The notes under the pieces are model-generated. The model was not told where the DNA came from. It searched no databases and was given only the letters and a program-made list of their open reading frames with translations. From positions 64,001 through 128,000 of IMG/VR virus record IMGVR_UViG_3300024999_000044: a stretch of 64,000 nt of DNA; one strand, given 5' to 3'. The position numbers were made by a program, and so were the translations under genes. This document shows, in pieces, positions 1 to 64,000 of this stretch; positions within the stretch are counted from its first letter, which is position 1; each line of letters starts with the position of its first letter. Source of the DNA: a virus.

Positions 1-244
1 AACTGCTTTACGAAAAGGATGGGGTGCTATTTATACGTAACGGATCAGATGGGTTTACAAAGGGGGTTAAATCTCAGTCCTCTTTGGTTTCACTCAAAAA
101 TAAGTGGGGATTTAGAGACGTAGAAAACTCCCCTACCTTTGGCAGTGGTGTGGAAATACAAAGAGCTTTACACTTATTTGATCTCAAGAGTGATGGGAAT
201 ATAGTGTATTCTGGAAGGAATATTCATTTCTAGGGGGCGGTAAA

Positions 245-706
245 ATGTCAGGAGTGCATCAATACGCTGTACTAAGGGGAGCTTTATCAAGGGAGGGTTT
301 ATTGGATCGGGGTAAGCAAAATGGTGTGTTGTGGGATGAGTCTAGTCATGAGGGGGTCAATTGGCTAAGATACAGCCATGCTCTGGTTTCCCACTTAGAC
401 GCTGATAAGCCTTTTCATACTGACGACGTAGATTTAAATACGTTAAAGCAAATGCATAACCACTACACACAACTAAGAAAATTACACATTAAAACTATGA
501 TACCACATGTGAAAGATGCCCTAAAGCATTTGCAGGACAAGGATGTTAACACCCATAAACATCCAAATGAATACTTGTCAGAAGTGTATCAACATCTGAA
601 TGAAAATGGTGGCCACCATTGGGCTGATAAGTCTAGAGCTCTAAATCATATGAACACCAGAATAAAATACTTGGGAAATAGAATAGAGGCTCAGGGTCAA
701 AACTAA
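245..706 (+). CDS. hypothetical His-rich small protein, 4 bp upstream of the sigma-like gene (possible co-regulator)
   Basis: 153-aa ORF; stop 4 nt before the start of the 711 ORF, so likely co-transcribed; many His residues; no recognised motif. Confidence 0.5.
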   Translation: MSGVHQYAVLRGALSREGLLDRGKQNGVLWDESSHEGVNWLRYSHALVSHLDADKPFHTDDVDLNTLKQMHNHYTQLRKLHIKTMIPHVKDALKHLQDKDVNTHKHPNEYLSEVYQHLNENGGHHWADKSRALNHMNTRIKYLGNRIEAQGQN

Positions 707-710
707 TTAC

Positions 711-1943
711 ATGAAACTAGGATTTAAAGAGCAGAACTTTGCGTTCTGCCTTTTTTCTTTGTTGAGGGGGTTAGAAATGGGAGAAGAAGTTGAAGTAACC
801 CAAGAATTATTAGATAAGGCTAGGAATCATGATGAGATTTCTAGCAACCTCATATATAAAGGTTTTTATAAACTGATACATTATCTTTGTAGGAAGTGGG
901 CAGGGAAAATATGGAGCAATGACTACTCAATGCAAGAGGAGTTATTTAGTATCTCTCACGTAGCATATATGAAAGCTCTTAATTCATTTGACCCCCTTAA
1001 AGGTGTAAAGTTTGCCACCTATCTCTCCAGATGTGTAGAAAATGAGATACTGATGTACTACAGGAAATGGAAAAAGATTAAACATGAGGTATCCTTCGAA
1101 ACGCCAGTGACCCATAATGCGGAAGGGCATGAGTTGTTCCTGTCAGATCTTTTAGAAAGCAAAGAAGATGGCTATGATGATTTAGAATTTAGGGAAGGCT
1201 TATGGAAAGAGTTTAAAGAGTTCGACTTAGGATCTAAATATGGTAATCTATTAAATCTCTCCATAATAGAAGGGAAAACACAGGTAGAGATAAGGGACTC
1301 TTTAGGGGTATCCCAGTCTTACGTATCTAGACTTGTTAAGAAGCAAACCATTAAGTTTAAGAAACACCTGGAGCAAGTCAACATAATAGAGGGAGGGGAT
1401 AGAATGCATAAGTCTACATACACGCAAGAACAAAAGGACAGGGTCAAGTACTTACTTGAAAATACCATTATGCTACAGCAAAATATAGCTAAGGAGACTG
1501 GGGTGAATCAATCAACGGTGTCTATAATGTCTAGAAAACTAACAAGACCAGAGGGTGCTTTTAGAACTTCTAAAAAAGAAGAGGTTCTGGATGGAGAAGT
1601 GACAACTACTTTTTGGTCTAAGGATCGAGTAGCTGAACATTTTGGAGAAGAGATAGATACTCCGTCTACAGCAGTTACTCCACCCTTACCTGATGGGGTA
1701 TTGGAAGCCCCTCTTCACCCATCCCTACAAGAGATGGACACCTCTAGTAAACTAGAGGACACTCCCACTATACAGGACCGATTAGTACATAAGGACAACT
1801 TACCAACAGGTGCTACAATCATAGAGTTAGTGCGGGACGGTTTAGACGCAGACTCACTTGAGTGGGAGGTACACAACCTAGTGGAGTATCTGAGGAGACT
1901 AAAACCCACTACTATTTCAGTAGAACTAAAAATAACATTCTAG
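711..1943 (+). CDS. sigma-70 family factor (SigF/SigG-like regions 2 and 4) fused to a C-terminal extension with a second HTH
   Basis: Region-2-like 'FSISHVAYMKALNSFDPLKGVKFATYLSRCVENEILMYYRK'; region-4.2-like HTH 'TQVEIRDSLGVSQSYVSRLVKK'; second HTH 'NIAKETGVNQSTVSIMSRKL'; in-frame RBS gagggagggga plus ATG at 1404. Confidence 0.6.
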   Translation: MKLGFKEQNFAFCLFSLLRGLEMGEEVEVTQELLDKARNHDEISSNLIYKGFYKLIHYLCRKWAGKIWSNDYSMQEELFSISHVAYMKALNSFDPLKGVKFATYLSRCVENEILMYYRKWKKIKHEVSFETPVTHNAEGHELFLSDLLESKEDGYDDLEFREGLWKEFKEFDLGSKYGNLLNLSIIEGKTQVEIRDSLGVSQSYVSRLVKKQTIKFKKHLEQVNIIEGGDRMHKSTYTQEQKDRVKYLLENTIMLQQNIAKETGVNQSTVSIMSRKLTRPEGAFRTSKKEEVLDGEVTTTFWSKDRVAEHFGEEIDTPSTAVTPPLPDGVLEAPLHPSLQEMDTSSKLEDTPTIQDRLVHKDNLPTGATIIELVRDGLDADSLEWEVHNLVEYLRRLKPTTISVELKITF

Positions 1944-2036
1944 AGAAATCTCACCTACTTACCAGGATATTAATTATCCTGGTAATTTTATTTTCTCACC
2001 TGCTTTAGATTTTTAAAGGTAAGGAGGCGAGGTCAG

Positions 2037-2921
2037 TTGATCAAGCATTGGGAACATACTGAAATCGTGGATGGTGCTACTTTTGAGAGATTTAAGTCAT
2101 TCAAGGCCCCTGTTTTTCCCAGCGCACCCTTACCTAATAATACTGCGGTATTCATCTCTTGTAGTGGTAAGAGATTAGAAGGTATATATGATCCCGAATT
2201 AAAGTCCATACGTCAATTTAGATACTTAGAAAACCCTCCCCCTAATAGGGATCTAAGATTATATTTAGATGCTATATCCAGTCCCCACATTACTATGATA
2301 GCTATAGATGGTCTGATGGGAACAGGTAAAACCTCCAATGCTGTAGAAAGTGCTGTAGAGTTTATAAATTCTACTCCTTGTGCTAGAGGTGACCTTAATT
2401 GCACTAAGGTGGTTATAGCCAAACCATATGTCAATGCTGGAGGGGAAGAATATGGCTTTTTACCTGGAGACGCTGATGAGAAACTAGACCCTACACTAAC
2501 TAATTTCATTCAGTATTTTGACAGATTTAGCACTATTGGATTTAAGAAATTGCGAGAGCTAGGACGTGTTAAGGTTTTACCTTTAGGGTTTATACGTGGA
2601 TTAGATGCCGAGAATATGATTATCCTAGCGGATGAGTGCCAAAATACTAGGGAGCTAATATCCTTGGCCACTAGAAAGGCTAAGAATAGTAGGATATTTT
2701 TTCTAGGGGATACAAGCCCTTTCCAAATAGACCTGCAAGGGGTTGCTCCTAAAAAGAATGGGCTAACCAATATTATAGATCTATTGTCTGGAGCCCCTTA
2801 TTTTCAGTATATTGAGCTTAAAACCCTGGAACACATAGTTCGTAGTGACGAAGTGAGAGACATAGTTAAGAGGTTATTTGAGAAATACGGGGAAAACCCT
2901 CAAGAATGGATAATTCAATAG
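2037..2921 (+). CDS. phoH: PhoH-like ATPase
   Basis: Walker A 'GLMGTGKTSNA'; 'GFLPGDADEKLDP' and 'ILADECQNT' motifs typical of the PhoH family; TTG start after RBS taaggaggcgagg. Confidence 0.75.
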   Translation: MIKHWEHTEIVDGATFERFKSFKAPVFPSAPLPNNTAVFISCSGKRLEGIYDPELKSIRQFRYLENPPPNRDLRLYLDAISSPHITMIAIDGLMGTGKTSNAVESAVEFINSTPCARGDLNCTKVVIAKPYVNAGGEEYGFLPGDADEKLDPTLTNFIQYFDRFSTIGFKKLRELGRVKVLPLGFIRGLDAENMIILADECQNTRELISLATRKAKNSRIFFLGDTSPFQIDLQGVAPKKNGLTNIIDLLSGAPYFQYIELKTLEHIVRSDEVRDIVKRLFEKYGENPQEWIIQ

Positions 2922-2962
2922 TATGTGCTCATTATAGGTGAGTGAGGTGAGGAGGATAAGAA

Positions 2963-5305
2963 ATGGCTTTAGATAGAACAAGTACTCAGATGATAAAGTC
3001 CCCATTTCCTAATGGAGCAACTCTCAAGAAATCATTACTAGGAAGCAACAACCTTCAGTTAGCTGATTTTGGATATGATAGTAGTAATCCTGTAATGACA
3101 TATCTCTCTGCTGTTAATAATGCAACATCTTTTCTATCGGAGCGTGGTTATGGCACGCTGGAAATACCTGCAATAACAGGAGTGTCAGATTATATATCCT
3201 ATCTTGATGCTATCAAAGAAGACCTTAGTGTTAAACTCAGGTATCGTTATAGTTTCTATCGATTTCCCATTAATTCCGAATCTAGGGCTATAACTGGCTC
3301 CTTCCAGTTGGGTGACACTGTATATAACACGGATATTACTACCAACAAGGCCTTAGGATGGGTGTGTGTGGAAGCAGGCATACCTGGCAAATGGCAAGCT
3401 TTTGGTTTTATAAAGGATTGGTACACAGAGATAGAGAAGGTGACTGTATTACCGGAAGCTGGGCCTATGCAAGAGGGCAGGCAAGTATACGTAACTTCTG
3501 GAATACCAAGCATATATGTATGTAAAAAACTAAGTGATGGCAGCTACAAGTGGTTTTGGATGGATTACTCCTATGGCACTACGGTGCAGAGAGATGCTTC
3601 CGTTAAAACTATGGGTATGCCTTACTTTAACACCGATACTGGATACCCTGAATGGTGGAATGGGTTAGCTTGGGTAAAGATGATGGATCTGGTTGACGAA
3701 ATTATAAGTATAAATGAGGAGTTATCCCTTAAGACAAACGAAGAAGACTTTGTTGCGTATAAGGCAGATTACCCAACATTAACACAATTTCCTATAATTG
3801 TTCCAGAAACAGACGATACCGCCAGGATTAACAGAGGAATAACCAGTGTTTTTAATTCAGGTGGTGGTTTTTTACTTATACCAACAGGGGTATATAATAT
3901 CAACGCGCTCACCTCTGTAGTAATGAAGAATAATGTATCATTAATATTATCTCCCAATGCAATATTACAGGCAATAACCAATAGTCTAGATGCCTATGCG
4001 ATTGTGCTTTTTGATGGTGTGGATAATTGTAAATTGATAGGCGGAATTATAAAGGGCGATCGCACAACACATACCGGGATTACAGGTGAAAGCGGTATGG
4101 GGATATGGGTAAAAAACAGTACCAATATTGATATCATCGATGTGAGGGTAGATGATTGTTGGGGTGATGGTATTTATATTGGGGGCACTGGTACATTAGG
4201 AAAGAGTGTTCACGTAAATGTTATTATATGTAAAGGCAATAATAATCGCAGAAATGGTTTAACTATTGCGGCGGCTGATGAATGGTCGGTAGAGGATTCG
4301 GTATTTAAAAATTCTAATGGTATTGCCCCTGAAAGCGGTATTGATATTGAACCAAATCTAGATAAGCCAGGAGTCACTAATGGTAATGTTAGCAATACTC
4401 ATTGTTATGGTAACGCTGGACATGGTATTGCAATCTCACAACCTACCACTAGCTTTATTAATTTAGAAGGTAATTTCTGTTATCAAAATAGCTTATCCGG
4501 TATACAATCCGCTTATGTTGGAGAAGGAGTAGAATTAAAAAGTAATTCCTGCTATGAAAATACAATCCACGGGATAAGCCTTCTTGGAAATAATTCATAT
4601 TCTCCTAAACGATTAAATGTTTCGAATAATAAATGTTACCGAAACACAAAGTCTGGAATCTATGCCTACGAACGCATTAAGCTATCAACGATTAGTGATA
4701 ACCACTGTAAAGAGAATGGTGAGCATGGCATTTATGCAGACTTAACATTTGAGAGTAGTATAGTTTCCGATAATGTATGTGAAGCTAATGGCCAAGCTAT
4801 GCACAATACGTATGACAACATTCATATTGTGAACAGCAGTAACTATAATCTATTAAAAGGCAACAAATGCAGAAAGGGGGACCTGGCGAATAAACCTGCT
4901 TATGGAATTTATATGGGCAGTAATGATTTCAATGATTTAAAAGATAACGACGTAACATTAGGTGGAGAAACAGGAAATATATATTTACCTGCCACAAGCA
5001 CTAACATATCAGTTAAAGGGAATCGTGGGTATGTAACGGAAGCTAATATTTTATCTGGCACATTAGCTCTTGATTCTGGTGGATTTAAAGAATTAACAAT
5101 TGCTCATGGGTGTGGGTATACCCCCAGTTTAAAAGATTGTTCGGTAACTCTTGTGGAAAATACCGCCATATCAGATTACGAGATAAACCTTATAATTATT
5201 AGGAGCATAAATGCGACAAACGCAGTAGTAGGCGTATACATCAAAACCGCTTCTGCATTAGCTGGTTCAACGGCTAAACTAGCATTAAAAGTATCAAGAA
5301 ATTAG
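2963..5305 (+). CDS. tailspike/depolymerase-like protein with right-handed parallel beta-helix (pectin-lyase fold) repeats
   Basis: 780 aa; repeated N/G-rich coils (NNRRNGLTIAA, GIDIEPN, GHGIAIS, GIQSAYVG, GISLLGNN, GIYAYE, GIYADL) typical of PbH1 beta-helix. Confidence 0.55.
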   Translation: MALDRTSTQMIKSPFPNGATLKKSLLGSNNLQLADFGYDSSNPVMTYLSAVNNATSFLSERGYGTLEIPAITGVSDYISYLDAIKEDLSVKLRYRYSFYRFPINSESRAITGSFQLGDTVYNTDITTNKALGWVCVEAGIPGKWQAFGFIKDWYTEIEKVTVLPEAGPMQEGRQVYVTSGIPSIYVCKKLSDGSYKWFWMDYSYGTTVQRDASVKTMGMPYFNTDTGYPEWWNGLAWVKMMDLVDEIISINEELSLKTNEEDFVAYKADYPTLTQFPIIVPETDDTARINRGITSVFNSGGGFLLIPTGVYNINALTSVVMKNNVSLILSPNAILQAITNSLDAYAIVLFDGVDNCKLIGGIIKGDRTTHTGITGESGMGIWVKNSTNIDIIDVRVDDCWGDGIYIGGTGTLGKSVHVNVIICKGNNNRRNGLTIAAADEWSVEDSVFKNSNGIAPESGIDIEPNLDKPGVTNGNVSNTHCYGNAGHGIAISQPTTSFINLEGNFCYQNSLSGIQSAYVGEGVELKSNSCYENTIHGISLLGNNSYSPKRLNVSNNKCYRNTKSGIYAYERIKLSTISDNHCKENGEHGIYADLTFESSIVSDNVCEANGQAMHNTYDNIHIVNSSNYNLLKGNKCRKGDLANKPAYGIYMGSNDFNDLKDNDVTLGGETGNIYLPATSTNISVKGNRGYVTEANILSGTLALDSGGFKELTIAHGCGYTPSLKDCSVTLVENTAISDYEINLIIIRSINATNAVVGVYIKTASALAGSTAKLALKVSRN

Positions 5306-5485
5306 GGTTATCTGTAATCATTGATTTCGAGTATGATATCACTTAATTCATAGTGGATGGAAAAAGCAAACCAACCCCTCAAAATCGCTAGGGGAAAAAC
5401 TACAAGTCATTACTATTTACCCCCCATAATACTCATGAGACGATTTCAAGGTTTTGGATTCATTTAATTGAATGGAGATGAATAG

Positions 5486-5662
5486 ATGACTAAGTTATTG
5501 CTAAAAAACGGTTCTCACGCATACACCACACTCACTCCTGAAGAAGTAAGATCCTATCTACACGGTGGGATCAAAACCCAAGTCATCAATGGATTTGAAG
5601 ACCTACCAGGCACCATTCCAGTGTATATCTATGTCCATGCTATAATGCTTATCTACATTTAA
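5486..5662 (+). CDS. possible small protein (58 aa), not in the ORF track
   Basis: ATG at 5486 after ggaga RBS in a 400-bp otherwise unannotated gap; hydrophobic C-terminus. Confidence 0.25.
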   Translation: MTKLLLKNGSHAYTTLTPEEVRSYLHGGIKTQVINGFEDLPGTIPVYIYVHAIMLIYI

Positions 5663-5760
5663 TCCCATACAGAGAGATATAAACACACCCCTACTCTTGG
5701 ATTAGTGGGGGTATGTTTGTCTTCAAAGGTAAACCATCAAACATTGAGGAGAGTGGATTC

Positions 5761-8070
5761 ATGCCGTATTCCTTATCACCAGAATTTGTATCAAAATACA
5801 GAAATAAAATACCTGATTGGGGTATACTGGGTTGGGAAACCTACAAGAGAACGTACGCACGGTGGATTCAATCTGAACTTAGGTACGAAGAATGGTGGGA
5901 AACCTGTAAAAGAGTTATCGAAGGTAATTTTAATCTAGTGCCCAATGACCCAACATTCACTATGGAAGAGATGGAAACAGCCTATGATTTGATGTTCTAC
6001 TTAATATGGTTACCTCCTGGCAGAGGTTTGTGGGTATCCGGCACTGATTTTGCTAAGAAGCATGGGGATGCCCTAGTCAACTGCTGGTTTATAGCATGTA
6101 GACCGCAACCTTACCTAAAAGGAGAAGAAGCAAAAGTATCATTCCCTTTTGTGTTTATCTTTGACGTATCTATGAAAGGCGGAGGCTCTGGATTTACTGC
6201 TCGTAAGAAAGATGTTAGTTTGATACCAGTGGTGAGTAAAAAGATTAACCTCTTTATAAAGTGTGATGCAAATCACCCAGACTTTAGTATAGATGTCCCC
6301 ACAGCCAAATTGGATTATGGTGTTGTAGATAAAGTGATGCCAACTAAAGGCATATTAATTGGAAAAGTGAACGATTCAAGAGAAGGTTGGTGTGATGCTC
6401 TAAGTTGGGTAATTGATAGCCATTTTGCTGGGTTGTGGGAAGCCAATTTGGTTATTGATATCAGTGACGTACGGGGTTACGGTGAAGAGATAAAAGGATT
6501 CGGTGGGAAGTCTAGTGGCCCTAGATCACTTGTTGAACTTCTGTGTGGGGTAAATGACCTTCTCAATCTTAGGCATCAAGGTAACCTGTCTTCAGTAGAT
6601 GTAGTAGACATAATGAACATGATCGGAAGATGTGTTATTGCTGGTAATGTTCGTAGAACCGCACAACTATCTATTGGAAGTACCGATGACATTGGGTTTA
6701 TGCAAATGAAGGATTTTGGAGTAGTAGATGAAATTTGCCAAACAGACGTTTCAGGTAATTTCATCTGGGAAAATGGGAAACGAGTCTTAAAGCCTATGAA
6801 CATCCTACAGCATCTTTACGAAGAAAAAGAACTTCAGGGGTTAATTTACACCCATCATGCTCAAAGTAATCACAGGTGGTCCTCAAATAACTCATTAATG
6901 GTTACTCCTGAGTTTGATGATTGGAAATTCCTGTCAGATAAGCTAAAGATAAATGGAGAACCTGGGTACATTAATGAGTACCTCATCCAGAACTATGGGA
7001 GACTGATAGATGGGGTACAAGAAGGTATAGATGGGGAGGCTGAAGGATGCAATGCATGCGTTGAAATAACTCTTGCCAATGGTGAGCCTTGCAACCTGGT
7101 GGAGAATTTTCCCCTCAATATTAACAAAGCTAATAAAGACTACAAGAAGGTCTTAGATATCTCTGCCAGATACGCTTATAGGGTCACTCATTGCATTCAT
7201 GACTGGGAAGTTTCTAGGGATATTGTGTCTAAGAATAGAAGGATTGGTGCCTCCCTGTCGGGTATCCAGGATTGGGTACTTGAAGAATTTGGCGGTGAAG
7301 TATTTACTGGGTGGAAAACTACTAATGGTTTGACTCTACCTACTGGAGTAAATCCACTAGTAGTTAAGGCGTTGGATGACTATTACCATACAATTAAGGA
7401 ATCCGCCACCAAATACGCTAAAGCACTGGGCACTAACACCCCTATAAAATTTACAACAGTCAAACCATCTGGTACAATATCACTGCTAGTGGGTGCCTCA
7501 CCTGGTATGCACTGGCACTATTTTGGGTATGGGATACGTAGAATGCGATTCCAAATGGATGACATGTTACTTCCAATACTCAAACAAGCAGGTTATTACA
7601 TGGAACCCGATATAAAGGTGCCAAATACCATGGTTGTTGAGTTCCCTGTAAAAGCATGCACGGCGGACCATCCTAAATTTAGATCCGCCGGACAAGTACC
7701 AATCTATGAGCAATTTGCTTTCCAAGCTTTGTTATCTGAATACTGGGCAGACAACTCTGTCTCCTGCACCATAACTTTTCAGCCCGAAGAAGCAGATCAG
7801 TTAGAGGGACTATTAAGACATTATAGCACTAAGATTAAGGCCACCACATGCTTACCATATAAAAATCATGGGTATGCTCAGGCACCTTATGAACCTTATT
7901 CAGAGAAGGATGGGAAAAGTCCCAAACAGCAATACGAGGAAGCTCTATCCAAAATAACAGATAGGCCAGTGGATATTTATACTAGGCTTCACCTAAGTGA
8001 TAATGCTAAGGAAGAGCTGGAAGCAATATTAGGCTCTGACTGTACTACAGGGGCCTGCCCAATACGATAG
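5761..8070 (+). CDS. ribonucleotide reductase, class II (NrdJ)-like
   Basis: 'LVNCWFIA' (SCF-like), 'GGGSGFTARK' (GGGxG...R block), 'NACVEITL' (N-x-C-x-E active-site loop) followed by 'EPCNLVENFPLNI' (CNLGSINL-like), C-terminal Cys pair 'CTTGACP'; start moved to MPYSL after gaggag RBS (track start 5713). Confidence 0.6.
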   Translation: MPYSLSPEFVSKYRNKIPDWGILGWETYKRTYARWIQSELRYEEWWETCKRVIEGNFNLVPNDPTFTMEEMETAYDLMFYLIWLPPGRGLWVSGTDFAKKHGDALVNCWFIACRPQPYLKGEEAKVSFPFVFIFDVSMKGGGSGFTARKKDVSLIPVVSKKINLFIKCDANHPDFSIDVPTAKLDYGVVDKVMPTKGILIGKVNDSREGWCDALSWVIDSHFAGLWEANLVIDISDVRGYGEEIKGFGGKSSGPRSLVELLCGVNDLLNLRHQGNLSSVDVVDIMNMIGRCVIAGNVRRTAQLSIGSTDDIGFMQMKDFGVVDEICQTDVSGNFIWENGKRVLKPMNILQHLYEEKELQGLIYTHHAQSNHRWSSNNSLMVTPEFDDWKFLSDKLKINGEPGYINEYLIQNYGRLIDGVQEGIDGEAEGCNACVEITLANGEPCNLVENFPLNINKANKDYKKVLDISARYAYRVTHCIHDWEVSRDIVSKNRRIGASLSGIQDWVLEEFGGEVFTGWKTTNGLTLPTGVNPLVVKALDDYYHTIKESATKYAKALGTNTPIKFTTVKPSGTISLLVGASPGMHWHYFGYGIRRMRFQMDDMLLPILKQAGYYMEPDIKVPNTMVVEFPVKACTADHPKFRSAGQVPIYEQFAFQALLSEYWADNSVSCTITFQPEEADQLEGLLRHYSTKIKATTCLPYKNHGYAQAPYEPYSEKDGKSPKQQYEEALSKITDRPVDIYTRLHLSDNAKEELEAILGSDCTTGACPIR

Positions 8071-8080
8071 GAGGTGTATC

Positions 8081-8266
8081 ATGATATTTCCTATATTTTG
8101 GATAATACTGGGGTTAGGTCTGGCAATACCCTCCACCTTAGTGCTGGCAATTAACCTCATACTAAAGGCAGTTAATGGAGACAAATATGAAATAAACTTA
8201 TTTCAGACGTTCAAGGTATACTCCATCTCCTTGATTGGATGGGCTACAACATTTGGCATAAGATGA
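8081..8266 (+). CDS. small hydrophobic membrane protein
   Basis: 61 aa, two hydrophobic segments; RBS ggaggtg upstream. Confidence 0.4.
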   Translation: MIFPIFWIILGLGLAIPSTLVLAINLILKAVNGDKYEINLFQTFKVYSISLIGWATTFGIR

Positions 8267-8280
8267 GGTGATGACTACAT

Positions 8281-8443
8281 GTGTGAAGAAAAGTTTGGGG
8301 GTTGGTATCCCCCAGTGCAGAAGTTTAGCGATCAGCATCTTAATAAAAAGTCCACCCAAGAGGAAGAACGGGAAGAGTCCCTTAAGAAAACAATAAACTT
8401 TGAGACTCTTCAAAAACGTATGGATTTTAATCTTTTTAAATAG
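8281..8443 (+). CDS. possible small acidic protein (54 aa)
   Basis: ATG after gaggtga RBS; below the track length threshold. Confidence 0.25.
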
Positions 8444-8455
8444 GGGGTAATGTAA

Positions 8456-8707
8456 ATGGGTCAATTTCTTGAGCCTAGTGAAAACCATACAACTGGGTAT
8501 ACATTCCTGAAATGGAATGGGAAGTATGGTGATGAGTCTAAATTTGTTATCAGGGACAACAAAAATGGTAAACAATCTTTGTTTACCCCAGGTCGTGCCC
8601 ATGATGTAACCTGGGCTAACACAGACTTGGAAAATGATGAGGAATTCTCTGAATGGCAAGAATTTGGCAATGAGACTGTGGATGATCTGGATTATGTATC
8701 ATTCTAG
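8456..8707 (+). CDS. hypothetical acidic protein
   Basis: 83-aa ORF with RBS; followed by a terminator hairpin. Confidence 0.45.
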   Translation: MGQFLEPSENHTTGYTFLKWNGKYGDESKFVIRDNKNGKQSLFTPGRAHDVTWANTDLENDEEFSEWQEFGNETVDDLDYVSF

Positions 8708-8721
8708 GAGTTACTTAAAAT

Positions 8722-8758
8722 AAGACTGGGCATATGCCCCGTCTTATTTTTGTTTTTA
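8722..8758 (+). terminator. Rho-independent terminator
   Basis: hairpin aagactgggcat/atgccccgtctt followed by atttttgttttt. Confidence 0.55.
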
Positions 8759-8784
8759 GACTTAATGAATACTGAGGAGGTGCC

Positions 8785-11709
8785 TTGTTGATGAGGTTTT
8801 ACATAGATGTAGTAAAAGGGGAAGAAGGTAAGTCTATTGGACCACGTAGACTCCATAAAGAGAGATTAGTAAGAAGGATGGTTCAGGTAAAGGGGAAAAA
8901 TGGAGGGACTTACTCCCGCATGCAATGGGTAGACCCACGTGGAGATACGCCCTCACAAAAGCACTCTAGTACGGAATCAGATACTAAGGATGCCCATCCC
9001 CATGACAGTGACCTAAAAGACCAGGTGCACAAGCTAGTGAGTAAAATGAGCAAAGAGGAGAAATATCAGTGGTTAGACAAACATGGCATACAGTGGAAAA
9101 GGAATGATCATCCCAACACTGACCACATAGAGGCAGTAAAGGCTTTAAAAAAGTTTCTTAATGAAAACCCTCATCACCTTGATTTGGAGCACTTATCAAA
9201 AAGAGGTGGTAATGAATTAGACATAGAATCTGAGTCTGATAAACTCATGAATCCTGTTGACAAATTGATAAACAGAAAGTCTAAGCAAGAGAAGTGGGAT
9301 CTCATATCTAAATATGGAGTACAGTGGAAGGAAAACTCCAATGATAAAATAAACCAGATGCGTGCTTTCTCAGCACTGAAGCAATATTTAAAGGAAAATC
9401 TGGAATTAGCTGGGTTGTCTAAAGAAGATTTTGATAAGGCTAACGCCATGGGGGATGAAGTTGAAAGGGTAGGACAAATAGGGGAATTAGTGAAGAAAAT
9501 GAGCCCCAAATTAAAGTTAGGTCTTGCCAAGCAGTATAAGATAGAGCCTGAACCTACTGGGGACAGTAACATTGATAACATAAACCGCACTAAAGCTATT
9601 ACCAAGTTTTTAAGTGAGGATGCTAAAGAGCTAGAGTTCATTAAGAGTAAGCTAGAAAAACATGAATTAAAAAACATGAAGATTTCCGTCAAGGAAATGA
9701 TGGCTATAATACGAAGACTTGGTAAATTAACCCCTAGAGAGATAAAAGCTTCAAAAGAGGATAAAGAATGGACATTCAATGACGCATCTATGGCATCTAT
9801 TAATGAGGATGACAATGGTAATCCTGTTCTATCCATTATAGATGGGGAGCATGGTAAGTGGGAAGTTAAGGACATACTCCTAAAGGATGTTAAAATCTTT
9901 TTAGATGGTTTAGATGAAACTAAGGCTAAGGCTAAAGAAGCCCCTAAGTATGGTAAAGATGACATAGTGGGATTGTTGAAGACAATGTTTGATAAACCAC
10001 AAGTTAAGAAGATGGCAGAAGGATTATGGATCTTTAGATCTAAAGATGGATCCACGGGTCAAGTAGAAATAACCTCGGAGGGGGTTACCTTTAGTAGGAC
10101 TGATAAGGATTGGGAGCGTACCTGGGAACACGATGAGGTAGAAGAAGTCCTAGAGAGGTACCACAGACCCCTACATGAAAAGTCAGTGCATGATATAAAA
10201 GAAGCTCTGGAAGATGACCCTGAACTATATAAAGGTAGGGTTAAGAAGAGAATAGAGGATAGTGTACGAGACGATATATTTAAGCATGAGGGCACTTATG
10301 GAAGATATGACTCTACAACCCTATATGCGGATGCGACCTTCGGTACTGAGCTATTAAAAACAGTGGCAAAAGAACATGCTTTTTGGGACCCCAATACTGA
10401 AGATTTAGATATACGTTCTGATGAATTTAGTGAATTTATGTACAAATCACTAGTAGATCCTGAAAAATCTAAGAATGCTATGGATTATGTTGTCACTACT
10501 TTTGGGGAAGACAACCCATGGGTATTAAAGGAGTCTGCTAAGAACTGGGAACCCATAGAGCGCAGAAAAGCTAGAAAAGAGATGTGGTCTAGCCATGGTA
10601 GAGTATCCCTAATGTTTCCTAATGATGTCAGAGGACAAATATCCAAACATTTTAACATAGTTACGGGTCATCTACCTTTTGATATCATTACCGATACGCT
10701 AATAAAACATGGGTTATCAATTAAGGCTCCAACCTCTGATAAAGAGGATAGCCCTATATTCTCTTACGATTTTAACGATCATCAAATAACTTTACCTTAC
10801 ACTTGCACAGAAGATGCTGATTTCCTTGAAACCGAAGACCCCTATGAATTCCACCCCAGTGTATCTATAGATGGAAGGTCTTATAAGGATAGTAGCCTAG
10901 GATCAACTTTAACACATGAATTTGGTCATGCTATAGATCATTTCTTTGCTGGCGGAGGGTCTAATACCATGACTCATTGGCAGGGTAGTAAAGAGGCTAT
11001 GAAGTATTTAGGTAAACATAGTAATGCTTTGTTTGAATCTTATTCTAAGTCCTTAGGAGAGGCAACTGGGAATAGTGGTAGTGGGAGCCCCTGCTCCAAA
11101 AGAGGAAACTATTATGTTCATGAGGATAACTTTCTTTCCCCGTATGAGGGGAGAATATACGGCCCCACCAACAAAGAGACAGGTCTACCAGTTGGCCTTG
11201 TAGCTACAAGCTATTCTTCTAATAATGTCATTGATACCACTTTTAAGGGCGCAACAAAACCTCCCAAAGGTGTAATTTGGGGTTGCGAACACTGGTCAGA
11301 AAGTGTATCAAAATATTCCTCTGCTGCTCATCATTATTTTAAATATATGCAGGAGACTAAGGGACAAGAAGATTCTAAATCGTTCCCCCAGTGGTGCACA
11401 GAAGGATCTAAGAAATACCACGAAGTAAAGGTCAACTTTGACTCTAAGAATGAGTTGGAGAGTGCCCACCCAGATTTACACAGTGCATTCAGATACAAAC
11501 ACCTAGAGCAACACCACCCTATAATGGCAGATGCAATAGACCACTTATTAAATAGGGGAGATTTCCCTCCAAAACTAGGCGGTAACGAGGTACGTACTAG
11601 GTACACAACTAGAATAGGACCTAACAAAAAGGGGCAAGGCAGAAGGTCCAATGCGCCAACTATTATGCCTAAAACAGCCAAATCCTTAACTTTTTATGTA
11701 AGGAGCTAA
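8785..11709 (+). CDS. giant protein with HExxH zinc-metallopeptidase motif and internal sequence repeats (candidate internal/ejected virion protein)
   Basis: 974 aa; 'THEFGHAIDH'; two repeats of 'K(Y/W)..L.K(H/Y)G(I/V)QWK.N...'; N-terminal 'KNGGTYSRMQWVDPRG' motif shared with the 12094 ORF; immediately upstream of the portal. Confidence 0.6.
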   Translation: MLMRFYIDVVKGEEGKSIGPRRLHKERLVRRMVQVKGKNGGTYSRMQWVDPRGDTPSQKHSSTESDTKDAHPHDSDLKDQVHKLVSKMSKEEKYQWLDKHGIQWKRNDHPNTDHIEAVKALKKFLNENPHHLDLEHLSKRGGNELDIESESDKLMNPVDKLINRKSKQEKWDLISKYGVQWKENSNDKINQMRAFSALKQYLKENLELAGLSKEDFDKANAMGDEVERVGQIGELVKKMSPKLKLGLAKQYKIEPEPTGDSNIDNINRTKAITKFLSEDAKELEFIKSKLEKHELKNMKISVKEMMAIIRRLGKLTPREIKASKEDKEWTFNDASMASINEDDNGNPVLSIIDGEHGKWEVKDILLKDVKIFLDGLDETKAKAKEAPKYGKDDIVGLLKTMFDKPQVKKMAEGLWIFRSKDGSTGQVEITSEGVTFSRTDKDWERTWEHDEVEEVLERYHRPLHEKSVHDIKEALEDDPELYKGRVKKRIEDSVRDDIFKHEGTYGRYDSTTLYADATFGTELLKTVAKEHAFWDPNTEDLDIRSDEFSEFMYKSLVDPEKSKNAMDYVVTTFGEDNPWVLKESAKNWEPIERRKARKEMWSSHGRVSLMFPNDVRGQISKHFNIVTGHLPFDIITDTLIKHGLSIKAPTSDKEDSPIFSYDFNDHQITLPYTCTEDADFLETEDPYEFHPSVSIDGRSYKDSSLGSTLTHEFGHAIDHFFAGGGSNTMTHWQGSKEAMKYLGKHSNALFESYSKSLGEATGNSGSGSPCSKRGNYYVHEDNFLSPYEGRIYGPTNKETGLPVGLVATSYSSNNVIDTTFKGATKPPKGVIWGCEHWSESVSKYSSAAHHYFKYMQETKGQEDSKSFPQWCTEGSKKYHEVKVNFDSKNELESAHPDLHSAFRYKHLEQHHPIMADAIDHLLNRGDFPPKLGGNEVRTRYTTRIGPNKKGQGRRSNAPTIMPKTAKSLTFYVRS

Positions 11710-11713
11710 TAAT

Positions 11714-12082
11714 ATGAGGATCAAACTCAGTGGCATAAATGAGGAAACTGGTAAGGCTCAGAATGGTTATATATTTTACAATCCTGATACCTCAGAAGTA
11801 TTGATCACATATCCTGATGACATTGAGAGGAAGAGGTTGTATCGATACCTCACTACACCTCAGTTACTCACCCATGGCATACCCCTTGGACAGTCTGACT
11901 CTGATTTCATAGGCCATCACAAGAAGCCAGATACACCCTCAGACAGCACTGAACTATTGTTGCATGCTTTAAGTGACATGCAGGGGTGGATTTCCATAGC
12001 AGCGGATTGGAGAAATCCTGTGTATGATGATCATAGTACTTTAAAGTCTTTAAAAGGTGACACGATATACAAATTAATATAG
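11714..12082 (+). CDS. hypothetical protein
   Basis: 122-aa ORF, RBS aaggag upstream. Confidence 0.5.
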   Translation: MRIKLSGINEETGKAQNGYIFYNPDTSEVLITYPDDIERKRLYRYLTTPQLLTHGIPLGQSDSDFIGHHKKPDTPSDSTELLLHALSDMQGWISIAADWRNPVYDDHSTLKSLKGDTIYKLI

Positions 12083-12093
12083 GGGGTGACTTT

Positions 12094-12705
12094 ATGCCTT
12101 GCAATAAAAATAAGTTACTATTTCTAATACCATTAGATGACTTTATATTTAAGGCGGGAGGCGGTAGGGGAGGACTGATTCAGTCTATTGTAACCTATGT
12201 TCGTAATGGCCACACCATCACTAGAAAACAATGGGTAAGAAGTGAGTTTGAGAAGCATGCTAAAAAGGATGAGGAAGAAAAGCGCGAAACCATACTCCGT
12301 ATGAAAGAGCGTGAAAAGAATAAGAAGAAAAAGGATCTAACAGAGGCCCAGGAGATAGCTGATAGAAAGGGTGCTAGATCCGCTAAAAAGCTTCATCGTG
12401 AAGACAAAGAGCGTCAATCTAAAGGGCACCAATCGAAACCTAAGACTAGTATAGTGTCAGATAGCGAAAGAGAGAAACTGCGTAAGTTAAAAGAGCAGGA
12501 TCAAGAAAATAAGGTTTCTAGAGAGGAAGAAGAGTCTAAAAGGAAAAAGTTGCAAGATGATAATTCTAAAGAGCAGGAGCATCAAAAGGATAAGGAACTC
12601 AGGGATAAAAAGACTAATGACACTAAATCTAAAACTTCAGATAAGAAAAAGAAATCTAAGATAAGAACAGGTAAGCAGAAGGGGACAGAGCAGGCAATAG
12701 TATAA
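12094..12705 (+). CDS. highly charged K/E/R-rich low-complexity protein (possible DNA-associated internal protein)
   Basis: 203 aa; C-terminal 150 aa almost entirely K/E/R/D/S; N-terminal 'VRNGHTITRKQWVR' motif. Confidence 0.5.
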   Translation: MPCNKNKLLFLIPLDDFIFKAGGGRGGLIQSIVTYVRNGHTITRKQWVRSEFEKHAKKDEEEKRETILRMKEREKNKKKKDLTEAQEIADRKGARSAKKLHREDKERQSKGHQSKPKTSIVSDSEREKLRKLKEQDQENKVSREEEESKRKKLQDDNSKEQEHQKDKELRDKKTNDTKSKTSDKKKKSKIRTGKQKGTEQAIV

Positions 12706-12718
12706 TTGCTGTTAACAG

Positions 12719-12752
12719 GGGCATACATGTTATGGGTATGCCATTTCTGTGT
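12719..12752 (+). terminator. possible terminator hairpin
   Basis: ggcatac..gtatgcc stem, weak T-tract. Confidence 0.3.
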
Positions 12753-12822
12753 CTGCTTAGATTTTTAATGTATGTGTAGAACAATTTGTGATCCTTATAA
12801 TTTGTAGCAAGGAGGTACAGGT

Positions 12823-14388
12823 GTGGGAATTTTTAGTAACTTATCTAAGGCATTTTGGATTGGTAGCCCTTCAAAGGTAGACAACATTCCCATAGCTTCA
12901 GACGATATATCTAAATCTGAAAGGATACAAGAATCTAAGGCTGTAATTGAAGATCCGCTACGCCTAGTTAGCCAGTTGGGGTATAAAGATAGACCCAGTT
13001 CTATAACTTATGATACCTTAAAGAAGATGTCATCTAGAAACTCTGTGGTAGCATCCGTGATATTAACCCGTGTAAACCAAATATCCTCATTTTCCCAACC
13101 TGCCAGATTTACTAATGATGGGATCGGATTCCAAATCCGTCTAAGAGACCCTAAAAAGAGCCCTACAGAGCAACAAAGACAAGTCATGCTTGCCTTGGAA
13201 CTTTTTCTTGAAAAATGTGGGTTCTCCAATAATCCAGCTAGAGACTCCTTTGACTCATTTCTGCGTAAAGTGGTAAGAGACTCGCTAGTATACGATCAAG
13301 TTACTTTTGAGATAGTTCCAGATAGAATAGGTAGGCCAGCGGAATTTTATGCTGTAGATGCCTCCACTATACGTTCAGCCACTATGAAAAACGAAGAATC
13401 CGTTGTTGCGGGGGGACATGTAACTTTTACTGATATGGAGGATGATGGGTTTGGGTGGGTGCAGGTTGTAGACGGGGTGATTGTATCTAAGTTCACTCCT
13501 TTAGAGCTAGCTTTTGGTGTTAGAAATCCCCGCACTGATATTCTTATTCAACCCTACGGATTCTCTGAATTAGAGATGCTTATAAACCAAATAACCGCCC
13601 ACTTATGGGCTGAGGAGTATAACTCAAAGTTCTTCTCTCAAGGAGGTACTACGAAAGGTATTCTAAATCTCAAAGGGCAAGACATCACCAAGGAGCAGTT
13701 AGATGCTTTCCGTAGACAATGGACTGCTCAAGTATCCGGCATGATGGGTGCTTGGAAGACACCTGTAGTTTCAGTAGAAGGTCTGGAGTACATTAATGTC
13801 TCTCAGAGCAATAGAGAGATGGAATTCGAAATGTGGATGAATTACCTAATAAATATAGTGTCTGCTGTTTATCAGATAGATCCATCAGAAATCAACTTCC
13901 CAAATAGGGGGGGTTCTGGTGGGGGATCTTCAGGTATCATGGAAGGTGGTATGGAGTCTAGGCTAAAGAACTCTAAAGACAAAGGATTAAGACCACTATT
14001 AAGGTTCCTTGAAGCCACTATAAACCAGAACATTATATATAGATTCAGCCAGGAGTACACTTTTAACTTTGTAGGGTTGGATCAAGAAACAGAATCAGAA
14101 AAAGCGGAGCTAAATGAAAAGCTAGTTCGTACCCGTAAAACCATTAACGAGATACGTAAGGAAAATGATGATCCCCCAATAGAAGGTGGGGAGATTATAC
14201 TAGATCCCACATACACTAATTATCTACTGCAAAAACAGCAAGCAGAACAAATGCAGCAGCAGCAAGAAGACCCCAATGCCCCTCCAGTAGATGGAGAAGA
14301 GCAAGAAGAGATTAGTCCGGAAGAACAACAAGAACAGGAGGAAACCAAACAGATTGAAGATAGCATAGGACAAAACTACGAAGGGTAA
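12823..14388 (+). CDS. portal protein
   Basis: 521 aa; position immediately upstream of the prohead protease, scaffold and capsid genes; acidic Q/E-rich C-terminal tail typical of portals; GTG start after aaggaggt. Confidence 0.65.
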
Positions 14389-14432
14389 TAACGTATTTGT
14401 AGATTTAACTAAACCTAAATATTTTATGTGTA

Positions 14433-15197
14433 ATGGAGGTGAATATCTTGTATGACGATATGTTTAGATTCCACCTAGATGCAGATGTAGAGAAGTCAAG
14501 TGAACACGGAGAAGAAATACGTCTTATCAAAGGATATGCCTCTACTCCTGAGGAGGATAGACAAGGTGAGACTATGATGCATAAAGGATTGGATATTACT
14601 AATTTTTTGAACCATGGATTTTTTAACTACGATCATGATAATAGCCAGATATTGGGATACCCACTACCACCAACGCGTGTAGATGAGATAGGCATGTATG
14701 TGGAAGGAACCCTGTTAAAAGGGGTTGAGATGGCAGACCGCATGTGGAATTTAGCCCTCTCCCTAAGAAAATCCAGGGCACCTAGAAATGTAGGGTTCTC
14801 TGTAGAAGGGAAGATTATACAAAGGGAAGGTACTAGAATCTTAAAAGCTAAAATATACAATGTAGCTATAACCACTAATCCAGTTAACACTAACTGTACT
14901 TGGGATGCTATAGTGAAATCTTTTCAAGGTGACTATAATCTTGATAAGTCCCTAGATGCAGGGCATGCAATCAACCCCTTAGAAATGGATGGTGGTAGTG
15001 TCTTTCGTGAGGAAGACTTAGAGAAACAACTTCATAATTTATCATATGTGATAGGTGATGAGGCAAACAAGAAAATTCTTAAACAGAAGCTCTCAACTAA
15101 AAAGTCCTTTACAAAATCCGAGCTGGTGCTATACCTCCAGCTAACTAAAGGTTGGTCTTACGGCAAGTGTATGAACTTTGCTAACACTATTAACTAG
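14433..15197 (+). CDS. prohead maturation protease (HK97/U35-like)
   Basis: 'IKGYASTPEEDRQGETM' motif and gene order portal-protease-scaffold-capsid. Confidence 0.65.
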   Translation: MEVNILYDDMFRFHLDADVEKSSEHGEEIRLIKGYASTPEEDRQGETMMHKGLDITNFLNHGFFNYDHDNSQILGYPLPPTRVDEIGMYVEGTLLKGVEMADRMWNLALSLRKSRAPRNVGFSVEGKIIQREGTRILKAKIYNVAITTNPVNTNCTWDAIVKSFQGDYNLDKSLDAGHAINPLEMDGGSVFREEDLEKQLHNLSYVIGDEANKKILKQKLSTKKSFTKSELVLYLQLTKGWSYGKCMNFANTIN

Positions 15198-15210
15198 GAG
15201 GTGCACCCCT

Positions 15211-15945
15211 GTGGCTAAATTGGATGACATCATTGCTAAGTCCCTAGAAGACTTAGATCAACTGGCTAGTGAGGCCGGTACTAATCTTATTGTAAAAGCT
15301 GAACCGCAGCCTAATGAAATCTCAGATAATGCTCCCGACGAAGAGGAGGAAGACTCTGAAACTCCTACTGAAGAAGCTGAGGAGGGACAAGAGGGTGAAG
15401 AGGACGAGATGGACGAAGACGAGCCAGGGGAGGATGCGGAGAAATCGCTAGAAGATGAGCTCACCTCGGATGATAGTGTCCGTAAAGCCTTAGAGGTTAG
15501 TGAGTTCCTAGCAGGATTGATTAAGGGACTCTCTGCTGTATTGGATGGTCAGAAGGATTCTCTTAATAAATCCTTAGAAGCCTCTACACAAAGCTCAGAA
15601 ATACTGGCCAAATCCTTCCAAGGTATTCTCAAGTCACAACGTGCTGTACTAGAAACTCAATCTGAGTTATCAAAGTCCATTCGTAGACTCAGTAAACGTA
15701 TGGAAACTATTGAGTCCCAACCACAAGCACGAAAATCTGTAACCAGTGTGGTCGAAAAATCTTTTAAGGCTAGCATAGGAGATAATGCTCCAGCCACGCT
15801 TAGTAAATCAGAAGTTCTAGCCAAACTTACTCTCGCCCATGGGGCAGGTAATCATGCTTTACTGAATGACATCTTGTCATATGAATCAATGGGTGACATG
15901 AGGGTACTATCTCCCGAGGCCATGGCTATCGTAACTGGCAAATAA
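15211..15945 (+). CDS. scaffolding protein
   Basis: Very acidic E/D-rich N-terminus, predicted coiled coil, located between protease and capsid; start moved to GTG after taggaggtg (track start 15178). Confidence 0.55.
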   Translation: MAKLDDIIAKSLEDLDQLASEAGTNLIVKAEPQPNEISDNAPDEEEEDSETPTEEAEEGQEGEEDEMDEDEPGEDAEKSLEDELTSDDSVRKALEVSEFLAGLIKGLSAVLDGQKDSLNKSLEASTQSSEILAKSFQGILKSQRAVLETQSELSKSIRRLSKRMETIESQPQARKSVTSVVEKSFKASIGDNAPATLSKSEVLAKLTLAHGAGNHALLNDILSYESMGDMRVLSPEAMAIVTGK

Positions 15946-15965
15946 AATATTTGGAGGTGTAATAA

Positions 15966-17384
15966 ATGGTAGGTTTGAGCGATTATCAGAATGGAATTAA
16001 TGGCTTTGGTATGGCATCTCAATCAGATGTGGATGCACTTAATAAGGCTTTAACTGCCGGGTACGAGGTAAATCCCCTATCTCTGACAGGTGGGGGAGCT
16101 TTCCGGGTGGAGTCCTTAGAAAATAGCCTAAAAGTCCTCACATATAGTGATCAACATATCAAAATGTGGAAGAAAATTCCTAAAACACCAGCATATTCTA
16201 CTGTGGAACAATACGGTCAACAATTGGACTATGGGCGTGAAGGTGGGGGATTCGTTGGTGAAGGTGGTTTGCCCGACTCCAATGATAGCACCTACGTACG
16301 TAAAGCTGCATTCGTCAAGTTCATGGGTACGACCCGTGAAGTCAGCCACCCGATGACACTTGTAAACAGTGCGTTCGGTAATGTAGTTGCTAAACAAAAT
16401 CAAGATGGTATCTTGTGGCTCTTGAAGAAGGTGGAACAATCCTTATTCTGGGGTAACTCCAAATTGGCACCTGGAGGTAACGAGGGTCTTGAGTGGGATG
16501 GCTTAGTCAACATGATTGATTCTGGCAACGTAATCGACCTTGCTGGGCAATACCTGGAGGAGAAACACATTAACTGGGGAGCTCAAATGCTCATTCAGAA
16601 CTTTGGTACTCCTTCTGATCTATACTTACCCTTTGAGGTAATGGCCCAATTCAGCGAGGCATTTTTCCCTAAAGAACGTGTATTGATGCCCACTAATACC
16701 GGCTATCAAGCAGGTGTAATGGTTAACAAGTTCATGACTCATGGTGGGGAAGTGGAGTTTAATCCTAATATCTTCTTAACTAAAACTCGCCCCATCAACT
16801 CCAATGCTACCAGTCTTAAATCCCCTGCTGTGGGCAGCATCGCTAGTGCTATAGTTGCATTGGCCACAGACGGAAGATTTGGCACCACTGGTGCGGGCAC
16901 ATACAAATACGCAGTAACTTTTTGCAATTCCCATGGTGATTCCATCCCTAGTAATGTTGAGTCTGTTGTGCTTGCTGGTGGGGATCTTGTTAAGAATGTT
17001 ACCATCACTGCCACCAATCCGGCATCCACGGCATTCCCTATTGAATTTATGAAGGTATACCGCAGTGAAAAAGATGGAACTGTCCTTTATGAGATTGCCA
17101 AACTTGCCGTTACTAGCTCTGCTGGTGGGGCTGTGACCGTCTTCACCGATAAGAACTCTATTCTTCCTAACACCTATTCAGCCTTTATGGGCGAGATGAG
17201 TCCTGAAGTCATTGCTTTTAAACAACTCGCCCCTATGATGAAAATGGATCTAGCAACACTGGGACCAGTGATACGCTGGATGGTGCTTATGTATGGAGTT
17301 CCCATCTTGTATGCCCCCAAGAAATGGATGCGTTATGTAAATATCAAAGCTGATGTCCCCAGCTTCCTAGGGTCGGGCATGTAA
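15966..17384 (+). CDS. major capsid protein (HK97 fold expected)
   Basis: 472 aa directly after the scaffold; followed by a hairpin; typical position and size. Confidence 0.65.
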   Translation: MVGLSDYQNGINGFGMASQSDVDALNKALTAGYEVNPLSLTGGGAFRVESLENSLKVLTYSDQHIKMWKKIPKTPAYSTVEQYGQQLDYGREGGGFVGEGGLPDSNDSTYVRKAAFVKFMGTTREVSHPMTLVNSAFGNVVAKQNQDGILWLLKKVEQSLFWGNSKLAPGGNEGLEWDGLVNMIDSGNVIDLAGQYLEEKHINWGAQMLIQNFGTPSDLYLPFEVMAQFSEAFFPKERVLMPTNTGYQAGVMVNKFMTHGGEVEFNPNIFLTKTRPINSNATSLKSPAVGSIASAIVALATDGRFGTTGAGTYKYAVTFCNSHGDSIPSNVESVVLAGGDLVKNVTITATNPASTAFPIEFMKVYRSEKDGTVLYEIAKLAVTSSAGGAVTVFTDKNSILPNTYSAFMGEMSPEVIAFKQLAPMMKMDLATLGPVIRWMVLMYGVPILYAPKKWMRYVNIKADVPSFLGSGM

Positions 17385-17408
17385 TCTAATATGTGATACT
17401 ACCTTAAT

Positions 17409-17446
17409 GGGGTGTAGGGATTAAACCTTACGCCCCATATTTTATA
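17409..17446 (+). terminator. imperfect hairpin plus T-tract after the capsid gene
   Basis: ggggtgtaggg...ccttacgcccc followed by atattttata. Confidence 0.35.
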
Positions 17447-17461
17447 CAAGGGGGAATAAAT

Positions 17462-17800
17462 TTGTCTAAAGTACTAAACATTGGATTTGCTGGTAAAGAA
17501 GTAACATTTTCATGTGGATCAATAAGTTTTGATGAAAATGGCGTGGGTGAAATTACCGATGAAGAGATTTATAAGGGTGTTATTAAATTGCCTAACTTCA
17601 CACCTGTTGTAGAACCTGTTGTAGAACCTGTTGTAGAACCTGTTGTAGAACCTGTTGTAGAACCTGTTGTAGAACCTGTTGTAGAACCTGTTGTAGAACC
17701 TGTCACCCTCACTGCTACAGAACCTACAACAGCAAAACAAGTTACAGAGCAGGTAAAAGCGAAGCTTGTTGCCCACGCTTCCATCAAGACTAAAAGATAG
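17462..17800 (+). CDS. small protein with PVVE tandem repeats (possible head decoration/fibre protein)
   Basis: 112 aa; 8 perfect copies of PVVE encoded by a 12-bp DNA tandem repeat. Confidence 0.5.
   Translation: MSKVLNIGFAGKEVTFSCGSISFDENGVGEITDEEIYKGVIKLPNFTPVVEPVVEPVVEPVVEPVVEPVVEPVVEPVVEPVTLTATEPTTAKQVTEQVKAKLVAHASIKTKR
17603..17710 (+). repeat. 12-bp tandem repeat cctgttgtagaa x8 plus one degenerate unit, in-frame (PVVE)n
   Basis: read directly in sequence. Confidence 0.95.
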
Positions 17801-17811
17801 GAGGGGGAGCC

Positions 17812-18555
17812 ATGGGTATATCCTTTTCAGAGATCAACTCTCAGTTCTTAATAGACAACTATTTATTTGGCATACCTCTGGAAGATATTTATGGAAATCA
17901 GATGAGTGCAGGATTACTAGATCACTACTTAAAAGCAGCGGTTCAATACGCTCAACGCATGTTCCAAATTACTATTGAACCCATAGAAGTAGACGATGAA
18001 CTGCATGATTATTATGCAAGTGACTACCTAAGTTGGTCTTATCTCCAGTTGTATAAAAGACCAGTCATGGAAGTGCATAGCCTCGGGATGTTTTTTGGTG
18101 AGCAACAGATGATAACCTTCCCCCATGACTGGATAAGAGTTAATGGCAAATCTGGGCAAATACAGCTTTTTCCTACCTCTGGGACCGCAGGTTCCATGAT
18201 TGTATCTGCTGGGGGTAATTTTCTTCCTTTAATGATGGGGTCATTCAGCTATGCTCCACAAATCATACACGCCTCCTATAGAGCTGGCATGGAAGAAATA
18301 CCCGATGACCTAGTAGAGTATATAATGAAGAGAGCATCCATAGGTATACTCCAAGTGTGGGGGGACCTTATTATCGGAGCTGGAATAGCAAACCAAACTA
18401 TCAGCATAGATGGTCTGTCACAGTCTATTGGGACTACCCAATCCCCAGAGTTTTCAGGTGCGGGTGCCCGTATTAAGAATTATACTGATGATATGAAAAT
18501 CCTTGAAAAGATGCTTAAGAATACTTATTTGGGTATAAACATGGTTGTTATTTAG
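17812..18555 (+). CDS. virion structural protein (head completion/neck region), function unknown
   Basis: 247-aa ORF with RBS ggagggggag, between capsid and sheath. Confidence 0.45.
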   Translation: MGISFSEINSQFLIDNYLFGIPLEDIYGNQMSAGLLDHYLKAAVQYAQRMFQITIEPIEVDDELHDYYASDYLSWSYLQLYKRPVMEVHSLGMFFGEQQMITFPHDWIRVNGKSGQIQLFPTSGTAGSMIVSAGGNFLPLMMGSFSYAPQIIHASYRAGMEEIPDDLVEYIMKRASIGILQVWGDLIIGAGIANQTISIDGLSQSIGTTQSPEFSGAGARIKNYTDDMKILEKMLKNTYLGINMVVI

Positions 18556-18566
18556 GGGGTGAGAAC

Positions 18567-19301
18567 ATGCCTGAAACTCCAATTGATATGACGAATATCA
18601 TATTTGAAACTGAGAACATTCATGCTGGTGGTCCTAGAGTAGACCTAAAGCCTGAGCAATTTGATCTCCTCATACATCAGAAGGGGTATAGGGTTACCTG
18701 GGAACAGGCTATGTTCTGCTCATGTTACTCGACTTCTGGTCAACCTAATTATGAGTGCGATACTTGCCATGGTTTGGGATATGTGTACTTTAATCCAGTT
18801 GAAACTAGAATAGCGGTAGCCAGCATAGCTGGAAATAAGCAGCAAGACAGGATAGGACTAAATGACGTTGGGTACGCTTATGCTACTACAAAAACCTCAG
18901 ATCTAGTGGGATTCAGAGATAGATTCACCTTTACTGATTTCACTACGAGATTCTCTGAAGTGGTAGAGCGTCAACCTGTCGGGATACCTGATATCTTGAG
19001 GTATCCGGTTACCTCCATTAATTGTGTTCGTCAGTTAGACATGATTTTTACTATTGAAGAGGATTTTATAGTGGACCCTAACAGCCCAAGACAATTGTTG
19101 TGGTTAACAGAGTCCATTGTTCCAGGTGACAACTATTCAATTCTATACATCACTAAGCCAGTGTACATTGTGATAAACATAGAGCATGAGATTAGAGGTA
19201 GCTGGGTGGTGTCTCATGCACTGGGTGGTGAGAAATTTGTAGCCTTACCTAAGAAATATCAGTTGAAGCGGGAGGACTTCCTACATGAGTCAACAAGATA
19301 A
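18567..19301 (+). CDS. virion structural protein (neck/connector region), function unknown
   Basis: 244-aa ORF, RBS gggggtgag; synteny. Confidence 0.45.
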   Translation: MPETPIDMTNIIFETENIHAGGPRVDLKPEQFDLLIHQKGYRVTWEQAMFCSCYSTSGQPNYECDTCHGLGYVYFNPVETRIAVASIAGNKQQDRIGLNDVGYAYATTKTSDLVGFRDRFTFTDFTTRFSEVVERQPVGIPDILRYPVTSINCVRQLDMIFTIEEDFIVDPNSPRQLLWLTESIVPGDNYSILYITKPVYIVINIEHEIRGSWVVSHALGGEKFVALPKKYQLKREDFLHESTR

Positions 19302-19611
19302 CTTAGACCTACACCAGGATATCTTAAGTATGTCTAAAGAATATGCTTCCGATATTTCTAACACAGGTTATCTTGAGCTTAATACAAGCCCCCCACTAGT
19401 AAAACCTATAGACGTGTACAAATATGCTGGTCTAGGTAAACCTCTTAATCGTAGGTATGCTGGTTCTAGGGCACCAATTTGGGGTACCCTAAGCCGGACA
19501 AAAAAGTACACATCACTCAAATCTCACACTTTGCGCAATATTCATGACCACTTAAATTTAGGCACTGTTCAGGACATACTGGGCCATATGAGACCCACAC
19601 GCAGAGTGTAG
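19285..19611 (+). CDS. small structural protein, function unknown
   Basis: 108-aa ORF overlapping the upstream stop by 17 nt (translational coupling). Confidence 0.4.
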   Translation: MSQQDNLDLHQDILSMSKEYASDISNTGYLELNTSPPLVKPIDVYKYAGLGKPLNRRYAGSRAPIWGTLSRTKKYTSLKSHTLRNIHDHLNLGTVQDILGHMRPTRRV

Positions 19612-19627
19612 TAAAAGGAGGTACGAA

Positions 19628-20239
19628 GTGCTATCTATAATAGAGGATCAACTAAGTGAAATCATAGAATCAAAGTTATCCTACCTTAAAAATACCCCCT
19701 CAGTTATACCTAAAATACTAAACATAAATCCCACCCGACTGGCGAGAATTTCCCAGTATGTGCAAAAAATGCCCTTAAAAGTTATACGGGGTTTCCCTAG
19801 GACTCCTAGTGATCTACCATGCATATGTATTCTTCTATCAAATGATGATGAAACCCAAGATGGACTAGGGAATATAGAAATGGATGAGGATACTGACGAT
19901 GAACTACTGGAGGTTCTATACTCATCCAGTTATAGAGCTGAAGTATGGTCAGACAATGGTGACTTAACTGTAGAATTATACCATTTATTAAAATGGGCAC
20001 TACTTTCTGGAAGAAAGGACCTAATAAAACAGGGACTTTTTAACCAAAAGCTCGGAGGTACAGATTTTGAACCTGCCCCTGAATACTTCCCCATATTTGT
20101 GTACAGAAGAGCATTAACATTTTGGTGTCAGACTGTGGAATCTGTGCTACTAGTATCTTCTGGAGATCCCGTTACTGGAGTTGTTATTACCGATCACTAT
20201 ATATCTGAGCAAGTTGTAATTGATACTGAGGAGGAATAA
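19628..20239 (+). CDS. structural protein (possible tail terminator/completion by position)
   Basis: 203 aa, GTG start after aaaggaggtacgaa. Confidence 0.4.
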   Translation: MLSIIEDQLSEIIESKLSYLKNTPSVIPKILNINPTRLARISQYVQKMPLKVIRGFPRTPSDLPCICILLSNDDETQDGLGNIEMDEDTDDELLEVLYSSSYRAEVWSDNGDLTVELYHLLKWALLSGRKDLIKQGLFNQKLGGTDFEPAPEYFPIFVYRRALTFWCQTVESVLLVSSGDPVTGVVITDHYISEQVVIDTEEE

Positions 20240-20243
20240 GTAA

Positions 20244-20435
20244 GTGGCAGATAAGGATATAAAAGAAATTCCTATGACAGAATCTATCCCCCCGCGTATT
20301 AATATAAATGAGGCACTAATGACCTCCAATCTGTCTGATATGCAAAAGGCCGGTTTTAAAGCCTACATGGGTGTAGTGCAGTACATGCGCAGAAATGCGT
20401 GGGAGCAGAAGATAAAAGAATACCGAGACAAGTAG
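20244..20435 (+). CDS. small hypothetical protein
   Basis: 63-aa ORF between structural genes. Confidence 0.35.
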   Translation: MADKDIKEIPMTESIPPRININEALMTSNLSDMQKAGFKAYMGVVQYMRRNAWEQKIKEYRDK

Positions 20436-20462
20436 ATATAACACAGAAAGAGGTGTAATATA

Positions 20463-22163
20463 ATGCCTATCAATGACTACGGTGTAATATTTAATGGACG
20501 CAGGATAGTTCATCCCGGAGCATATGATGCTATAGATACTAGTAAGCTACCCATAACAACTTTAGGAAGTACCAACAGGCCAATATATCTGGGTGAATCA
20601 GATTCTGGAGCACCGGGTGTAGTAAAATGGTTCTCTTCAGCCCCTGATGCTAGAAAATACCTGAGGGGTGGGGAATTGTATGATATGTTAGATCTAGTGT
20701 TTTCCCCCTCACCAGAAGGTGGTGGTGGAGCTAGCCTTGTGGGAGTGCTGCCCACAAATGCTCTCCTAAAATCAAGTGCAATAGCTGGCGGTATGACCCT
20801 GAATTCTATTGAGTATGGTACCGGCGGTAACAGGATAACTGCTAGACTCGAAAATGGCACAATTACGGGAAGTAAGCTATTTACTATTTCCCGTTGGGAT
20901 CTAGGCATCACTGAGATATTTGATAATCTTGGGGCAATGATGTCAATACAGTATATGGGAACAGATGCCTATGCAGCAATTACTGTAGCTGTTGATGCTT
21001 CTTCTAAGAAAGCCATTTCCCTAGTTATTAAGAGCGGGCTAGACGCTGGATCTGCTACTGTAGATGTTACTGTTGACTTGACTGATTCTCAATATGCCAC
21101 CATTACTCAATTGGCTAAGTATTTGTCATCTATAGATGGATACAAAGTGGTATATTCCGACAACTCATTGCCTTCTAGCTCTTTAGATCCAGTTGTGGCA
21201 GCAGATATTAAAACATCCCCATATAACATTCTGGCTGTGTCCCAAGATATACCTAATCAGATCAACAAAGTCTCTTCCTTGATCAATATACCAGTAGTTG
21301 CTTCTGGTACTTCTATAGTTAATTTTGCTAACACTACTTTAACTGGGGGGGCAACAGGCTCTTCACCATCTAGCTGGTCCACCTATTTTGATTCCCTGTC
21401 TAAGGAGACCTCTGATATATTATGTGTTTTATCCTCCTCAAACACCATACACGCTGAAGCGGAATCTCATGTAGAGTACATGTCTACTATAGGGCAAAGG
21501 AGAATAGCATTTGTTGGCGGAGCCTTGGATGAGACAGTAGATGAAACTAAGCTAAGGGCATCATTCCTTAACAGTTCTAGGGTGGTCCTAGCATATCCAG
21601 GCATATACATCAAAGACCCCACCTCAGAAATTACAAAGTTGGTGCCATCTTATTTTACTGCTGCTATGCTAGCCGGACGTGCTTCCGGGGTAGACCCATC
21701 AGAGCCGTTAACCTTTGATTACTTTAATCTTATTGCTCTAGAAAAAGACTTAATGGCAGGGGACCCTGACATAGATGACCTTATAACTTCCGGGGTAGCA
21801 ACACTTGAAAAAGTGTATGGTGGGGGCATAAGATTAGCCCAATCCGTTACCACCGATCTTAAAATCGGATCTCCCTTCAGGGAGTTGTCACTCAGGCGTG
21901 GATCTGATGCCCTATCCGGTAAAGTTACTCAATCTTTAGAAGCTACTTTTGTAGGCCGTAAGGGTACACCAGTAAATGTAACCACTGTTGCCCTAGCTGC
22001 AAAAAGTATATTAACAGCAGCAGTAGCTAACGAAGAAATAGCAGCCTTTAGAAACATCGTGGTTACCTTCGCTGGGTCCATCATCAGAGTGGATTATGAT
22101 GTAGCCTATCTTGATCCCATAAACTTCATACTCATAACTTCACATTTCGTCACTGACATCTAA
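20463..22163 (+). CDS. tail sheath protein
   Basis: 566 aa; N-terminal 'RRIVHPGAYDAIDTS' sheath-like start; immediately followed by a 147-aa tube-size ORF. Confidence 0.65.
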   Translation: MPINDYGVIFNGRRIVHPGAYDAIDTSKLPITTLGSTNRPIYLGESDSGAPGVVKWFSSAPDARKYLRGGELYDMLDLVFSPSPEGGGGASLVGVLPTNALLKSSAIAGGMTLNSIEYGTGGNRITARLENGTITGSKLFTISRWDLGITEIFDNLGAMMSIQYMGTDAYAAITVAVDASSKKAISLVIKSGLDAGSATVDVTVDLTDSQYATITQLAKYLSSIDGYKVVYSDNSLPSSSLDPVVAADIKTSPYNILAVSQDIPNQINKVSSLINIPVVASGTSIVNFANTTLTGGATGSSPSSWSTYFDSLSKETSDILCVLSSSNTIHAEAESHVEYMSTIGQRRIAFVGGALDETVDETKLRASFLNSSRVVLAYPGIYIKDPTSEITKLVPSYFTAAMLAGRASGVDPSEPLTFDYFNLIALEKDLMAGDPDIDDLITSGVATLEKVYGGGIRLAQSVTTDLKIGSPFRELSLRRGSDALSGKVTQSLEATFVGRKGTPVNVTTVALAAKSILTAAVANEEIAAFRNIVVTFAGSIIRVDYDVAYLDPINFILITSHFVTDI

Positions 22164-22185
22164 AATTAATGGGAGGTGATCACAA

Positions 22186-22629
22186 ATGACAATGGAATCT
22201 AAGCAAACAGTCCACTCAGGCCACTCCATACAAATACAAATTGGTACAGTAGTGGTGGGTAAAGCACAAGGGTTAGAGGGAGAGCGTTCCTTTGGCACAG
22301 AAGGGGTATACGAAATTGGTAGCATAATGCCAGTGGAGCATGTTAACAACAGATATGAGGGCTCTCTTACTTTAGAGAGATTCTTTGTTCGTACGTCTAG
22401 TGTTTCAAAGGGTGACCTAGCTAAAGCCGGGTTTGCCTCCTTAGGGGAGGAAGTATTAAAAAAGGATGTTATAACTATCGCGGTTTATGATAAGACTGTT
22501 GACCCCCCTACCCTCATCCGTTCTTATGAGGGCTGCACTATTGTAAATTACCGTGAGACTTTCCGTGTAAATGCCATCGCTGGAGAAAACGCCACTTTCA
22601 CCTACCTCAAGGCTAGCAACAAGATCTAA
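22186..22629 (+). CDS. tail tube protein
   Basis: 147 aa directly after the sheath gene; strong terminator downstream. Confidence 0.6.
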   Translation: MTMESKQTVHSGHSIQIQIGTVVVGKAQGLEGERSFGTEGVYEIGSIMPVEHVNNRYEGSLTLERFFVRTSSVSKGDLAKAGFASLGEEVLKKDVITIAVYDKTVDPPTLIRSYEGCTIVNYRETFRVNAIAGENATFTYLKASNKI

Positions 22630-22651
22630 GATAACTAGATACAAGTCACGA

Positions 22652-22697
22652 GAGACACAAGTATTTTAAAACATACCTGTGTCTCCATTTTATTTAA
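22652..22697 (+). terminator. Rho-independent terminator after the tube gene
   Basis: gagacaca...tgtgtctc stem followed by cattttattt. Confidence 0.6.
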
Positions 22698-22724
22698 TGA
22701 CCATTAATAAGAGGGGGAATATCG

Positions 22725-23144
22725 ATGACAGTAGTTCAACCAGATGTCTTAAGGACTTTACGTTCCAACACCCTACAAAAAGTGAACCAGGGTAAGGGAC
22801 GCACACATTCTATAAATGTTGATTACAGTGATATAAATGAAAGATTTGTAGGTAGATTCGTAGTACACCATCCCTCACAAATGGAAGTACTCCAGATAGG
22901 AACTCTAAAATCAGCTTTGCTGGGCGGTAATTTGAGTGTGGATGTACTAACAGACAATATAGCTACTGTTATATCTACCTTAGACGTAGTGCTAAGTGAG
23001 TTTCCAGAGTGGTTTGATGTGTTTGACCCAGATGTGGAGTACGAAATCATGGAAGATGTCTTCCTGCAGTATTTGTCCTGGAGGGATTCTTTTCGTAGAA
23101 GACCTACAGACAGCGAACCTCCAGGAAATAGCGAAAACAAATGA
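22725..23144 (+). CDS. tail assembly chaperone (short form)
   Basis: 139 aa, immediately upstream of the tape measure; overlaps an out-of-frame ORF, as in G/GT-type chaperone pairs. Confidence 0.55.
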   Translation: MTVVQPDVLRTLRSNTLQKVNQGKGRTHSINVDYSDINERFVGRFVVHHPSQMEVLQIGTLKSALLGGNLSVDVLTDNIATVISTLDVVLSEFPEWFDVFDPDVEYEIMEDVFLQYLSWRDSFRRRPTDSEPPGNSENK

Positions 23145-23466
23145 TGCTAGATTTCAATGGTGGGTACAGAAGACTTTTAAGGTTCTTCCCACAGATACTA
23201 AATACATGGATTTAACTAACGAACAACTGGACTTAATGTTCATTCACTATCTCATAGACACGGATAGATTAGATGCCGAGGATACAACCCCGTCACAGGA
23301 CTCCGAGTCATACCACGATCCAGATTTTATGGATGAATGGAACGAGATGTCCTCAGAAGGTTGTAAGGAAATGGATGCAAATTCTGTACCTCAAATCTTT
23401 GACGAGAGTGAAGAGGTGTTAATCCCAGAGAAATGCAGGGGTATCTCAGATTGGGAGGAGGTATAG
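22725..23466 (+). CDS. predicted +1 frameshift fusion product of the tail assembly chaperone (long form)
   Basis: ORF 22996-23466 is in the +1 frame relative to 22725-23144; a shift at aaa_tga_t (23139-23145) joins ...NSENK to DARFQWWVQKTF... Confidence 0.4.
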
Positions 23467-23470
23467 TACA

Positions 23471-26011
23471 ATGGCAACACCACCAAAAAAGGCAAAAACC
23501 CAATATCAAGTTGATGTTATGGTTGAAACTGCTCAAGCCAAAGATAAACTCAGAGAACTAGAGACCTTATTAAGGTCTGTTAAGAGATTAGCCTCACAGG
23601 CAGAACATGTTCAAAAAGGCTTTATGTCTTCAAAACAGATGAAGTATGCTAGTGGCCTTAAGTCCCAGTCTGAGAGTGCTATGTCTTACCTCCAGTCTAA
23701 AAAGTCTGGATTGGATGCAGTTGTCTCCAAGGCTCAAACAGCCTATATGGATTACACTGGAACAGATACTAAAAAGGAAAACAAATTAAAATACGCATAC
23801 ACTCAGGCTAAGGCTAGAAGTGACAACCTCAACAACCTTCTACAACAAGCTAGAGCATCTCAGACTATGGCCAGCCAATATCATAGTCAGATAGGAGAAA
23901 TGAGGGAATCTGATCTTTTAGCTAAAGGGGACAAGGCGTTAAACCCCTTATCTCGTTTGTTGCCATTTGGGGGAATACATGGAGCAGGACAATACATAGA
24001 TTCCTCTGTAACTTCTCAACGTCAAAGGCAATCCCAAGCTGCTAGGTATGGGATGAAGATGGGATCTTACGGTAACAATTTTTCTGGTATAAATGGTGGT
24101 ACCCTTGAAGACTTACAAGATGTGGGTATAAAAAATGGATATACAAGTCAACAGACCCTAGACACTGCCAGCACATTACTGTCTCTCCAGGGCACCTCAG
24201 GCGATAAGAACAAAATTAACCAAGACATAACCTATGGACAACAATTTGGTAGAATACATGGGGTTGATCCTAACCTCATTGCTGGTGCTGGCGGCATACT
24301 CTCCCAAATAGGAGCTGTAAAAGAAGGGGATCAACGCAGGTTTGCTGACTTACTGGCAGGGTCCATAAAGAAAACTAATATGAGGGGGCGTGAGGAAGAA
24401 CTTATACGCTCTACTGTTGCCTTAGTCCAACAAGTAGGTAATTCTATGACACAGATGTCCACTGATCAGCTGGGTTCTGTAGTAGGTGCCCAAACTATAC
24501 TTGGTCAGGGTAATCCTACTCTGAAGGGGGAGAGGGGTGCATCATTACTCTCCAGCATGGATGCCGGCATAAAAAGCAGTGATAACCTTGGTAATCTGTT
24601 AATGGGACTTGGTACTAATAAAAGATGGCAGGGCATTTCTGGGTACCAAGACCTACAGATACAAAGACAAAAAGGTTTAGCTGATCCACAAAATCTAAAG
24701 GACATGCTATCAGGTGCTAGGAGGATACAGGGCGGGGCTTCACCTGGGGACACTTTAGCAAACCAAGAAATGGTTATAGCCCAGCAATTTGGTTGGACTG
24801 ACAAGATGGAGACTGTCCAGACATTAAACAGGAATGGTACTCTAGACAAAATAAGCAACATGAAGGGTAAAGAATACTCGGATGCCCTCGTGACCTATGG
24901 GTTATCGTCAGAGGAAGAAGCAAAAAAACTATATGATTCGTCCACATCTGGTAAGCAAGCTGTTGCTGATGCCTATAAAGAAGAAAGGGCAAATACTATG
25001 GGAACATGGGCGGGTAATATAGGTACCAATGTGATGACCCAATTTAATAGATTACCTGCCACTTTACAATTAGGTGGAATGTTTGCTGCTGGTATAGGAG
25101 GTGGCACAGCACTACGAAGTGCTAGTGGTAGCTTATTAAGAAATATTGGTGGAAATATACCACCAGGTCCAGGAGGCATAGGGGCTGGCCTGTCTAGATG
25201 GGCACGTACAGCCCCTACAGCAGGTTCCGGGATAGATATATTAAACAGCTCCAACTATAATGGTACGCCTCAACCCATTTCTGGAGCCAGAAACATAGCT
25301 AAAAACGTGCTAACTAAACTAGGTCCAGAAACAGGTGGATGGAAAAATATTCCTGAAACAATACTAGGCAACTCAAAGTCCCTCCTCTCCTCTGGTTCTA
25401 GTGGATTAAAGGCATTAGGTAAGACAGCTTTAAAACCTATACCCCTTGTTGGGACTACCGTGGGAGTGGGATTAGACATGGCTAGCGGTAATAGCTTTGG
25501 TAAATCCTTATTTAAGGGGGCGGGTAGTCTCATTGGAGGTGCCCTGGGTATGGGGGCTGCCGGACTAGCAGGAATTAGTACTGGTGGGGTCGGCTTATTA
25601 GCTTCTGGGGCCTTGGTAGGTGGGGGATCTATGGCTGGTGCTTTAGGAGCTGGTAAGCTGTGGGATAAACTGCATGGTAAAAAGACTCCAGACACTAGTT
25701 CTTACACTGGTAGTTCAATTGACACTTCTACTGCTGATGTTCAGACACTAAACGCCAGGACTATCAATATACAGTCTCAGGTTAAGGATATGAATTCTAG
25801 TGCCATCTCTTCTAAGAATTATAATGAAAAGGTTGGGTCTACTCCAACTCCCGATGCCACGATACAACACAGCATAAATATCTCAGGTAAAGTGGAAGGG
25901 ATGACTGTTGATAATCAGTCAAAAGTCTCCAATGGCATAGTTGACTATATATCTGGATTTAACTCCTCAAGAGGTGGATATGGTCTTTCAACAGTTAAAA
26001 CCTTGAGATAA
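23471..26011 (+). CDS. tail tape measure protein
   Basis: 846 aa; coiled-coil N-terminal region, Gly/Ala-rich hydrophobic segment 'GGALGMGAAGLAGISTGGVGLLASGALVGGGSMAGALGAG'; position after the chaperone pair. Confidence 0.7.
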   Translation: MATPPKKAKTQYQVDVMVETAQAKDKLRELETLLRSVKRLASQAEHVQKGFMSSKQMKYASGLKSQSESAMSYLQSKKSGLDAVVSKAQTAYMDYTGTDTKKENKLKYAYTQAKARSDNLNNLLQQARASQTMASQYHSQIGEMRESDLLAKGDKALNPLSRLLPFGGIHGAGQYIDSSVTSQRQRQSQAARYGMKMGSYGNNFSGINGGTLEDLQDVGIKNGYTSQQTLDTASTLLSLQGTSGDKNKINQDITYGQQFGRIHGVDPNLIAGAGGILSQIGAVKEGDQRRFADLLAGSIKKTNMRGREEELIRSTVALVQQVGNSMTQMSTDQLGSVVGAQTILGQGNPTLKGERGASLLSSMDAGIKSSDNLGNLLMGLGTNKRWQGISGYQDLQIQRQKGLADPQNLKDMLSGARRIQGGASPGDTLANQEMVIAQQFGWTDKMETVQTLNRNGTLDKISNMKGKEYSDALVTYGLSSEEEAKKLYDSSTSGKQAVADAYKEERANTMGTWAGNIGTNVMTQFNRLPATLQLGGMFAAGIGGGTALRSASGSLLRNIGGNIPPGPGGIGAGLSRWARTAPTAGSGIDILNSSNYNGTPQPISGARNIAKNVLTKLGPETGGWKNIPETILGNSKSLLSSGSSGLKALGKTALKPIPLVGTTVGVGLDMASGNSFGKSLFKGAGSLIGGALGMGAAGLAGISTGGVGLLASGALVGGGSMAGALGAGKLWDKLHGKKTPDTSSYTGSSIDTSTADVQTLNARTINIQSQVKDMNSSAISSKNYNEKVGSTPTPDATIQHSINISGKVEGMTVDNQSKVSNGIVDYISGFNSSRGGYGLSTVKTLR

Positions 26012-26032
26012 AAGTTAAGGGGTGAGCAGTGA

Positions 26033-28117
26033 GTGCAGGCTAAGAGGTATAAACCACAATCTATAGTCACCATATACACAGATACGCAAAATCTTGTTCT
26101 TAGAACCACTACCGACCCCAGATCTTCTATTGACAATGACATTCTGAGCATTCACACAGAGCGGGATATGGGGGCGGATAGCCCCATTTTTTCTATACTT
26201 CTATCTAGAAAAAAACCTTGGCATTTGTGGGTGGAGTCTAATGACCTCGTAACCATAGAAATGTGGAGGCCTCCTGAGTCTAGAAAATTAGTGTTCATGG
26301 GATTAGTAGATGATGTGCGTAAGAAAGTGGTAATACAGGATAATAAGCCACAGAGGATAATAACTATAACAGGTAGGGGAGTTAGTAAAGCCTTTATACA
26401 GTTTCAGCTAGGTCAAATGCCTGAAGTGGAGGACCTGAGTTATCTTGGGTCATTATCACTCTCACTTGGGTCTACTCTATCTGGTTTATCTCCTAGTGAA
26501 CTTATAAACCTTGTTTGGGAAAAGATAGCTAAACCAAATGCTAACTATGAATTCTCTAATGGTAACTTATTTGACAAAATATCAAAAAACACCTCTAGTA
26601 TAGATGGAGTAACAATGATGAATGGGCTTGCCCTCTTAAACTGGCAGAAAAGTATGTGGGCATTTATGGTAGAGGTGTCCGATCCTCCATTTCATGAGCT
26701 ATTCTGGGAGATCGGGGTGGATGATAAGCCCACTTTGTATCTGAGGCCAACTCCTTTCAGTGAAGGTAGCTGGAAGTCTCTTGATTCTGTCACCGTCACT
26801 GATGAGGATGTGGTATTGGATGAGATAGGTAGAAGTGATGTGGAGACATACACGGTGTACTCAGTAGGTATGAAAATAGGCGGAACTTCTTCTAATCCAT
26901 TTAACACATTTGGATTAATGCCCATATGGTATGAGCCATATTCTAAAAAATATGGTACCCGGAGATTACATGTTGAGAGTTTATACGCGGCCTATCAGAC
27001 TGTGGAGGACAGACCTGGAGTTACCATTATAGTGAAGAAGTTCCAAGAAGATTTATTTAACTGGAATATAAAAAACAATTCCATGTTTAATGGTACTTTG
27101 TTAGTGAAAGGGGGCAACGGTTACAAGATTGGCACCAAACTGATCTATCAATCCATTGAGGATGGTACGGCCATTGAATACTATATAAAATCTGTGTCTC
27201 ATGATTTTATCAATTTTGGTTCTTGGTTGACAGTGATAGGACTCACTAGGGGTTGCCCAGCTAAGGATAGATTTACACCTCCTTATGGAAAAAGCACCCC
27301 ATTCAGTGGCGTACCTTGGATGGCAACTTTGAAAGATCCTGTGGTTGTAGATCCGGTTACTGGAGATAAAATTCCTACCACTACTGGGAGTGCTAGTAGT
27401 GTTGTGGAATATGCTAAAACCTTTATAGGTAGGGTGACCTACGTGTATGGAGGAAATAGTCCCGAAACTTTGACATGGGACTGCTCTTCCTTTATGCAAT
27501 ATGTGTTTAAACAGTCAGCTGGTATAAGCCTTGCAAGAGACACCTACGGACAGGCAAAGCAAGGTTATAAAGTCAGCAAGGCAGACCTTAAACCAGGAAA
27601 TCTGATATTTGCTGGTGAGAAAACAAATACTAGTGCTAAGTCTAATCCTTATCAGCATGTGGGCATGTACGTAGGTAACGACATGGTTTTAGACAACAAC
27701 TCAGGGGTGGGAGTTAGCATACACCGATTCACAGGTGGGTGGTTTGATAGCCACTTTACTGAGGCTAGGGATGTATTTGAATACACCCCAGGACAAAACA
27801 CAATGTTAATGATTGCCACCGCGTATATAGCAACAGGTAATCAAACTGCTAGTCAAACCTGGCCCATAGAAGGTAGAACTATAGCAGTGGATTTTAGTGT
27901 GATACCTAAAGGGTCAACTGTCAGAGTGGAGTGTTCAGAATACCCCAGTGTTAACGGAACATATATAGCAGAAGACACTGGGAAGCTAGATAGCTCCATA
28001 AATATGAAAGGGGCCAGAATTGACATATTCCTCGGTGACCCTAAGATACCTACTGCGGAAAATGAGTCCAGGGCATTGGATTTTGGTAGGAGACCAGTTA
28101 GAGTGTTTATCGTATAG
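26033..28117 (+). CDS. tail-associated lysin: N-terminal tail domain plus NlpC/P60 endopeptidase plus C-terminal 3D domain
   Basis: NlpC/P60 Cys 'TWDCSSFMQYVF' and His 'HVGMYVGNDMV'; 3D-like 'IAVDFSVIPKGSTVRVE...GTYIAEDTGKLD...ARIDIF'; follows the TMP. Confidence 0.65.
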   Translation: MQAKRYKPQSIVTIYTDTQNLVLRTTTDPRSSIDNDILSIHTERDMGADSPIFSILLSRKKPWHLWVESNDLVTIEMWRPPESRKLVFMGLVDDVRKKVVIQDNKPQRIITITGRGVSKAFIQFQLGQMPEVEDLSYLGSLSLSLGSTLSGLSPSELINLVWEKIAKPNANYEFSNGNLFDKISKNTSSIDGVTMMNGLALLNWQKSMWAFMVEVSDPPFHELFWEIGVDDKPTLYLRPTPFSEGSWKSLDSVTVTDEDVVLDEIGRSDVETYTVYSVGMKIGGTSSNPFNTFGLMPIWYEPYSKKYGTRRLHVESLYAAYQTVEDRPGVTIIVKKFQEDLFNWNIKNNSMFNGTLLVKGGNGYKIGTKLIYQSIEDGTAIEYYIKSVSHDFINFGSWLTVIGLTRGCPAKDRFTPPYGKSTPFSGVPWMATLKDPVVVDPVTGDKIPTTTGSASSVVEYAKTFIGRVTYVYGGNSPETLTWDCSSFMQYVFKQSAGISLARDTYGQAKQGYKVSKADLKPGNLIFAGEKTNTSAKSNPYQHVGMYVGNDMVLDNNSGVGVSIHRFTGGWFDSHFTEARDVFEYTPGQNTMLMIATAYIATGNQTASQTWPIEGRTIAVDFSVIPKGSTVRVECSEYPSVNGTYIAEDTGKLDSSINMKGARIDIFLGDPKIPTAENESRALDFGRRPVRVFIV

Positions 28118-28126
28118 GAGGTCAAT

Positions 28127-29176
28127 ATGGTAGAAGAACCTAAAATAGTAACTCAGCCTCATCTTGGCAGAGCTGAGGATTCCTATAAACCCGGTAGTAA
28201 AATGCAGGGGTATATGGCTATAGCCAAAATACTTAACGTCCACCATAAACATTGCACAGCAGATGTGCAGATAGTAAACACGAGTGATGTATTTAGTTGT
28301 CCCACCTCTCTAGAAGGCAAGTATTCCCCAAAAATACTATCCTCTAGTGGAGGATTTAGCGTAAAAACTATGACTTCATGGGGTACAACGGAACCTATAA
28401 TGGAAGGACAGTTAGTACTTTTAGCTTTTCTAGATGCAGCTAGAACTAAACCTATTATCCTGGGGGTTTTGCCAGATACTGAAGACTCTTTCAAGAATAT
28501 CCTTACTACCATTTATCCATTAAATCAGGATAACCCACAAGATAAGGCAGAGGCTCTCAAATATTTAAAAGTGTTTCCTTGTCAGTCCTACGATAAAGTG
28601 GACGGGGATGGAGGGGTAGAGCACTCTCACTCCTCTAAGACTTTTTTTAAGATGGGATATGATCCATATGATGTTATAACCGATAGTCACAACGGGTACG
28701 ATCACAAGGATTTGTCTGAGTTGGATCAACTCATAGGAAAGGTACGAGAGGGGAGGGACGAACCTAGCACCTTTCCCCTGAATATACTGTTTTGCCACAG
28801 GTCTAATTTTGATGATGCAGTTTCTACCTGTACCAAACTCTTTATTGGTAAGACAGGAATGCCACGCATAACCAGAGATAACAATGATGGTACCCTATCC
28901 TATCACGAGATATCTCCAGAAGGAAAGCTAATATCACGCAGGCAAATCGACTCTAACACCCATGGATTGGGAGCGGATTACTCAGAAAGTATAATAGACA
29001 TAGACGGTTCTATTTCAGTAATCAGACATACTTCTAAGGGAGACAGTAGCTACCTTATATCCTCATCCGGGGAAATCAGCATAAATCATAATACAGGTAG
29101 TTTCATAAGATTTGATGAGAATGGGGATATTATAATAAAGGCATCTGGAAGAGTTCACACAATTGATGGTGCTTAG
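28127..29176 (+). CDS. baseplate/tail hub-like structural protein
   Basis: 349-aa ORF in the baseplate gene block; no specific motif. Confidence 0.45.
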   Translation: MVEEPKIVTQPHLGRAEDSYKPGSKMQGYMAIAKILNVHHKHCTADVQIVNTSDVFSCPTSLEGKYSPKILSSSGGFSVKTMTSWGTTEPIMEGQLVLLAFLDAARTKPIILGVLPDTEDSFKNILTTIYPLNQDNPQDKAEALKYLKVFPCQSYDKVDGDGGVEHSHSSKTFFKMGYDPYDVITDSHNGYDHKDLSELDQLIGKVREGRDEPSTFPLNILFCHRSNFDDAVSTCTKLFIGKTGMPRITRDNNDGTLSYHEISPEGKLISRRQIDSNTHGLGADYSESIIDIDGSISVIRHTSKGDSSYLISSSGEISINHNTGSFIRFDENGDIIIKASGRVHTIDGA

Positions 29177-29193
29177 AATAGAGGTGAAGTGGA

Positions 29194-29751
29194 TTGTCTG
29201 ATGTAGTCAAATTTCATACTAATAATATGCAAAGTGATGGCATAAATAATCTTAAGCGTATAGAGTTTGGATTTATGGGAAAATTCTATAAATTTGCGCT
29301 GAATCCTGAGGAGTATGTTCAGGTAGAGAGTGCTAGAGTTACTGTTACCCAAACCAAAGGTGGTGCGTGGGTAGATGACTTTGGATCAGGTTTACCTTCT
29401 ATAACTATGAAAGGTACTACTGGATGGAAAGGTGCTAATAAAGACAGCACTGTACAATCTGGGTTTGCTAAATTCAAGCAGTTAAGAGACTTACTCAGGG
29501 AATATTATGATAAGTTGCCACCTGGGTCTGAAGTTACTCCGGATAAGGAGCTCATCTTTCAGAATTATACTGATGGCGAACACTGGATAGTTATACCGCA
29601 AGTATTTCAATTACTCAGATCCGCCTCAAGACCTTTAATTTACCAATATAATATACAGTTAATTTGCGTACGCCCTGCATTTATACCCTCTGATCAGAGT
29701 GTGAGTAACTGGGAGTTTATTGATACCCTTGAGTATGTACAATATGATTAG
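29194..29751 (+). CDS. baseplate structural protein
   Basis: 185-aa ORF, synteny only. Confidence 0.4.
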   Translation: MSDVVKFHTNNMQSDGINNLKRIEFGFMGKFYKFALNPEEYVQVESARVTVTQTKGGAWVDDFGSGLPSITMKGTTGWKGANKDSTVQSGFAKFKQLRDLLREYYDKLPPGSEVTPDKELIFQNYTDGEHWIVIPQVFQLLRSASRPLIYQYNIQLICVRPAFIPSDQSVSNWEFIDTLEYVQYD

Positions 29752-29753
29752 AG

Positions 29754-30428
29754 GTGGATACTATGTCAAATACTTTAGAGTATTTTAGATATACCCTGGA
29801 CAACAGTGTGTTAGATAAGATCTTATCCCCTTGCTATAATCTTAGTGCCATACTTGGTGACACAGAAGGATATATCCCCAGATCCACCTGTAAATCTGCG
29901 CTGAGGGATTACACATTAATTCCCCCAGGAGTAGTCGTTAATACACGTATAGACTTGACTAAGGCTTTTTTAGAATCTAGTTTCATAGGGGAAGTATCCA
30001 GCAAGTCCGTGGAGGTTCACTCAAAACTGCTAAAAAATGATCCTATGATAGTGCTGCCTAGCATGACCTCTTATGTGGTGTCTGACAGTCCCTTATTAAG
30101 ATACTCGCATGCATTAGGGGGCTTAGATCGTGTATGGTGTAATGTCTTATATATAGAGGCTCTAAGTATCTATGGAGAATTAAAGACAAGCACCCTTTCT
30201 AGCATCATGCAGGGAGTTACTAAATTTGATCTATCCCGTATAGATCATAATATAAGAGTTGTTACTCAATCCCTGGAATACAGAAACGGTAAGTTACCAA
30301 TTGAATTAATACATGTCTTACGGGATTTGCAGAGAACTGTAGCATATGTAAAGCGTATGGACTTCTTATTTCTCGATTCCTACTCTAACCAGTCTAATAA
30401 TTATTTTAGCCTGAAAGGAGTAACCTAA
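29754..30428 (+). CDS. baseplate structural protein
   Basis: 224-aa ORF, synteny only. Confidence 0.4.
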   Translation: MDTMSNTLEYFRYTLDNSVLDKILSPCYNLSAILGDTEGYIPRSTCKSALRDYTLIPPGVVVNTRIDLTKAFLESSFIGEVSSKSVEVHSKLLKNDPMIVLPSMTSYVVSDSPLLRYSHALGGLDRVWCNVLYIEALSIYGELKTSTLSSIMQGVTKFDLSRIDHNIRVVTQSLEYRNGKLPIELIHVLRDLQRTVAYVKRMDFLFLDSYSNQSNNYFSLKGVT

Positions 30429-31073
30429 ATGGAAAGAATAGAAAAATATACTGTACGCGAAGGAGACACCATAAGAGGCATTGCGCAGAAAGTGCTACTG
30501 AATGCCAATAAATGGTCTGATATAGTGATATATAATCAGTTAGATTACCCATTTATAGTCGGGATGGGATACTACAATTCATTAGGGGTAAATGTCAAGA
30601 AACCTGGGGATGTAATTCTGATACCTGTGGAAATTCTGAGTTCTTCCGTGACTAACGTAGATGTGAATGCAGGTGACCTGATATTTGGGTCAGATTTTAT
30701 GCTGTCTAGGGATGATTCAAATTTATCTCAAGCTGGTCAAGATGACTTAAAAGTTGATACATCCACTCTAGACTACGCAGTTGTGTCTGGGATTCAATGC
30801 TTAAAACAGGATTTAGTGCATCGTCTTAGAACTAAAAAAGGTACTCTAGTTTATCACCCTGAGTATGGTAGTAATTTTATGGAAATAATCGGAAATAAGG
30901 GTGATACAAACTGGAGAGATAAAGCCGTTATAGAGCTTATCAAAACATTTAGAAGTGATTCTAGAGTTGTTGATGTGTTAGATGTTAGCGTGACCTCTCT
31001 AGATGAGTCAGTCAGCATTAGTTGTAAGATAGTTACTTCTAAGGGTTCATATAGCATATATAGTACTCTGTAA
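30429..31073 (+). CDS. baseplate protein with N-terminal LysM-like domain and gp25/GpW-like C-terminal region
   Basis: 'YTVREGDTIRGIAQKVLLNANKWSDIVIYNQL' LysM-like; C-terminal 'IELIKTFRSDSRVVDVLDVSV' resembles the gp25/W family. Confidence 0.5.
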   Translation: MERIEKYTVREGDTIRGIAQKVLLNANKWSDIVIYNQLDYPFIVGMGYYNSLGVNVKKPGDVILIPVEILSSSVTNVDVNAGDLIFGSDFMLSRDDSNLSQAGQDDLKVDTSTLDYAVVSGIQCLKQDLVHRLRTKKGTLVYHPEYGSNFMEIIGNKGDTNWRDKAVIELIKTFRSDSRVVDVLDVSVTSLDESVSISCKIVTSKGSYSIYSTL

Positions 31074-32143
31074 TGAAATGGGGGTTCACAATGGGTCTAA
31101 CTATTAAAACATTTGACGTTATACTCAATAATATGATAAACTGGATTAAGTCTAACAACTCCAAAATAACTAATTTTTCAGTGGGTTCAGTATCCAGAAC
31201 TATGCTTGAATCTATAGCCGTTGAGTTAGAATCTTCTTATTACCAGATGTATAAAGCATTTATCAGTGCCGTGGAGAACTCTGCATTGAATAGCTTTGGC
31301 TTTGAGAAATACCCCTCTGTGCCTTCATCTGGCACTATAACCATCACCTTTAAGTATCCCATATCCAGTGCGATGACTATACCTTCGGGATTTCGATTTT
31401 ATGCTGTCTCCTCTAATAATTTGATATACTTTGAAACAACCTCTGATAATTTGATACCTGTGGGTTCCCAAAGTGTGGATATGTTAATTCAGTGCACCCA
31501 ACCCGGTAAAATCGGTAATGTATCAGCGGGCTCAATAAAATCAAGTATGACTAATTTGGAGCAAATTTACTCAATTTCTAATAACGAGGCTTTTTATAAT
31601 GGAAAGGTGGAAGAAACCCCAGAAGAACTGAGAATTAGGTTCTCGGCCTATGTGGATACTTTAGCCAAAGGGACGAATGCCGCCCTGAAATATGGGTGCC
31701 TAACTGTTCCAGGAGTTACTGGGGCTATAATAATTGATGGTATAGGTGCTGTAAGAATATATGCTCATAATGCAGATGGTGAATTACCCCCAGATTTACG
31801 GGATGCTGTGGTTGCGTCTCTAGAGGATTATAGGCCGGCTGGCATAAAGGTAGAAATACTCCCAGTGTCCAAAAAAACTGTAAATCTGACGGTATACGTA
31901 CAATTAACGGAGGACGAAGACATAGACAAACTTATGTATCAACAATTAATACTAACTTCAGTAATTTTATTTTTGAGTCAGTACACAGTATCTGAGAGTG
32001 TTGTGATCTCGGAGCTAATTTCTTTTATACGTAATTTAGATGCTGATGTCATATACGATGTTCACATCTCCCCTTCTTCCAACATAGTGGTCCAAGAAAA
32101 TGAATTAGTAAGACCAGATGATGTAGTCGTTATAGTTAGCTAG
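31073..32143 (+). CDS. baseplate J-like protein
   Basis: 356 aa following the gp25-like gene; size and order consistent with baseplate J. Confidence 0.5.
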   Translation: MKWGFTMGLTIKTFDVILNNMINWIKSNNSKITNFSVGSVSRTMLESIAVELESSYYQMYKAFISAVENSALNSFGFEKYPSVPSSGTITITFKYPISSAMTIPSGFRFYAVSSNNLIYFETTSDNLIPVGSQSVDMLIQCTQPGKIGNVSAGSIKSSMTNLEQIYSISNNEAFYNGKVEETPEELRIRFSAYVDTLAKGTNAALKYGCLTVPGVTGAIIIDGIGAVRIYAHNADGELPPDLRDAVVASLEDYRPAGIKVEILPVSKKTVNLTVYVQLTEDEDIDKLMYQQLILTSVILFLSQYTVSESVVISELISFIRNLDADVIYDVHISPSSNIVVQENELVRPDDVVVIVS

Positions 32144-32153
32144 GAGGTGGAAT

Positions 32154-33419
32154 ATGGGTGAAATATTTAATAGTTTAATATCCATATTCAACAACACGCC
32201 AAAAGGTGAGTTAAAATGTCTGACAGATTGTGTCAATAATTCTTTTATGGAGTTATGGAATGACCAGTCTTTACTAAACTTAGAGTACAACATAACTACA
32301 TCTACAGGCGAGTGGCTTGAAGAATGGGGTAAATGGTTTGGTGTTCCTAGATCTGCGGAGGAATTGAATGAGTCTTATCGTACTAGGATACTGTTAGTGC
32401 TCACAAAACCCAGGATTACCGCCCCTGCCTTAAAGAGTATCGTGGAGTCATATGTTGATGACCCTGGCAATATTTCTCAGATATATGAGCCTTTTAATAA
32501 CATATTTACTTTTAACAAATCTGCATTCAGTGGTAAAGATAAGCTACAAAGTGGAAGTTATTATAGGTCTGGGGTAGTTGACATTATCTCCCCAGAATCT
32601 AACAAATCAATGATGCAAGAGATACAGAGATCTAAGGGGGCAGGCATAAAAGCTTACTACCAAGCTAATTCTATACTAGGTGGAGATGGGAATTATGGTG
32701 AAGTATCTTTTGGTGAGTGGGTCTTAACTCAATTTTATTCTTTGCACTGTGATATGCCTATCAAGGATAAGCTGGAAACCTGCGTGTTTAGTGGTGCATA
32801 TTCTGGTAGGGGTCTTCGTTCCGGTAGGCAGGTTACCTTTGATACCCAAGAAATACAACAAGTGTTTGGAGCATCAATGCTCTTAGATATAGCACCTAGG
32901 TCATATGATAGGGAGTTTACTGGTGGGTTGTTAGGGGAACCTCAAATAGATGTGAGCATAAATGGTGGGGAACTGGGTGATGACTTACCTATAGGTGAAG
33001 TGCTGTATGGTGGAGAATTGAATAACTCCTTAGACCTTGTCATGCACAATTTAGATTTTGAGGTTCCTAGCTATGAGGTGAGGATAAAACATAAAGGCAT
33101 CTGCACTAGAAGTAGCTATTCTGGTATGAGAAGCGGTAGATACTCTCTATCAGGGACTTACACGGGGGAAATAGATGGAAACACAAAGATTATGGAAATA
33201 TTCCCAACCAGTAATCTGTACACTGTGTCCGTTGTAAAGGATAAGAAGATACGAGACATTGTTGAGGACTACAGTGGTGGGGTAGAAGTGTATATACACA
33301 GAATTTCTGGGGACTCCCTATATGGTGGTGAATTAGGGGATGCCTTACCCATCACAGGAAGTATCAGTGGTGGTGAATTAGGTTTATACGAATATGTGCA
33401 ACAAGTGATAGAAGGTTAG
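32154..33419 (+). CDS. baseplate/tail protein (gpI-like position)
   Basis: 421-aa ORF; synteny. Confidence 0.45.
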   Translation: MGEIFNSLISIFNNTPKGELKCLTDCVNNSFMELWNDQSLLNLEYNITTSTGEWLEEWGKWFGVPRSAEELNESYRTRILLVLTKPRITAPALKSIVESYVDDPGNISQIYEPFNNIFTFNKSAFSGKDKLQSGSYYRSGVVDIISPESNKSMMQEIQRSKGAGIKAYYQANSILGGDGNYGEVSFGEWVLTQFYSLHCDMPIKDKLETCVFSGAYSGRGLRSGRQVTFDTQEIQQVFGASMLLDIAPRSYDREFTGGLLGEPQIDVSINGGELGDDLPIGEVLYGGELNNSLDLVMHNLDFEVPSYEVRIKHKGICTRSSYSGMRSGRYSLSGTYTGEIDGNTKIMEIFPTSNLYTVSVVKDKKIRDIVEDYSGGVEVYIHRISGDSLYGGELGDALPITGSISGGELGLYEYVQQVIEG

Positions 33420-33431
33420 GAGGAGATACAA

Positions 33432-35066
33432 ATGGCAGACGGAAGAGATCTAATACAACTGAGGTATGGTTTAAAGGTTAATCTAGGCACTCCTGCTGAG
33501 AACGAGCCAGTTTACATCACAGATGAAGAGGAGTTATATATAGGTAAGGGGGTTGGGGTGGAACCCAGAAAAGCTACCCAGACTGTTAGGAATATGATTG
33601 AAAGTCTTTCCTCTGATACCGAGGAGGGATTATTACTAAAGGTTGATAAGGTAGAGGGTAAAGGACTATCTACTAATGATTATACCAGTGCAGAAAAGGC
33701 AGAAGTAGCAAAGGTAGTCCTTAAAACAAATCAGGAGGACTTTGCTTCGTTCAAGGCAGATAATGTGAAACATACTAAGTATATTTTCGGCAGGGAGTAC
33801 CTAGTTGCTTACCAAGAAAAGTTAAGGTTAAAACAAGCAGTTACACTATCATTTTCAGGCCCTAGCACTATTGAAGGGGATGCTATAACAGACCCAAAAT
33901 GGATACTGTCCACAGCATCTAGGGATATATTAACCCTTTATGGTGTTCACAATGCGACCTGCTTGAATAAAGGTCATAGTGGAATGTCTGTTCAAACATG
34001 GTTAGATTCTTATATTACTGAGGATATGGCCGAAAATCCAGATGCTTATTTTGTTCAATGGGGACCAAATGACTCAGGTGGTCTGCCATTTACACAAGCA
34101 AAAGTGGACGCGTTCGAAACAAAACTAAGAACTGGACTTGCCACTATACGGGCAAGTAAAACGGTTCAACAGATGAGTATTGTGTTAATGATGCCAAACT
34201 CAATGAATGATAGTCCTAATGGCAGGGACGCGACTTGGTTCGATGCAATTACCCCAGTGATAAAAAGGGCGTGTAGAGATTATTTTTGTTGTTTCGTGGA
34301 CACCTACAATTATTTATTAGATTCAACGAATGTAGTATGGCAAGATGATCCTTATGCAGACGGTCGGCATATTCATCCGTTAAATATTGGAAATGTCTGG
34401 ATAACATCATTGTTAACTCCAGTTATCATCCCAGAAGCGTTAAGATGGTATGGCTTTATTAATTATCCTGCTAGTACGGTCATACTGGATGGCACGGAAT
34501 TACCCTCGACTTTTAATAACGGAATTACGTTAAATAGGGCGCAAGGTTCAGTACCTTATGACGGTTTACTTAAAACAGTTAAGCAGGTTGACGGTGCAGC
34601 TTATCAGTTTAATACACCTTATAACGCAGGAAAATCTGAATTAGCTTTTAGAACATCCAATAATTTAACGGATAGCTGGAATGAATGGGAGGTCTTCCCC
34701 CAGATTTTTAACGTGCCTAATAGCGTGGAGCATAGAGAAATTACGGATAACTATAATAGATATCCTGCTGACGTATCTATGTATAGGGCAACGACAGGCT
34801 TTCTGATTGACGGTGCTGTGTTTACTTTTAAACAGGCTGACGGCGTTACCTTGGTATTGAATGTGGGGTATGGGGAGACTCCGGAGATAGCATTTAGGAC
34901 GTTTGACATAAGTGGCAACGCTTTTACGGCTTTTCACACACTTGCGAATGGGGTTACTGGTGCGGCAAACCCTAACACCAGTGGTGCAACATTGGGTGAA
35001 TTAGAAACGGAGGTAAATGAGTTAAAGGCTATACTACGGACGTTTAAGATTATAGCTAGTTCGTAG
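33432..35066 (+). CDS. tail fibre with SGNH/GDSL-type hydrolase (esterase/deacetylase-like) domain
   Basis: N-terminal anchor homologous to the 39824 ORF (DLIQ, EEELYIG, SFKAxN); SGNH blocks 'FVQWGPNDSGG' (GxND) and 'ADGRHIHP' (DxxH). Confidence 0.55.
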   Translation: MADGRDLIQLRYGLKVNLGTPAENEPVYITDEEELYIGKGVGVEPRKATQTVRNMIESLSSDTEEGLLLKVDKVEGKGLSTNDYTSAEKAEVAKVVLKTNQEDFASFKADNVKHTKYIFGREYLVAYQEKLRLKQAVTLSFSGPSTIEGDAITDPKWILSTASRDILTLYGVHNATCLNKGHSGMSVQTWLDSYITEDMAENPDAYFVQWGPNDSGGLPFTQAKVDAFETKLRTGLATIRASKTVQQMSIVLMMPNSMNDSPNGRDATWFDAITPVIKRACRDYFCCFVDTYNYLLDSTNVVWQDDPYADGRHIHPLNIGNVWITSLLTPVIIPEALRWYGFINYPASTVILDGTELPSTFNNGITLNRAQGSVPYDGLLKTVKQVDGAAYQFNTPYNAGKSELAFRTSNNLTDSWNEWEVFPQIFNVPNSVEHREITDNYNRYPADVSMYRATTGFLIDGAVFTFKQADGVTLVLNVGYGETPEIAFRTFDISGNAFTAFHTLANGVTGAANPNTSGATLGELETEVNELKAILRTFKIIASS

Positions 35067-35102
35067 TTGACAGAAAAAGCGAAACAACTCTCCAAAATCA
35101 TT
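35062..35102 (+). repeat. 41-bp element cgtagttgacagaaaaagcgaaacaactctc(c/t)(a/g)aaatcatt, copy 1, overlapping the stop codon of the fibre gene
   Basis: identical (2 mismatches) to 41991-42031 after the other fibre gene. Confidence 0.9.
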
Positions 35103-35149
35103 AGGGGAGAAAACTAGGAAACACCCCAATAAGAAGAGGAGGTAACAAT

Positions 35150-35698
35150 ATGTCAGTAACCCATCTAAAAGGCCACGTATCTAGGGCTATGGACTTTTAT
35201 AACAAACCTGATGTGTATTTTGGCATAGGTAAGCCTACTGCCTGGACGGAGGCAGATAGAACCACAGCCACCCCCACCACCACGGTTATAGGAGAATCCT
35301 ATCCACCCACCCCCACCAACACAGATGAGCTCATAGATCCCATAGCATACAAAAAGGTAGAATCCATATTTTTAGTAAGGCCTGACCCTTCTGGTGAGTT
35401 GACCTATCGTAATACTAAATGGAAGATAGTTTCCTATGCTGATGCACTTTCTCAAGGTGCTAGATGGGTGTACATTTCTACCTTTTTGTCCTATTCAGAA
35501 TTACCAACAGACATAGTTTATAGACAGATTGCTGCCTACACTAGGTTGGTTAAGCAAGTTAGTGTTCCGATAGGGCAATATGTCCTGTTACCTGGTGAGG
35601 TCACAGACCCTGGCATTATTGAAGTTATTGACAATAGAAAGCCAGTGTATAGGGATCCTGATCAGAGAGAACAATTAGTTTTAATCGTAGAATTCTAG
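35150..35698 (+). CDS. hypothetical protein
   Basis: 182-aa ORF with RBS ggagg. Confidence 0.5.
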   Translation: MSVTHLKGHVSRAMDFYNKPDVYFGIGKPTAWTEADRTTATPTTTVIGESYPPTPTNTDELIDPIAYKKVESIFLVRPDPSGELTYRNTKWKIVSYADALSQGARWVYISTFLSYSELPTDIVYRQIAAYTRLVKQVSVPIGQYVLLPGEVTDPGIIEVIDNRKPVYRDPDQREQLVLIVEF

Positions 35699-35727
35699 AC
35701 ACATTAAAATAAACGGAGGTGTACTGC

Positions 35728-38700
35728 ATGCCAAACCCCATCATAACTGCTCCTTACTATGATGATTATGACCCTTCTAAAGGGTATACCACTATATTGG
35801 CTGTACCAGGCTCAGCAGAGCAAGCCAGGGAATTTACACAAATCCAAACTACCCTATACGACCATATAGGTAGACTTGGCGACACTATACTGAAAAATGG
35901 GTCAGTAGTGGATGGGTGTGTTTTGACGGTTAGTGGTAATGACGCCGTCATCTCATCTGGCAGGATATACATGGATGGCTTAGTTAGATTGGTGGATGGT
36001 GTTACTCTTACTATCGACGGGGTGGGGTCAGAAGTCATTGGAGTTAAACTGATCACAACTATAGTAACGGAAATAGAAGACCCCACACTTAGAGATCCCG
36101 CCATGGGATACGAGAATTTTGGTCAAACTGGCGCACATCGGTCAAAGGAGATTGTCCAATTTGCTAGAAATAACCCTGAATTTACAACCATTTTTAGGTT
36201 GGAAGGTGGGGTTCTTTTAAAGTCAGATATATCACCAGAAATTGATGTTATTACTGATGTGCTGGCACGCAGGACTTATGATGAAAATGGTAACTACAAA
36301 ATAAATGGATTAGACCTAAGAGATAGAAACGAGGTTAGAGATGGCAAACTCCTCATATCTCTCACAGAGGGTAAGGCGTACATTCAGGGGTTTGAAATGA
36401 TAAAACCTGCTGCCTCCACAGTTTCTATAAACTATAGCCAAACTACCAGACAAGTTTTAAATGAGCCCAAAGGATATATCACAGGTATTGATAGATACCT
36501 ATTAAACAATCAGCCTGTTAAGGAGATCACTCAGGTAAAAGCAACTGTGCAAAAGGTAGACATCTTAACTAGGGGTAACGTGTCGGGTGGTATCGACTAC
36601 TTATCTAAAACTCCTGTAGTTAATATTGTTTCAGTCGTAGCTGGTGGAACCACATATGTTAATGGGGTTGACTATCAACTAACTAATGATGGGGTGGACT
36701 GGTCCCTCCCAGGCATAGATCCCAGTATCGGTACCACGTATACCGTAACTTATAAATATAACAAAATCATGGTTTTAGGAACAGATATAGAGTTAGAGCT
36801 GTTTGAATATAACCATTATCTCCATTTCCTCGACGGTGATCGTCCAGTAACCGGGACTACCGTTGACGCTAGTTATAACTTTTATCTGGCTAGGAAAGAC
36901 TTAGTGACCTTAGACAAGGACGGAGTTGCCAATGTCCTTGAGGGTAAACCAGAGATTGTCAGACTATCCGAAACCCCCCTAAATCAAGACACCACTAAAC
37001 TCATAATTGGTACGGTTCTAGTGTATCCAAATTCAGGAAAAATGGACATAAGTAACTTCAACACAGTGAGGCTATCCCAATCTGACCTGTTTAGACTGTC
37101 CAAAAGGGTTGATGACATAGAGTACAATCAAGCCATGACGGATTTAGACAAAGAGGCGGCAGATGGAGAGGCAGCTACTGATCTTAAGGGCATATTTACA
37201 GATGGGTTTATAGGTGTCACTAAATCTGATTTAACCCATCCAGAGTATGATGCAACTATAGACTTAGATAATGAAGAATTAACCCTTCCATTTACGATTG
37301 GCATAAGTGAAATGACACCCAATACTCAGACCTACGAAACCCAGGTTTCTTCAATAGGTAGAATTATGATGGCACCATTTACACACTTAAAGGCTTTGAG
37401 CCAAACTTTTTCTACAGAGAGCTTTTTAGTCAATCCTTATGCCGTGTACAATCCCATGAGCCTAATTTCAGTTATACCTGCCGTAGATAACTGGATAGAC
37501 TCCACCAAGATTCTTCTAAATAAAACCGAGACAAAAACAACCACACTTAGGAGATGGTGGTATCACAGAGGAGAAAGTTGGGCAGAAGAAGAGAGACTAA
37601 AATGGATAGCCCTTGGCCTAGTTGATGGGGGAGCATCCTTAGGGTGGGGGTCTTCTACTTCCGTTGTTAGTACCAGTTCATCCATTACTTTAGATGAAGC
37701 TATCATGTATATGAGACAAAAAGTCGTTAAAGTTACAGGGCAAAATTTTACCCCTTCGGTTGACAATATAGTGTGTCGTTTTAACGACACCGTGGTTCCA
37801 TTAACCCCATTAGCACCTACCGTTGCTGGTACTCAAGCAGGTACGGTAAGGGCCGGTACGCAAGGAACGTTCACTGCTCAATTTACAGTACCCGCCAATA
37901 CCCCCTGTGGTAGTGTTGAGGTTAAATTATCTTCAGCCACTGGACATGGAACCGCCATATACCGAGCACAGGGCAGGAAACAGATTATTACTAATACAGT
38001 TCTTACCACTACTATAGTTATGGTGCCCATAGACCCATTGGCTCAATCCTTTTCATTTGAGTCTGACACTATTATAACCAGGATTGGGTTGTATTTTGCG
38101 ACAAAAGATCCAAGTAAGGCCATAGTAGTGCAGATCAGAAATATGGTAAATGGTTATCCAGGTACCACTTGCTATGCTGAAACTACTGTGCCTTCTAGTG
38201 CCATTACTGTGTCTGATAAGGGTCAGACAGCCACACTGGTAGACCTGAATCAGCCAGTGTATTGCAGATCCAACGAACAATACTGTATATGTGTGCTATC
38301 AGATTCCAATGTTTATAGTGTATTCACCGCTACACTGGGGGCCAGAGATCTTATAACAAATAATTATGTCACTAGCCAACCTTATTCCACGGGAGTGTTA
38401 TTTAGCTCCTCTAATGCTCTCACTTGGACCGCACACCAGACCCAAGACTTAAAATTTGATGTGTATAAGGCTAATTTTACTAGTAATGGACAAGTTGTAT
38501 TTAATGATGTAACAGGGCTTGCCTTGAATAGGCTCTTACTTGCTGCTCAAGTTTTAGATTACAGAAATGCTGGCATAGAATGGTACTATAAGGTAAACTC
38601 CAGTTCATGGTTACCTATAGAAACATATGTAGATAGGGAATTATCCTCTATCGCCAACAGCATATCATTAAAAGCTGTTTTTAATGTAGCCGACTCAACT

Positions 38701-39060
38701 TCTCCTATGTTAGCAGTGGATGCAGTAAATGTGGTGGGGTTTACTGATAAAACCTCTTGCACGTATGTCTCAAAAAATATTGTTATGGATGAGTCATTCA
38801 CAAAAATAAAGGTGTTGCTGGATCTTACACTGCCCTCAGGTACTGCGTGCCATGTGTACTACATGAATACTGATGTATCTGAGGTGTGGAATGAGTTGCT
38901 AACGCCTTCCATAATACCTGTGGATGAGGAATTTTCCAGGTATGAGTGGAATAAAGTGGATATCAATGCCAAAGAATTCAGAGTGAAAATAGTTCTGACT
39001 ACCACAAATCCACTAGCTCGACCTAGAGCTAAGAAATTGATGAACATCTTGAAATACTAA
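35728..39060 (+). CDS. large tail/baseplate structural protein (1110 aa)
   Basis: very long beta-rich ORF in the tail-fibre region; start moved to ATG after aacggaggtg (track start 35719). Confidence 0.55.
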   Translation: MPNPIITAPYYDDYDPSKGYTTILAVPGSAEQAREFTQIQTTLYDHIGRLGDTILKNGSVVDGCVLTVSGNDAVISSGRIYMDGLVRLVDGVTLTIDGVGSEVIGVKLITTIVTEIEDPTLRDPAMGYENFGQTGAHRSKEIVQFARNNPEFTTIFRLEGGVLLKSDISPEIDVITDVLARRTYDENGNYKINGLDLRDRNEVRDGKLLISLTEGKAYIQGFEMIKPAASTVSINYSQTTRQVLNEPKGYITGIDRYLLNNQPVKEITQVKATVQKVDILTRGNVSGGIDYLSKTPVVNIVSVVAGGTTYVNGVDYQLTNDGVDWSLPGIDPSIGTTYTVTYKYNKIMVLGTDIELELFEYNHYLHFLDGDRPVTGTTVDASYNFYLARKDLVTLDKDGVANVLEGKPEIVRLSETPLNQDTTKLIIGTVLVYPNSGKMDISNFNTVRLSQSDLFRLSKRVDDIEYNQAMTDLDKEAADGEAATDLKGIFTDGFIGVTKSDLTHPEYDATIDLDNEELTLPFTIGISEMTPNTQTYETQVSSIGRIMMAPFTHLKALSQTFSTESFLVNPYAVYNPMSLISVIPAVDNWIDSTKILLNKTETKTTTLRRWWYHRGESWAEEERLKWIALGLVDGGASLGWGSSTSVVSTSSSITLDEAIMYMRQKVVKVTGQNFTPSVDNIVCRFNDTVVPLTPLAPTVAGTQAGTVRAGTQGTFTAQFTVPANTPCGSVEVKLSSATGHGTAIYRAQGRKQIITNTVLTTTIVMVPIDPLAQSFSFESDTIITRIGLYFATKDPSKAIVVQIRNMVNGYPGTTCYAETTVPSSAITVSDKGQTATLVDLNQPVYCRSNEQYCICVLSDSNVYSVFTATLGARDLITNNYVTSQPYSTGVLFSSSNALTWTAHQTQDLKFDVYKANFTSNGQVVFNDVTGLALNRLLLAAQVLDYRNAGIEWYYKVNSSSWLPIETYVDRELSSIANSISLKAVFNVADSTSPMLAVDAVNVVGFTDKTSCTYVSKNIVMDESFTKIKVLLDLTLPSGTACHVYYMNTDVSEVWNELLTPSIIPVDEEFSRYEWNKVDINAKEFRVKIVLTTTNPLARPRAKKLMNILKY

Positions 39061-39068
39061 GACACCTG

Positions 39069-39108
39069 CGGGGATAATTAATACTATGATTATCCCCGTA
39101 TTTTATTT
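39069..39108 (+). terminator. Rho-independent terminator
   Basis: cggggataat/attatccccg stem followed by tattttattt. Confidence 0.65.
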
Positions 39109-39142
39109 AATGACCTATTTTTATTTAAGGAGGTATACCTTT

Positions 39143-39343
39143 ATGCCTACTAAGGTAATAGATAAAGAGCACGGTGCTGTTATGTATAAAAGAACGGAAG
39201 CGGAAAAGGAGTTCAGGGAATTGAGGGAAAGTACAGAAGATTTGGTAGCTGGGTATGAGGAGCTTAAAGCTGTTAACACAGATCTACAGGCCAAATACTT
39301 ACTTCTTGAAGAAATGATTAACTCATTGATTAGTAATCAATAG
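39143..39343 (+). CDS. small coiled-coil protein
   Basis: start moved to ATG after taaggaggt (track start 39086 lies inside the terminator). Confidence 0.45.
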   Translation: MPTKVIDKEHGAVMYKRTEAEKEFRELRESTEDLVAGYEELKAVNTDLQAKYLLLEEMINSLISNQ

Positions 39344-39354
39344 GAGGTTTACCT

Positions 39355-39810
39355 ATGGTTGAATTAACACCATTAAATCTGAATTTAGATACTTTTGAGG
39401 TTATTTTTGACAAGTTGTCCTCAAATACTACCGCAGTCAATGAAGAACTACAAAAAGTGGGGGCAGTCATACATGAGGAAACTTTCATAGCTTCAGATGG
39501 TCAAACAGTGTTTAATCTAGAAAACGGAGAATACACCCCCCAAACCCACACTCTGGAGGTATCCATTGATAACGTCCCACAATACTTACATCAAGGATTT
39601 AACGAAACCTCAAGGACAAGTTTTAGTGTCACTGAGCCTTTGGAGTTAGGTCAGGTGGTTAGGGTTAGGTACTACTCAGTAAATACCAAAATGTCTGTGG
39701 TGTATGTGGAAGATAGCTATAGTCTAAATGGTGGGAGTTTTGATGATGTGTTCGACCCGTTAATAAGTAAATCTATTAACGGGGGAGATTTTGATGATAT
39801 AGTGGAATAG
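39355..39810 (+). CDS. hypothetical protein
   Basis: 151-aa ORF with RBS ggagg. Confidence 0.5.
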   Translation: MVELTPLNLNLDTFEVIFDKLSSNTTAVNEELQKVGAVIHEETFIASDGQTVFNLENGEYTPQTHTLEVSIDNVPQYLHQGFNETSRTSFSVTEPLELGQVVRVRYYSVNTKMSVVYVEDSYSLNGGSFDDVFDPLISKSINGGDFDDIVE

Positions 39811-39823
39811 AGGAGGAAATAAC

Positions 39824-41995
39824 ATGGCTAAAGATCTAATACAGATAACAAGTGGTTCAATAACCAGTGTTGATAAATTAAGATCCTATGAACCTGGTTA
39901 TGTGGTGGCTGAAGAGGAGCTATACATTGGTACCCCTGGTGGACCAAAGAAAATGACCTCTAAAAAAGAGGTTGGTAGTGTGGCAGAGCTAAATACAGTA
40001 GATAAGTCTAGCTTAGTTAAAGCGGTTAATGAAGTTAGGGGTGGTGTGTTAGATTTAGCCGGGATTGGTAGAACCACTGAGACCCTAAAGGGGGTTTCGG
40101 ATTCTCTTGTTTCGTTCAAGGCAGAGAATACGTTAGAGTTAACATTGAAAGCATCAACGGACTACGTTGACACCAAAATTGCTACGGTCGCAAGTGGATC
40201 TCCTAAAGGCGTATATGCAACATTAATTGATCTGGAAACTGCTTTACCGACTGGAGACACTGGCATCTACCTTGTTACAACAGATGGAGAGTGGTACTAC
40301 TGGAATAGTGCATCTTGGGTATCGGGAGGCATTTATCAGGGGTCAGGAATAGCAGACGGATCGGTCACTAGAATAAAGGCTGACTTTATGAAGGTTGGGG
40401 TAAACCTATTTAATGAAGATGATGTAACAGATAGTTTTTTCGCAAGGTCGGATACAGGAGTATTACAAGCGAGTGCAACTTATTCAGTTTCCGACTTTAT
40501 ACCTGTAACAGCCGAAACAGCTTATATTTTATCATCTATCGAACTTCTACCTTTCTATGATAGTAGTAAGGTATTTATTAGTGGCTTATCCCAAGCCACA
40601 TTAATTGCTGCTGATGGTAAATTTACCACTCCTGTGGGGGCAGCATATGTTAGGGTTAATACTTTAACCGCAAATTTAGCAATTCAGCAGTTAGAACTAG
40701 GCAGCATAAAGAGCTCATACGTATCCTATGATAAGTTTTTTATAGAACCAGATGTGATTAAAACATCTGATTTTGACGTTTTAGTCAATGCTACCACCTT
40801 ATCTGGTACCGTGGGTAAAGTGGTAAATATTTTGGATGATATTCACAATTTATTCAATAAAAGTACCGCAACATCTGGTAAATTTGCGAAATACACTGAT
40901 GGAACATTAGGGACAAACGCTTCATATACCGTTTCAGACTATATCCCAATAACGGCAGAAACGCCTTATACAATCAATTTTAATGAGCAAGTTGCGTTTT
41001 ATAATAGTAGTAAGGTATTCATTAGTGGGTTGTCTCAGGCTCAGTTGATTACGAGTAAGGGATTGCTTACGTCACCTGTTAGTGCCGTATTTATTAGGGT
41101 TAATACATTAACGGTCAATTTATCTGCTTTTGTTTTTATGCAAATAGATTATGTACCGCCAGTAGCAATACCTGACGGTTATTTGGTCAAAAAAGCTAAT
41201 ATCATTATCCCAAAGGGATTCATCGAGGTAGCAAAGCGTTGGGGGGATTTCAGTTCGATTGTTACTGCGATAGCCAACGCAAACGATTCAGTTAATAACC
41301 CTGTCACTATTAAGATTTATCCTGGAACGTACTATGAGAGAATCCTCGTCCCTGTTGGCAGGTATATCTCTTTGATAGGCGTAAATAAACTATCCTGCAT
41401 TATAAGGGACGATACTGCACAATATCCGATCTCTACCCTTGATTATAGAGGGATAGGTAGAATTGAAGGGTTATCTATTATTAACACTTATGACGATTTA
41501 GTAGACCCTGTTCTGCAAGACTTATACGCGTATGCTGTTCATTTAGATTATGAAGGAGCAGGAGATGTCGAACTCTTTAATTGTCTTATGAAATCTAATA
41601 CATCAGCAGCAGTTGGCATTGGTTTACATCAAGATCAATCCATAAAAATAGATAATTGCGAAATGTATGCCTATACGGATGTTGGTGTATCTCATACAAT
41701 TAATGGTGCATTACTTTGCCATTCTGGGGCTGGAGCCGATGTAACTGGTCAAAAATTTGAAGCTAGAAATTCTCTGTTCAGATCCGTAAATAATAAAGTT
41801 GTGAGTATTACGGATGATTTGAGTTCTGGTGACGTAGGAATGGATGTTACTTTTATAGGTAACACAGGGTATTGCGACCAGAATGGAATTACTAACGTAG
41901 TTAGTATAACAGCAAAAACGACAGGTAATTTGTCGGGCAAGATCAATTTAACTCCTTGGAGCCACGGTAACAATTTGGTTGAACTTAATGCGTAG
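39824..41995 (+). CDS. tail fibre/tailspike with internal duplicated domain and C-terminal pectin-lyase-like beta-helix
   Basis: N-terminal anchor homologous to the 33432 ORF; two approx. 70-aa repeats (ATYSVSDFIPVTAETAY...VRVNTLTANL / ASYTVSDYIPITAETPY...IRVNTLTVNL); C-terminal beta-helix-like region. Confidence 0.55.
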   Translation: MAKDLIQITSGSITSVDKLRSYEPGYVVAEEELYIGTPGGPKKMTSKKEVGSVAELNTVDKSSLVKAVNEVRGGVLDLAGIGRTTETLKGVSDSLVSFKAENTLELTLKASTDYVDTKIATVASGSPKGVYATLIDLETALPTGDTGIYLVTTDGEWYYWNSASWVSGGIYQGSGIADGSVTRIKADFMKVGVNLFNEDDVTDSFFARSDTGVLQASATYSVSDFIPVTAETAYILSSIELLPFYDSSKVFISGLSQATLIAADGKFTTPVGAAYVRVNTLTANLAIQQLELGSIKSSYVSYDKFFIEPDVIKTSDFDVLVNATTLSGTVGKVVNILDDIHNLFNKSTATSGKFAKYTDGTLGTNASYTVSDYIPITAETPYTINFNEQVAFYNSSKVFISGLSQAQLITSKGLLTSPVSAVFIRVNTLTVNLSAFVFMQIDYVPPVAIPDGYLVKKANIIIPKGFIEVAKRWGDFSSIVTAIANANDSVNNPVTIKIYPGTYYERILVPVGRYISLIGVNKLSCIIRDDTAQYPISTLDYRGIGRIEGLSIINTYDDLVDPVLQDLYAYAVHLDYEGAGDVELFNCLMKSNTSAAVGIGLHQDQSIKIDNCEMYAYTDVGVSHTINGALLCHSGAGADVTGQKFEARNSLFRSVNNKVVSITDDLSSGDVGMDVTFIGNTGYCDQNGITNVVSITAKTTGNLSGKINLTPWSHGNNLVELNA

Positions 41996-42031
41996 TTGAC
42001 AGAAAAAGCGAAACAACTCTCTGAAATCATT
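41991..42031 (+). repeat. 41-bp element, copy 2, overlapping the stop codon of the second fibre gene
   Basis: see 35062-35102. Confidence 0.9.
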
Positions 42032-42101
42032 GAACCCAGAGACTCTTTAGGTATAAGTTTCTTCTCGACGAGTATGCCCTAACTTTACGGGGGAACTCAG
42101 A

Positions 42102-42143
42102 AATATTCTGAACAACCCTTCTTTTCTATAAAAAAGAAGGGTT
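42102..42143. terminator. strong bidirectional Rho-independent terminator closing the structural module
   Basis: 14-bp perfect stem acaacccttctttt/aaaagaagggttgt, loop ctat, then gttttatt. Confidence 0.7.
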
Positions 42144-42594
42144 GTGTTTTATTATATGAAGAGAGTCAGCATAACATTCCTAAATGAAGAAATTCTACAT
42201 TCCATACAAGAATGCTACCCTAATATTGAAGTTAACACGCTGAGACCCTGATATCAGACATACTTACCAAGTACCACTCCAGTCCTGAGCACCAAAAATT
42301 TTCTACCCCTGACCTTAATAACGGAGCTCCCTTGTCTTATGCACAATCCCTTCTTGTACATTCAGATCCATTATCCACTCAAGTGTATGCAACGATAACA
42401 GATGAGAATAGGAAGAAATCATACAACAGATATCATTCCCAATAGCATAGATTTAGTATCAAGAACCTAAAATTAGTAACTGGGAGGGCAAATCTGATGG
42501 ACCTGTTTCACTTCCATACCTAAACGAGAATTTAAATAATAGACATGTTGTATTGTAGCATATAATAGGTAGCATATAAAGGGGGAGTGCACAT

Positions 42595-42894
42595 ATGGGT
42601 GACATAGAAGTTAAGGCACTAAAAGAAGATATTGCTGAGATAAAAGCCAGTCTAAAGGAAATCTTTACTATGGTCAATGACATGAGGGTATCTATAGCCG
42701 GTGAATATGTCACCCGTAAAGATAAGTCAGATTGCCAAAAAGAGGTATTAACCTTAATAAAAAAGTACGAAGAAAACTCCTCGTCACTAATCAAGGACCA
42801 TGAGGAGAAAGACCGCACTACCCGCAGATGGTGGGCGGGGTATATAATAACTTCTGCTGGAGTTCTCATGACAGCTATTAAACTTTACATGTAA
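42595..42894 (+). CDS. XhlA-like protein (coiled-coil N-terminus, C-terminal transmembrane helix)
   Basis: 99 aa; architecture like Bacillus PBSX XhlA; C-terminal 'WWAGYIITSAGVLMTAIKLYM'. Confidence 0.45.
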   Translation: MGDIEVKALKEDIAEIKASLKEIFTMVNDMRVSIAGEYVTRKDKSDCQKEVLTLIKKYEENSSSLIKDHEEKDRTTRRWWAGYIITSAGVLMTAIKLYM

Positions 42895-42904
42895 GGAGTC
42901 ACTA

Positions 42905-43285
42905 ATGAAAACATTTAATGACTGGCTGGGGAATAAACTATCTTATGGTTTGTCTACTATGGTGACCTTCTACATCATTTCTACATTTGTCTTAATACCT
43001 CTATTATTCCAGAGACCTCATGATTTGGTAGGATGGGTGCAATACATTGTACAATCCTTTTTTCAAGGAGTAGCACTTCCCGTGCTCGCCTATGTTGCCC
43101 GCATAGCGGGCGAACGGCAGGAGCTAGTTCTAAAAGAGACTCATGATATTGTTATGGAAGAACTTAATAAACACTCACTGGAAATGAAGGAACTAAAATA
43201 TCTACACAAATGTCATCATGATACCTTGAAGGAAATGAAATTACTGAACAACAATTTAACTAATTCATGCAACAAAGGAGAATAA
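42905..43285 (+). CDS. two-TM membrane protein (holin candidate)
   Basis: 126 aa with two hydrophobic helices and charged C-terminus. Confidence 0.4.
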   Translation: MKTFNDWLGNKLSYGLSTMVTFYIISTFVLIPLLFQRPHDLVGWVQYIVQSFFQGVALPVLAYVARIAGERQELVLKETHDIVMEELNKHSLEMKELKYLHKCHHDTLKEMKLLNNNLTNSCNKGE

Positions 43286-43287
43286 CA

Positions 43288-43782
43288 ATGGATGCACAAA
43301 TTACGGCATTCCTAAATGATGCTATAAAGTTAATTGGTGGCATACTAATGACATTTATAGCAGCCTATGTGAAACAGCATTATACTGCAAAACAGGTGGA
43401 AACCTCAAAGTCTTTAGCCAAACTAGGTGTAAAATTTGCTGATGAACTGCAACATACTTTGGGGATTAAAGGTGAAGAGAAACTTAATGCTGCTATCGAG
43501 CAGGCAAAGCTACAAGTTGGTTCTTTTGGTATTAAGCTAAGTGACGAACAATGGTCTGGCCTAATAAAATCTGTGTTAAATGAGTCTCGCTCAATATACA
43601 ACGCTACACAGGGAGGATCACAAACTATAAAATCCTCCACAGGTTCTCTTCAGCAGTCTATAACACAAGCCATAGAATCACAGATACAATCCACTGCCCA
43701 AGATGCCGCTAGTAAAGCCATACAGGGAGTTATAGACAAGACCATACAAGATGCAGTCAATCAAGTTACAGAAACCACGTGA
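43288..43782 (+). CDS. membrane protein with N-terminal TM and long hydrophilic tail (holin-like, LL-H-type architecture)
   Basis: start moved to ATG after aaaggagaataaca; one TM helix 'LIGGILMTFIAAYV'. Confidence 0.4.
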   Translation: MDAQITAFLNDAIKLIGGILMTFIAAYVKQHYTAKQVETSKSLAKLGVKFADELQHTLGIKGEEKLNAAIEQAKLQVGSFGIKLSDEQWSGLIKSVLNESRSIYNATQGGSQTIKSSTGSLQQSITQAIESQIQSTAQDAASKAIQGVIDKTIQDAVNQVTETT

Positions 43783-43801
43783 TAAATAGGTTCATCTAGG
43801 T

Positions 43802-43836
43802 AAACCTCCGAAATGCACTCGGAGGTTTATTTTTTA
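43802..43836 (+). terminator. Rho-independent terminator
   Basis: aaacctccga/tcggaggttt stem followed by attttttat. Confidence 0.7.
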
Positions 43837-43920
43837 TGCGCTGCCACAATTCTATACACACCATTACAGGTGTCAGATAATAAATCTCAGCTTTTATCTT
43901 TAATAAAAAGGAGGTACACA

Positions 43921-45516
43921 ATGATCACAATAGAAATTTCCAACTTAAAGTGTAAAATTACAGGTTTGGATGAGAAGATGACTAAAGTTTTAGATAAATC
44001 CCTATCAGTCCTTACACCAGGGCATGAATATTCTCCGAGTTTTAAGAAGGGGTTCTGGGATGGTAGGACAAGATTTTTTACCAGGGGTTCCTTCCCTACT
44101 GGGTTGTTAAGTGAAGCTCTAACTGCAGTATATACTGAGGCTAAACAAGAGATAAAATTCATAGATAAAAGAAAACCTTTGCAATATGTTAAACCTGAGG
44201 AGCAGATACTGCTCTCAGATGAAAAATTAGGTAGCATAGTTCTTAGAGACTATCAATATGACTCAGTTGTAAAAGCTCTAGAATTAGGGAGGGGAGTTAT
44301 TAATATAGCCACTAATGGCGGTAAAAGTGAAGTAGCCTGTGGTATTATTAAGCAACTTCTCCCACAATTAAAAAAAGGCGAGAAAATAACATTCTTCACC
44401 CACTCTAGGGAAATACTTATACAATCCCATGCACGATTGGAATCTAGGTTAGGCATAAAAATTGGTATTATTGGGGATGGTAATTGGGAAGAACAAATTG
44501 TTACTATTGTTATGATACCGACTATTGGTAAATATCTTAGGCTTCCTGAGGAATTGCCCAAAAATAAGAGCCGTACTCTATTAGAGGCCAAAGTTAAGAA
44601 GCTAGTATCTGAATTACGTCACAACCCACACAGTATACTACTTACTAACCAAATAGCTGAAGTTAAGGATAGAATACAAGAACTAGAAGATATGGAGTGG
44701 ACAAAACTTAAGAATAATGTATCAAAGGCTAAGGCCTATCTTAAAAGTGTAGTAGCCTTTATAGGTGATGAAGTGCATCACGCTTCTTCTACATCTTGGT
44801 ACGATGTATTTATGTCCATGTCTAACGCATACTGTAGATTTGGATTGACTGGAACAGTAGACCAGTCCCAGCCGTTAGCCGTAAAACGGCTGTTTGGCTG
44901 CACTGGTCCTATTATAACAAAGATAACCAACAAGTTTTTAATAGAAAACGGGTATTCTGCTAAACCTGTGGTTCATTTTCTAGAAGTGAGCGAAGACCAT
45001 GATGTCGGAAATGTAGAATACCAAGAGGCTAGATCTCTAGGCATTATTCAGAATGACCATAGAAATATGAAGTTCATAGAACAAATAATAAAAAGAGCAA
45101 AGATCGGGAAACAGTGTTTAATTATTGTGAACGAGATTGAGCATGGCAACACCATACTTGAGATACTAGAGCCTCTTAACATGTCTGTTATGTTTAGCAA
45201 TGGTAAGGAAACTGGTAAATTTAGGGATAAAGCCCTTAATGGCCTAAAATCCGGTGAGCTACAGATGCTTATAGCAACCCCCATACTGGATGAGGGGGTT
45301 GATGTTTCTGGTATTAATTGTCTATTTATATTAGCTGGTGGAAAGTCTATGAGACAATTGCTTCAGCGTATAGGTAGAGGATTGAGAAAGAAAGTAGATG
45401 GGAGCTGCCTTGAAATATATGATTGCATAGATTACCACAATGAGTATCTTTTAGAGCACTCCATGGAAAGGTTAAGAATATGTCAAGAAGAAGAGTTTGA
45501 AATTCATAGGTTATGA
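43921..45516 (+). CDS. SF2 (DEAD/DEAH-box type) DNA helicase
   Basis: Walker A 'TNGGKSEVA', motif II 'FIGDEVHHASS', motif III 'GLTGT', motif VI 'QRIGRGLR'; start moved to ATG after aaaggaggt (track 43813). Confidence 0.7.
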   Translation: MITIEISNLKCKITGLDEKMTKVLDKSLSVLTPGHEYSPSFKKGFWDGRTRFFTRGSFPTGLLSEALTAVYTEAKQEIKFIDKRKPLQYVKPEEQILLSDEKLGSIVLRDYQYDSVVKALELGRGVINIATNGGKSEVACGIIKQLLPQLKKGEKITFFTHSREILIQSHARLESRLGIKIGIIGDGNWEEQIVTIVMIPTIGKYLRLPEELPKNKSRTLLEAKVKKLVSELRHNPHSILLTNQIAEVKDRIQELEDMEWTKLKNNVSKAKAYLKSVVAFIGDEVHHASSTSWYDVFMSMSNAYCRFGLTGTVDQSQPLAVKRLFGCTGPIITKITNKFLIENGYSAKPVVHFLEVSEDHDVGNVEYQEARSLGIIQNDHRNMKFIEQIIKRAKIGKQCLIIVNEIEHGNTILEILEPLNMSVMFSNGKETGKFRDKALNGLKSGELQMLIATPILDEGVDVSGINCLFILAGGKSMRQLLQRIGRGLRKKVDGSCLEIYDCIDYHNEYLLEHSMERLRICQEEEFEIHRL

Positions 45517-45690
45517 GAAATTATTAGCCTATGCTGGATTAAAATTCATACATTAAGTATGAATTTTAAATTTAAGTATCTTAAGTATTAAGTTATCTAT
45601 TTTAACTTCTTTTTTTTTAGTTTAATTTTTTTAATACCTAAATTATTTAATTTGGCGAAGCCAATAAGTTAGTACACAGGGAGTGGAGAG
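45517..45690. promoter_or_regulatory. AT-rich intergenic region with 23-bp palindrome and TTAAGTAT iterons: candidate origin/operator region
   Basis: aattcatacattaagtatgaatt palindrome (45543-45565); ttaagtat x3 plus variant; T9 tract; next to helicase genes. Confidence 0.4.
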
Positions 45691-46461
45691 ATGATACAGA
45701 GAACCTCGATCAAAATAGTCAGGATTAGTATAAAAGTACTACGTGTCTCAATAAAATTACCTATGCTATTAAAATGTTACATCTTAAAGGAACAGCTAGA
45801 CGAGTTTACCAGAGATTATGACTCTCATAAAATACAGCAGTATTACGAAAAATTGGTGTGTAAAAGTATGGGGTGGGGGTACTACAGGAGCAGTGATAAA
45901 AACTGGACACACTTTGTAAGGGTCAGAGAGATATGCAGAATGAAAGATTGGGATTATCAGATATACCTTGATGCTCAATTTCAAGGCCTGTTAAATTATA
46001 GACCCTACCCCAGCATGCTGTATTCAAAGAGAGCATTAGTGACTTTCACTAATTACCTCGCCACCATAAAAAAGAACTATAGGGGGACGCTCGATTCTGC
46101 CAAGAAACAAAAAGGAAAGAAACTCCTCAGCCTAGAGAAAGAAGTGGTAGAGTCTATTGTATCTTCTGTGGAGACTCTATCCAGTTACATACAGAATAAC
46201 AATGATGAGGAAAAACGTGCACAGGTTAAAATATTAAAGCTGTATCACTCTTGGGAGCAATATTCTCCTTATTACTTGTATAGCCTCCCGTGGTTACATG
46301 ACATGTTGAAGGCAAACGAACTCATGGAAGGTAAAAAACTAGATGAACTCAGGCATGTGTGGGAATTAATAGAGAAAAGCAAGAGAATACGGGAAATTGT
46401 GTATTCCACCGTTGCCCAGTCGGAATCACATTTTGGAATACCTGGTAACTTAAAGTTGTAA
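45691..46461 (+). CDS. hypothetical protein (possible helicase loader by position upstream of the DnaB-like helicase)
   Basis: 256-aa ORF; no ATPase motif; position only. Confidence 0.45.
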   Translation: MIQRTSIKIVRISIKVLRVSIKLPMLLKCYILKEQLDEFTRDYDSHKIQQYYEKLVCKSMGWGYYRSSDKNWTHFVRVREICRMKDWDYQIYLDAQFQGLLNYRPYPSMLYSKRALVTFTNYLATIKKNYRGTLDSAKKQKGKKLLSLEKEVVESIVSSVETLSSYIQNNNDEEKRAQVKILKLYHSWEQYSPYYLYSLPWLHDMLKANELMEGKKLDELRHVWELIEKSKRIREIVYSTVAQSESHFGIPGNLKL

Positions 46462-46534
46462 CACAAAAGAGACAACTTTTAAGAGGTTGGGTTTTTTAAT
46501 TTTCAGTAGGCTCGTCGGGAGGGGCGCATGATAG

Positions 46535-47866
46535 TTGGCTAATGACGTATATAAATTTTCAGAATCTTTTCAGTTAAAAATACTAGCCCTACTAACTAGA
46601 CGCAAGGACATATTTATCACCTATCGAGAAGTTGTTAAGCCCCAATATTTTAGAAAGGATATACATGTTGACCTAGCCAGAATCATCTTTGCTCTTTACG
46701 ATAGGGAAATAGACCGATCTAGTGTACACGGAACAGAAGTTAATAGTCCCACATTTGATATGTTAATGGAGGAAGTGCGTAAATTATGCAATGGCCCAAA
46801 GGCTAAGTTAGCTGGTCGGTATGCATTGGACGTTTCTGATATCACAGAAATGGACTTATCAGATGCTGAATATGTAAAAGACTCTATTATTGCATTTGGT
46901 AAGCGTAGTGCTATGGAACATGCTATACTAGCCAGTGTGGATGTAATCGAGAAAGGTACAGAGGATTACTCAGACATCGAGGATATGATCACCAAGGCTA
47001 TACGAGTGGGGGATGATATAGGAGATTTAGGCACAGATTTCTTTGAAGATGCTGAAAATCGTATGAAAATATATTCCACTGGAACAGACGGGGTGAGACG
47101 TATCTCAACTGGAATGGTTGGGTTGGATAAAGTAATGCATGGGGGGCTTGGAGATGGGGAATTAGGGGTTGTAATTGCACCTCCTAATAGAGGTAAATCC
47201 ATAGCCTTAATAAATATTGGATCTGGTGCAGTTTTAGAAGGCTTTAATGTGGCTCACTTTACCTTAGAAATGCCTCAAAAACAAGTAGCCAAACGATATG
47301 ATAGCAGATTAACTAAAAAGAACTTCGATTACTTAAAGGAGAACAGCTCTAAAGCCTTAGGTGCTATTCTTAATATACAGAAGTTGCACAAAGGTAAACT
47401 TTACATCAAGAAATTTCCTGCTAACACTTGCACTATTAATACTCTCAAATCATATCTGACCAGACTCTATATTGAAAAAGGATTTAAGCCAGACTTGATT
47501 ATTGTTGACTATGGGGATTTAATGCAGCCGTTAAAGTCCTATAAAGATAAGCGTTTTGAAGTAGAGTCGGTTTATCTAGATTTGAGAGAGTTGGGGTGTG
47601 AGTACAGTTGTCCTGTATGGACTGCTTCACAAACTAACAGAGGAGGTCTAGATAAAAAGATCATATCAATCGGGGATTTAGCCGAAGCCTTTAATAAGGC
47701 TAACATTGCTGATTGTATGGCCGCTTTGTGTCAGACCCTGGAGGAAAAAGAGGATGGGACCATGCGCATCCACGTAGCAAAGCACCGGGATGGAGTTGCC
47801 AGTATAACTCTTCCAGCAGACATTGATTATCCGACCTATAATCTCACTGTGTATGATAAGGAGTAA
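46535..47866 (+). CDS. dnaB: DnaB-like replicative DNA helicase
   Basis: 'GLDKVMHGGLGDGELGVVIAPPNRGKSIALINIG' (RecA-like Walker A as in the DnaB C-terminal domain), 'LIIVDYGDLMQP' Walker B-like. Confidence 0.65.
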   Translation: MANDVYKFSESFQLKILALLTRRKDIFITYREVVKPQYFRKDIHVDLARIIFALYDREIDRSSVHGTEVNSPTFDMLMEEVRKLCNGPKAKLAGRYALDVSDITEMDLSDAEYVKDSIIAFGKRSAMEHAILASVDVIEKGTEDYSDIEDMITKAIRVGDDIGDLGTDFFEDAENRMKIYSTGTDGVRRISTGMVGLDKVMHGGLGDGELGVVIAPPNRGKSIALINIGSGAVLEGFNVAHFTLEMPQKQVAKRYDSRLTKKNFDYLKENSSKALGAILNIQKLHKGKLYIKKFPANTCTINTLKSYLTRLYIEKGFKPDLIIVDYGDLMQPLKSYKDKRFEVESVYLDLRELGCEYSCPVWTASQTNRGGLDKKIISIGDLAEAFNKANIADCMAALCQTLEEKEDGTMRIHVAKHRDGVASITLPADIDYPTYNLTVYDKE

Positions 47867-47881
47867 GGAGGCAAAAGCATA

Positions 47882-48036
47882 ATGCAATGTAAGTACTGTT
47901 TAGAAGAAATGGAGTTTGACTCATCAGAGGGCATCTCCTATGCTGAGTCACACCATTATATCTGTTTAATGTGTGATTCCCAGGTTACCATACATGAGAA
48001 TGGGGAAGAAGATGATTGGACTCAAGGGGGTAAATA
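47882..48036 (+). CDS. possible small zinc-ribbon protein (51 aa)
   Basis: CKYC ... CLMC pair; RBS ggagg; not in the ORF track. Confidence 0.3.
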
Positions 48037-48041
48037 AATAA

Positions 48042-48497
48042 ATGAGTGAGTGTAAAAAATGTGGAACGTGCTGTAAAGTAATATATTTACCAATATCTCC
48101 AGAGAAAGTAGAGGCTATATCAAAAGATACAAATTCCCCAGATCACGCTAACGCTAAATTTGTACATGAGAATTGGATACCCTTATCCACAGAGCAAGCT
48201 AGAGAATTTAACCCTTTTGTGGTAAGCCAAGTGGATGAGTGTGGTAGATCCTTGTATTATTACTCTTGTACTAGACTGGACTCGGTAACAAATCTGTGCA
48301 CCGTTCACGACTCCCGACCTCAGGTGTGTGTTGACTATCCCTGGTATGGTAGACCTCCCCATCCTAGTGAAATGTGGTACACTCCTGATTGTGGTTATGT
48401 AAGAGACTATGATGAATGGGTGAAAAATGGAGAACCTACTAAAGTATTGGAAATGATAGATGGGACATATAGATTGAAGGAGGTTAAGTTAAAGTGA
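48042..48497 (+). CDS. CxxCxxCC-motif protein (YkgJ/UPF0153-like putative Zn/Fe-S binding)
   Basis: 'CKKCGTCCK' N-terminal motif plus distal Cys 'CTVHDSRPQVC'. Confidence 0.5.
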   Translation: MSECKKCGTCCKVIYLPISPEKVEAISKDTNSPDHANAKFVHENWIPLSTEQAREFNPFVVSQVDECGRSLYYYSCTRLDSVTNLCTVHDSRPQVCVDYPWYGRPPHPSEMWYTPDCGYVRDYDEWVKNGEPTKVLEMIDGTYRLKEVKLK

Positions 48498-49537
48498 AGG
48501 TAGCTTGTTTAGCGGATATCCACACTCACATATACAAGGAATTTAACGACATTTCAGACATAACCGGAAGTAGCAGGTTGGATGAGATGATAAAAGGACT
48601 CTTATATGCAAAGACTTATTGCTTGGAAAATAGCATAAAGCACCTTCTATTTGCTGGGGATCTCTTCCAAAGAAGAGGTTCTGTGGATACTATTGTGCTT
48701 AACACCACTCATGATGTGTTTGATGACATCACCAAATCTGGCATTTCTATATGGGCCATACCAGGAAATCACTGCCAACCTAACAAGAGGAATAAGCCAG
48801 AGAACTCTTTACACACTTTCAAGAAAATATGTGGGGTAACTGTTATTGACGAACCTTCTATGGTTTGGCTAGACGAAGAAACTCCAGTATGGGCGGTACC
48901 ATTTAGCAAAGATGGGGAAAAGGTTAAGGAGGCTATACTAAACCCCCCTGAAACTTTAGTGAAACCTATACTTATGGCACACCTAGGCGTGAGTGGGGCA
49001 TTTGTAGGTGTTGACAGCTATTCTATGCAGGACTACTTTACCACTGAAGATTTAGCTATAGATAAATACAAGTACGGGGTTTTAGGTCACTACCACTCCC
49101 CCCAGATATTGAAGGATGCCCCCCACTTTTTCTATTGTGGGAGCCCCTTGCAGAACAGCTTTAATGACGATGGAAAACATGGGTTTATGGTCATTGACAC
49201 CTCTAAAAGGATGGACATCCAATTTGTACCAATTCCCAGCCCTAAATTCGTCACTGTAGAAAACTATGAAGATTGTGATTTCAATGCCCTCGTGGGTAAT
49301 TATGTTAGATTTAAATGCACCAGTGACCAGGTACAGGACCTACTCACAAAAATCCCAGAAGGCCTCAAGTATAAGATTATAGCTAAAAAGGTGTATGAAG
49401 AGGTCCAACGTGCTAACGTTAAAATTGGTATGAGCTTTGAGGAAATAGTGTCTAACTACGCTGCCCAGTTTAATCCAGACGCTCTACAGATTGGGCTAGA
49501 CTTGCTAAAAGAGGTGCAAAGTGGAAGTAAATCGTAA
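48494..49537 (+). CDS. sbcD: SbcD/Mre11-like calcineurin-type phosphoesterase nuclease
   Basis: 'CLADIHTH', 'FAGDLFQRRG', 'AIPGNHC' phosphoesterase motifs; paired with a Rad50-like gene. Confidence 0.65.
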   Translation: MKVACLADIHTHIYKEFNDISDITGSSRLDEMIKGLLYAKTYCLENSIKHLLFAGDLFQRRGSVDTIVLNTTHDVFDDITKSGISIWAIPGNHCQPNKRNKPENSLHTFKKICGVTVIDEPSMVWLDEETPVWAVPFSKDGEKVKEAILNPPETLVKPILMAHLGVSGAFVGVDSYSMQDYFTTEDLAIDKYKYGVLGHYHSPQILKDAPHFFYCGSPLQNSFNDDGKHGFMVIDTSKRMDIQFVPIPSPKFVTVENYEDCDFNALVGNYVRFKCTSDQVQDLLTKIPEGLKYKIIAKKVYEEVQRANVKIGMSFEEIVSNYAAQFNPDALQIGLDLLKEVQSGSKS

Positions 49538-49868
49538 TCCTATTGGCATCAAGAGAAAACCAATTACCCTCTTATCTAAACTCGGGCATAGCAAGGTGGG
49601 GGGTTATTACATCTTTAACAAACCCAAAGGCCAGGAGGCCCCTAGGTGGAAAATAAAAAGTTCTAACCGTATACTGTGGTGTCCTTGGTGTGGAGAATGG
49701 CGTGTATTCATTCCTAGAACCGGGGAAAGTGATACCTGGTTTTGTTCAGTAGATAAGTGGGCCCACACCAAGGAGTTTCATGTAAGCAGAACTAATGGTC
49801 TTATGTGGGAAGGTCTATCAGTTGCTAAAGTAAAAGAGCTTTCAAAATTTGCAGTACCAAGGGGGTAA
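49521..49868 (+). CDS. hypothetical protein with CxxC pair
   Basis: 115-aa ORF overlapping the sbcD-like end; 'CPWCGEW'. Confidence 0.4.
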   Translation: MEVNRNPIGIKRKPITLLSKLGHSKVGGYYIFNKPKGQEAPRWKIKSSNRILWCPWCGEWRVFIPRTGESDTWFCSVDKWAHTKEFHVSRTNGLMWEGLSVAKVKELSKFAVPRG

Positions 49869-49871
49869 ATT

Positions 49872-50132
49872 ATGGCCATAAATACCAATATTATAACTAT
49901 AAAATCTGATGGGGATGGTGGTCTTATATTGACTCCTGGTTCAGAAACTAGTCTAGATGTAGTGGTTGATTCCTTAATGTCTGCATTATACTCAATATGC
50001 TTAGGTCCTGATGGTAGTGATTTTGAGTGTGCTAAATTGATGGCTTCAGGATACTTGAAGTTTGTGCAGAACAAGGAGCGAGAAAGTAAAATTATAAAAA
50101 AGGGCACCCCAAATTTGACATTAGTTCACTAA
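49872..50132 (+). CDS. hypothetical protein
   Basis: 86-aa ORF. Confidence 0.4.
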   Translation: MAINTNIITIKSDGDGGLILTPGSETSLDVVVDSLMSALYSICLGPDGSDFECAKLMASGYLKFVQNKERESKIIKKGTPNLTLVH

Positions 50133-50152
50133 TAACTATAAGGAGGTACAAA

Positions 50153-52051
50153 ATGCAATTAACTGACCTGGTTATAGACAATTTTATGTCTGTTGGTCAT
50201 GCTGAAGAGAACTTATCTAATAGAGGTCTTGTACTTATCCAAGGAGACAATCAAAGCAATGACAGCATGGAGTCTAATGGATCTGGTAAGTCTACTATAT
50301 ATTCTGAAGCAGTTACCTGGGTTCTATTCGGGGAGACCATACGTGGACTAAAAGGTGATGAAATCGTAAAACGCAGTGTTGGTAAAAACACACGTGTTAG
50401 CCAGACTATTATTGAAGATGAGGTTACTTATGAGGTCATTAGACATCGCAAACATAAAGATTTCAAGAACCAAGTATTCTTATTACGGAATGGTGAGGAC
50501 ATCACAGGTAAAAGTGATGCTGAAACGACCAATATGGTCGAGGGCATACTCGATATGGACTTTGTTACATTTACTAATTCCGTTCTGTTCGGGCAAGGCA
50601 TTAGCAAGATGTTTGCTAGTGCCACGGATAGTGAGCAGAAGAAAATACTTGAACGCATGCTCCAGATAGATATATTTAAGCAGTGCGCTGATCTCTCTAA
50701 AGAACATATGACCGTATTATCCCAAGAAAAGGTGAGATTGCTAAGCAAGTTGGAATCTCTTGATAACGAATACAAGCAGTTGAATCAAACTGTAGAAGAC
50801 TTACAAAAGAAGGAAGCGGAATTATCTACCCAGATAGCAGAAAACATCGAAGCCTTGAAAATTCAGAAGGATGGGTATGTCAAGGAAAGGATTCAATACA
50901 AGGATGATGAGATACTATCTGAGATTGGCTCAATAAAAGACCTAATATCAAAAGTGGAGTCCCTAATGTCCAAGTATGATGCGTATCAGACAAAGGTGAA
51001 TGAGACAGAAGGACACATATCCATGGTATCTTCAGGAATTAACAAAGACCAAAGGTTGTTGGAGCAACTAGCTATGGAACGGAAAGACCTATTATCTGGC
51101 AAGAATGTACCAACAATGTGTAAAACTTGTGGCCAGCCTTTACCTAAAGGAGATACCACAGCTCTAGAGGCCAAGCTCAACAAGGACATCAAAGAGGCTA
51201 TGGAAGAACTAGTTAAATCCAATGATCTCTTAGACGGCCTAGAGGGAACTAAGGAGTTCCTAGCTGAAAAGCTAAAGGAGAAAGAACCTCTTACTGCACG
51301 ATATCTTGAACTGAGGGATGATCTTGCCACTGAGCAAGCTAAGCTGAAGTCCAATATGGCCCATAGGGCCGATCTGGACAGGCTTGTACTAAGTACGGAC
51401 AAGCAGATTGCCCAGCAGGAGAAATTGCTAGAGGAGACCTACACTGATCTAATTCAGGACTGCATAGATAAAATCGGCATGGTTGAACATGACCACGCCA
51501 TGTTTAGTGGGGAGCTAGAAACCGCAACTGCTCAATACGACAAGTATAAATTCTGGTGTGACGGATTTGGCAACAGTGGTATTAAATCATTGTTGCTAGA
51601 CAGCGTTACCCCATTTCTTAATACCCGAGCCAATGAGTATCTGGGGAGGTTGTCAGATTCTACTATAACTGTGCAGTTTAATACACAAACTCCCTTAAAG
51701 TCAGGGGAGATGCGGGAAAAATTCAGTGTGGAAGTAACCAATGATAATGGAGATGACGAATATAAGGGAAACAGTGGTGGTGAGAAGCGTAGGGTGGATG
51801 TAGCGATCTCTTTGGCTTTGCAGGATTTAGTAAGCTCAAGGTCAAATAAGAAGATTAATCTGTGCCTCTATGACGAGGCTTTTGATGGATTGGATGGGGT
51901 TGGTTGTGAAAAAATTATCTCTCTGCTAAAGGAGAAGCAATCTGAGAAGGACACTATCTTTGTTATTACCCATAATGACTCCCTTAGGTGTCATTTTGAT
52001 AATGTGATCACCGTGCAGAAGCATGGGACCGAAACAGCAATATTAAACTAA
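50153..52051 (+). CDS. sbcC: SbcC/Rad50-like ATPase with zinc hook
   Basis: Walker A 'NGSGKSTI', long coiled coil with central 'CKTCGQP' CxxC hook, signature 'GNSGGEKRRVDVAISLAL', Walker B 'LCLYDEAFDGLD'. Confidence 0.7.
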   Translation: MQLTDLVIDNFMSVGHAEENLSNRGLVLIQGDNQSNDSMESNGSGKSTIYSEAVTWVLFGETIRGLKGDEIVKRSVGKNTRVSQTIIEDEVTYEVIRHRKHKDFKNQVFLLRNGEDITGKSDAETTNMVEGILDMDFVTFTNSVLFGQGISKMFASATDSEQKKILERMLQIDIFKQCADLSKEHMTVLSQEKVRLLSKLESLDNEYKQLNQTVEDLQKKEAELSTQIAENIEALKIQKDGYVKERIQYKDDEILSEIGSIKDLISKVESLMSKYDAYQTKVNETEGHISMVSSGINKDQRLLEQLAMERKDLLSGKNVPTMCKTCGQPLPKGDTTALEAKLNKDIKEAMEELVKSNDLLDGLEGTKEFLAEKLKEKEPLTARYLELRDDLATEQAKLKSNMAHRADLDRLVLSTDKQIAQQEKLLEETYTDLIQDCIDKIGMVEHDHAMFSGELETATAQYDKYKFWCDGFGNSGIKSLLLDSVTPFLNTRANEYLGRLSDSTITVQFNTQTPLKSGEMREKFSVEVTNDNGDDEYKGNSGGEKRRVDVAISLALQDLVSSRSNKKINLCLYDEAFDGLDGVGCEKIISLLKEKQSEKDTIFVITHNDSLRCHFDNVITVQKHGTETAILN

Positions 52052-52066
52052 CAAGGGGAATTAGAT

Positions 52067-52525
52067 ATGCCTAGAAAGAAAAATTTAGAGTTTATAGAAG
52101 ATGAAAATGGTTGTTTTGTAGTAACCTCGCATGTACAAAAATGTGATGGGTACTCAGAAGTTGAGCGTAACTACAAGCGCATGAAATCACATAGACTAAT
52201 AGATGAACAGTGTTTTGGTCTTATACCTAGAGATAAGGTAGTCGGGCATAAATGTGACAATAAAATGTGCATAAACCCCGAACACCTAGAACTAGGAACA
52301 CCTGGGGAAAATTCTCAAGATATGGTTAAAAGAGGTAGATCTAAGAAAGGGGAAGAGCACCATTATAACACCAGGTTATCTTCTTCTGAAGTGAGGGAAA
52401 TTTTAAATGACAGGACTCTTTCACAGAAAGAGTTAGCAGTGAAATATGGGGTTACAGCTTCATTGATCAGCATGGTAAAGTTGAGAAAAAGATGGAAGCA
52501 TGTAAGGGTTGTTCCACATGAGTAA
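52067..52525 (+). mobile_element. free-standing HNH homing-endonuclease-like gene with C-terminal HTH
   Basis: 'GHKCDNKMCINPEHLELGTPGEN' HNH motif; inserted between the sbcC-like and primase genes; overlaps the primase start. Confidence 0.55.
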
Positions 52526-53558
52526 AATATATGACTACCTCATCCAATTACTCGGTGAGCCTAAAGCCAGACACACTACACAAAAGGGGCTCCAGTACAA
52601 CTGGAACTGCCCCTTTTGCGGTGACTCTAAGGCTAGATTCTTTGCTAACACCGATCGCAAAGTGACTTACTGTCACAATTGCGAGTACTCTGGCTCCATT
52701 ATTACGTTCATATCAGATATTAACCACATAGGGTGGAGAGATGCCCTAGAGGTATTCCGAGGTTATGAGGGCTATCAGACCAAGCTACCAGACAGCTTAG
52801 AAGAGGAAATTTATTCCAGATTCATCACTACAGGAGAGTCTTTACAGAAGAAGTATGTCTTCCCCTTACCTGAGGAATATATTAGCATGATGGAAGCGCG
52901 AGGTAAGGAGGGTCACAAGGCCTATGTGTACTTAAAAGGGAGAGGTCTTAATGCTGATGATATGGATAGATATTCTATAGGGTATTGTGCTGAAGGAAAA
53001 TACGCTAACAGGATTATCATGCCAGACTTTGAGGAGGGTAAACTCATTTATTGGCAGGCAAGATCCTTCTTACCAGAACCAAAGAGTTATGTATCTAAAA
53101 AGACTTACCGGAAGGTACTAAATCCAAGTTTAACTAAAGAACAGGTGAATCGAGGTGAAATAGCGGTAGAGAAATCTGAAGTTATCTCTAACATTGACTT
53201 GATAAAGGAACATGGTATAGCAGTCATATGCGAGGGTAGGATGGATGGCTATTCACTGGGGGATATGGGGGCATGTATACACGGTAAACATATGTCTGAT
53301 ACCCAATTTCTAAAATTGGCAACCAATCAAGATAAGATTGATAGGGTCATTATCATGTTGGACAGTGACGCTATGAGGAGTGCCATAATGTGTGCCAGCA
53401 GATTAGATAAACACTTTCCAGGGAGGGTGTCAATGTGTCACCTACCAGAAGGACAAGATCCCAATAGCATGGGTAAGGAAAAGTGTCTTGAGGCGGTAAC
53501 TACTGCATATCAGTATTCCCCCTTAACGCACATCAAGAGTAGAATTTTTCTTTCCTGA
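52509..53558 (+). CDS. dnaG: DnaG-like DNA primase (CHC2 zinc finger plus TOPRIM)
   Basis: 'CPFCGDSKARF...YCHNCEYSG' zinc finger; 'VICEGRMDGYS' and 'IMLDSDAMRSA' TOPRIM-like acidic motifs. Confidence 0.65.
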   Translation: MFHMSKIYDYLIQLLGEPKARHTTQKGLQYNWNCPFCGDSKARFFANTDRKVTYCHNCEYSGSIITFISDINHIGWRDALEVFRGYEGYQTKLPDSLEEEIYSRFITTGESLQKKYVFPLPEEYISMMEARGKEGHKAYVYLKGRGLNADDMDRYSIGYCAEGKYANRIIMPDFEEGKLIYWQARSFLPEPKSYVSKKTYRKVLNPSLTKEQVNRGEIAVEKSEVISNIDLIKEHGIAVICEGRMDGYSLGDMGACIHGKHMSDTQFLKLATNQDKIDRVIIMLDSDAMRSAIMCASRLDKHFPGRVSMCHLPEGQDPNSMGKEKCLEAVTTAYQYSPLTHIKSRIFLS

Positions 53559-53587
53559 TTTCTTTATTGTTGGAAGGGGTGAACAAG

Positions 53588-53716
53588 ATGTCCTGTGATC
53601 CAAAGAAGGATTATGATCCAGATAACTGTCCAGAGTGTTGTAATGATGCTCATGCCTGTGAGATAGTGTGGTCTGGTTGTAATAACAAGCCAATACCTAA
53701 CAAAGAAAAGGAGTAG
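53588..53716 (+). CDS. possible Cys-rich micro-protein (42 aa, 8 Cys)
   Basis: ATG after ggaagggg; MSCDPKKDYDPDNCPECCNDAHACEIVWSGCNN...; below the track threshold. Confidence 0.3.
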   Translation: MSCDPKKDYDPDNCPECCNDAHACEIVWSGCNNKPIPNKEKE

Positions 53717-53725
53717 TGATGAGAA

Positions 53726-54235
53726 ATGAAACAACATTATGATAGCTGGGGTGCACCAATACAACTTGCACCATTGCGTTATGTAAGCAAATCAGGCTTG
53801 GAATTGAAATACGCCACACCAGGTAGTGCGGGGTTAGACCTCCCTTATTGGGACCCAATGATGGATAAACTTACTATTTATCCAGGATTTCGTGCTAAAA
53901 TGCCTACTGGTGTACATGTAGAGATTCCTGAAGGGTATGTTGGACAAATAGACTCTAGAAGCAGCACCTCTAAATTATTACTACAATTACTATGCCATAC
54001 CGTAGACTGTGATTATAGGGGAGAAATATCCTTGGTATTTGCCAACGTCGGTAAGGAACCTGTTACAGTAAAACGTGGAGAATTCTATGCACAGATACTT
54101 ATTGTTCCAGTAGAACAGGTTGATCCACAAATGGTAGACTCAGTAGAAGAACTTACCCAAACAGAACGTGGGGATGGTAGTTTTGGCTCAACTACTAACA
54201 AGAAGGATGGAGGCATACCAAATGTTCAGTATTAA
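53726..54235 (+). CDS. dut: dUTPase (trimeric dUTP pyrophosphatase)
   Basis: motifs 'GSAGLDL', 'IDSRSS', 'DCDYRGE', 'RGEFYAQ'. Confidence 0.75.
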   Translation: MKQHYDSWGAPIQLAPLRYVSKSGLELKYATPGSAGLDLPYWDPMMDKLTIYPGFRAKMPTGVHVEIPEGYVGQIDSRSSTSKLLLQLLCHTVDCDYRGEISLVFANVGKEPVTVKRGEFYAQILIVPVEQVDPQMVDSVEELTQTERGDGSFGSTTNKKDGGIPNVQY

Positions 54236-54581
54236 CATGAAACCTAAATCTAATAAGCCGCTACCACTATCCTCAGAAGAGAAGAAAAAGCTAAAAGAAG
54301 AACAACGAGAAAAGCAACACATGAATAGCATGATTACCCGAGGGGAAGCTTATCAAGCATTACAAAAGATTTATGATGCTCTCATGGAAGACCGCAAACG
54401 TATAGAGATCAGCTTCATACAAGTGCAGACTCTTATTGAGGTCCTTGTTGAGAAGGAATTGACCACCAATGAGGATTTAGATAAACGCAGTATTCCTTAC
54501 GTTGAAAAGATGTATGGCAATGCGAAGAGTACTGGGGAGGTGTCTGCTGCTGATGGTGGGAGAGAAGGACAAGAAACCTAG
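54225..54581 (+). CDS. hypothetical K/E-rich protein
   Basis: start moved to ATG after ggaggcatacca (track 54168 overlaps dut). Confidence 0.4.
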   Translation, partial: FSINMKPKSNKPLPLSSEEKKKLKEEQREKQHMNSMITRGEAYQALQKIYDALMEDRKRIEISFIQVQTLIEVLVEKELTTNEDLDKRSIPYVEKMYGNAKSTGEVSAADGGREGQET

Positions 54582-55092
54582 GATAAACAGCCGAACTAAG
54601 GGTTCTGAGTATGAGCTAAGGATAAGTAAAATCCTGGCAGAATGGTACCAAGAGGACTTCCACCGAGTACCCTCCAGCGGAGGCCTCAGGTGGGGTAAGG
54701 ATAACAGAGTGTCTGGAGACATTATAGCTCAAGAGGGGTCCACCTTCCCTTTTAGCATAGAGTGTAAAAAGAGAGAGGACTGGACATTTGAGCAGTTGCT
54801 CAAGGGGGTAGGAGAGGTAGAGAGTTGGTGGGCACAATGTATCAGAGATGCCTCTAATGTGGATAAGAAACCCCTACTTATTTTTAGTAAAAACCGTTCA
54901 CCTAATTATTACATGATGTCTTTTGATGATTATTCCTTACTTGTGCATGTATCTGGTCCCATGTCTGTATTTGTATACCAACAGATTGACCGACCCACAC
55001 GTATCATAGGGATACTCAGCGATCTCATAAACACAGTATCAAAAGGTGACGTAATCAAAGCATATCAGTTACAACGAAGAGTAGAGATATAA
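54553..55092 (+). CDS. Hjc-like (archaeal-type, PD-(D/E)xK) Holliday junction resolvase
   Basis: 'KGSEYELRISKIL...SGG...GDIIAQEG...FSIECKKRED' follows the Hjc pattern G.x(Y/F)E...SG...D(I/V)IA...E.K; start after ggggagg. Confidence 0.55.
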   Translation: MVGEKDKKPRINSRTKGSEYELRISKILAEWYQEDFHRVPSSGGLRWGKDNRVSGDIIAQEGSTFPFSIECKKREDWTFEQLLKGVGEVESWWAQCIRDASNVDKKPLLIFSKNRSPNYYMMSFDDYSLLVHVSGPMSVFVYQQIDRPTRIIGILSDLINTVSKGDVIKAYQLQRRVEI

Positions 55093-55169
55093 TCTCTACT
55101 CTTTCTTATTTTCCTCAGAAATACACTACCAAAACGAGGAAACTGGAGATTGTGTCACAAAAGGGGAGA

Positions 55170-55225
55170 AAAACTGACCGACCTTAGGAATTTCCCCGCA
55201 AAATTGACCGAAAACGGTCAATTTT
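55170..55225. promoter_or_regulatory. 26-bp perfect palindrome aaaattgaccgaaaacggtcaatttt plus upstream half-site aaaactgaccga: candidate operator
   Basis: read directly; located between the resolvase gene and the next gene start. Confidence 0.45.
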
Positions 55226-55233
55226 GCGACTGG

Positions 55234-55941
55234 ATGAATTCCAGATTTTGGGGCAAAATGAAGACAGAGCAGGAGAACAACCGACACCGAGTTACAAAAT
55301 TAGGGAAGGTGGTAGATTATATGATCAACGCAACTGCTCACTTGGTGGGCGATAATGAGCAGGTTGATATCTTGTTAGGGACTAAATTAACAAAGAAGGG
55401 TGTAGATGATACAATGGCAAAAACAGCAAAAGTTACTGAGATTAATGAGGAAACTGTTGGGGAGATTGTAGCGAATGAAGAAGTAAAAATTGAGGACAAG
55501 GCAGAGGTTACCGGGAATGAAATGGGTGAAGCAATTGAGACAACCCCAGAAGCTACAGGGGATGTTACCATTGAGGAGCTATCCTCCACGGTGCCACATG
55601 AAACCTTGGAAGAGCTAAAGGGGTTTATCAAGGATATCGACACGGATACTTTGGAGTTCATTGCCACTACTCTAAGTGCAGATTGGTCCAGGCATGAGAA
55701 TGCCCCAATAAATCGTATGAGAGTGGCCATGTCCATACAAAGATACTTCTTCCCTGAGCTATTCTCCCCTAAGGAAGAAAGTGGTAAGAAGAAGAAAGCT
55801 AAGTATGCAGATCTCTCCAATGAGAAGCTATTTGAAATGGCTAAGGCCGGAAAAGTAGCCGTAGAAACAACTGGGCATGCACCAATTGACCGCATGAGGG
55901 TTATAGTGGGGCTTAAAGCAGCAGGATTGCTACCAAAATAA
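55234..55941 (+). CDS. acidic protein with C-terminal HeH/SAP-like motif (two copies of ..P I(N/D) RMRV..)
   Basis: 'APINRMRVAMSIQRYF' and 'LSNEKLFEMAKAGKVAVETTGHAPIDRMRVIVGLKAAGLL'; start moved downstream of the palindrome (track 55150). Confidence 0.45.
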   Translation: MNSRFWGKMKTEQENNRHRVTKLGKVVDYMINATAHLVGDNEQVDILLGTKLTKKGVDDTMAKTAKVTEINEETVGEIVANEEVKIEDKAEVTGNEMGEAIETTPEATGDVTIEELSSTVPHETLEELKGFIKDIDTDTLEFIATTLSADWSRHENAPINRMRVAMSIQRYFFPELFSPKEESGKKKKAKYADLSNEKLFEMAKAGKVAVETTGHAPIDRMRVIVGLKAAGLLPK

Positions 55942-56068
55942 GATGAAGAGTAAGTATCAAGAAAGGAGCAGATTTACGAATCTGTTCCTTTTATTTTTTG
56001 TACAATTGTTGGGAGGTGATGTGCATCCTTTACATTTTCTCGAAAAATCGCGAAAAATGCAATTTTTT

Positions 56069-56103
56069 TGAGCTTGTAATTTTTTCGGAATTTGAGATAA
56101 TGA
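56069..56103 (+). promoter_or_regulatory. putative sigma-A-type promoter upstream of the small sigma factor gene
   Basis: ttgtaa, 17 nt, ataat(g) in an AT-rich 260-bp intergenic region. Confidence 0.3.
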
Positions 56104-56199
56104 AAGTGGGAGTTCCGTCTTCCCTGGGTGTGGGGGAGTATTCTAACATAGCACTATTTTCACGTAGCAGATGAAAAGCAGAAAGAGAGTGAATGCTGA

Positions 56200-56820
56200 G
56201 TGTCAGAACAGGTAGAGAGACTATCATGGGAACATATCGTAGGTAAATTTGAAAGGTTGATTAAATTTGCCGCTAGGAAACGTATAGAAAATAACCCAAC
56301 AGATGGCATGATCTCGGCAGAGGATTTATTCCAGGATGGCATGATACAACTTTATGACAGTTGGATAAACTATGGGCATAAGCCTGAAGAAGAGTTTGAC
56401 CAGCTATTTAGAGCTTCCTTGTGGAGAAGAGTTAAAAGGTCTGGAGGAATACAACGAAACAACATAGACTTGTCCGATGTATCGGACACTCTTAAGGATG
56501 AGAACAACATTGACATGGTGGAGAAAATGTATGTGGGCCATGGAATAGAGCACCTTAAAACACTTCTGACTAACCCATTGTCTATAAGGTTAGTCGACGA
56601 GTTAACAGATCCTAGTGATAGAACCCACTTTGAGGTATGGGCAGATATAAAACGTAAAGAGATGCTTAAATCACAGGGTAAGAAAATAAATGTTCCCAAG
56701 GATAACACAATCAGGATGAAGCACATAATTCGCTCACTTGGCATAACTACAAAGCAGTATGATATTGCTATGTATGAGATACGTCAAAAAGCGGAATTAG
56801 CATTTGCTTTCGGAGGGTGA
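56200..56820 (+). CDS. small sigma-70 family factor (phage-encoded alternative sigma)
   Basis: region 2.2-like 'AEDLFQDGMIQLYDSWINY'; size (206 aa) like SPO1 gp28/gp34-type factors; GTG start. Confidence 0.55.
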   Translation: MSEQVERLSWEHIVGKFERLIKFAARKRIENNPTDGMISAEDLFQDGMIQLYDSWINYGHKPEEEFDQLFRASLWRRVKRSGGIQRNNIDLSDVSDTLKDENNIDMVEKMYVGHGIEHLKTLLTNPLSIRLVDELTDPSDRTHFEVWADIKRKEMLKSQGKKINVPKDNTIRMKHIIRSLGITTKQYDIAMYEIRQKAELAFAFGG

Positions 56821-56896
56821 GAGACTCTATCAGAGAGACGATTTTTCGTTACTTGATTTTTTGTTTTATACCTGAAATTTGGGAGGAAGATACAGA

Positions 56897-57343
56897 ATGA
56901 TTGACGTAACAGCCAAAATGCTAGAAACTATTAGCGGATCTACTTGTTTTGGGATAGCCTATGATGACGCCATACCGGAATGCATCCAATGTGATGTTCG
57001 TCTACAATGTAAAGCTAAATCCGGTGGAGAAGCCATACCAACTCCAACGGTTAAGGAGTCCACACCAGGAGAGGTTAAAACCCCCAAAGTAGCCAAGACT
57101 CCTAAGAACCCAATGGGTGAAAAGATTAACAAACCGGATGAAACCGAAAGTACTGTAGCTGATAAACCTAAAAAAGGAGTAAAAGAGGCACCTCCAGTAA
57201 ATACTAATTTACCGGACTTCAAGCCTATGAGTACGGAACAACTAAAGGCTCTTGCCAAGGATAGAAATGTGGAGTGGAAAGACTATGGCAATGAGAATAT
57301 TACTCGCATGAGATTAATTATGGCCTTAAAAAAGTCATACTAA
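56897..57343 (+). CDS. protein with N-terminal Cys cluster, P/T/K-rich linker and C-terminal HeH/SAP-like motif
   Basis: 'CIQCDVRLQC'; C-terminal 'MSTEQLKALAKDRNVEWKDYGNENITRMRLIMALKKSY' resembles the 55234 ORF C-terminus; start after gggagga (track 56879). Confidence 0.45.
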   Translation: MIDVTAKMLETISGSTCFGIAYDDAIPECIQCDVRLQCKAKSGGEAIPTPTVKESTPGEVKTPKVAKTPKNPMGEKINKPDETESTVADKPKKGVKEAPPVNTNLPDFKPMSTEQLKALAKDRNVEWKDYGNENITRMRLIMALKKSY

Positions 57344-57406
57344 TTTTCATAAATCCTTTAAAACGGTACTCTAGGGTATCGTTTTTCCCGTGTTAGGAGG
57401 TATAAA

Positions 57407-58213
57407 GTGGAAATCACACGTAGATCTATAGTACGCAGATCCATTTTAAGGGAGTACTGTACTTGCAGCAACGCCTTAGTTATATCCGTAAATGATATCC
57501 CCTGGATGGTGTCTGGGGATAATATGGGCGTGGATGAATTTGACGAGTTTTTACTGGGATTGTCGATATGCCCAACTATCTACTTTTCAGAACCTATTTC
57601 TAAATGCCATGCTAAGATGCGCCACGCAATTGAAAGGGGTATAAGTGTCACACTCAGTACTTATCATATACCAAATGGTGAAATAGTAAAACTGCTTTCG
57701 GGAAACCCCTGGAATTCAATTTGGATTCATATTGATCCTGTGGGAAAATTTCTAGAAACTTTATATGGAACCGGGGCTCGGAGGGGTGAAACCCTCCTGA
57801 AAATGTTTCATAAAGCCAAAAAATATGGAATTTCTCTCTCCTTAGAAATAGATGTACCCACACGCATCGGAAAGTTTTTAGACACTCTAGAGATAATAGA
57901 GATTTCTAAAAATTTCATAACAGATATGTATGTGTGGGAGCTTCCTATGACTGGTGATCCTACATCTTATGACCCTTCTTTGATGACAAGTGGAGATTTC
58001 ATATCCAGGATGTCTTCTTTTGTAAAACACAAAAGAGTTACTGTAGAATCAATGGGTGTTAAGTGGGGAAACACTACACGAATTAGACATTTCACTAAGA
58101 ACAAGTCCTTTGGGTACAGTTTCATGCACAGGAAGATAGATTTTGGTAAATTTGAACATGGTATGGATGTGGAGGAACCATGCCCTATATGTGGGATGAC
58201 TAAATTTACCTAA
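57407..58213 (+). CDS. hypothetical protein
   Basis: 268-aa ORF, GTG start after ttaggaggtataaa; C-terminal CPICG. Confidence 0.5.
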   Translation: MEITRRSIVRRSILREYCTCSNALVISVNDIPWMVSGDNMGVDEFDEFLLGLSICPTIYFSEPISKCHAKMRHAIERGISVTLSTYHIPNGEIVKLLSGNPWNSIWIHIDPVGKFLETLYGTGARRGETLLKMFHKAKKYGISLSLEIDVPTRIGKFLDTLEIIEISKNFITDMYVWELPMTGDPTSYDPSLMTSGDFISRMSSFVKHKRVTVESMGVKWGNTTRIRHFTKNKSFGYSFMHRKIDFGKFEHGMDVEEPCPICGMTKFT

Positions 58214-58223
58214 GTAACATAAA

Positions 58224-58259
58224 AATAATAGGCTAGCCACTGACGGCTAGCCTATTATT
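58224..58259. terminator. bidirectional terminator hairpin (15-bp perfect stem) between convergent genes
   Basis: aataataggctagcc actgac ggctagcctattatt; stop codon of the minus-strand gene lies inside the stem. Confidence 0.65.
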
Positions 58260-59074
58260 ATGTTCTTAAACATTTCCTTAAATTCACTGTGATACATAAA
58301 CCTAAAATCAATAGACCCTCCCTCTACGTGATCCCGCAAGGTCTTCACCCTTTTGCTCCTTCCATCCTCGGTAATAAAGAGTACTCTTGGGAATGGGGGG
58401 GTACTAAAGGCTTTAGTCCATTTCTCTTTTACCCAAGTTCTAGACATGTAGTATTCCTTATACTTATCGAGTTTATCCCTAATATAGGGGATATCCTCCG
58501 TGCCAAGATCCACTTCGATGTAAAACACATACCCCTTTCCTCCATACATAATAAAGACAAACATATCAGGTATCAATCGGTTATCACTATAATAGTAGGG
58601 TTCTTCCACTTTATACAGAATAACCTTACCTCCAATGTTATTGACTACCTCCCTGATCATACATTCATATTCATTTATAAAGACTTTATGTTCCCAACCT
58701 AGAAATAAGCTGCGATTACCCACTAAATCTGTTGTGATAGGCTTGTTGTATTTTTCTAATCCTAGAAGTAATATTCCAGCTCTATCCAAGCAGATATACT
58801 GTTGGCTACTACCTTCCCCCAACCCCACAGAAGGATATATTTTATCCAGTACGTGCATTCTGTATAAAGTTTTTAACCTTCGATTAAGGACTGCGGTACT
58901 CCCAAATTCTGGATACAACCTCTCCAATTGGTCTCTTCTGAGTAACCTCCTTTTGTTATTTAATAGGAGCCTAAGAAGACCAATATCCCTATCAGTTATG
59001 TTTTTGCAGTTTTCCTTTACCCACATCTTAGTAACTTGCTTAACTTCCGGCCTGTCATATTTTCTACATATCAC
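58247..59074 (-). CDS. wHTH plus nuclease-like protein resembling the 'replication-relaxation' (Replic_Relax) family
   Basis: N-terminal winged-helix-like 'ITDRDIGLLRLLLNNKRRLLRRDQLERLY'; C-terminal 'VFYIEVDLGTEDI' (E.D.GTE motif) as recalled for Replic_Relax proteins. Confidence 0.45.
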   Translation of the reverse strand: MICRKYDRPEVKQVTKMWVKENCKNITDRDIGLLRLLLNNKRRLLRRDQLERLYPEFGSTAVLNRRLKTLYRMHVLDKIYPSVGLGEGSSQQYICLDRAGILLLGLEKYNKPITTDLVGNRSLFLGWEHKVFINEYECMIREVVNNIGGKVILYKVEEPYYYSDNRLIPDMFVFIMYGGKGYVFYIEVDLGTEDIPYIRDKLDKYKEYYMSRTWVKEKWTKAFSTPPFPRVLFITEDGRSKRVKTLRDHVEGGSIDFRFMYHSEFKEMFKNIIIG

Positions 59075-59080
59075 TTATGA

Positions 59081-61984
59081 TCATCCTTCCGTTAGACCTA
59101 GCTCTTCTAGATGAAGGAGCATATCCTCATCTATGTTTACACTACGATTCATATGATCCGCTACATCATCCAATAGCCTATTTTTCTGTCTACGAAGTAC
59201 CCTTTTCGTATCCTCCGGTTCATCAGATGTGGTAAGACATTTTCTCTTCAGCTCCCCTTCCCCTTTAGTAGTGGTTACTTCGCTCAGGTCATCTACACTT
59301 ATCTGGATGTTGCTGCCTCTAGAATATATGTCTTGCTTTACAATCTCTTTGTCTTCCCCGAAATCTTCTGCACATTTCGTATATAGGTCCATATTGTCAT
59401 ACTTAGGTAACCTACTTTCTGGGTCTAGGATTGCCTTAGCCATAAATGAAGGAGTACTTTGACCCGTAGAGCCATACATCTTTAATCTAATTATGGCATG
59501 CCATTGTGGCATACCTTTAGCCACATCTTTAACTTTGAATTCTGGCTCAACTACACTCTTTAGCTCATCTAGATTATCCTCGTCAGTCTGAAAAATCATG
59601 TAATGTGGCCCTGCTTGCCTCATAATCTCTGGTAGGTTCTTATCGGTTTTCTTTAATTGGGACCACCCATGAAACATAAATACTAATCCACATCTATACT
59701 TTCTATATCTGGTCAACATCTGTTGCCATCTTTCACTACCTTTTATGTAATGGTCTGGTTCATCTAACATTAAAAAGCATGGTGGTCTATCATCTTCTTC
59801 ATCAATATCTTTTCTGCTAATCATGGCAAGGTTGAACTTAGCCATGATAAAGGAGATAAGAGCAGTAACAATAGGTTCCCCTAAATCTTCATCAGCATAG
59901 ACAAGAACCATATCACCCTCATCCATCCATTTCCTAAAATCTACTAGATAGTTGCCTTCCAAGTCTTTTTTAGGCCTCTGTAGAAGTATATTTTTCACTG
60001 CACTCTTACGTGTAATCTTGTACAACCTACGAAAAGTTTGGTCACATATGGAGGAACGCTCTTCCTTGGTGTAGTCATTGTGATATCTCTCCCAGTCAGA
60101 GCGTAACTCAAAATCAGTAATGCTGGAAATTATGTTTGCCCTATAATCAGGGTCACTCATCATTCTCATAACATCTTGTATGGTCGCATCTGGGGTGGTC
60201 CAAACAGCTTTAACAGCTAATTGAACCCAAGTCTCTGAAGTCATACTAAGAGCATTTCCAGCCACTAGTTCTATAAAATGTATTACTTCCTCAGCAAGAT
60301 TATCCTGTATATCTTCAGCCTCTTTGCCTCTAAATATTTCATTCCAGCCTATGCCAATTGGCCTCCTGGTGTTAGAAAAATCAATGATCTTAACCTTGTG
60401 CCTAAGCTCAGGAGGTACCCTTTTTAGTATTCTACGTAGTGCCTTACCATCTGCTGCATCAATGTACATAACACCATAGCCTCTAAAGAACGATTCTAAG
60501 GCAAAATTAATACCAGCGGTAGTTTTACCCGTTCCAGGCTCTCCCATAATAACTCTAGTCATACATAGATGGTTCTTATTTTTGGTGGAGTAATGAAGGG
60601 TTTTTATGATGCCATCCGTGTCTTCAATAGTGGCAAATGGTATGTTTTTACCATTCCCATCTTCAAAAGTTTCCTTAGGTACTTCAGATTCCCCTTTGTT
60701 GGTTACTAGGCTTAACTCATTGTAGTGATCTATTTGAGCCTTTTGGTCTGGCACATTGATGATCTTAGCTAATTCATTAGAGCACAGTACATCATGAACA
60801 GTATTGGGCATTATTCGGTTAATGACTGAATGTATCCTATTAGACTTTCTTTTTTCACTTTGCGTAGAAGATTCTACTAACTTGTTATCTCCCTCAAGGG
60901 GGTCAAATCCAGAGGTGATGGAACGTATAACTGCTTTTCTCCTCTCAGAATCTGGGCATTGAACAGATACACTTATGTTAGTGTCAAAAGCATCAGATTT
61001 GGCTTTAAATCGGGTGGAATTGGATTCTATACTCCCATTAAGGAATTTTTTGTTACCACCGAGGTTATCCGATTCCTCCCATTCAGGTATAAATGAGTTG
61101 CCAAACATATTAAGACCACCCTCTACAGCCAAACCTGCAAGCCATCCACCAGTTAGAGCTATTTTTTTAGCAGATGGTTTTTCACCTTTCTTTCTAGGCA
61201 CTTCACTAGTTTGCTTATGGGTATCTAGTAGTGACATCATAGAGTCATTCCACTCACTACCTTTCGGCCTTAGGCCGATTTGTAGAAGGGCTACATCCCC
61301 TTCTTTTAAATAATGCTTTGCATTTAAGATAGACTCTAGTATGGAGAAGTGCGGGTTATCCACATCCAAGGATAATAACTGGTGGTATTTCAGGTGTAGT
61401 TTTGTGACATCGGTAATGTTACTCCCAAATTGAGGCATAGGATCTTTTACCACCTTAACGTTAGACTGCTTCCAACATTTCATTACCTGCCGTGCTAACC
61501 CTTCTTTTATTCCTTCCTTGTCAGGTACTGTTAGGTAGAAACCAATTTGGTTGTGTTTGATTATAACCTCCCACCATACCACCATTTCCTGATCATAGGT
61601 CATAAAGTATTCCTCTGAGTCTAAGTTTATACGCGATGTCAGAGGTCTGTACAGCCTAGAGAATTCAGACATTAACCATTTTACATTCATATTGCTTGTC
61701 ATCTTGCTTGGGGAAATCTCCAGTGATGCATAATTTAAATCATTTTTCTTAATAGCCTTATCCCTAAGATTGCTGATACTTAATGTGACCTCTGAGAGGT
61801 CCGGCACATCTTCTTCATCGACTTTAACTCTATCTTCTCCCACATACAAGGGGTTTATCTTTTGTAAAAATGACCTAATAATGCCTTGCCCTTTAACCTC
61901 TTTAGAGTCAGAATCAACCCTAGGAATTATTCTAGGGTTGATAATAGTTTTTCCAATCCTCACAATTGGTGGAGTGTTTAACAT
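59081..61984 (-). CDS. 967-aa FtsK/HerA/VirB4-superfamily P-loop ATPase with approx. 450-aa N-terminal domain of unknown function
   Basis: Walker A 'GEPGTGKTT', Walker B 'CFLMLDEPDHY', 'YRKYRCGLVFMFHGWSQL' resembling the RK.G...TQ block of FtsK/HerA/VirB4 ATPases; ATPase in the C-terminal half as in VirB4/TcpF. Confidence 0.5.
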   Translation of the reverse strand: MLNTPPIVRIGKTIINPRIIPRVDSDSKEVKGQGIIRSFLQKINPLYVGEDRVKVDEEDVPDLSEVTLSISNLRDKAIKKNDLNYASLEISPSKMTSNMNVKWLMSEFSRLYRPLTSRINLDSEEYFMTYDQEMVVWWEVIIKHNQIGFYLTVPDKEGIKEGLARQVMKCWKQSNVKVVKDPMPQFGSNITDVTKLHLKYHQLLSLDVDNPHFSILESILNAKHYLKEGDVALLQIGLRPKGSEWNDSMMSLLDTHKQTSEVPRKKGEKPSAKKIALTGGWLAGLAVEGGLNMFGNSFIPEWEESDNLGGNKKFLNGSIESNSTRFKAKSDAFDTNISVSVQCPDSERRKAVIRSITSGFDPLEGDNKLVESSTQSEKRKSNRIHSVINRIMPNTVHDVLCSNELAKIINVPDQKAQIDHYNELSLVTNKGESEVPKETFEDGNGKNIPFATIEDTDGIIKTLHYSTKNKNHLCMTRVIMGEPGTGKTTAGINFALESFFRGYGVMYIDAADGKALRRILKRVPPELRHKVKIIDFSNTRRPIGIGWNEIFRGKEAEDIQDNLAEEVIHFIELVAGNALSMTSETWVQLAVKAVWTTPDATIQDVMRMMSDPDYRANIISSITDFELRSDWERYHNDYTKEERSSICDQTFRRLYKITRKSAVKNILLQRPKKDLEGNYLVDFRKWMDEGDMVLVYADEDLGEPIVTALISFIMAKFNLAMISRKDIDEEDDRPPCFLMLDEPDHYIKGSERWQQMLTRYRKYRCGLVFMFHGWSQLKKTDKNLPEIMRQAGPHYMIFQTDEDNLDELKSVVEPEFKVKDVAKGMPQWHAIIRLKMYGSTGQSTPSFMAKAILDPESRLPKYDNMDLYTKCAEDFGEDKEIVKQDIYSRGSNIQISVDDLSEVTTTKGEGELKRKCLTTSDEPEDTKRVLRRQKNRLLDDVADHMNRSVNIDEDMLLHLEELGLTEG

Positions 61985-61988
61985 AACA

Positions 61989-62234
61989 CTACCTCCCCTT
62001 AAAATTTGGGTCGATTGAGGTAAAGTCCTTATAGAGAGTATTAGGTAATTCCTTTATACCCTCTACTGCTTTGTCTTTAACATATTGACCAACAGCCGTT
62101 CTAATGCCGGCCAGTATATTAGCACCAGCATCGTTTAGTTGTTTAGACATTTCATGAAATAACTCAGGGGTAACAAAGTACGCCAATGTCCCTAAAGCTG
62201 TGAAGTAGACTCCAACTTTTATCAATTTAAACAT
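61989..62234 (-). CDS. small membrane protein (one N-terminal TM helix)
   Basis: 81 aa; 'VGVYFTALGTLAYFV'. Confidence 0.45.
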   Translation of the reverse strand: MFKLIKVGVYFTALGTLAYFVTPELFHEMSKQLNDAGANILAGIRTAVGQYVKDKAVEGIKELPNTLYKDFTSIDPNFKGR

Positions 62235-62365
62235 CAGTATGGGATATGCAGCATAGCTACAACCGCCTTGTGTAGTAAGAAAGTAACAAGTTTAATAGCC
62301 CCCATACCAAGCAACACAGCTACACCAGCACTGGCATATAAAATGGTCTTTTTATTTACTTTCAT
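62235..62365 (-). CDS. 43-aa single-TM peptide (not in the ORF track)
   Basis: ATG after gggaggtaag RBS; 'ILYASAGVAVLLGMGAIKLVTFLL'. Confidence 0.4.
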
Positions 62366-62387
62366 AATCTTACCTCCCATAGCTTGC

Positions 62388-62930
62388 TTATCCAAATGAC
62401 ATAGTTGCTTTAAGCATAGCTGCCACCCAGCGTAAAAAGGCGAAGAATGTAGGCAACATGGCTATGCCCAAGTAAGCCCACCCGACAGATTTAACCCTAT
62501 CCCACCCAGCTTGTTTTTTGCCTGTAGCAACAAGCACTAGTCCGACTACAGCATACCCCCAAAGTATAGGTTCAGCTATGGCGGTTATAACATCAATTAC
62601 ACTTTGGAATCCTTTACGTATCTGATCCGCACCCGCAGGAGAAGACGCTACTGCTTTAGCTATTTCTGGGGTGGCCGCATACGCTGCCTTGGCACCCATT
62701 CTACCCCAGGAATAAGCAGTAAGTAGCCCAACTCCGAACTTGCCAAGCCATTCTATGTAATTCTGGTGTTTGACTTTATTTAAAAGCTCATTGGAGCCAA
62801 GAGTACATAAATTGGTGTGAGTCAATTCGTATGAAACTCTAGATCCAATTCTCACTTTCATCGTTGACATTGTCATTTTAAATAAAACCCCCTTGTTCAT
62901 TTTCTCTCCCTTGTATAGATATGTTGTCAC
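62388..62930 (-). CDS. polytopic membrane protein (3-4 TM helices); true start probably 62900 or 62876
   Basis: hydrophobic segments 'FGVGLLTAYSW', 'VIDVITAIAEPILWGYAVVGLVLVATG', 'VGWAYLGIAMLPTFFAFLRWVAAML'. Confidence 0.5.
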   Translation of the reverse strand: MTTYLYKGEKMNKGVLFKMTMSTMKVRIGSRVSYELTHTNLCTLGSNELLNKVKHQNYIEWLGKFGVGLLTAYSWGRMGAKAAYAATPEIAKAVASSPAGADQIRKGFQSVIDVITAIAEPILWGYAVVGLVLVATGKKQAGWDRVKSVGWAYLGIAMLPTFFAFLRWVAAMLKATMSFG

Positions 62931-63192
62931 AGAATGTAAATTTATTCAATATTTTCATACCTCCTTTTCCTTGTGTTAAGTGGCTGACCTCGCGGTAAAA
63001 AGAAAAGCCGAGAAAAGTTAGAACTCTGAAACCCTCATGAAACAAGGAATCGTACATGCCAGGTCCGTTTTTATTTAATCTGGACGGGTCAAAATGACGT
63101 TTGAGAATTTTATTTCTCCCCAGCCTGTCACATTCTTAAGCTTAAGAGAGGATTAAACTCGTCAGATCGGGAAAACTAGAATCAAGGAGGTG

Positions 63193-63291
63193 ATGGAAAT
63201 GCCAATTATAGGGGTATTAATGTTAAAACAAGCAGCTGTAGGACTCGGAATAGTGTATGTACTAAAAGCAGTGAGTTTATTAATCCAGTAA
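63193..63291 (+). CDS. possible 32-aa hydrophobic peptide
   Basis: strong RBS aaggaggtg; MEMPIIGVLMLKQAAVGLGIVYVLKAVSLLIQ. Confidence 0.25.
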   Translation: MEMPIIGVLMLKQAAVGLGIVYVLKAVSLLIQ

Positions 63292-63367
63292 TATGACATT
63301 TGCTACACCTAAGTTACAAATGATTTTTTTAGATTGAAGTAATCTAATATTTAGGGGGTGTAGAGAA

Positions 63368-63625
63368 ATGGCTAATGTAACTATGGTATTGATTCATAAC
63401 ATTAATGCTAATGTGGAGCAAACTTATAAATCTGATAGTGTGAGGATAATCCTGGATGAAGATACCAATTTGGTAAAAGTCACTTGTGTTGACACTGACG
63501 GAGTAGACTTAGTAGGGGTAGCTCCAATAGTAAATAAGACTTTAGGGAGTCTGGCATCTGCTACTGCTTATTATGAGAAGGTCATTAACCAGTTGTATCA
63601 AGGAGATGTGATACACGAATTTTAA
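63368..63625 (+). CDS. hypothetical protein
   Basis: 85-aa ORF with RBS ggggg; followed by tandem terminators. Confidence 0.5.
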   Translation: MANVTMVLIHNINANVEQTYKSDSVRIILDEDTNLVKVTCVDTDGVDLVGVAPIVNKTLGSLASATAYYEKVINQLYQGDVIHEF

Positions 63626-63631
63626 GCATTG

Positions 63632-63727
63632 AAGGAGAGAACTTTTTAGTTCTCTCCTTTTTTATTATTGCTCACACTCCTTCTTCTTTATATTGGAGAG
63701 AACTTTTTAGTTCTCTCCTTTTTTATT
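63632..63727 (+). terminator. two tandem copies of the same terminator hairpin (33-bp direct repeat)
   Basis: ggagagaac-ttttta-gttctctcc followed by ttttttatt at 63632-63668 and 63695-63727. Confidence 0.65.
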
Positions 63728-63756
63728 TGCAGTAAGTGTGAGAGGGGTTTTTATAT

Positions 63757-64000
63757 TGACTTATATTTTTTCAGGAGACAGCCCAACAGAATTATACTTG
63801 GAAGCATTAGAGGAAATCTTAAAAAATGGGGATGATGTATCACCACGAGGCAAGAGGATACTAGAAATCAGACCAGCAGTGTTTGAGTTTACCAATCCCA
63901 GGAATAGGGTTACCTTTGCTAAGGGTAGAGTCATTAATCCATTCTTCCAACTAGCAGAGTCCCTATGGATTCTTGGGGGTAAAAGTGATGTAGCTTCCTT
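63757..64000 (+). CDS. thymidylate synthase family protein (ThyA or dUMP/dCMP hydroxymethylase), 5' fragment running off the window
   Basis: 'YLEALEEILKNGD' resembles the ThyA N-terminus (YLxLMxxVLxxG); 'ESLWILGGKSD' resembles ELLWFLxGxTN; TTG start after gagagggg. Confidence 0.5.

Follow-up and report, generated by a model that had tools for sequence, protein, structure and literature searches.

A short non-coding element repeated behind three receptor-binding-protein-type genes of an SPO1-like phage

Genes and repeated features of the locus

The window analysed here (64,000 nt, positions 64,001 to 128,000 of IMG/VR record IMGVR_UViG_3300024999_000044) comes from an uncultured SPO1-like (Herelleviridae-type) myophage with a genome of about 142 kb, found in groundwater metagenome assemblies. 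Three of its genes are of receptor-binding protein (RBP) type, and the same short non-coding element lies behind each of them. Assemblies made independently from several samples agree completely (100% identity) across the element copies, so the repeat is real; all contigs of the phage are identical, and there is thus no population-level sign of swapping. The features considered are the following, with positions counted from the first letter of the window:

2963-5305, + strand: ORF3 (780 aa), spike-type, with a Pfam Beta_helix domain (E=8e-14)
5344-5402, + strand: element copy 3, 74% identical to copy 1 over 46 nt (5344-5389)
33432-35066, + strand: ORF1 (544 aa), with an Mtd_N-like N-terminus, the junction LKTNQEDFASFKADN, an SGNH esterase core and a TAG stop
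33742-33764, + strand: 5' junction repeat in ORF1, codons for ..ASFKADN
35057-35116, + strand: element copy 1, the fullest version, with stop codon, A-rich box GAAAAAGCGAAACAAC, hairpin and AAAACTA
39824-41995, + strand: ORF2 (723 aa), with an ORF1-related N-terminus, the junction SLVSFKAEN, a small domain, repeats and a beta-helix
40107-40129, + strand: 5' junction repeat in ORF2, codons for ..VSFKAEN
40163-42000, + strand: C-terminal module of ORF2 that can be exchanged, aligning with contig L086 (5700-7537) at 80.3% nt identity over 1840 nt
41986-42042, + strand: element copy 2, identical to copy 1 at 39 of 41 positions up to AAATCATT and diverging beyond
42112-42145, + strand: canonical bidirectional intrinsic terminator, with a 14-bp stem and a T run

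The ORF1 gene is flanked by baseplate wedge genes. Its SGNH core (aa 117-340) scores 36.5 bits against Pfam PF13472, for which the cut-off is 32.9, and in structure comparison its predicted fold resembles acetyl-xylan esterases (E=5e-9). Ser145, Asn213 and His315 do not vary across the 18 homologues aligned, block I reads GPS and not GDS, and the C-terminal part beyond the core has a fold without assignment. In isolated phages, ORF1 most closely matches tail fibre or spike proteins from Vibrio and Pectobacterium phages. In the structure model of ORF2, two beta-sandwich repeats (aa 192-300 and 341-440) are followed by a beta-helix (aa 465-660) that resembles pectin methylesterases (Foldseek E=3e-6) and is described as CE8-like; the internal duplication is also seen in the DNA (40553-40678 versus 40997-41122, 71% nt identity). 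ORF3 is located outside the tail module, between sigma-factor/PhoH genes and a ribonucleotide reductase gene. The SGNH-type hydrolase of ORF1 and the duplicated domain and pectin-lyase-like beta-helix of ORF2, all named in the preliminary description, were recovered here, and its count of at least three carbohydrate-active RBPs, with 2963-5305 among them, is supported by these domain and fold matches, according to which the phage carries three such RBP-type proteins.

The N-termini of ORF1 and ORF2, earlier described as related, share 29% identity over 109 aa (pairwise E=1e-6), and all of the motifs named at that time (DLIQ, EEELYIG and SFKA(D/E)N) are present; their C-termini are unrelated. 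The proposal of a conserved 5' anchor stands as far as this relationship goes, but the similarity is weak, and by sequence comparison the "anchor" is not a near-identical adaptor but an N-terminus of the widespread Mtd_N type with weak conservation. For ORF1 the match to Mtd_N reaches 25.2 bits, below the Pfam cut-off of 26.3, and no Pfam match was found for the N-terminus of ORF2.

The element comprises 45-60 nt of non-coding sequence with an A-rich box, GAAAAAGCRAAMCAAC, and a small hairpin with AAATC in its loop. The 41-bp repeat previously reported at both stop codons, with ttgaca inside, was confirmed in its coordinates and in its match: 35062-35102 and 41991-42031 are identical at 39 of 41 positions around an exact 31-mer core, and a match of this kind arose in 0 of 100 shuffles. 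The TAG stops of ORF1 and ORF2 sit within copies 1 and 2, respectively, at positions 3-5 of the 41-nt element, whereas copy 3 begins 39 nt downstream of the ORF3 stop. The hairpin of copy 1 is formed by arms 35088-35093 and 35104-35109, with AAAATC in the loop. Copy 2 has a different 3' arm (42037-42042) that still pairs with its 5' arm (42018-42023), and both of its substitutions relative to copy 1 fall in that 5' arm. Copy 3, with a hairpin of 5375-5379 and 5390-5394, has the 3' extension AGGGGA..AAAACTA in common with copy 1.

About 82 kb of the roughly 142-kb genome was searched, namely the window with 10 kb to its left and 8 kb to its right. Scattered occurrence at many unrelated positions, which the preliminary description had named as counting against its reading, was not what was found: there are three copies, each just 3' of an RBP-type gene, and no further copy in the window or in the 10 kb and 8 kb on either side. 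The element is therefore not a generic signal, being restricted to three RBP-gene sites in about 82 kb. It is absent from the IMG/VR, JGI metagenome and GTDB genome sequences searched, and no second genome with a clearly recognisable element beside a different module was found. In related phages, where a search had been suggested, the outcome was mixed. The more distant relatives examined have no match, and a small contig of a closer relative (L102; 76% aa identity in BW3TFN, whose gene starts at 35150, downstream of copy 1) has a weakly similar flank. Its upstream gene end is unrelated to that of ORF1, and the syntenic intergenic region aligns with copy 1 (GCGACACAAC..AATCGAGGGGA..GAAAACT) at a global score equalled by 6 of 2000 shuffles, to which the RBS and start codon contribute; unconstrained local alignment with the element is not significant (269 of 2000 shuffles), and the flank is without the element hairpin.

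Module borders and exchange with another phage

ORF1 and ORF2 agree at 21 of 23 nt in their junction DNA, with an exact 15-mer inside this match. This 5' arm is short, and in ORF3 it is common at the protein level only, where the motif LKTNEEDFVAYKADY (aa 253-269, nt 3719-3769), right before the beta-helix, is identical to that of ORF1 at 10 of 17 residues (E=0.002). The plan across the three genes is ..EDF-x-x-(F/Y)KA(D/E).., and in all three the homology to foreign proteins begins 5-13 residues past the motif. Homologues of ORF1 align from residue 116-120, with N-termini unrelated to its own, and those of ORF3 align from 275-282, that is, 6-13 residues past its motif.

The clearest case is ORF2. 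The protein P0148, encoded on contig L086 of a different phage from the same sample, is 77% identical in amino acid sequence to the module at 40163-42000, in a different gene context, following an amidase and a holin. The nucleotide homology begins 34 nt past the junction motif and runs through the stop codon for another 5 nt, to ...GCGTAGT, where the element has its 5' edge; the P0148 gene in L086 is not followed by the element. The alignment shows an exchange of the ORF2 C-terminal module between unrelated phages. Because the homology stops at the element edge and L086 is without the element, the element belongs to the recipient slot and not to the mobile module. The cassette exchange envisaged in the preliminary description is thus borne out in the modular gene plan, in the movement of the ORF2 module and in breakpoints near the junction and the element, but its sole demonstrated partner, L086, does not carry the element; that exchange consequently did not use the element on both sides, a 10-nt microhomology, CGTAGTNGAC, being all that the two have in common there, and recombination at the element is something that we infer and not something seen. 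No integrase gene is present in the approximately 82 kb seen. A trace of an earlier event may be preserved in copy 3, whose own TAG (5351-5353) is preceded by CTTAATTCA, resembling the ORF2 end CTTAATGCG; its CTTAAT-N3-TAG is in register with that end, though non-coding there, and is possibly a scar that would fit an earlier module replacement.

Possible roles of the element

The three genes follow one plan, in which a phage-specific N-terminal attachment part is succeeded by the junction motif, a foreign module (an SGNH esterase, two beta-sandwiches with a CE8-like beta-helix, or a beta-helix), the stop codon and the non-coding element. We tentatively consider the element to be a conserved border of the RBP slot, kept similar by copying and serving as a 3' homology arm for cassette exchange, and this is the most likely of the explanations weighed here. 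The element would then mark the downstream edge of the slot, copying or gene conversion between slots would keep it alike, and together with the junction motif it would offer short homology arms with which phage recombinases could replace C-terminal modules during co-infection. Such a border might be retained because of an additional role of the A-box and hairpin in the transcript, as part of the 3' UTR. The gradation of identities, from 39/41 between copies 1 and 2 and 74% for copy 3 to 29% for the N-termini and unrelated C-termini, fits copying between slots better than uniform selection.

Selection in place of recombination is the core of a rather unlikely alternative, by which the A-rich box and hairpin of the 3' UTR would be an RBP-specific cis-regulatory RNA signal, such as an mRNA 3'-end stabiliser, an RNase processing site or a phage-factor binding site, setting RBP amount or timing. 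All three copies do form a hairpin of 5-6 bp in a matching position, with the AAATC loop conserved and the stems differing, the 3' arm of copy 2 is unrelated yet complementary with both substitutions in the 5' arm (chance about 0.04), and the element lies behind an RBP-type gene even outside the tail module. Against this, the hairpins are weak (-6 to -7.5 kcal/mol, with 10-13 nt loops), the folding z-scores of the element regions are unremarkable, Rfam gives no match, the hairpin is lost in the L102 flank, copy 3 is separated from its stop where copies 1 and 2 overlap theirs, and the comparison comprises three sequences, of which two share descent in both arms.

A passive relic is distinctly less probable: the element would descend from the untranslated 3' end of an ancestral fibre gene, spread by duplications and now without function, and the likeness of slots 1 and 2 would be due to a recent chance ectopic conversion. 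Graded similarity (95% between copies 1 and 2, about 74% for copy 3), the truncation of copy 2 at its 3' side and the absence from the other phages examined are as expected of a relic, yet a neutral 41-nt flank would have held 39 identities beside paralogue coding parts at 29% aa identity or with no similarity, and it would have outlived at least one replacement of the adjacent module. A recognisable version may moreover persist in L102, where the neighbour protein is only 76% identical.

The preliminary description had also considered a promoter or a terminator, and neither is sustained. A plus-strand terminator is contradicted by the weak hairpin and long loop, by the lack of a U tract on that strand, and by the canonical terminator that closes the tail-gene block 80 nt beyond copy 2. 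A T-rich tract, TTGTTTCGCTTTTTC, comes after the hairpin when the minus strand is read, with T at 5 of 8 bases past the stem in all three copies, and intrinsic termination there could block antisense transcription into the RBP genes; this is improbable, however, given stems of 5-6 bp and loops of 10-13 nt against the 12-14 bp stems of the clear terminators elsewhere in the genome, no call at the element in the terminator scan, no nearby minus-strand genes or promoters, and no reason for the restriction to RBP genes. A promoter for the gene downstream of each RBP gene, read by host sigma-A through TTGACA or by a phage sigma factor, is more improbable still. The hexamer is perfect in copies 1 and 2 and the phage encodes a sigma-70-family protein (711-1943), but copy 3 has GTGGAT at that spot, no -10 hexamer follows at a spacing of 16-18 nt and the promoter scan gives no call, copy 2 is followed only by a terminator, and the downstream genes share nothing; the late -10 motif known from staphylococcal Herelleviridae (PMC10383478) does not occur in the element and shows no enrichment in the window. 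A short peptide or read-through frame after the TAG (LTEKAKQLSKIIRGEN in copy 1, LTEKAKQLSEIIEPRD... in copy 2, MEKANQPLKIARGK... in copy 3) is hardly credible, for although it is open for 16, 28 and 35 codons with TTG or ATG right after the TAG, copies 1 and 3 differ by one synonymous against five non-synonymous changes and a frame-shifting indel, there is no ribosome-binding site, lengths and sequences differ beyond the repeat, and the gene calls of the ENA assemblies show no gene there.

We contend that the slot border is the preferable reading of the element, as a proposal of function that is unproven; module swapping is known already, and it is the common downstream tag that, as far as is known, is new.

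Comparison with known systems

Among described systems, the PeSL (promoter-early stem-loop) cassettes of T4-type phages are close to the element, each being a short repeated intergenic stem-loop at gene borders that is thought to provide exchange points between unrelated genes (Arbiol et al. 2010, PMC2839356; Comeau et al. 2014, PMC4122927). Each PeSL carries both a strong sigma-70-like promoter and an effective terminator; PeSLs are numerous in the hyperplastic regions of non-essential early genes, and their recombination products (mini-circles) have been demonstrated physically (PMC2839356, PMC4122927). The element, in contrast, has no promoter and no effective plus-strand terminator, is present in three copies at RBP-type genes only, and no recombination product of it has been seen.

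The depolymerase spikes of Klebsiella phages combine a conserved N-terminal anchor with an exchangeable enzymatic C-terminus. Motif-mediated swapping is also described for the distal tail fibre and gp38 adhesin genes of T-even phages (PMC3157838). The present phage resembles these modular RBPs in its phage-specific N-termini, horizontally exchanged C-terminal modules, short-motif exchange points and several RBPs per virion; in the Klebsiella and T-even systems, however, the recombination motifs lie inside the coding sequence, whereas here the sequence is non-coding from the stop codon and the anchors are only 29% identical. To our knowledge, none of the modular-RBP systems described has such a non-coding tag, beginning at the stop codon and present behind every RBP gene.

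SGNH (deacetylating) tail fibres or spikes have been reported in Pectobacterium phage Possum (PMC9569702) and in Acinetobacter phage fibres (PMC11058221). ORF1 shares their SGNH fold and the Ser/Gly/Asn/His blocks and differs in having GPS for GDS in block I and in its SPO1-like baseplate wedge context; it is a candidate esterase only. The neck passage structure proteins of the lactococcal 936-group show distant homology, at about 23-24% amino acid identity, to the beta-sandwich/beta-helix part of ORF2 and to the SGNH core of ORF1 as well, but they occupy another virion position, belong to siphophages and have no common flanking element.

An integron gene cassette consists of an ORF followed by an attC hairpin site. 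The likeness to the present arrangement is formal, in that an exchangeable coding unit has a short hairpin-forming repeat on its 3' side. The element has neither the long imperfect palindrome nor the RYYYAAC/GTTRRRY core sites of attC, and it stays with the slot, whereas the attC of an integron travels with its cassette.

Receptor-binding proteins of the groundwater phage

The host range of tailed phages is set by the modules of their receptor-binding proteins (RBPs; tail fibres or spikes), and the natural swapping of these modules bears on evolution and on the engineering of therapeutic phages. The window is part of a contig of approximately 141.7 kb that was recovered at 100% identity by several independent groundwater-metagenome assemblies (ENA ERZ27254726 k141_465162, ERZ909593, ANAN16-1 scaffold_246, and Logan and JGI fragments); all contigs of this phage are 100% identical to the window, with no population variation among them. 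Judged by gene content, the phage is an SPO1-like (Herelleviridae-type) myophage, as the gene set includes Baseplate_J, the BW3 tail-fibre-network component (BW3TFN, PF25691), a DUF4815 tail protein, Phage_SPO1_gp51 domains and a phage sigma factor. The closest isolated phages share only 41-47% protein identity in the DUF4815 protein, a megablast search of 50,697 phage records gave no nucleotide match to the ORF1/ORF2 locus, and a related-locus search of IMG/VR with both ORFs found no relatives. We inspected about 82 kb of the contig, made up of the window and of adjoining sequence on its left (10 kb) and right (8 kb). The features discussed here are as follows.

2963-5305, + strand: ORF3, spike-type protein with a beta-helix
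5344-5402, + strand: element copy 3
33432-35066, + strand: ORF1, fibre with an SGNH hydrolase domain, 544 aa
33742-33764, + strand: junction motif SFKA(D/E)N in ORF1
35057-35116, + strand: element copy 1
39824-41995, + strand: ORF2, protein with beta-sandwich repeats and a beta-helix, 723 aa
40107-40129, + strand: junction motif SFKA(D/E)N in ORF2
41986-42042, + strand: element copy 2

Most of what the preliminary description had said of the proteins was borne out. ORF1 and ORF2 are real ORFs within the baseplate/tail block, and the SGNH hydrolase claimed for ORF1 matches PF13472 above the gathering threshold (36.5 bits against a cut-off of 32.9). Foldseek relates its fold to the carbohydrate acetyl-esterases, namely Axe2, CEX and sialate esterases (E 5e-9 to 1e-6). 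Catalytic blocks I (GDS), II (G), III (GxND) and V (DxxH) of the SGNH family are represented: Ser145, Asn213 and His315 are invariant in an alignment with 18 homologues and the block II Gly is present. Block I (33849-33866, residues 140-145) is atypical, reading SGPSTI where the homologues have SGDSTT, hence GPS and not GDS; ORF1 has Pro in place of Asp144, a residue that lies beside the nucleophilic Ser and hardly varies among 17 homologues. Conserved columns begin at residue 120 (GREYL), and the N-termini of the homologues are unrelated.

The N-termini of ORF1 and ORF2 are related, as had been proposed, with 29% identity over 109 residues (E=1e-6). In the DNA, this similarity shows as short identity peaks at DLIQ, EEEL and chiefly SFKA(D/E)N, where 21 of 23 positions match, including an exact 15-mer. 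Residues 8-40 of ORF1 score below the gathering cut-off for Mtd_N (PF18454; 25.2 against 26.3 bits); ORF2 has no match to this family even at E<=10 and is linked to it only via its similarity to ORF1. The duplicated domain noted in ORF2 consists of two beta-sandwich copies of about 100 residues each, and the beta-helix that follows was recovered as a right-handed parallel fold in the predicted model (residues 465-660, pLDDT mostly 70-93). Its best ten Foldseek matches are all pectin methylesterases (E 3e-6 to 4e-5, probability 1.0), at a sequence identity of 14-21% to CE8 enzymes and with no Pfam match. Reading the sequence by eye, we saw no CE8 catalytic signature (Gln/Asp/Asp/Arg; QDTL and DFIFG-type motifs) in ORF2, so that the fold alone is established. 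Modules that are divided between ORF1 and ORF2 in this phage occur combined in other metagenomic proteins (P0149, P0152 and P0159), where SGNH esterase domains and beta-sandwich repeats of the ORF2 type form one fused chain; P0149 comprises Mtd_N, three beta-sandwich repeats and GDSL.

ORF3, which had likewise been described as a beta-helix protein, contains the Pfam Beta_helix domain. It is located outside the tail module, preceded by genes for a sigma-70-family protein (711-1943) and PhoH (2037-2921) and followed by a 58-aa ORF (5486-5662) and ribonucleotide reductase (5713-8070); such a site among non-structural genes (711-8070) is unusual for an RBP-type gene in an SPO1-like genome. The beta-helix module has a homologue in the tail module of HSE3, a related Bacillus phage. 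Directly N-terminal of it lies a junction motif, LKTNEEDFVAYKADY, that matches LKTNQEDFASFKADN of ORF1, and the homologue matches of ORF3 begin at residues 275-282. For each of the three proteins, homologues share only the part 3' of the junction motif.

Further repeats were observed elsewhere in the genome. A 112-aa ORF in the head/tail block (17462-17800) contains a perfect 12-nt tandem repeat, ACCTGTTGTAGA, of about eight exact units (17578-17733) encoding (PVVE)8, a proline-rich spacer-like segment, and two exactly identical 33-nt terminator hairpins, GGAGAGAACTTTTTAGTTCTCTCCTTTTTTATT, stand in tandem 61 nt apart (63634-63666 and 63695-63727). Free-standing homing-endonuclease-type genes, common in SPO1-like phages, are represented by HNH_3 and NUMOD3 genes (window 52067-52525; L088 2545-3417), for which no link to the element was found.

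A non-coding repeat behind the RBP genes

The preliminary description had reported an identical 41-nt sequence at the ends of ORF1 and ORF2. The two sequences (35062-35102 and 41991-42031) agree at all but two positions and have an exact 31-mer in common, the TAG stops of both genes fall at element positions 3-5, and shuffled windows gave not one match to the 41-nt element at <=3 mismatches. A third copy, absent from that description, lies 39 nt 3' of the ORF3 stop and matches copy 1 at 74% identity across 46 nt. Copies 1 and 3, not copy 2, have a 3' extension (AGGGGA..AAAACTA), and the invariant core of the element is GAAAAAGCRAAMCAAC followed by ..AAATC. The element thus stands behind all three RBP-type genes in the approximately 82 kb inspected and, as befits a non-generic signal, tags no other gene in the window or in its 10-kb and 8-kb extensions. 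Intergenic gaps, surveyed by 8-mers, gave no further shared motif, and CTGCTTAGATTTTTAA, tried as a candidate, did not exceed its chance frequency.

Upstream of the stop codons, similarity among the three genes is not significant, except for an in-register CTTAAT in copies 2 and 3. Copy 3 is preceded by CTTAATTCATAG, in register with the end of ORF2, CTTAATGCGTAG, yet non-coding at this place; a past replacement may have left it as a scar. Short-k assemblies break at particular points of the ORF1/ORF2 region: the Logan contig L069 runs from the 31-mer repeat (35063) to 40528, and ANAN16 scaffold_246 ends at 40553, the start of the ORF2 internal duplication, within the region that ORF2 has in common with the L086 phage described below. 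The repeats must thus be real, since they split de Bruijn graphs.

Searches beyond this genome returned single matches only. Query GAAAAAGCRAAMCAACYC gave 65 in IMG/VR, none with resembling flanks, and query GAAAAAGCRAAMCAACNNNNNNAAATC gave nine in JGI metagenomes, all with unrelated flanks, and eight in GTDB genomes, in unrelated taxa; the comparison of flanks covered the IMG/VR and JGI matches. Six distant relatives found via the BW3TFN protein (L080-L085) have no copy with >=23/37 matches and no analogous structure in the equivalent intergenic regions. In a closer relative, represented by a 1.2-kb contig (L102) with a 76% identical BW3TFN protein, the upstream gene end is unrelated to that of ORF1, and the syntenic intergenic region aligns with copy 1 through GCGACACAAC, AATCGAGGGGA and GAAAACT. 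The global alignment was equalled by 6 of 2000 shuffles, the free local alignment is not significant and the hairpin is not kept in this flank. As evidence for cassette behaviour, L102 is a second case and a weaker one than the L086 phage. We regard the element as a putative short non-coding border sequence specific to RBP genes, on evidence that comes essentially from one genome; any function of it would likewise be putative.

Module exchange and the proposed edges of the RBP slot

A different phage from the same sample carries the ORF2 module. Its contig, L086 (ENA ERZ27254726 k141_182774, 7,990 bp), encodes a 684-aa protein (P0148, gene 5478-7532) with 77% identity to the part of ORF2 between residue 114 and the C-terminus; in the DNA, 40163-42000 is 80.3% identical to its gene over 1840 nt. 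The gene context differs from that of ORF2, as P0148 directly follows lysis genes (amidase, holin), and the C-terminal module is therefore mobile between unrelated phages. Upstream of the module the two proteins have in common only a junction-type motif ((F/Y)KAE..EL.LKA). The homology ends 5 nt past the stop codon, at the 5' edge of the element, beyond which L086 has unrelated sequence and a canonical terminator, without the element. The module boundaries thus lie near both intragenomic repeats, within 34 nt at the 5' end and within 5 nt at the 3' end. The element survived replacement of the adjoining module and is part of the recipient slot, not of the cassette. The occurrence of the ORF2 module in both phages of one aquifer community suggests a common host receptor.

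Copies 1 and 2 are 95% identical beside coding regions that are 29% identical or unrelated, copy 3 being 74% identical, a pattern which argues that copying of the element between slots 1 and 2 postdates the divergence of the genes by far. Relaxed homologous recombination by phage recombinases on a few tens of bases is established. In the simplest mechanism, the junction motif and the element would form the fixed edges of the RBP slot and would serve as short homology arms for recombination during co-infection. Of the cassette exchange proposed in the preliminary description, module mobility and borders near repeats hold, whereas recombination at the element itself is inferential, given that the sole exchange partner found is without the element and that no junctions of recombinants were seen.

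There is ample documentation of exchange within coding sequences, at conserved anchors and motifs. With a non-coding border beginning at the stop codon, kept by the recipient genome and tagging every RBP gene, both slot edges would be defined in an SPO1-like phage. Should the element prove functional, it would be a landmark by which exchangeable RBP cassettes could be predicted in phages from metagenomes and swaps could be designed; if it is a mere relic, it still marks a clean case in which a module passed between unrelated phages of the same aquifer community.

Possible functions of the element and known systems

The main rival to a slot border, and one compatible with it, is that the A-box and hairpin of the element function in the transcript. 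A hairpin lies at the same place in all three copies, its stems differing and its AAATC loop conserved, and the unrelated 3' arm of copy 2 still pairs with the 5' arm (chance about 0.04). This retention is the only structural hint found for the element, suggestive and not proof. We also entertain, as a long shot, that the element is an address tag of host-recognition genes, whose A-box and hairpin would be recognised by a phage-encoded factor (a recombinase/nuclease or an RNA-binding regulator) that targets recombination to RBP borders or co-ordinates RBP expression genome-wide; in the former case, cassette exchange would be active and site-directed and not a by-product of relaxed homologous recombination.

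A more distant relative (L103; ENA ERZ12298780 NODE_13688, BW3TFN 63% aa) has, at 153-343, a canonical plus-strand terminator in place of copy 1 (CCTCCCC-TATAACA-GGGGG-TTTTGTG, after an A-rich stretch); a decayed terminator is one possible reading of the element. As a minus-strand terminator the element is weak at best, with a T-rich tract after the hairpin but a weak stem and a loop of 10-13 nt. The suggestion of a working terminator on the plus strand fails: the stem has 5-6 bp, the loop 10-13 nt and the hairpin -6 to -7.5 kcal/mol, AAAACTA or CTCTTTA follows in place of a U tract, and a terminator scan makes no call. Copy 2 is followed, 80 nt downstream, by a canonical terminator whose stem has 14 bp. 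The promoter suggested earlier was abandoned as well, since a promoter scan found no -35/-10 pair at the element, no -10 box lies 16-18 nt from TTGACA, and TTGACA is not conserved in copy 3. The late -10 motif described for staphylococcal Herelleviridae (PMC10383478) is not in the element.

An invertible segment of the Gin/Cin/Min shufflon type, which requires inverted crossover sites and a serine invertase, does not fit three copies that are all in direct orientation with no recombinase gene nearby, and recombination of copy 1 with copy 2 would delete the presumably essential baseplate genes at 35150-39810 (BW3TFN, DUF4815). The element is unlikely to code for protein. Past the TAG an open frame runs on for 16-35 codons, but a small ORF or read-through was rejected on the substitution pattern, which is not coding-like. 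A diversity-generating retroelement (DGR) target, suggested by the Mtd_N similarity, would call for a reverse transcriptase gene and for a template/variable repeat pair differing at adenines. It was rejected, with no RVT family among the Pfam-labelled genes of the approximately 82 kb and no repeats >=100 bp at the 3' ends of the three RBP-type genes. Rfam gave no match in the whole window at gathering thresholds, and noise and terminator look-alikes at the three sites under permissive ones.

Modular RBPs, fibres with an SGNH deacetylase and spikes with a beta-helix are all familiar (PMC9569702, PMC11058221, PMC3157838), and repeated intergenic sequences as exchange points have been documented for T4-type phages (PMC2839356, PMC4122927). 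Among known concepts, the PeSL cassette comes nearest to the repeat, but the element is without the strong sigma-70-like promoter, effective terminator and many copies of PeSL. An integron attC site is an imperfect palindrome (57-141 bp) that bears R''/R' core sites and goes with an IntI integrase; the element has a stem of just 5-6 bp and no RYYYAAC/GTTRRRY pair, no integrase was seen in the loci of this phage and, unlike attC, the element stays with the slot.

Follow-up and report, generated by a model that had tools for sequence, protein, structure and literature searches.

The spacer between the gp24.1 and gp25.1 homologues of an SPO1-like phage carries a perfect inverted repeat, at positions 55197 to 55228 of the window (the whole 64,000-nt stretch of viral DNA analyzed here), that is probably an ordinary lineage-specific stem-loop rather than a repressor operator. 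This reading is favored because the closest relative keeps a weak remnant of the structure and because no second copy of it was found. As a tentative first choice among several explanations, we propose that the palindrome is a terminator-class stem-loop that would insulate an adjoining early promoter and whose perfection possibly arose by template switching. The comparisons made along the way also fix the start of the gp25.1 homologue and reveal a conserved predicted promoter immediately downstream of the repeat.

Phage identity and genomic context

By gene order, which follows that of SPO1 genes 21.9 to 27.4, the window is from an SPO1-like phage of the lytic, Herelleviridae-like class. Near-identical relatives of positions 53000 to 58000 were absent from 50,697 phage records searched with megablast, and blastn of the spacer against distant sequences returned chance-level matches only. 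A metagenome scan for gp25.1 relatives found at least six loci; the sister phage used in the comparisons below was obtained via cluster members instead, and it shares about 75% DNA identity with the window as a background over 8 kb. Scans for motifs and genes covered 81.7 kb of the 141.7-kb genome (58%), including 17.7 kb beyond the window.

Upstream of the inverted repeat lies the homologue of SPO1 gp24.1 (54553 to 55092, + strand), a PDDEXK_15 endonuclease (Pfam PF24608, E = 3.5e-50) that the first-pass annotation had called a resolvase. It is called as a 179-aa protein on the source contig and stands in the same gene order as in SPO1 and phage JL. Downstream lies the homologue of SPO1 gp25.1 (55321 to 55941, + strand), previously labeled an HeH protein and assigned here through an alignment of 17 homologues and tblastn matches to SPO1 gp25.1 and JL gp144; the window and sister proteins are 51% identical, with a gap of ~23 aa in the N-terminal domain. 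In SPO1, gp24.1 and gp25.1 are both early genes and gp25.1 is sigma-A dependent; transcription switching there involves gp25.1 and its paralogue gp27 as regulators or condensate-forming proteins (PMC13401047). The SPO1 24.1-25.1-28 early region has the same arrangement, with a terminator and then a sigma-A-like promoter before gp25.1, whereas the window and its sister have a longer spacer and a weaker -35 element (TGGATG).

A terminator scan placed an intrinsic terminator at the end of the gp24.1 homologue (55076 to 55113, + strand), with a 13-bp stem over the stop codon and a CTTATTTTCC tail. Its folding energy is -16.1 kcal/mol (z = -5.1) in the window and -19 kcal/mol in the sister, where the stem carries a compensatory A-T to G-C change.

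A 14-bp perfect inverted repeat

The 11-4-11 palindrome aaaattgaccgaaaacggtcaatttt is present at 55200 to 55225 exactly as first described, but the perfect repeat is longer than had been reported: CGCAAAATTGACCG aaaa CGGTCAATTTTGCG (55197 to 55228, with no strand assigned) has arms of 14 nt at 55197 to 55210 and 55215 to 55228 that are 100% complementary across a 4-nt spacer. The arms are built around a GC-rich core (GACCG/CGGTC), preceded by AAAATT and followed by AATTTT, and 11 bp separate the center of the half-site core TTGACCG from that of CGGTCAA. The additional half-site aaaactgaccga (55170 to 55181) was likewise confirmed; it is identical at 11/12 positions to the left arm aaaattgaccga (55200 to 55211), from which it is separated by 30 bp on the + strand. 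In 60 first-order Markov simulations of 64 kb, perfect stems whose loops were limited to 10 nt reached a maximum of 8 to 12 bp per simulation and never 13 bp or more, so a 14-bp stem is beyond chance. Folded as RNA, the full stem reaches -22 kcal/mol (z = -7.0 against shuffles) and the 11-bp version -12.8 kcal/mol.

Other hairpins share parts of this design. The window contains 9 distinct hairpins whose perfect stems reach 11 bp or more, and most of these are terminators at gene ends. A hairpin at 45539 to 45569 (TTAAAATTCATAC / GTATGAATTTTAA), 22 nt past a stop codon, has the same AAAATT...AATTTT build and no long T run. Within the spacer itself, folding gave a weak hairpin, H1 (GGGGAGA ... 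TTTCCCC; 55163 to 55197, + strand), that encloses the upstream half-site and is of marginal significance (-12.4 kcal/mol, z = -2.1; in the sister, a possible 7-bp outer stem at -6.4 kcal/mol, z = -1.5). A three-fold repeat unit seen by eye in the spacer (ACTG...GGGG/CCCC...AAAAT) was discarded, as the sister sequence gives it no support. Rfam 15 returned nothing at gathering score in the window, and matches across 54900 to 56300 were at chance level (E above 0.7).

The repeat lies outside the gp25.1 coding sequence

The palindrome is non-coding, as judged by comparison with homologues and with the sister phage. A frame is open from 55150 into the downstream gene, and gene callers adopted 55150 as its start, which would place the palindrome in the N terminus of the protein. 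Homologue starts, a stop codon in the sister, and the substitution pattern agree in contradicting this. In the 17-homologue alignment, the start of most gp25.1 homologues coincides with window ATG 55321, which is preceded by the ribosome-binding sequence ggaaggtgg (55304 to 55312). In the sister, a TAG closes the ORF-55150 frame 8 nt before the sister ATG, from which the gene is called. Differences between window and sister across 55150 to 55196 fall 3/7/1 at codon positions 1/2/3; real genes (gp24.1, gp28, and primase) show a strong third-position excess, with about half of third positions differing. Translation from 55150, which would have reduced the palindrome to coding sequence, is therefore not borne out, as the frame is closed in the sister and homologues begin at 55321. 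Nor did the starts at 55234 and 55258 offered in the first-pass annotation find support, the conserved start being 55321. A putative conserved upstream ORF at ATG 55258 was considered and rejected: it occurs in SPO1, JL, and lineage L024, but the ATG is missing in L025 and L028 and the frame is cut to 3 and 8 codons in L038 and L023, respectively. We prefer to read this position as part of a -10 element.

A conserved predicted promoter adjoins the repeat

A gap of 2 bp separates the repeat from the -35 region of a predicted promoter (55231 to 55259, + strand), which is of the sigma-A early type, would serve the gp25.1 homologue, and was recognized from a motif shared at the same place among relatives. 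It comprises a -35-like TGGATG (55231 to 55236), a 17-bp spacer, and a -10-like CAAAAT (55254 to 55259), from which transcription would start near 55266. The motif TTGAYT-17-NAAAAT is common to eight SPO1-like lineages (SPO1, L023, L024, L025, L028, L038, and L040 among them), directly after the gp24.1 terminator; the version in the window and its sister, TGGATG-17-CAAAAT, has a poorer -35 element than the TTGAYT of the relatives. We infer promoter activity from this motif, and the early timing of SPO1 gp25.1 is in support (PMC13401047). The pattern recurs neither elsewhere in the window nor in 82 kb of the genome. Candidate matches to the SPO1 middle and late promoter consensus (AGGAGA...TTTNTTT and CGTTAGA...GATATT) were sought and are absent here.

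An ultraconserved block in the comparison with the sister (55229 to 55305, + strand) takes in the promoter together with most of the 5' untranslated region. Within it, 4/77 positions differ, without a codon pattern; identity across 55231 to 55290 is 97% versus the background of about 75%. With the promoter at 55231 to 55259, the repeat would cover about -69 to -38, and a palindrome upstream of the promoter would be present only in read-through RNA. The repeat is thus probably not in the gp25.1 mRNA, and the 5' leader RNA hairpin previously envisaged is unlikely, since the promoter conserved in eight lineages sits downstream of it.

The repeat is degenerate in the sister phage

In SPO1 and most relatives the terminator and the -35 element are only about 15 to 40 nt apart, and a palindrome of this kind is missing. 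An additional spacer of about 90 to 125 nt, lacking in more distant SPO1-like relatives, is present in the window and in its sister, and within it the sister retains only the outer A/T-rich arms, GCAAAATT / AATTTT(T)C, with a 12-nt loop between them. The resulting hairpin folds at -4.9 kcal/mol (z = -1.0), compared with -22 kcal/mol in the window. The sister core reads TTGATCA on the left, with no equivalent of CGGTCAA on the right, and aaaaatgatcga stands at the column of the upstream half-site (55170 to 55181); the layout is otherwise shared. Across 55171 to 55230 the two phages are 68% identical, at or below the background of about 75%.

Differences are unevenly distributed between the arms: in an ungapped alignment, 8/14 positions of the right arm differ from the sister and 3/14 of the left. 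This clustering points to one multi-base event rather than point mutation. Sister-specific changes on both sides add the stem-base pairs CTTG/CAAG, but the sister hairpin is not significant, which leaves selection for structure unproven, and with n = 2 lineages carrying the extra segment covariation has no statistical power.

Copies of the motif elsewhere

A search of the window for TTGACCG-N4-CGGTCAA at up to 3 mismatches returned only the repeat itself, and at up to 4 mismatches no convincing second copy appeared in 81.7 kb of the same genome. The search for further half-sites proposed in the first-pass annotation thus revealed no second palindrome in that sequence. Single TTGACCG half-sites number 7 versus 2.9 expected, and the 12-mer at up to 2 mismatches 11 versus 5.4. 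An apparent local enrichment was rejected, as the extra TTGACCG copies at 54986 and 55886 encode Ile-Asp-Arg and their DNA is not conserved in the sister phage. A putative IMG/VR family for ATTGACCG-N4-CGGTCAAT was also set aside, comprising 9 contigs, which is about the chance expectation, with unrelated flanks. Among GTDB genomes, AATTGACCG-N4-CGGTCAATT gave 20 loci versus a rough chance estimate of ~9. These are mostly full palindromes in unrelated taxa, and of 21 matches six cluster in Peregrinibacteria/Peribacteria metagenome-assembled genomes (MAGs); one locus lies inside an ORF (L046), and two flank a DUF1016-like gene as judged by eye (L055). No link from the GTDB palindromes to the window phage was established.

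A putative insulator stem-loop beside the gp25.1 promoter

The explanation that we tentatively place first is that of a terminator-class insulator stem-loop. In the proposed cassette, the gp24.1 terminator (55076 to 55113) would be followed after ~85 nt by the palindrome (55197 to 55228), then by the promoter (55231 to 55259), and finally by gp25.1 from 55321. We speculate that the palindrome acts on read-through transcripts of the early gp24.1 unit as a back-up attenuator or insulator, keeping upstream transcription off the gp25.1 promoter. Its perfection would be lineage specific and would stem from one change of several bases at once, for example a template switch that repaired an earlier, imperfect version of the repeat, rather than from selection for a protein-binding sequence. 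The non-coding site between a terminator and a conserved promoter favors this reading, as do the outer arms that persist in the sister phage and preserve hairpin potential. Terminator hairpins in SPO1, L025, L028, and L040 end roughly 15 to 25 nt before the -35 element, so a hairpin beside the gp25.1 promoter is a family pattern.

A comparable arrangement is known from the promoter-early stem-loops (PeSL) of the T4-type phages RB49 and phi1, in which a stem-loop attenuates upstream-derived transcription and, in one subclass, lies upstream of the -35 box (PMC2839356). Like a PeSL cassette, the window combines an intergenic host-sigma early promoter (predicted here) with a stable stem-loop and with A/T-rich sequence upstream. 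PeSLs, however, are repeated about 50 times per genome, have GGGG...CCCC stems, and mediate recombination (PMC2839356), whereas the palindrome occurs as one copy in 82 kb; it has no sequence relation to PeSLs and belongs to a different phage family.

The likeness to a Rho-independent terminator is similarly partial. The palindrome has the stable GC-containing stem, the 4-nt loop, the 5' A run, and the 3' T run of a bidirectional-type terminator, and in build it matches other gene-end hairpins of the window. However, the GC-rich core is followed by only 4 T's and then GCG (GCGACTGG), and in the full 14-bp stem the T run is paired and followed by ACTGGATG. The terminator scan did not flag the palindrome, which falls short of the T run usually required (at least 5/8 after the stem). 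It also lies away from any gene end, ~105 nt past the gp24.1 stop codon and behind a genuine terminator with no gene between, and a strong terminator ~85 nt upstream makes a second one redundant. Termination or insulation activity and an origin by template switching are offered as what the layout and the arm differences suggest.

Alternative explanations

The palindrome may instead have no function. We consider this doubtful but quite conceivable: in the course of replication or repair, a template switch within one molecule would have perfected an ancestral imperfect repeat, or a pair of A/T tracts upstream of the promoter, and a functionless palindrome would be tolerated because the spacer is non-transcribed or barely transcribed. 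One lineage has the repeat in perfect form and the sole sister lineage in degenerate form; the repeat is single copy in the available sequence and lies in a segment of 68% identity next to a promoter and leader of 97%, within an extra spacer missing from more distant SPO1-like relatives. The bias of changes toward one arm (8/14 versus 3/14) also favors this reading. The Ripley model, in which template switching corrects a quasipalindrome, was reportedly first described in phage T4, and as in that process, clustered multi-base differences in one arm make it the exact complement of the other. That comparison concerns origin rather than function, and its direction is not established, as no outgroup has the segment with which to polarize the change. 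Against an absence of function, both lineages retain, at the same place, phased A/T tracts and the outer part of the inverted repeat, hinting at some constraint, and a perfect 14-bp palindrome is expected to be somewhat unstable, making its persistence mildly surprising.

The first-pass annotation saw in the palindrome a typical dimeric helix-turn-helix (HTH) operator. An operator for a dimeric sequence-specific protein of phage or host, repressing or activating the early gp25.1 promoter, strikes us as unlikely. Its geometry is suggestive, with symmetric half-sites whose centers are 11 bp apart abutting a promoter, the site at about -38 to -69 and the extra half-site at -85 to -96, and the 30 bp between them in helical phase. 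The weak -35 element TGGATG would suit factor dependence, SPO1-type early promoters are shut off during infection (PMC13401047), and full AATTGACCG-N4-CGGTCAATT palindromes recur in some bacterial MAGs. Yet the sister, with the same promoter and layout, differs at the core bases, and a single site was found in 81.7 kb. The operator reading is therefore weak: its TTGACCG core is lost in the sister and it has no second copy in the 58% of the genome covered, and the nearby TTGACCG copies at 54986 and 55886 code for I-D-R in DNA that is not conserved. Natural operators are usually shorter and less perfect than 14 perfect base pairs, so arms matching at 14/14 positions are atypical. The operators of lambda, 434, and P22 share the two-fold symmetry, the half-site centers about 11 bp apart, and the adjoining promoter; the palindrome differs from them in its much longer, perfect arms, its single site, its unconserved cores, and the lack of a cognate regulator among the genes found.

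No classical repressor-type HTH occurs among the Pfam-called genes in 82 kb. ORF 52067, earlier suggested as a binder, is an HNH_3 homing-endonuclease-like gene with a subthreshold HTH_3 match; it is missing from the sister phage, and a comparison with solved structures gave no match. To our knowledge, the shut-off factors of the SPO1 group (gp33, gp44/50/51, and TF1) are not classical operator-binding repressors (see also PMC13401047). A more specific version seems to us quite improbable: in this groundwater lineage, an unrecognized dimeric regulator of phage or host would switch the early gp25.1 promoter by binding the palindrome and its in-phase half-site as an operator.

It is also improbable, to a slightly greater degree, that the phased A/T tracts rather than the palindrome are functional, as a UP-element-like or curved region that would aid a promoter with a weak -35 element. 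A-tract curvature upstream stimulates early promoters of the SP82/SPO1 type according to the older literature. The tracts (AAAA at 55200 and at 55211, TTTT at 55222) follow one another at intervals of about 11 bp, lie at about -66 to -41 from the predicted start, in the UP-element zone, and keep their spacing in the sister while the GC core is lost; the -35 element is degenerate in exactly the two lineages with the extra upstream segment. The stretch from -59 to -38, however, is only about 50% A+T without a match to the UP consensus, and the perfect GC-containing complementarity is left unexplained.

Least credible is an RNA hairpin in the gp25.1 mRNA leader acting on translation or stability, or a coding sequence from TTG 55150, because although the region 55105 to 55330 folds well (-62.3 kcal/mol, z = -5.3) and gene callers used the frame open from 55150, the palindrome precedes the conserved promoter, the sister leader has no excess folding (z = -0.6), no Rfam family matches, the short ORF at ATG 55258 is not conserved, and the sister stop codon, the homologue start at 55321, and the non-coding substitution pattern all oppose it.

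Implications for SPO1-like phages

Taken alone, the palindrome matters little: it is one lineage-specific stem-loop, and neither its conservation nor its copy number provides an argument for a regulatory circuit. It would matter only if it were a protein-binding switch on the gp25.1 promoter. Were it the operator of an unrecognized regulator, a strictly lytic SPO1-like phage would possess a classical circuit of operator and repressor, and the recurrence of the palindrome in Peregrinibacteria/Peribacteria might then point to a regulator family or an unexpected host.

Its surroundings are more informative. The start of the gp25.1 homologue is fixed at 55321, and the start at 55150 adopted by gene callers is an overextension. 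Upstream of gp25.1, a predicted sigma-A-type promoter, TTGAYT-17-NAAAAT, is revealed across SPO1-like phages, and the 77-nt block of promoter plus leader is under much stronger nucleotide constraint than the flanking genes. Given the roles of gp25.1 and gp27 when SPO1 switches transcription (PMC13401047), it is reasonable to ask how the early expression of these genes is controlled.

Sequence and statistics of the palindrome

The window belongs to a 141.7-kb contig of an ENA metagenome assembly. A search of 50,697 phage genomes with 53000-58000 gave no near-identical record. The gene order is that of SPO1 genes 21.9 to 27.4: an SbcC-like nuclease, primase, dUTPase, gp23.1, gp24.1 (PDDEXK_15), gp25.1, the gp28 sigma factor, gp27, gp27.1 and then two reverse-strand genes. 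The spacer that holds the palindrome separates the gp24.1 homologue, whose stop codon is at 55092, from the gp25.1 homologue, whose protein shares ~50% identity with SPO1 gp25.1 and Bacillus phage homologues in its C-terminal half. An additional protein with sigma-70 region 2 is encoded near the window start (711-1943), and an HU/TF1-like DNA-binding protein is encoded beside a thymidylate-synthase-like gene just past the window end (locus L062, 5533-5877); both match SPO1-type biology.

The inverted repeat that the first-pass annotation placed at 55200-55225 was found there, and its perfect symmetry extends further, to 55197-55228, as a 14-4-14 structure with arms CGCAAAATTGACCG (55197-55210) and CGGTCAATTTTGCG (55215-55228) separated by AAAA. 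The related half-site reported upstream also exists: aaaactgaccga at 55170-55181 shares 11 of 12 bases with the left arm, 30 bp away. The maximum perfect stem (loop ≤10 nt) in 60 Markov-simulated 64-kb sequences was 8-12 bp, and the perfect 14-bp stem exceeds chance. Folded as RNA, the palindrome reaches -22 kcal/mol (z = -7 against shuffles). In all, the window contains nine distinct perfect stems ≥11 bp long, the majority being gene-end terminators followed by T runs. Another perfect A/T-flanked hairpin, TTAAAATTCATAC attaa GTATGAATTTTAA (45539-45569), lies 22 nt past a stop codon, shares the AAAATT...AATTTT build of the palindrome and likewise has no long T run.

Within the window, a search for TTGACCG-N4-CGGTCAA allowing ≤3 mismatches returned only the palindrome itself, and no second copy was found in 81.7 kb, or 58% of the contig (the window plus 17.7 kb added via its terminal genes). 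Counts of half-sites are slightly raised. Two extra ones close by (54986 and 55886) were set aside as Ile-Asp-Arg codons whose DNA is not conserved in the sister phage, the nearest relative. Nine IMG/VR matches to the palindrome pattern, about chance level and with unrelated flanks, were likewise discarded. Rfam gave no match. GTDB genomes yielded 21 matches at 20 loci, against ~9 by a rough chance estimate, and many are full 22-bp palindromes; 6 of the 21 are AATTGACCG-N4-CGGTCAATT palindromes in Peregrinibacteria/Peribacteria MAGs (L055, also L042, L046, L059 and L060). Two palindromes with conserved flanks (L055, 4259-4280 and 5491-5512) surround a gene that looks DUF1016-like by eye. No connection of the GTDB palindromes to the phage was established.

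Coding status and the start of the gp25.1 homologue

Gene callers start the gp25.1 homologue (P0001) at TTG 55150, and the first-pass annotation had proposed 55234 or 55258 instead. Alignment of 17 homologues supports neither, placing the start of most of them in the column of ATG 55321 (MINATAHLVGD), which is preceded by ggaaggtgg at 55304-55312. The sister phage, ~75% identical in DNA over 8 kb (groundwater metagenome loci L030-L037), carries a TAG in the frame of ORF 55150 8 nt before its own ATG, from which its gp25.1 gene is called on 21 contigs; the frame is open in the window solely through a 1-nt indel relative to the sister. Of the differences between the two phages across 55150-55196, 3, 7 and 1 fall on codon positions 1, 2 and 3 of this frame, with no third-position excess; gp24.1, gp28 and primase differ at roughly half of their third positions, compared to 9-25% of first and second positions. 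By these three results the palindrome is non-coding and not the N-terminus of ORF 55150, as had been suspected. A short ORF from ATG 55258 occurs in SPO1, JL and the relative L024, and was rejected as a conserved gene since it is absent or shortened in L025, L028, L038 and L023. The gp25.1 homologue is itself remodelled in the window lineage: at 55321-55440 it is without ~23 residues of a small N-terminal domain kept in the sister and other homologues (consensus ...TLKEVAxLLGVxKVTxKD...), and the upstream frame is fused to it by a 1-nt indel.

Terminator and predicted promoter

The gp24.1 homologue ends in a terminator hairpin that overlaps its stop codon (55076-55104, tail CTTATTTTCC) and is preserved in the sister, where an A-T pair has become G-C by compensatory change. 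Downstream of this terminator, eight SPO1-like lineages (SPO1, L023, L024, L025, L028, L038, L040, and the window with its sister) share the motif TTGA(T/C/A)T, a 17-bp spacer usually starting TTTTC, and (C/A/G)AAAAT, whose -10 hexamer never begins with T. Sites lie at window 55231-55259, L001 3604-3632, L023 3634, L024 3709, L025 173, L028 554, L038 960 and L040 3016; the version in the window and sister is TGGATG (55231-55236), 17 bp and CAAAAT (55254-55259). SPO1 gp24.1, gp25.1, gp26.1 and gp28 are listed as early, and by RT-qPCR the gp25.1 transcripts behave like early, sigma-A-dependent RNA (PMC13401047); we infer from this that the motif is an early promoter driving the gp25.1 homologue. 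With a predicted start near 55266, the palindrome would occupy about -69 to -38 (center -53.5) and the half-site -96 to -85. The distance from terminator to -35 is ~15 to 40 nt in SPO1 and most relatives; the window and sister have an additional 90 to 125 nt before the -35 region, and the palindrome is inside that segment.

A 77-nt block covering the promoter and most of the 5' untranslated region (55229-55305) holds the most strongly conserved 60-nt stretch across 8 kb shared by the two phages (97% against a background of ~75%). It has no coding signature, with 2 of 26 "third positions" differing compared to ~50% in real genes, and the constraint acts at the nucleotide level, for which an RNA element, a recently recombined patch or a protein site are possible causes. 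The gp25.1 leaders of distant relatives (L001 3640-3697, L002, L024, L025, L027 and L028) contain a short hairpin of lineage-variable sequence (stems GTGGGT/ACCCAC, GGAGTG/CACTCC, GGGG/CCCC and GTTGA/TCAAC), then an ACAAA-rich stretch and the ribosome-binding site, and this may be a leader structure that covaries between lineages. Two tandem promoter-like sites precede the gp28 sigma homologue, past a terminator at 55961-55992: TTTACA-18-AAAAAT (56029-56058), with the unusual -10 type seen at gp25.1, and TTGTAA-16-GATAAT with a TG extension (56074-56101). SPO1 middle and late promoter consensus sequences are absent from the phage. The sequence TTTTATTTAATGACC occurs identically at 22686-22700 and 39099-39113, directly behind terminators and 25-40 nt before two plus-strand genes, and may be a phage-specific, perhaps late, promoter element.

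Conservation in the sister phage and possible function

At the palindrome position the sister reads GCAAAATTGATCAAAAACCGAATTTTTCAAG, which in an ungapped alignment differs at 3 of 14 left-arm and 8 of 14 right-arm positions, with no compensatory right-arm changes for the left-arm changes. With a 2-nt shift, the sister keeps outer arms GCAAAATT / AATTTT(T)C with one mismatch and a 12-nt loop, and bases found only in the sister lengthen the foot of the stem by CTTG/CAAG pairing. This hairpin (-4.9 kcal/mol, z = -1.0) is no better than shuffles, and whole-leader folding gives z = -5.3 in the window compared to -0.6 in the sister. The perfect GC-containing core is, by this comparison, restricted to the window lineage.

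Because it is long, perfect and all Watson-Crick, has AAAATT/AATTTT flanks and resembles the gene-end hairpin at 45539-45569, the palindrome looks more like a terminator-class nucleic-acid hairpin than a protein site. Our leading reading, held tentatively and short of probable, is an auxiliary attenuator or insulator, at which read-through transcription from the gp24.1 unit would be attenuated or insulated. A hairpin beside this promoter is the rule in relatives, where it is the gp24.1 terminator itself, and in the PeSL (promoter-early stem-loop) cassettes of T4-type phages, stem-loops similarly placed upstream of the early-promoter -35 box act as attenuators (PMC2839356). However, the T run here is short and its bases are paired, ~85 nt upstream there is already a genuine terminator, and the sister hairpin is not significant. 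A single template-switch-like event probably made the palindrome perfect; that it is a functionless perfected quasi-palindrome, present in perfect form in one lineage, ranks second and is conceivable but unlikely.

It is doubtful that the palindrome is an operator. The geometry suits the dimeric HTH site originally proposed, but the operator reading fails the conservation test in the sister, a single copy in 81.7 kb gives it no support, and no clear candidate regulator was seen among the genes with Pfam calls in 82 kb. ORF 52067 (52067-52525, between the SbcC-like and primase genes), once suggested as the binder, encodes an HNH_3 homing-endonuclease-like protein whose C-terminal HTH_3 match is weak and sub-threshold and which has no solved relative; in the sister it is missing, and an unrelated 90-aa ORF takes its place. 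It resembles a homing-endonuclease gene inserted as a free-standing unit, and its co-occurrence with the perfect palindrome, in this single comparison, points to a mobile endonuclease more than to a repressor. That a lytic SPO1-like phage controls this early promoter through a genuine operator-regulator switch is distinctly improbable. An A/T-rich imperfect inverted repeat and phased A/T tracts are common to window and sister, and the chance that the tracts form an UP-like element is slim. Least probable of all is a coding sequence or a leader hairpin regulating the downstream gene, the latter conflicting with where the conserved promoter sits, since a start near 55266 would leave the palindrome outside the gp25.1 mRNA. 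The palindrome is real yet of an ordinary sort, namely an inverted repeat in the spacer between a phage terminator and promoter.
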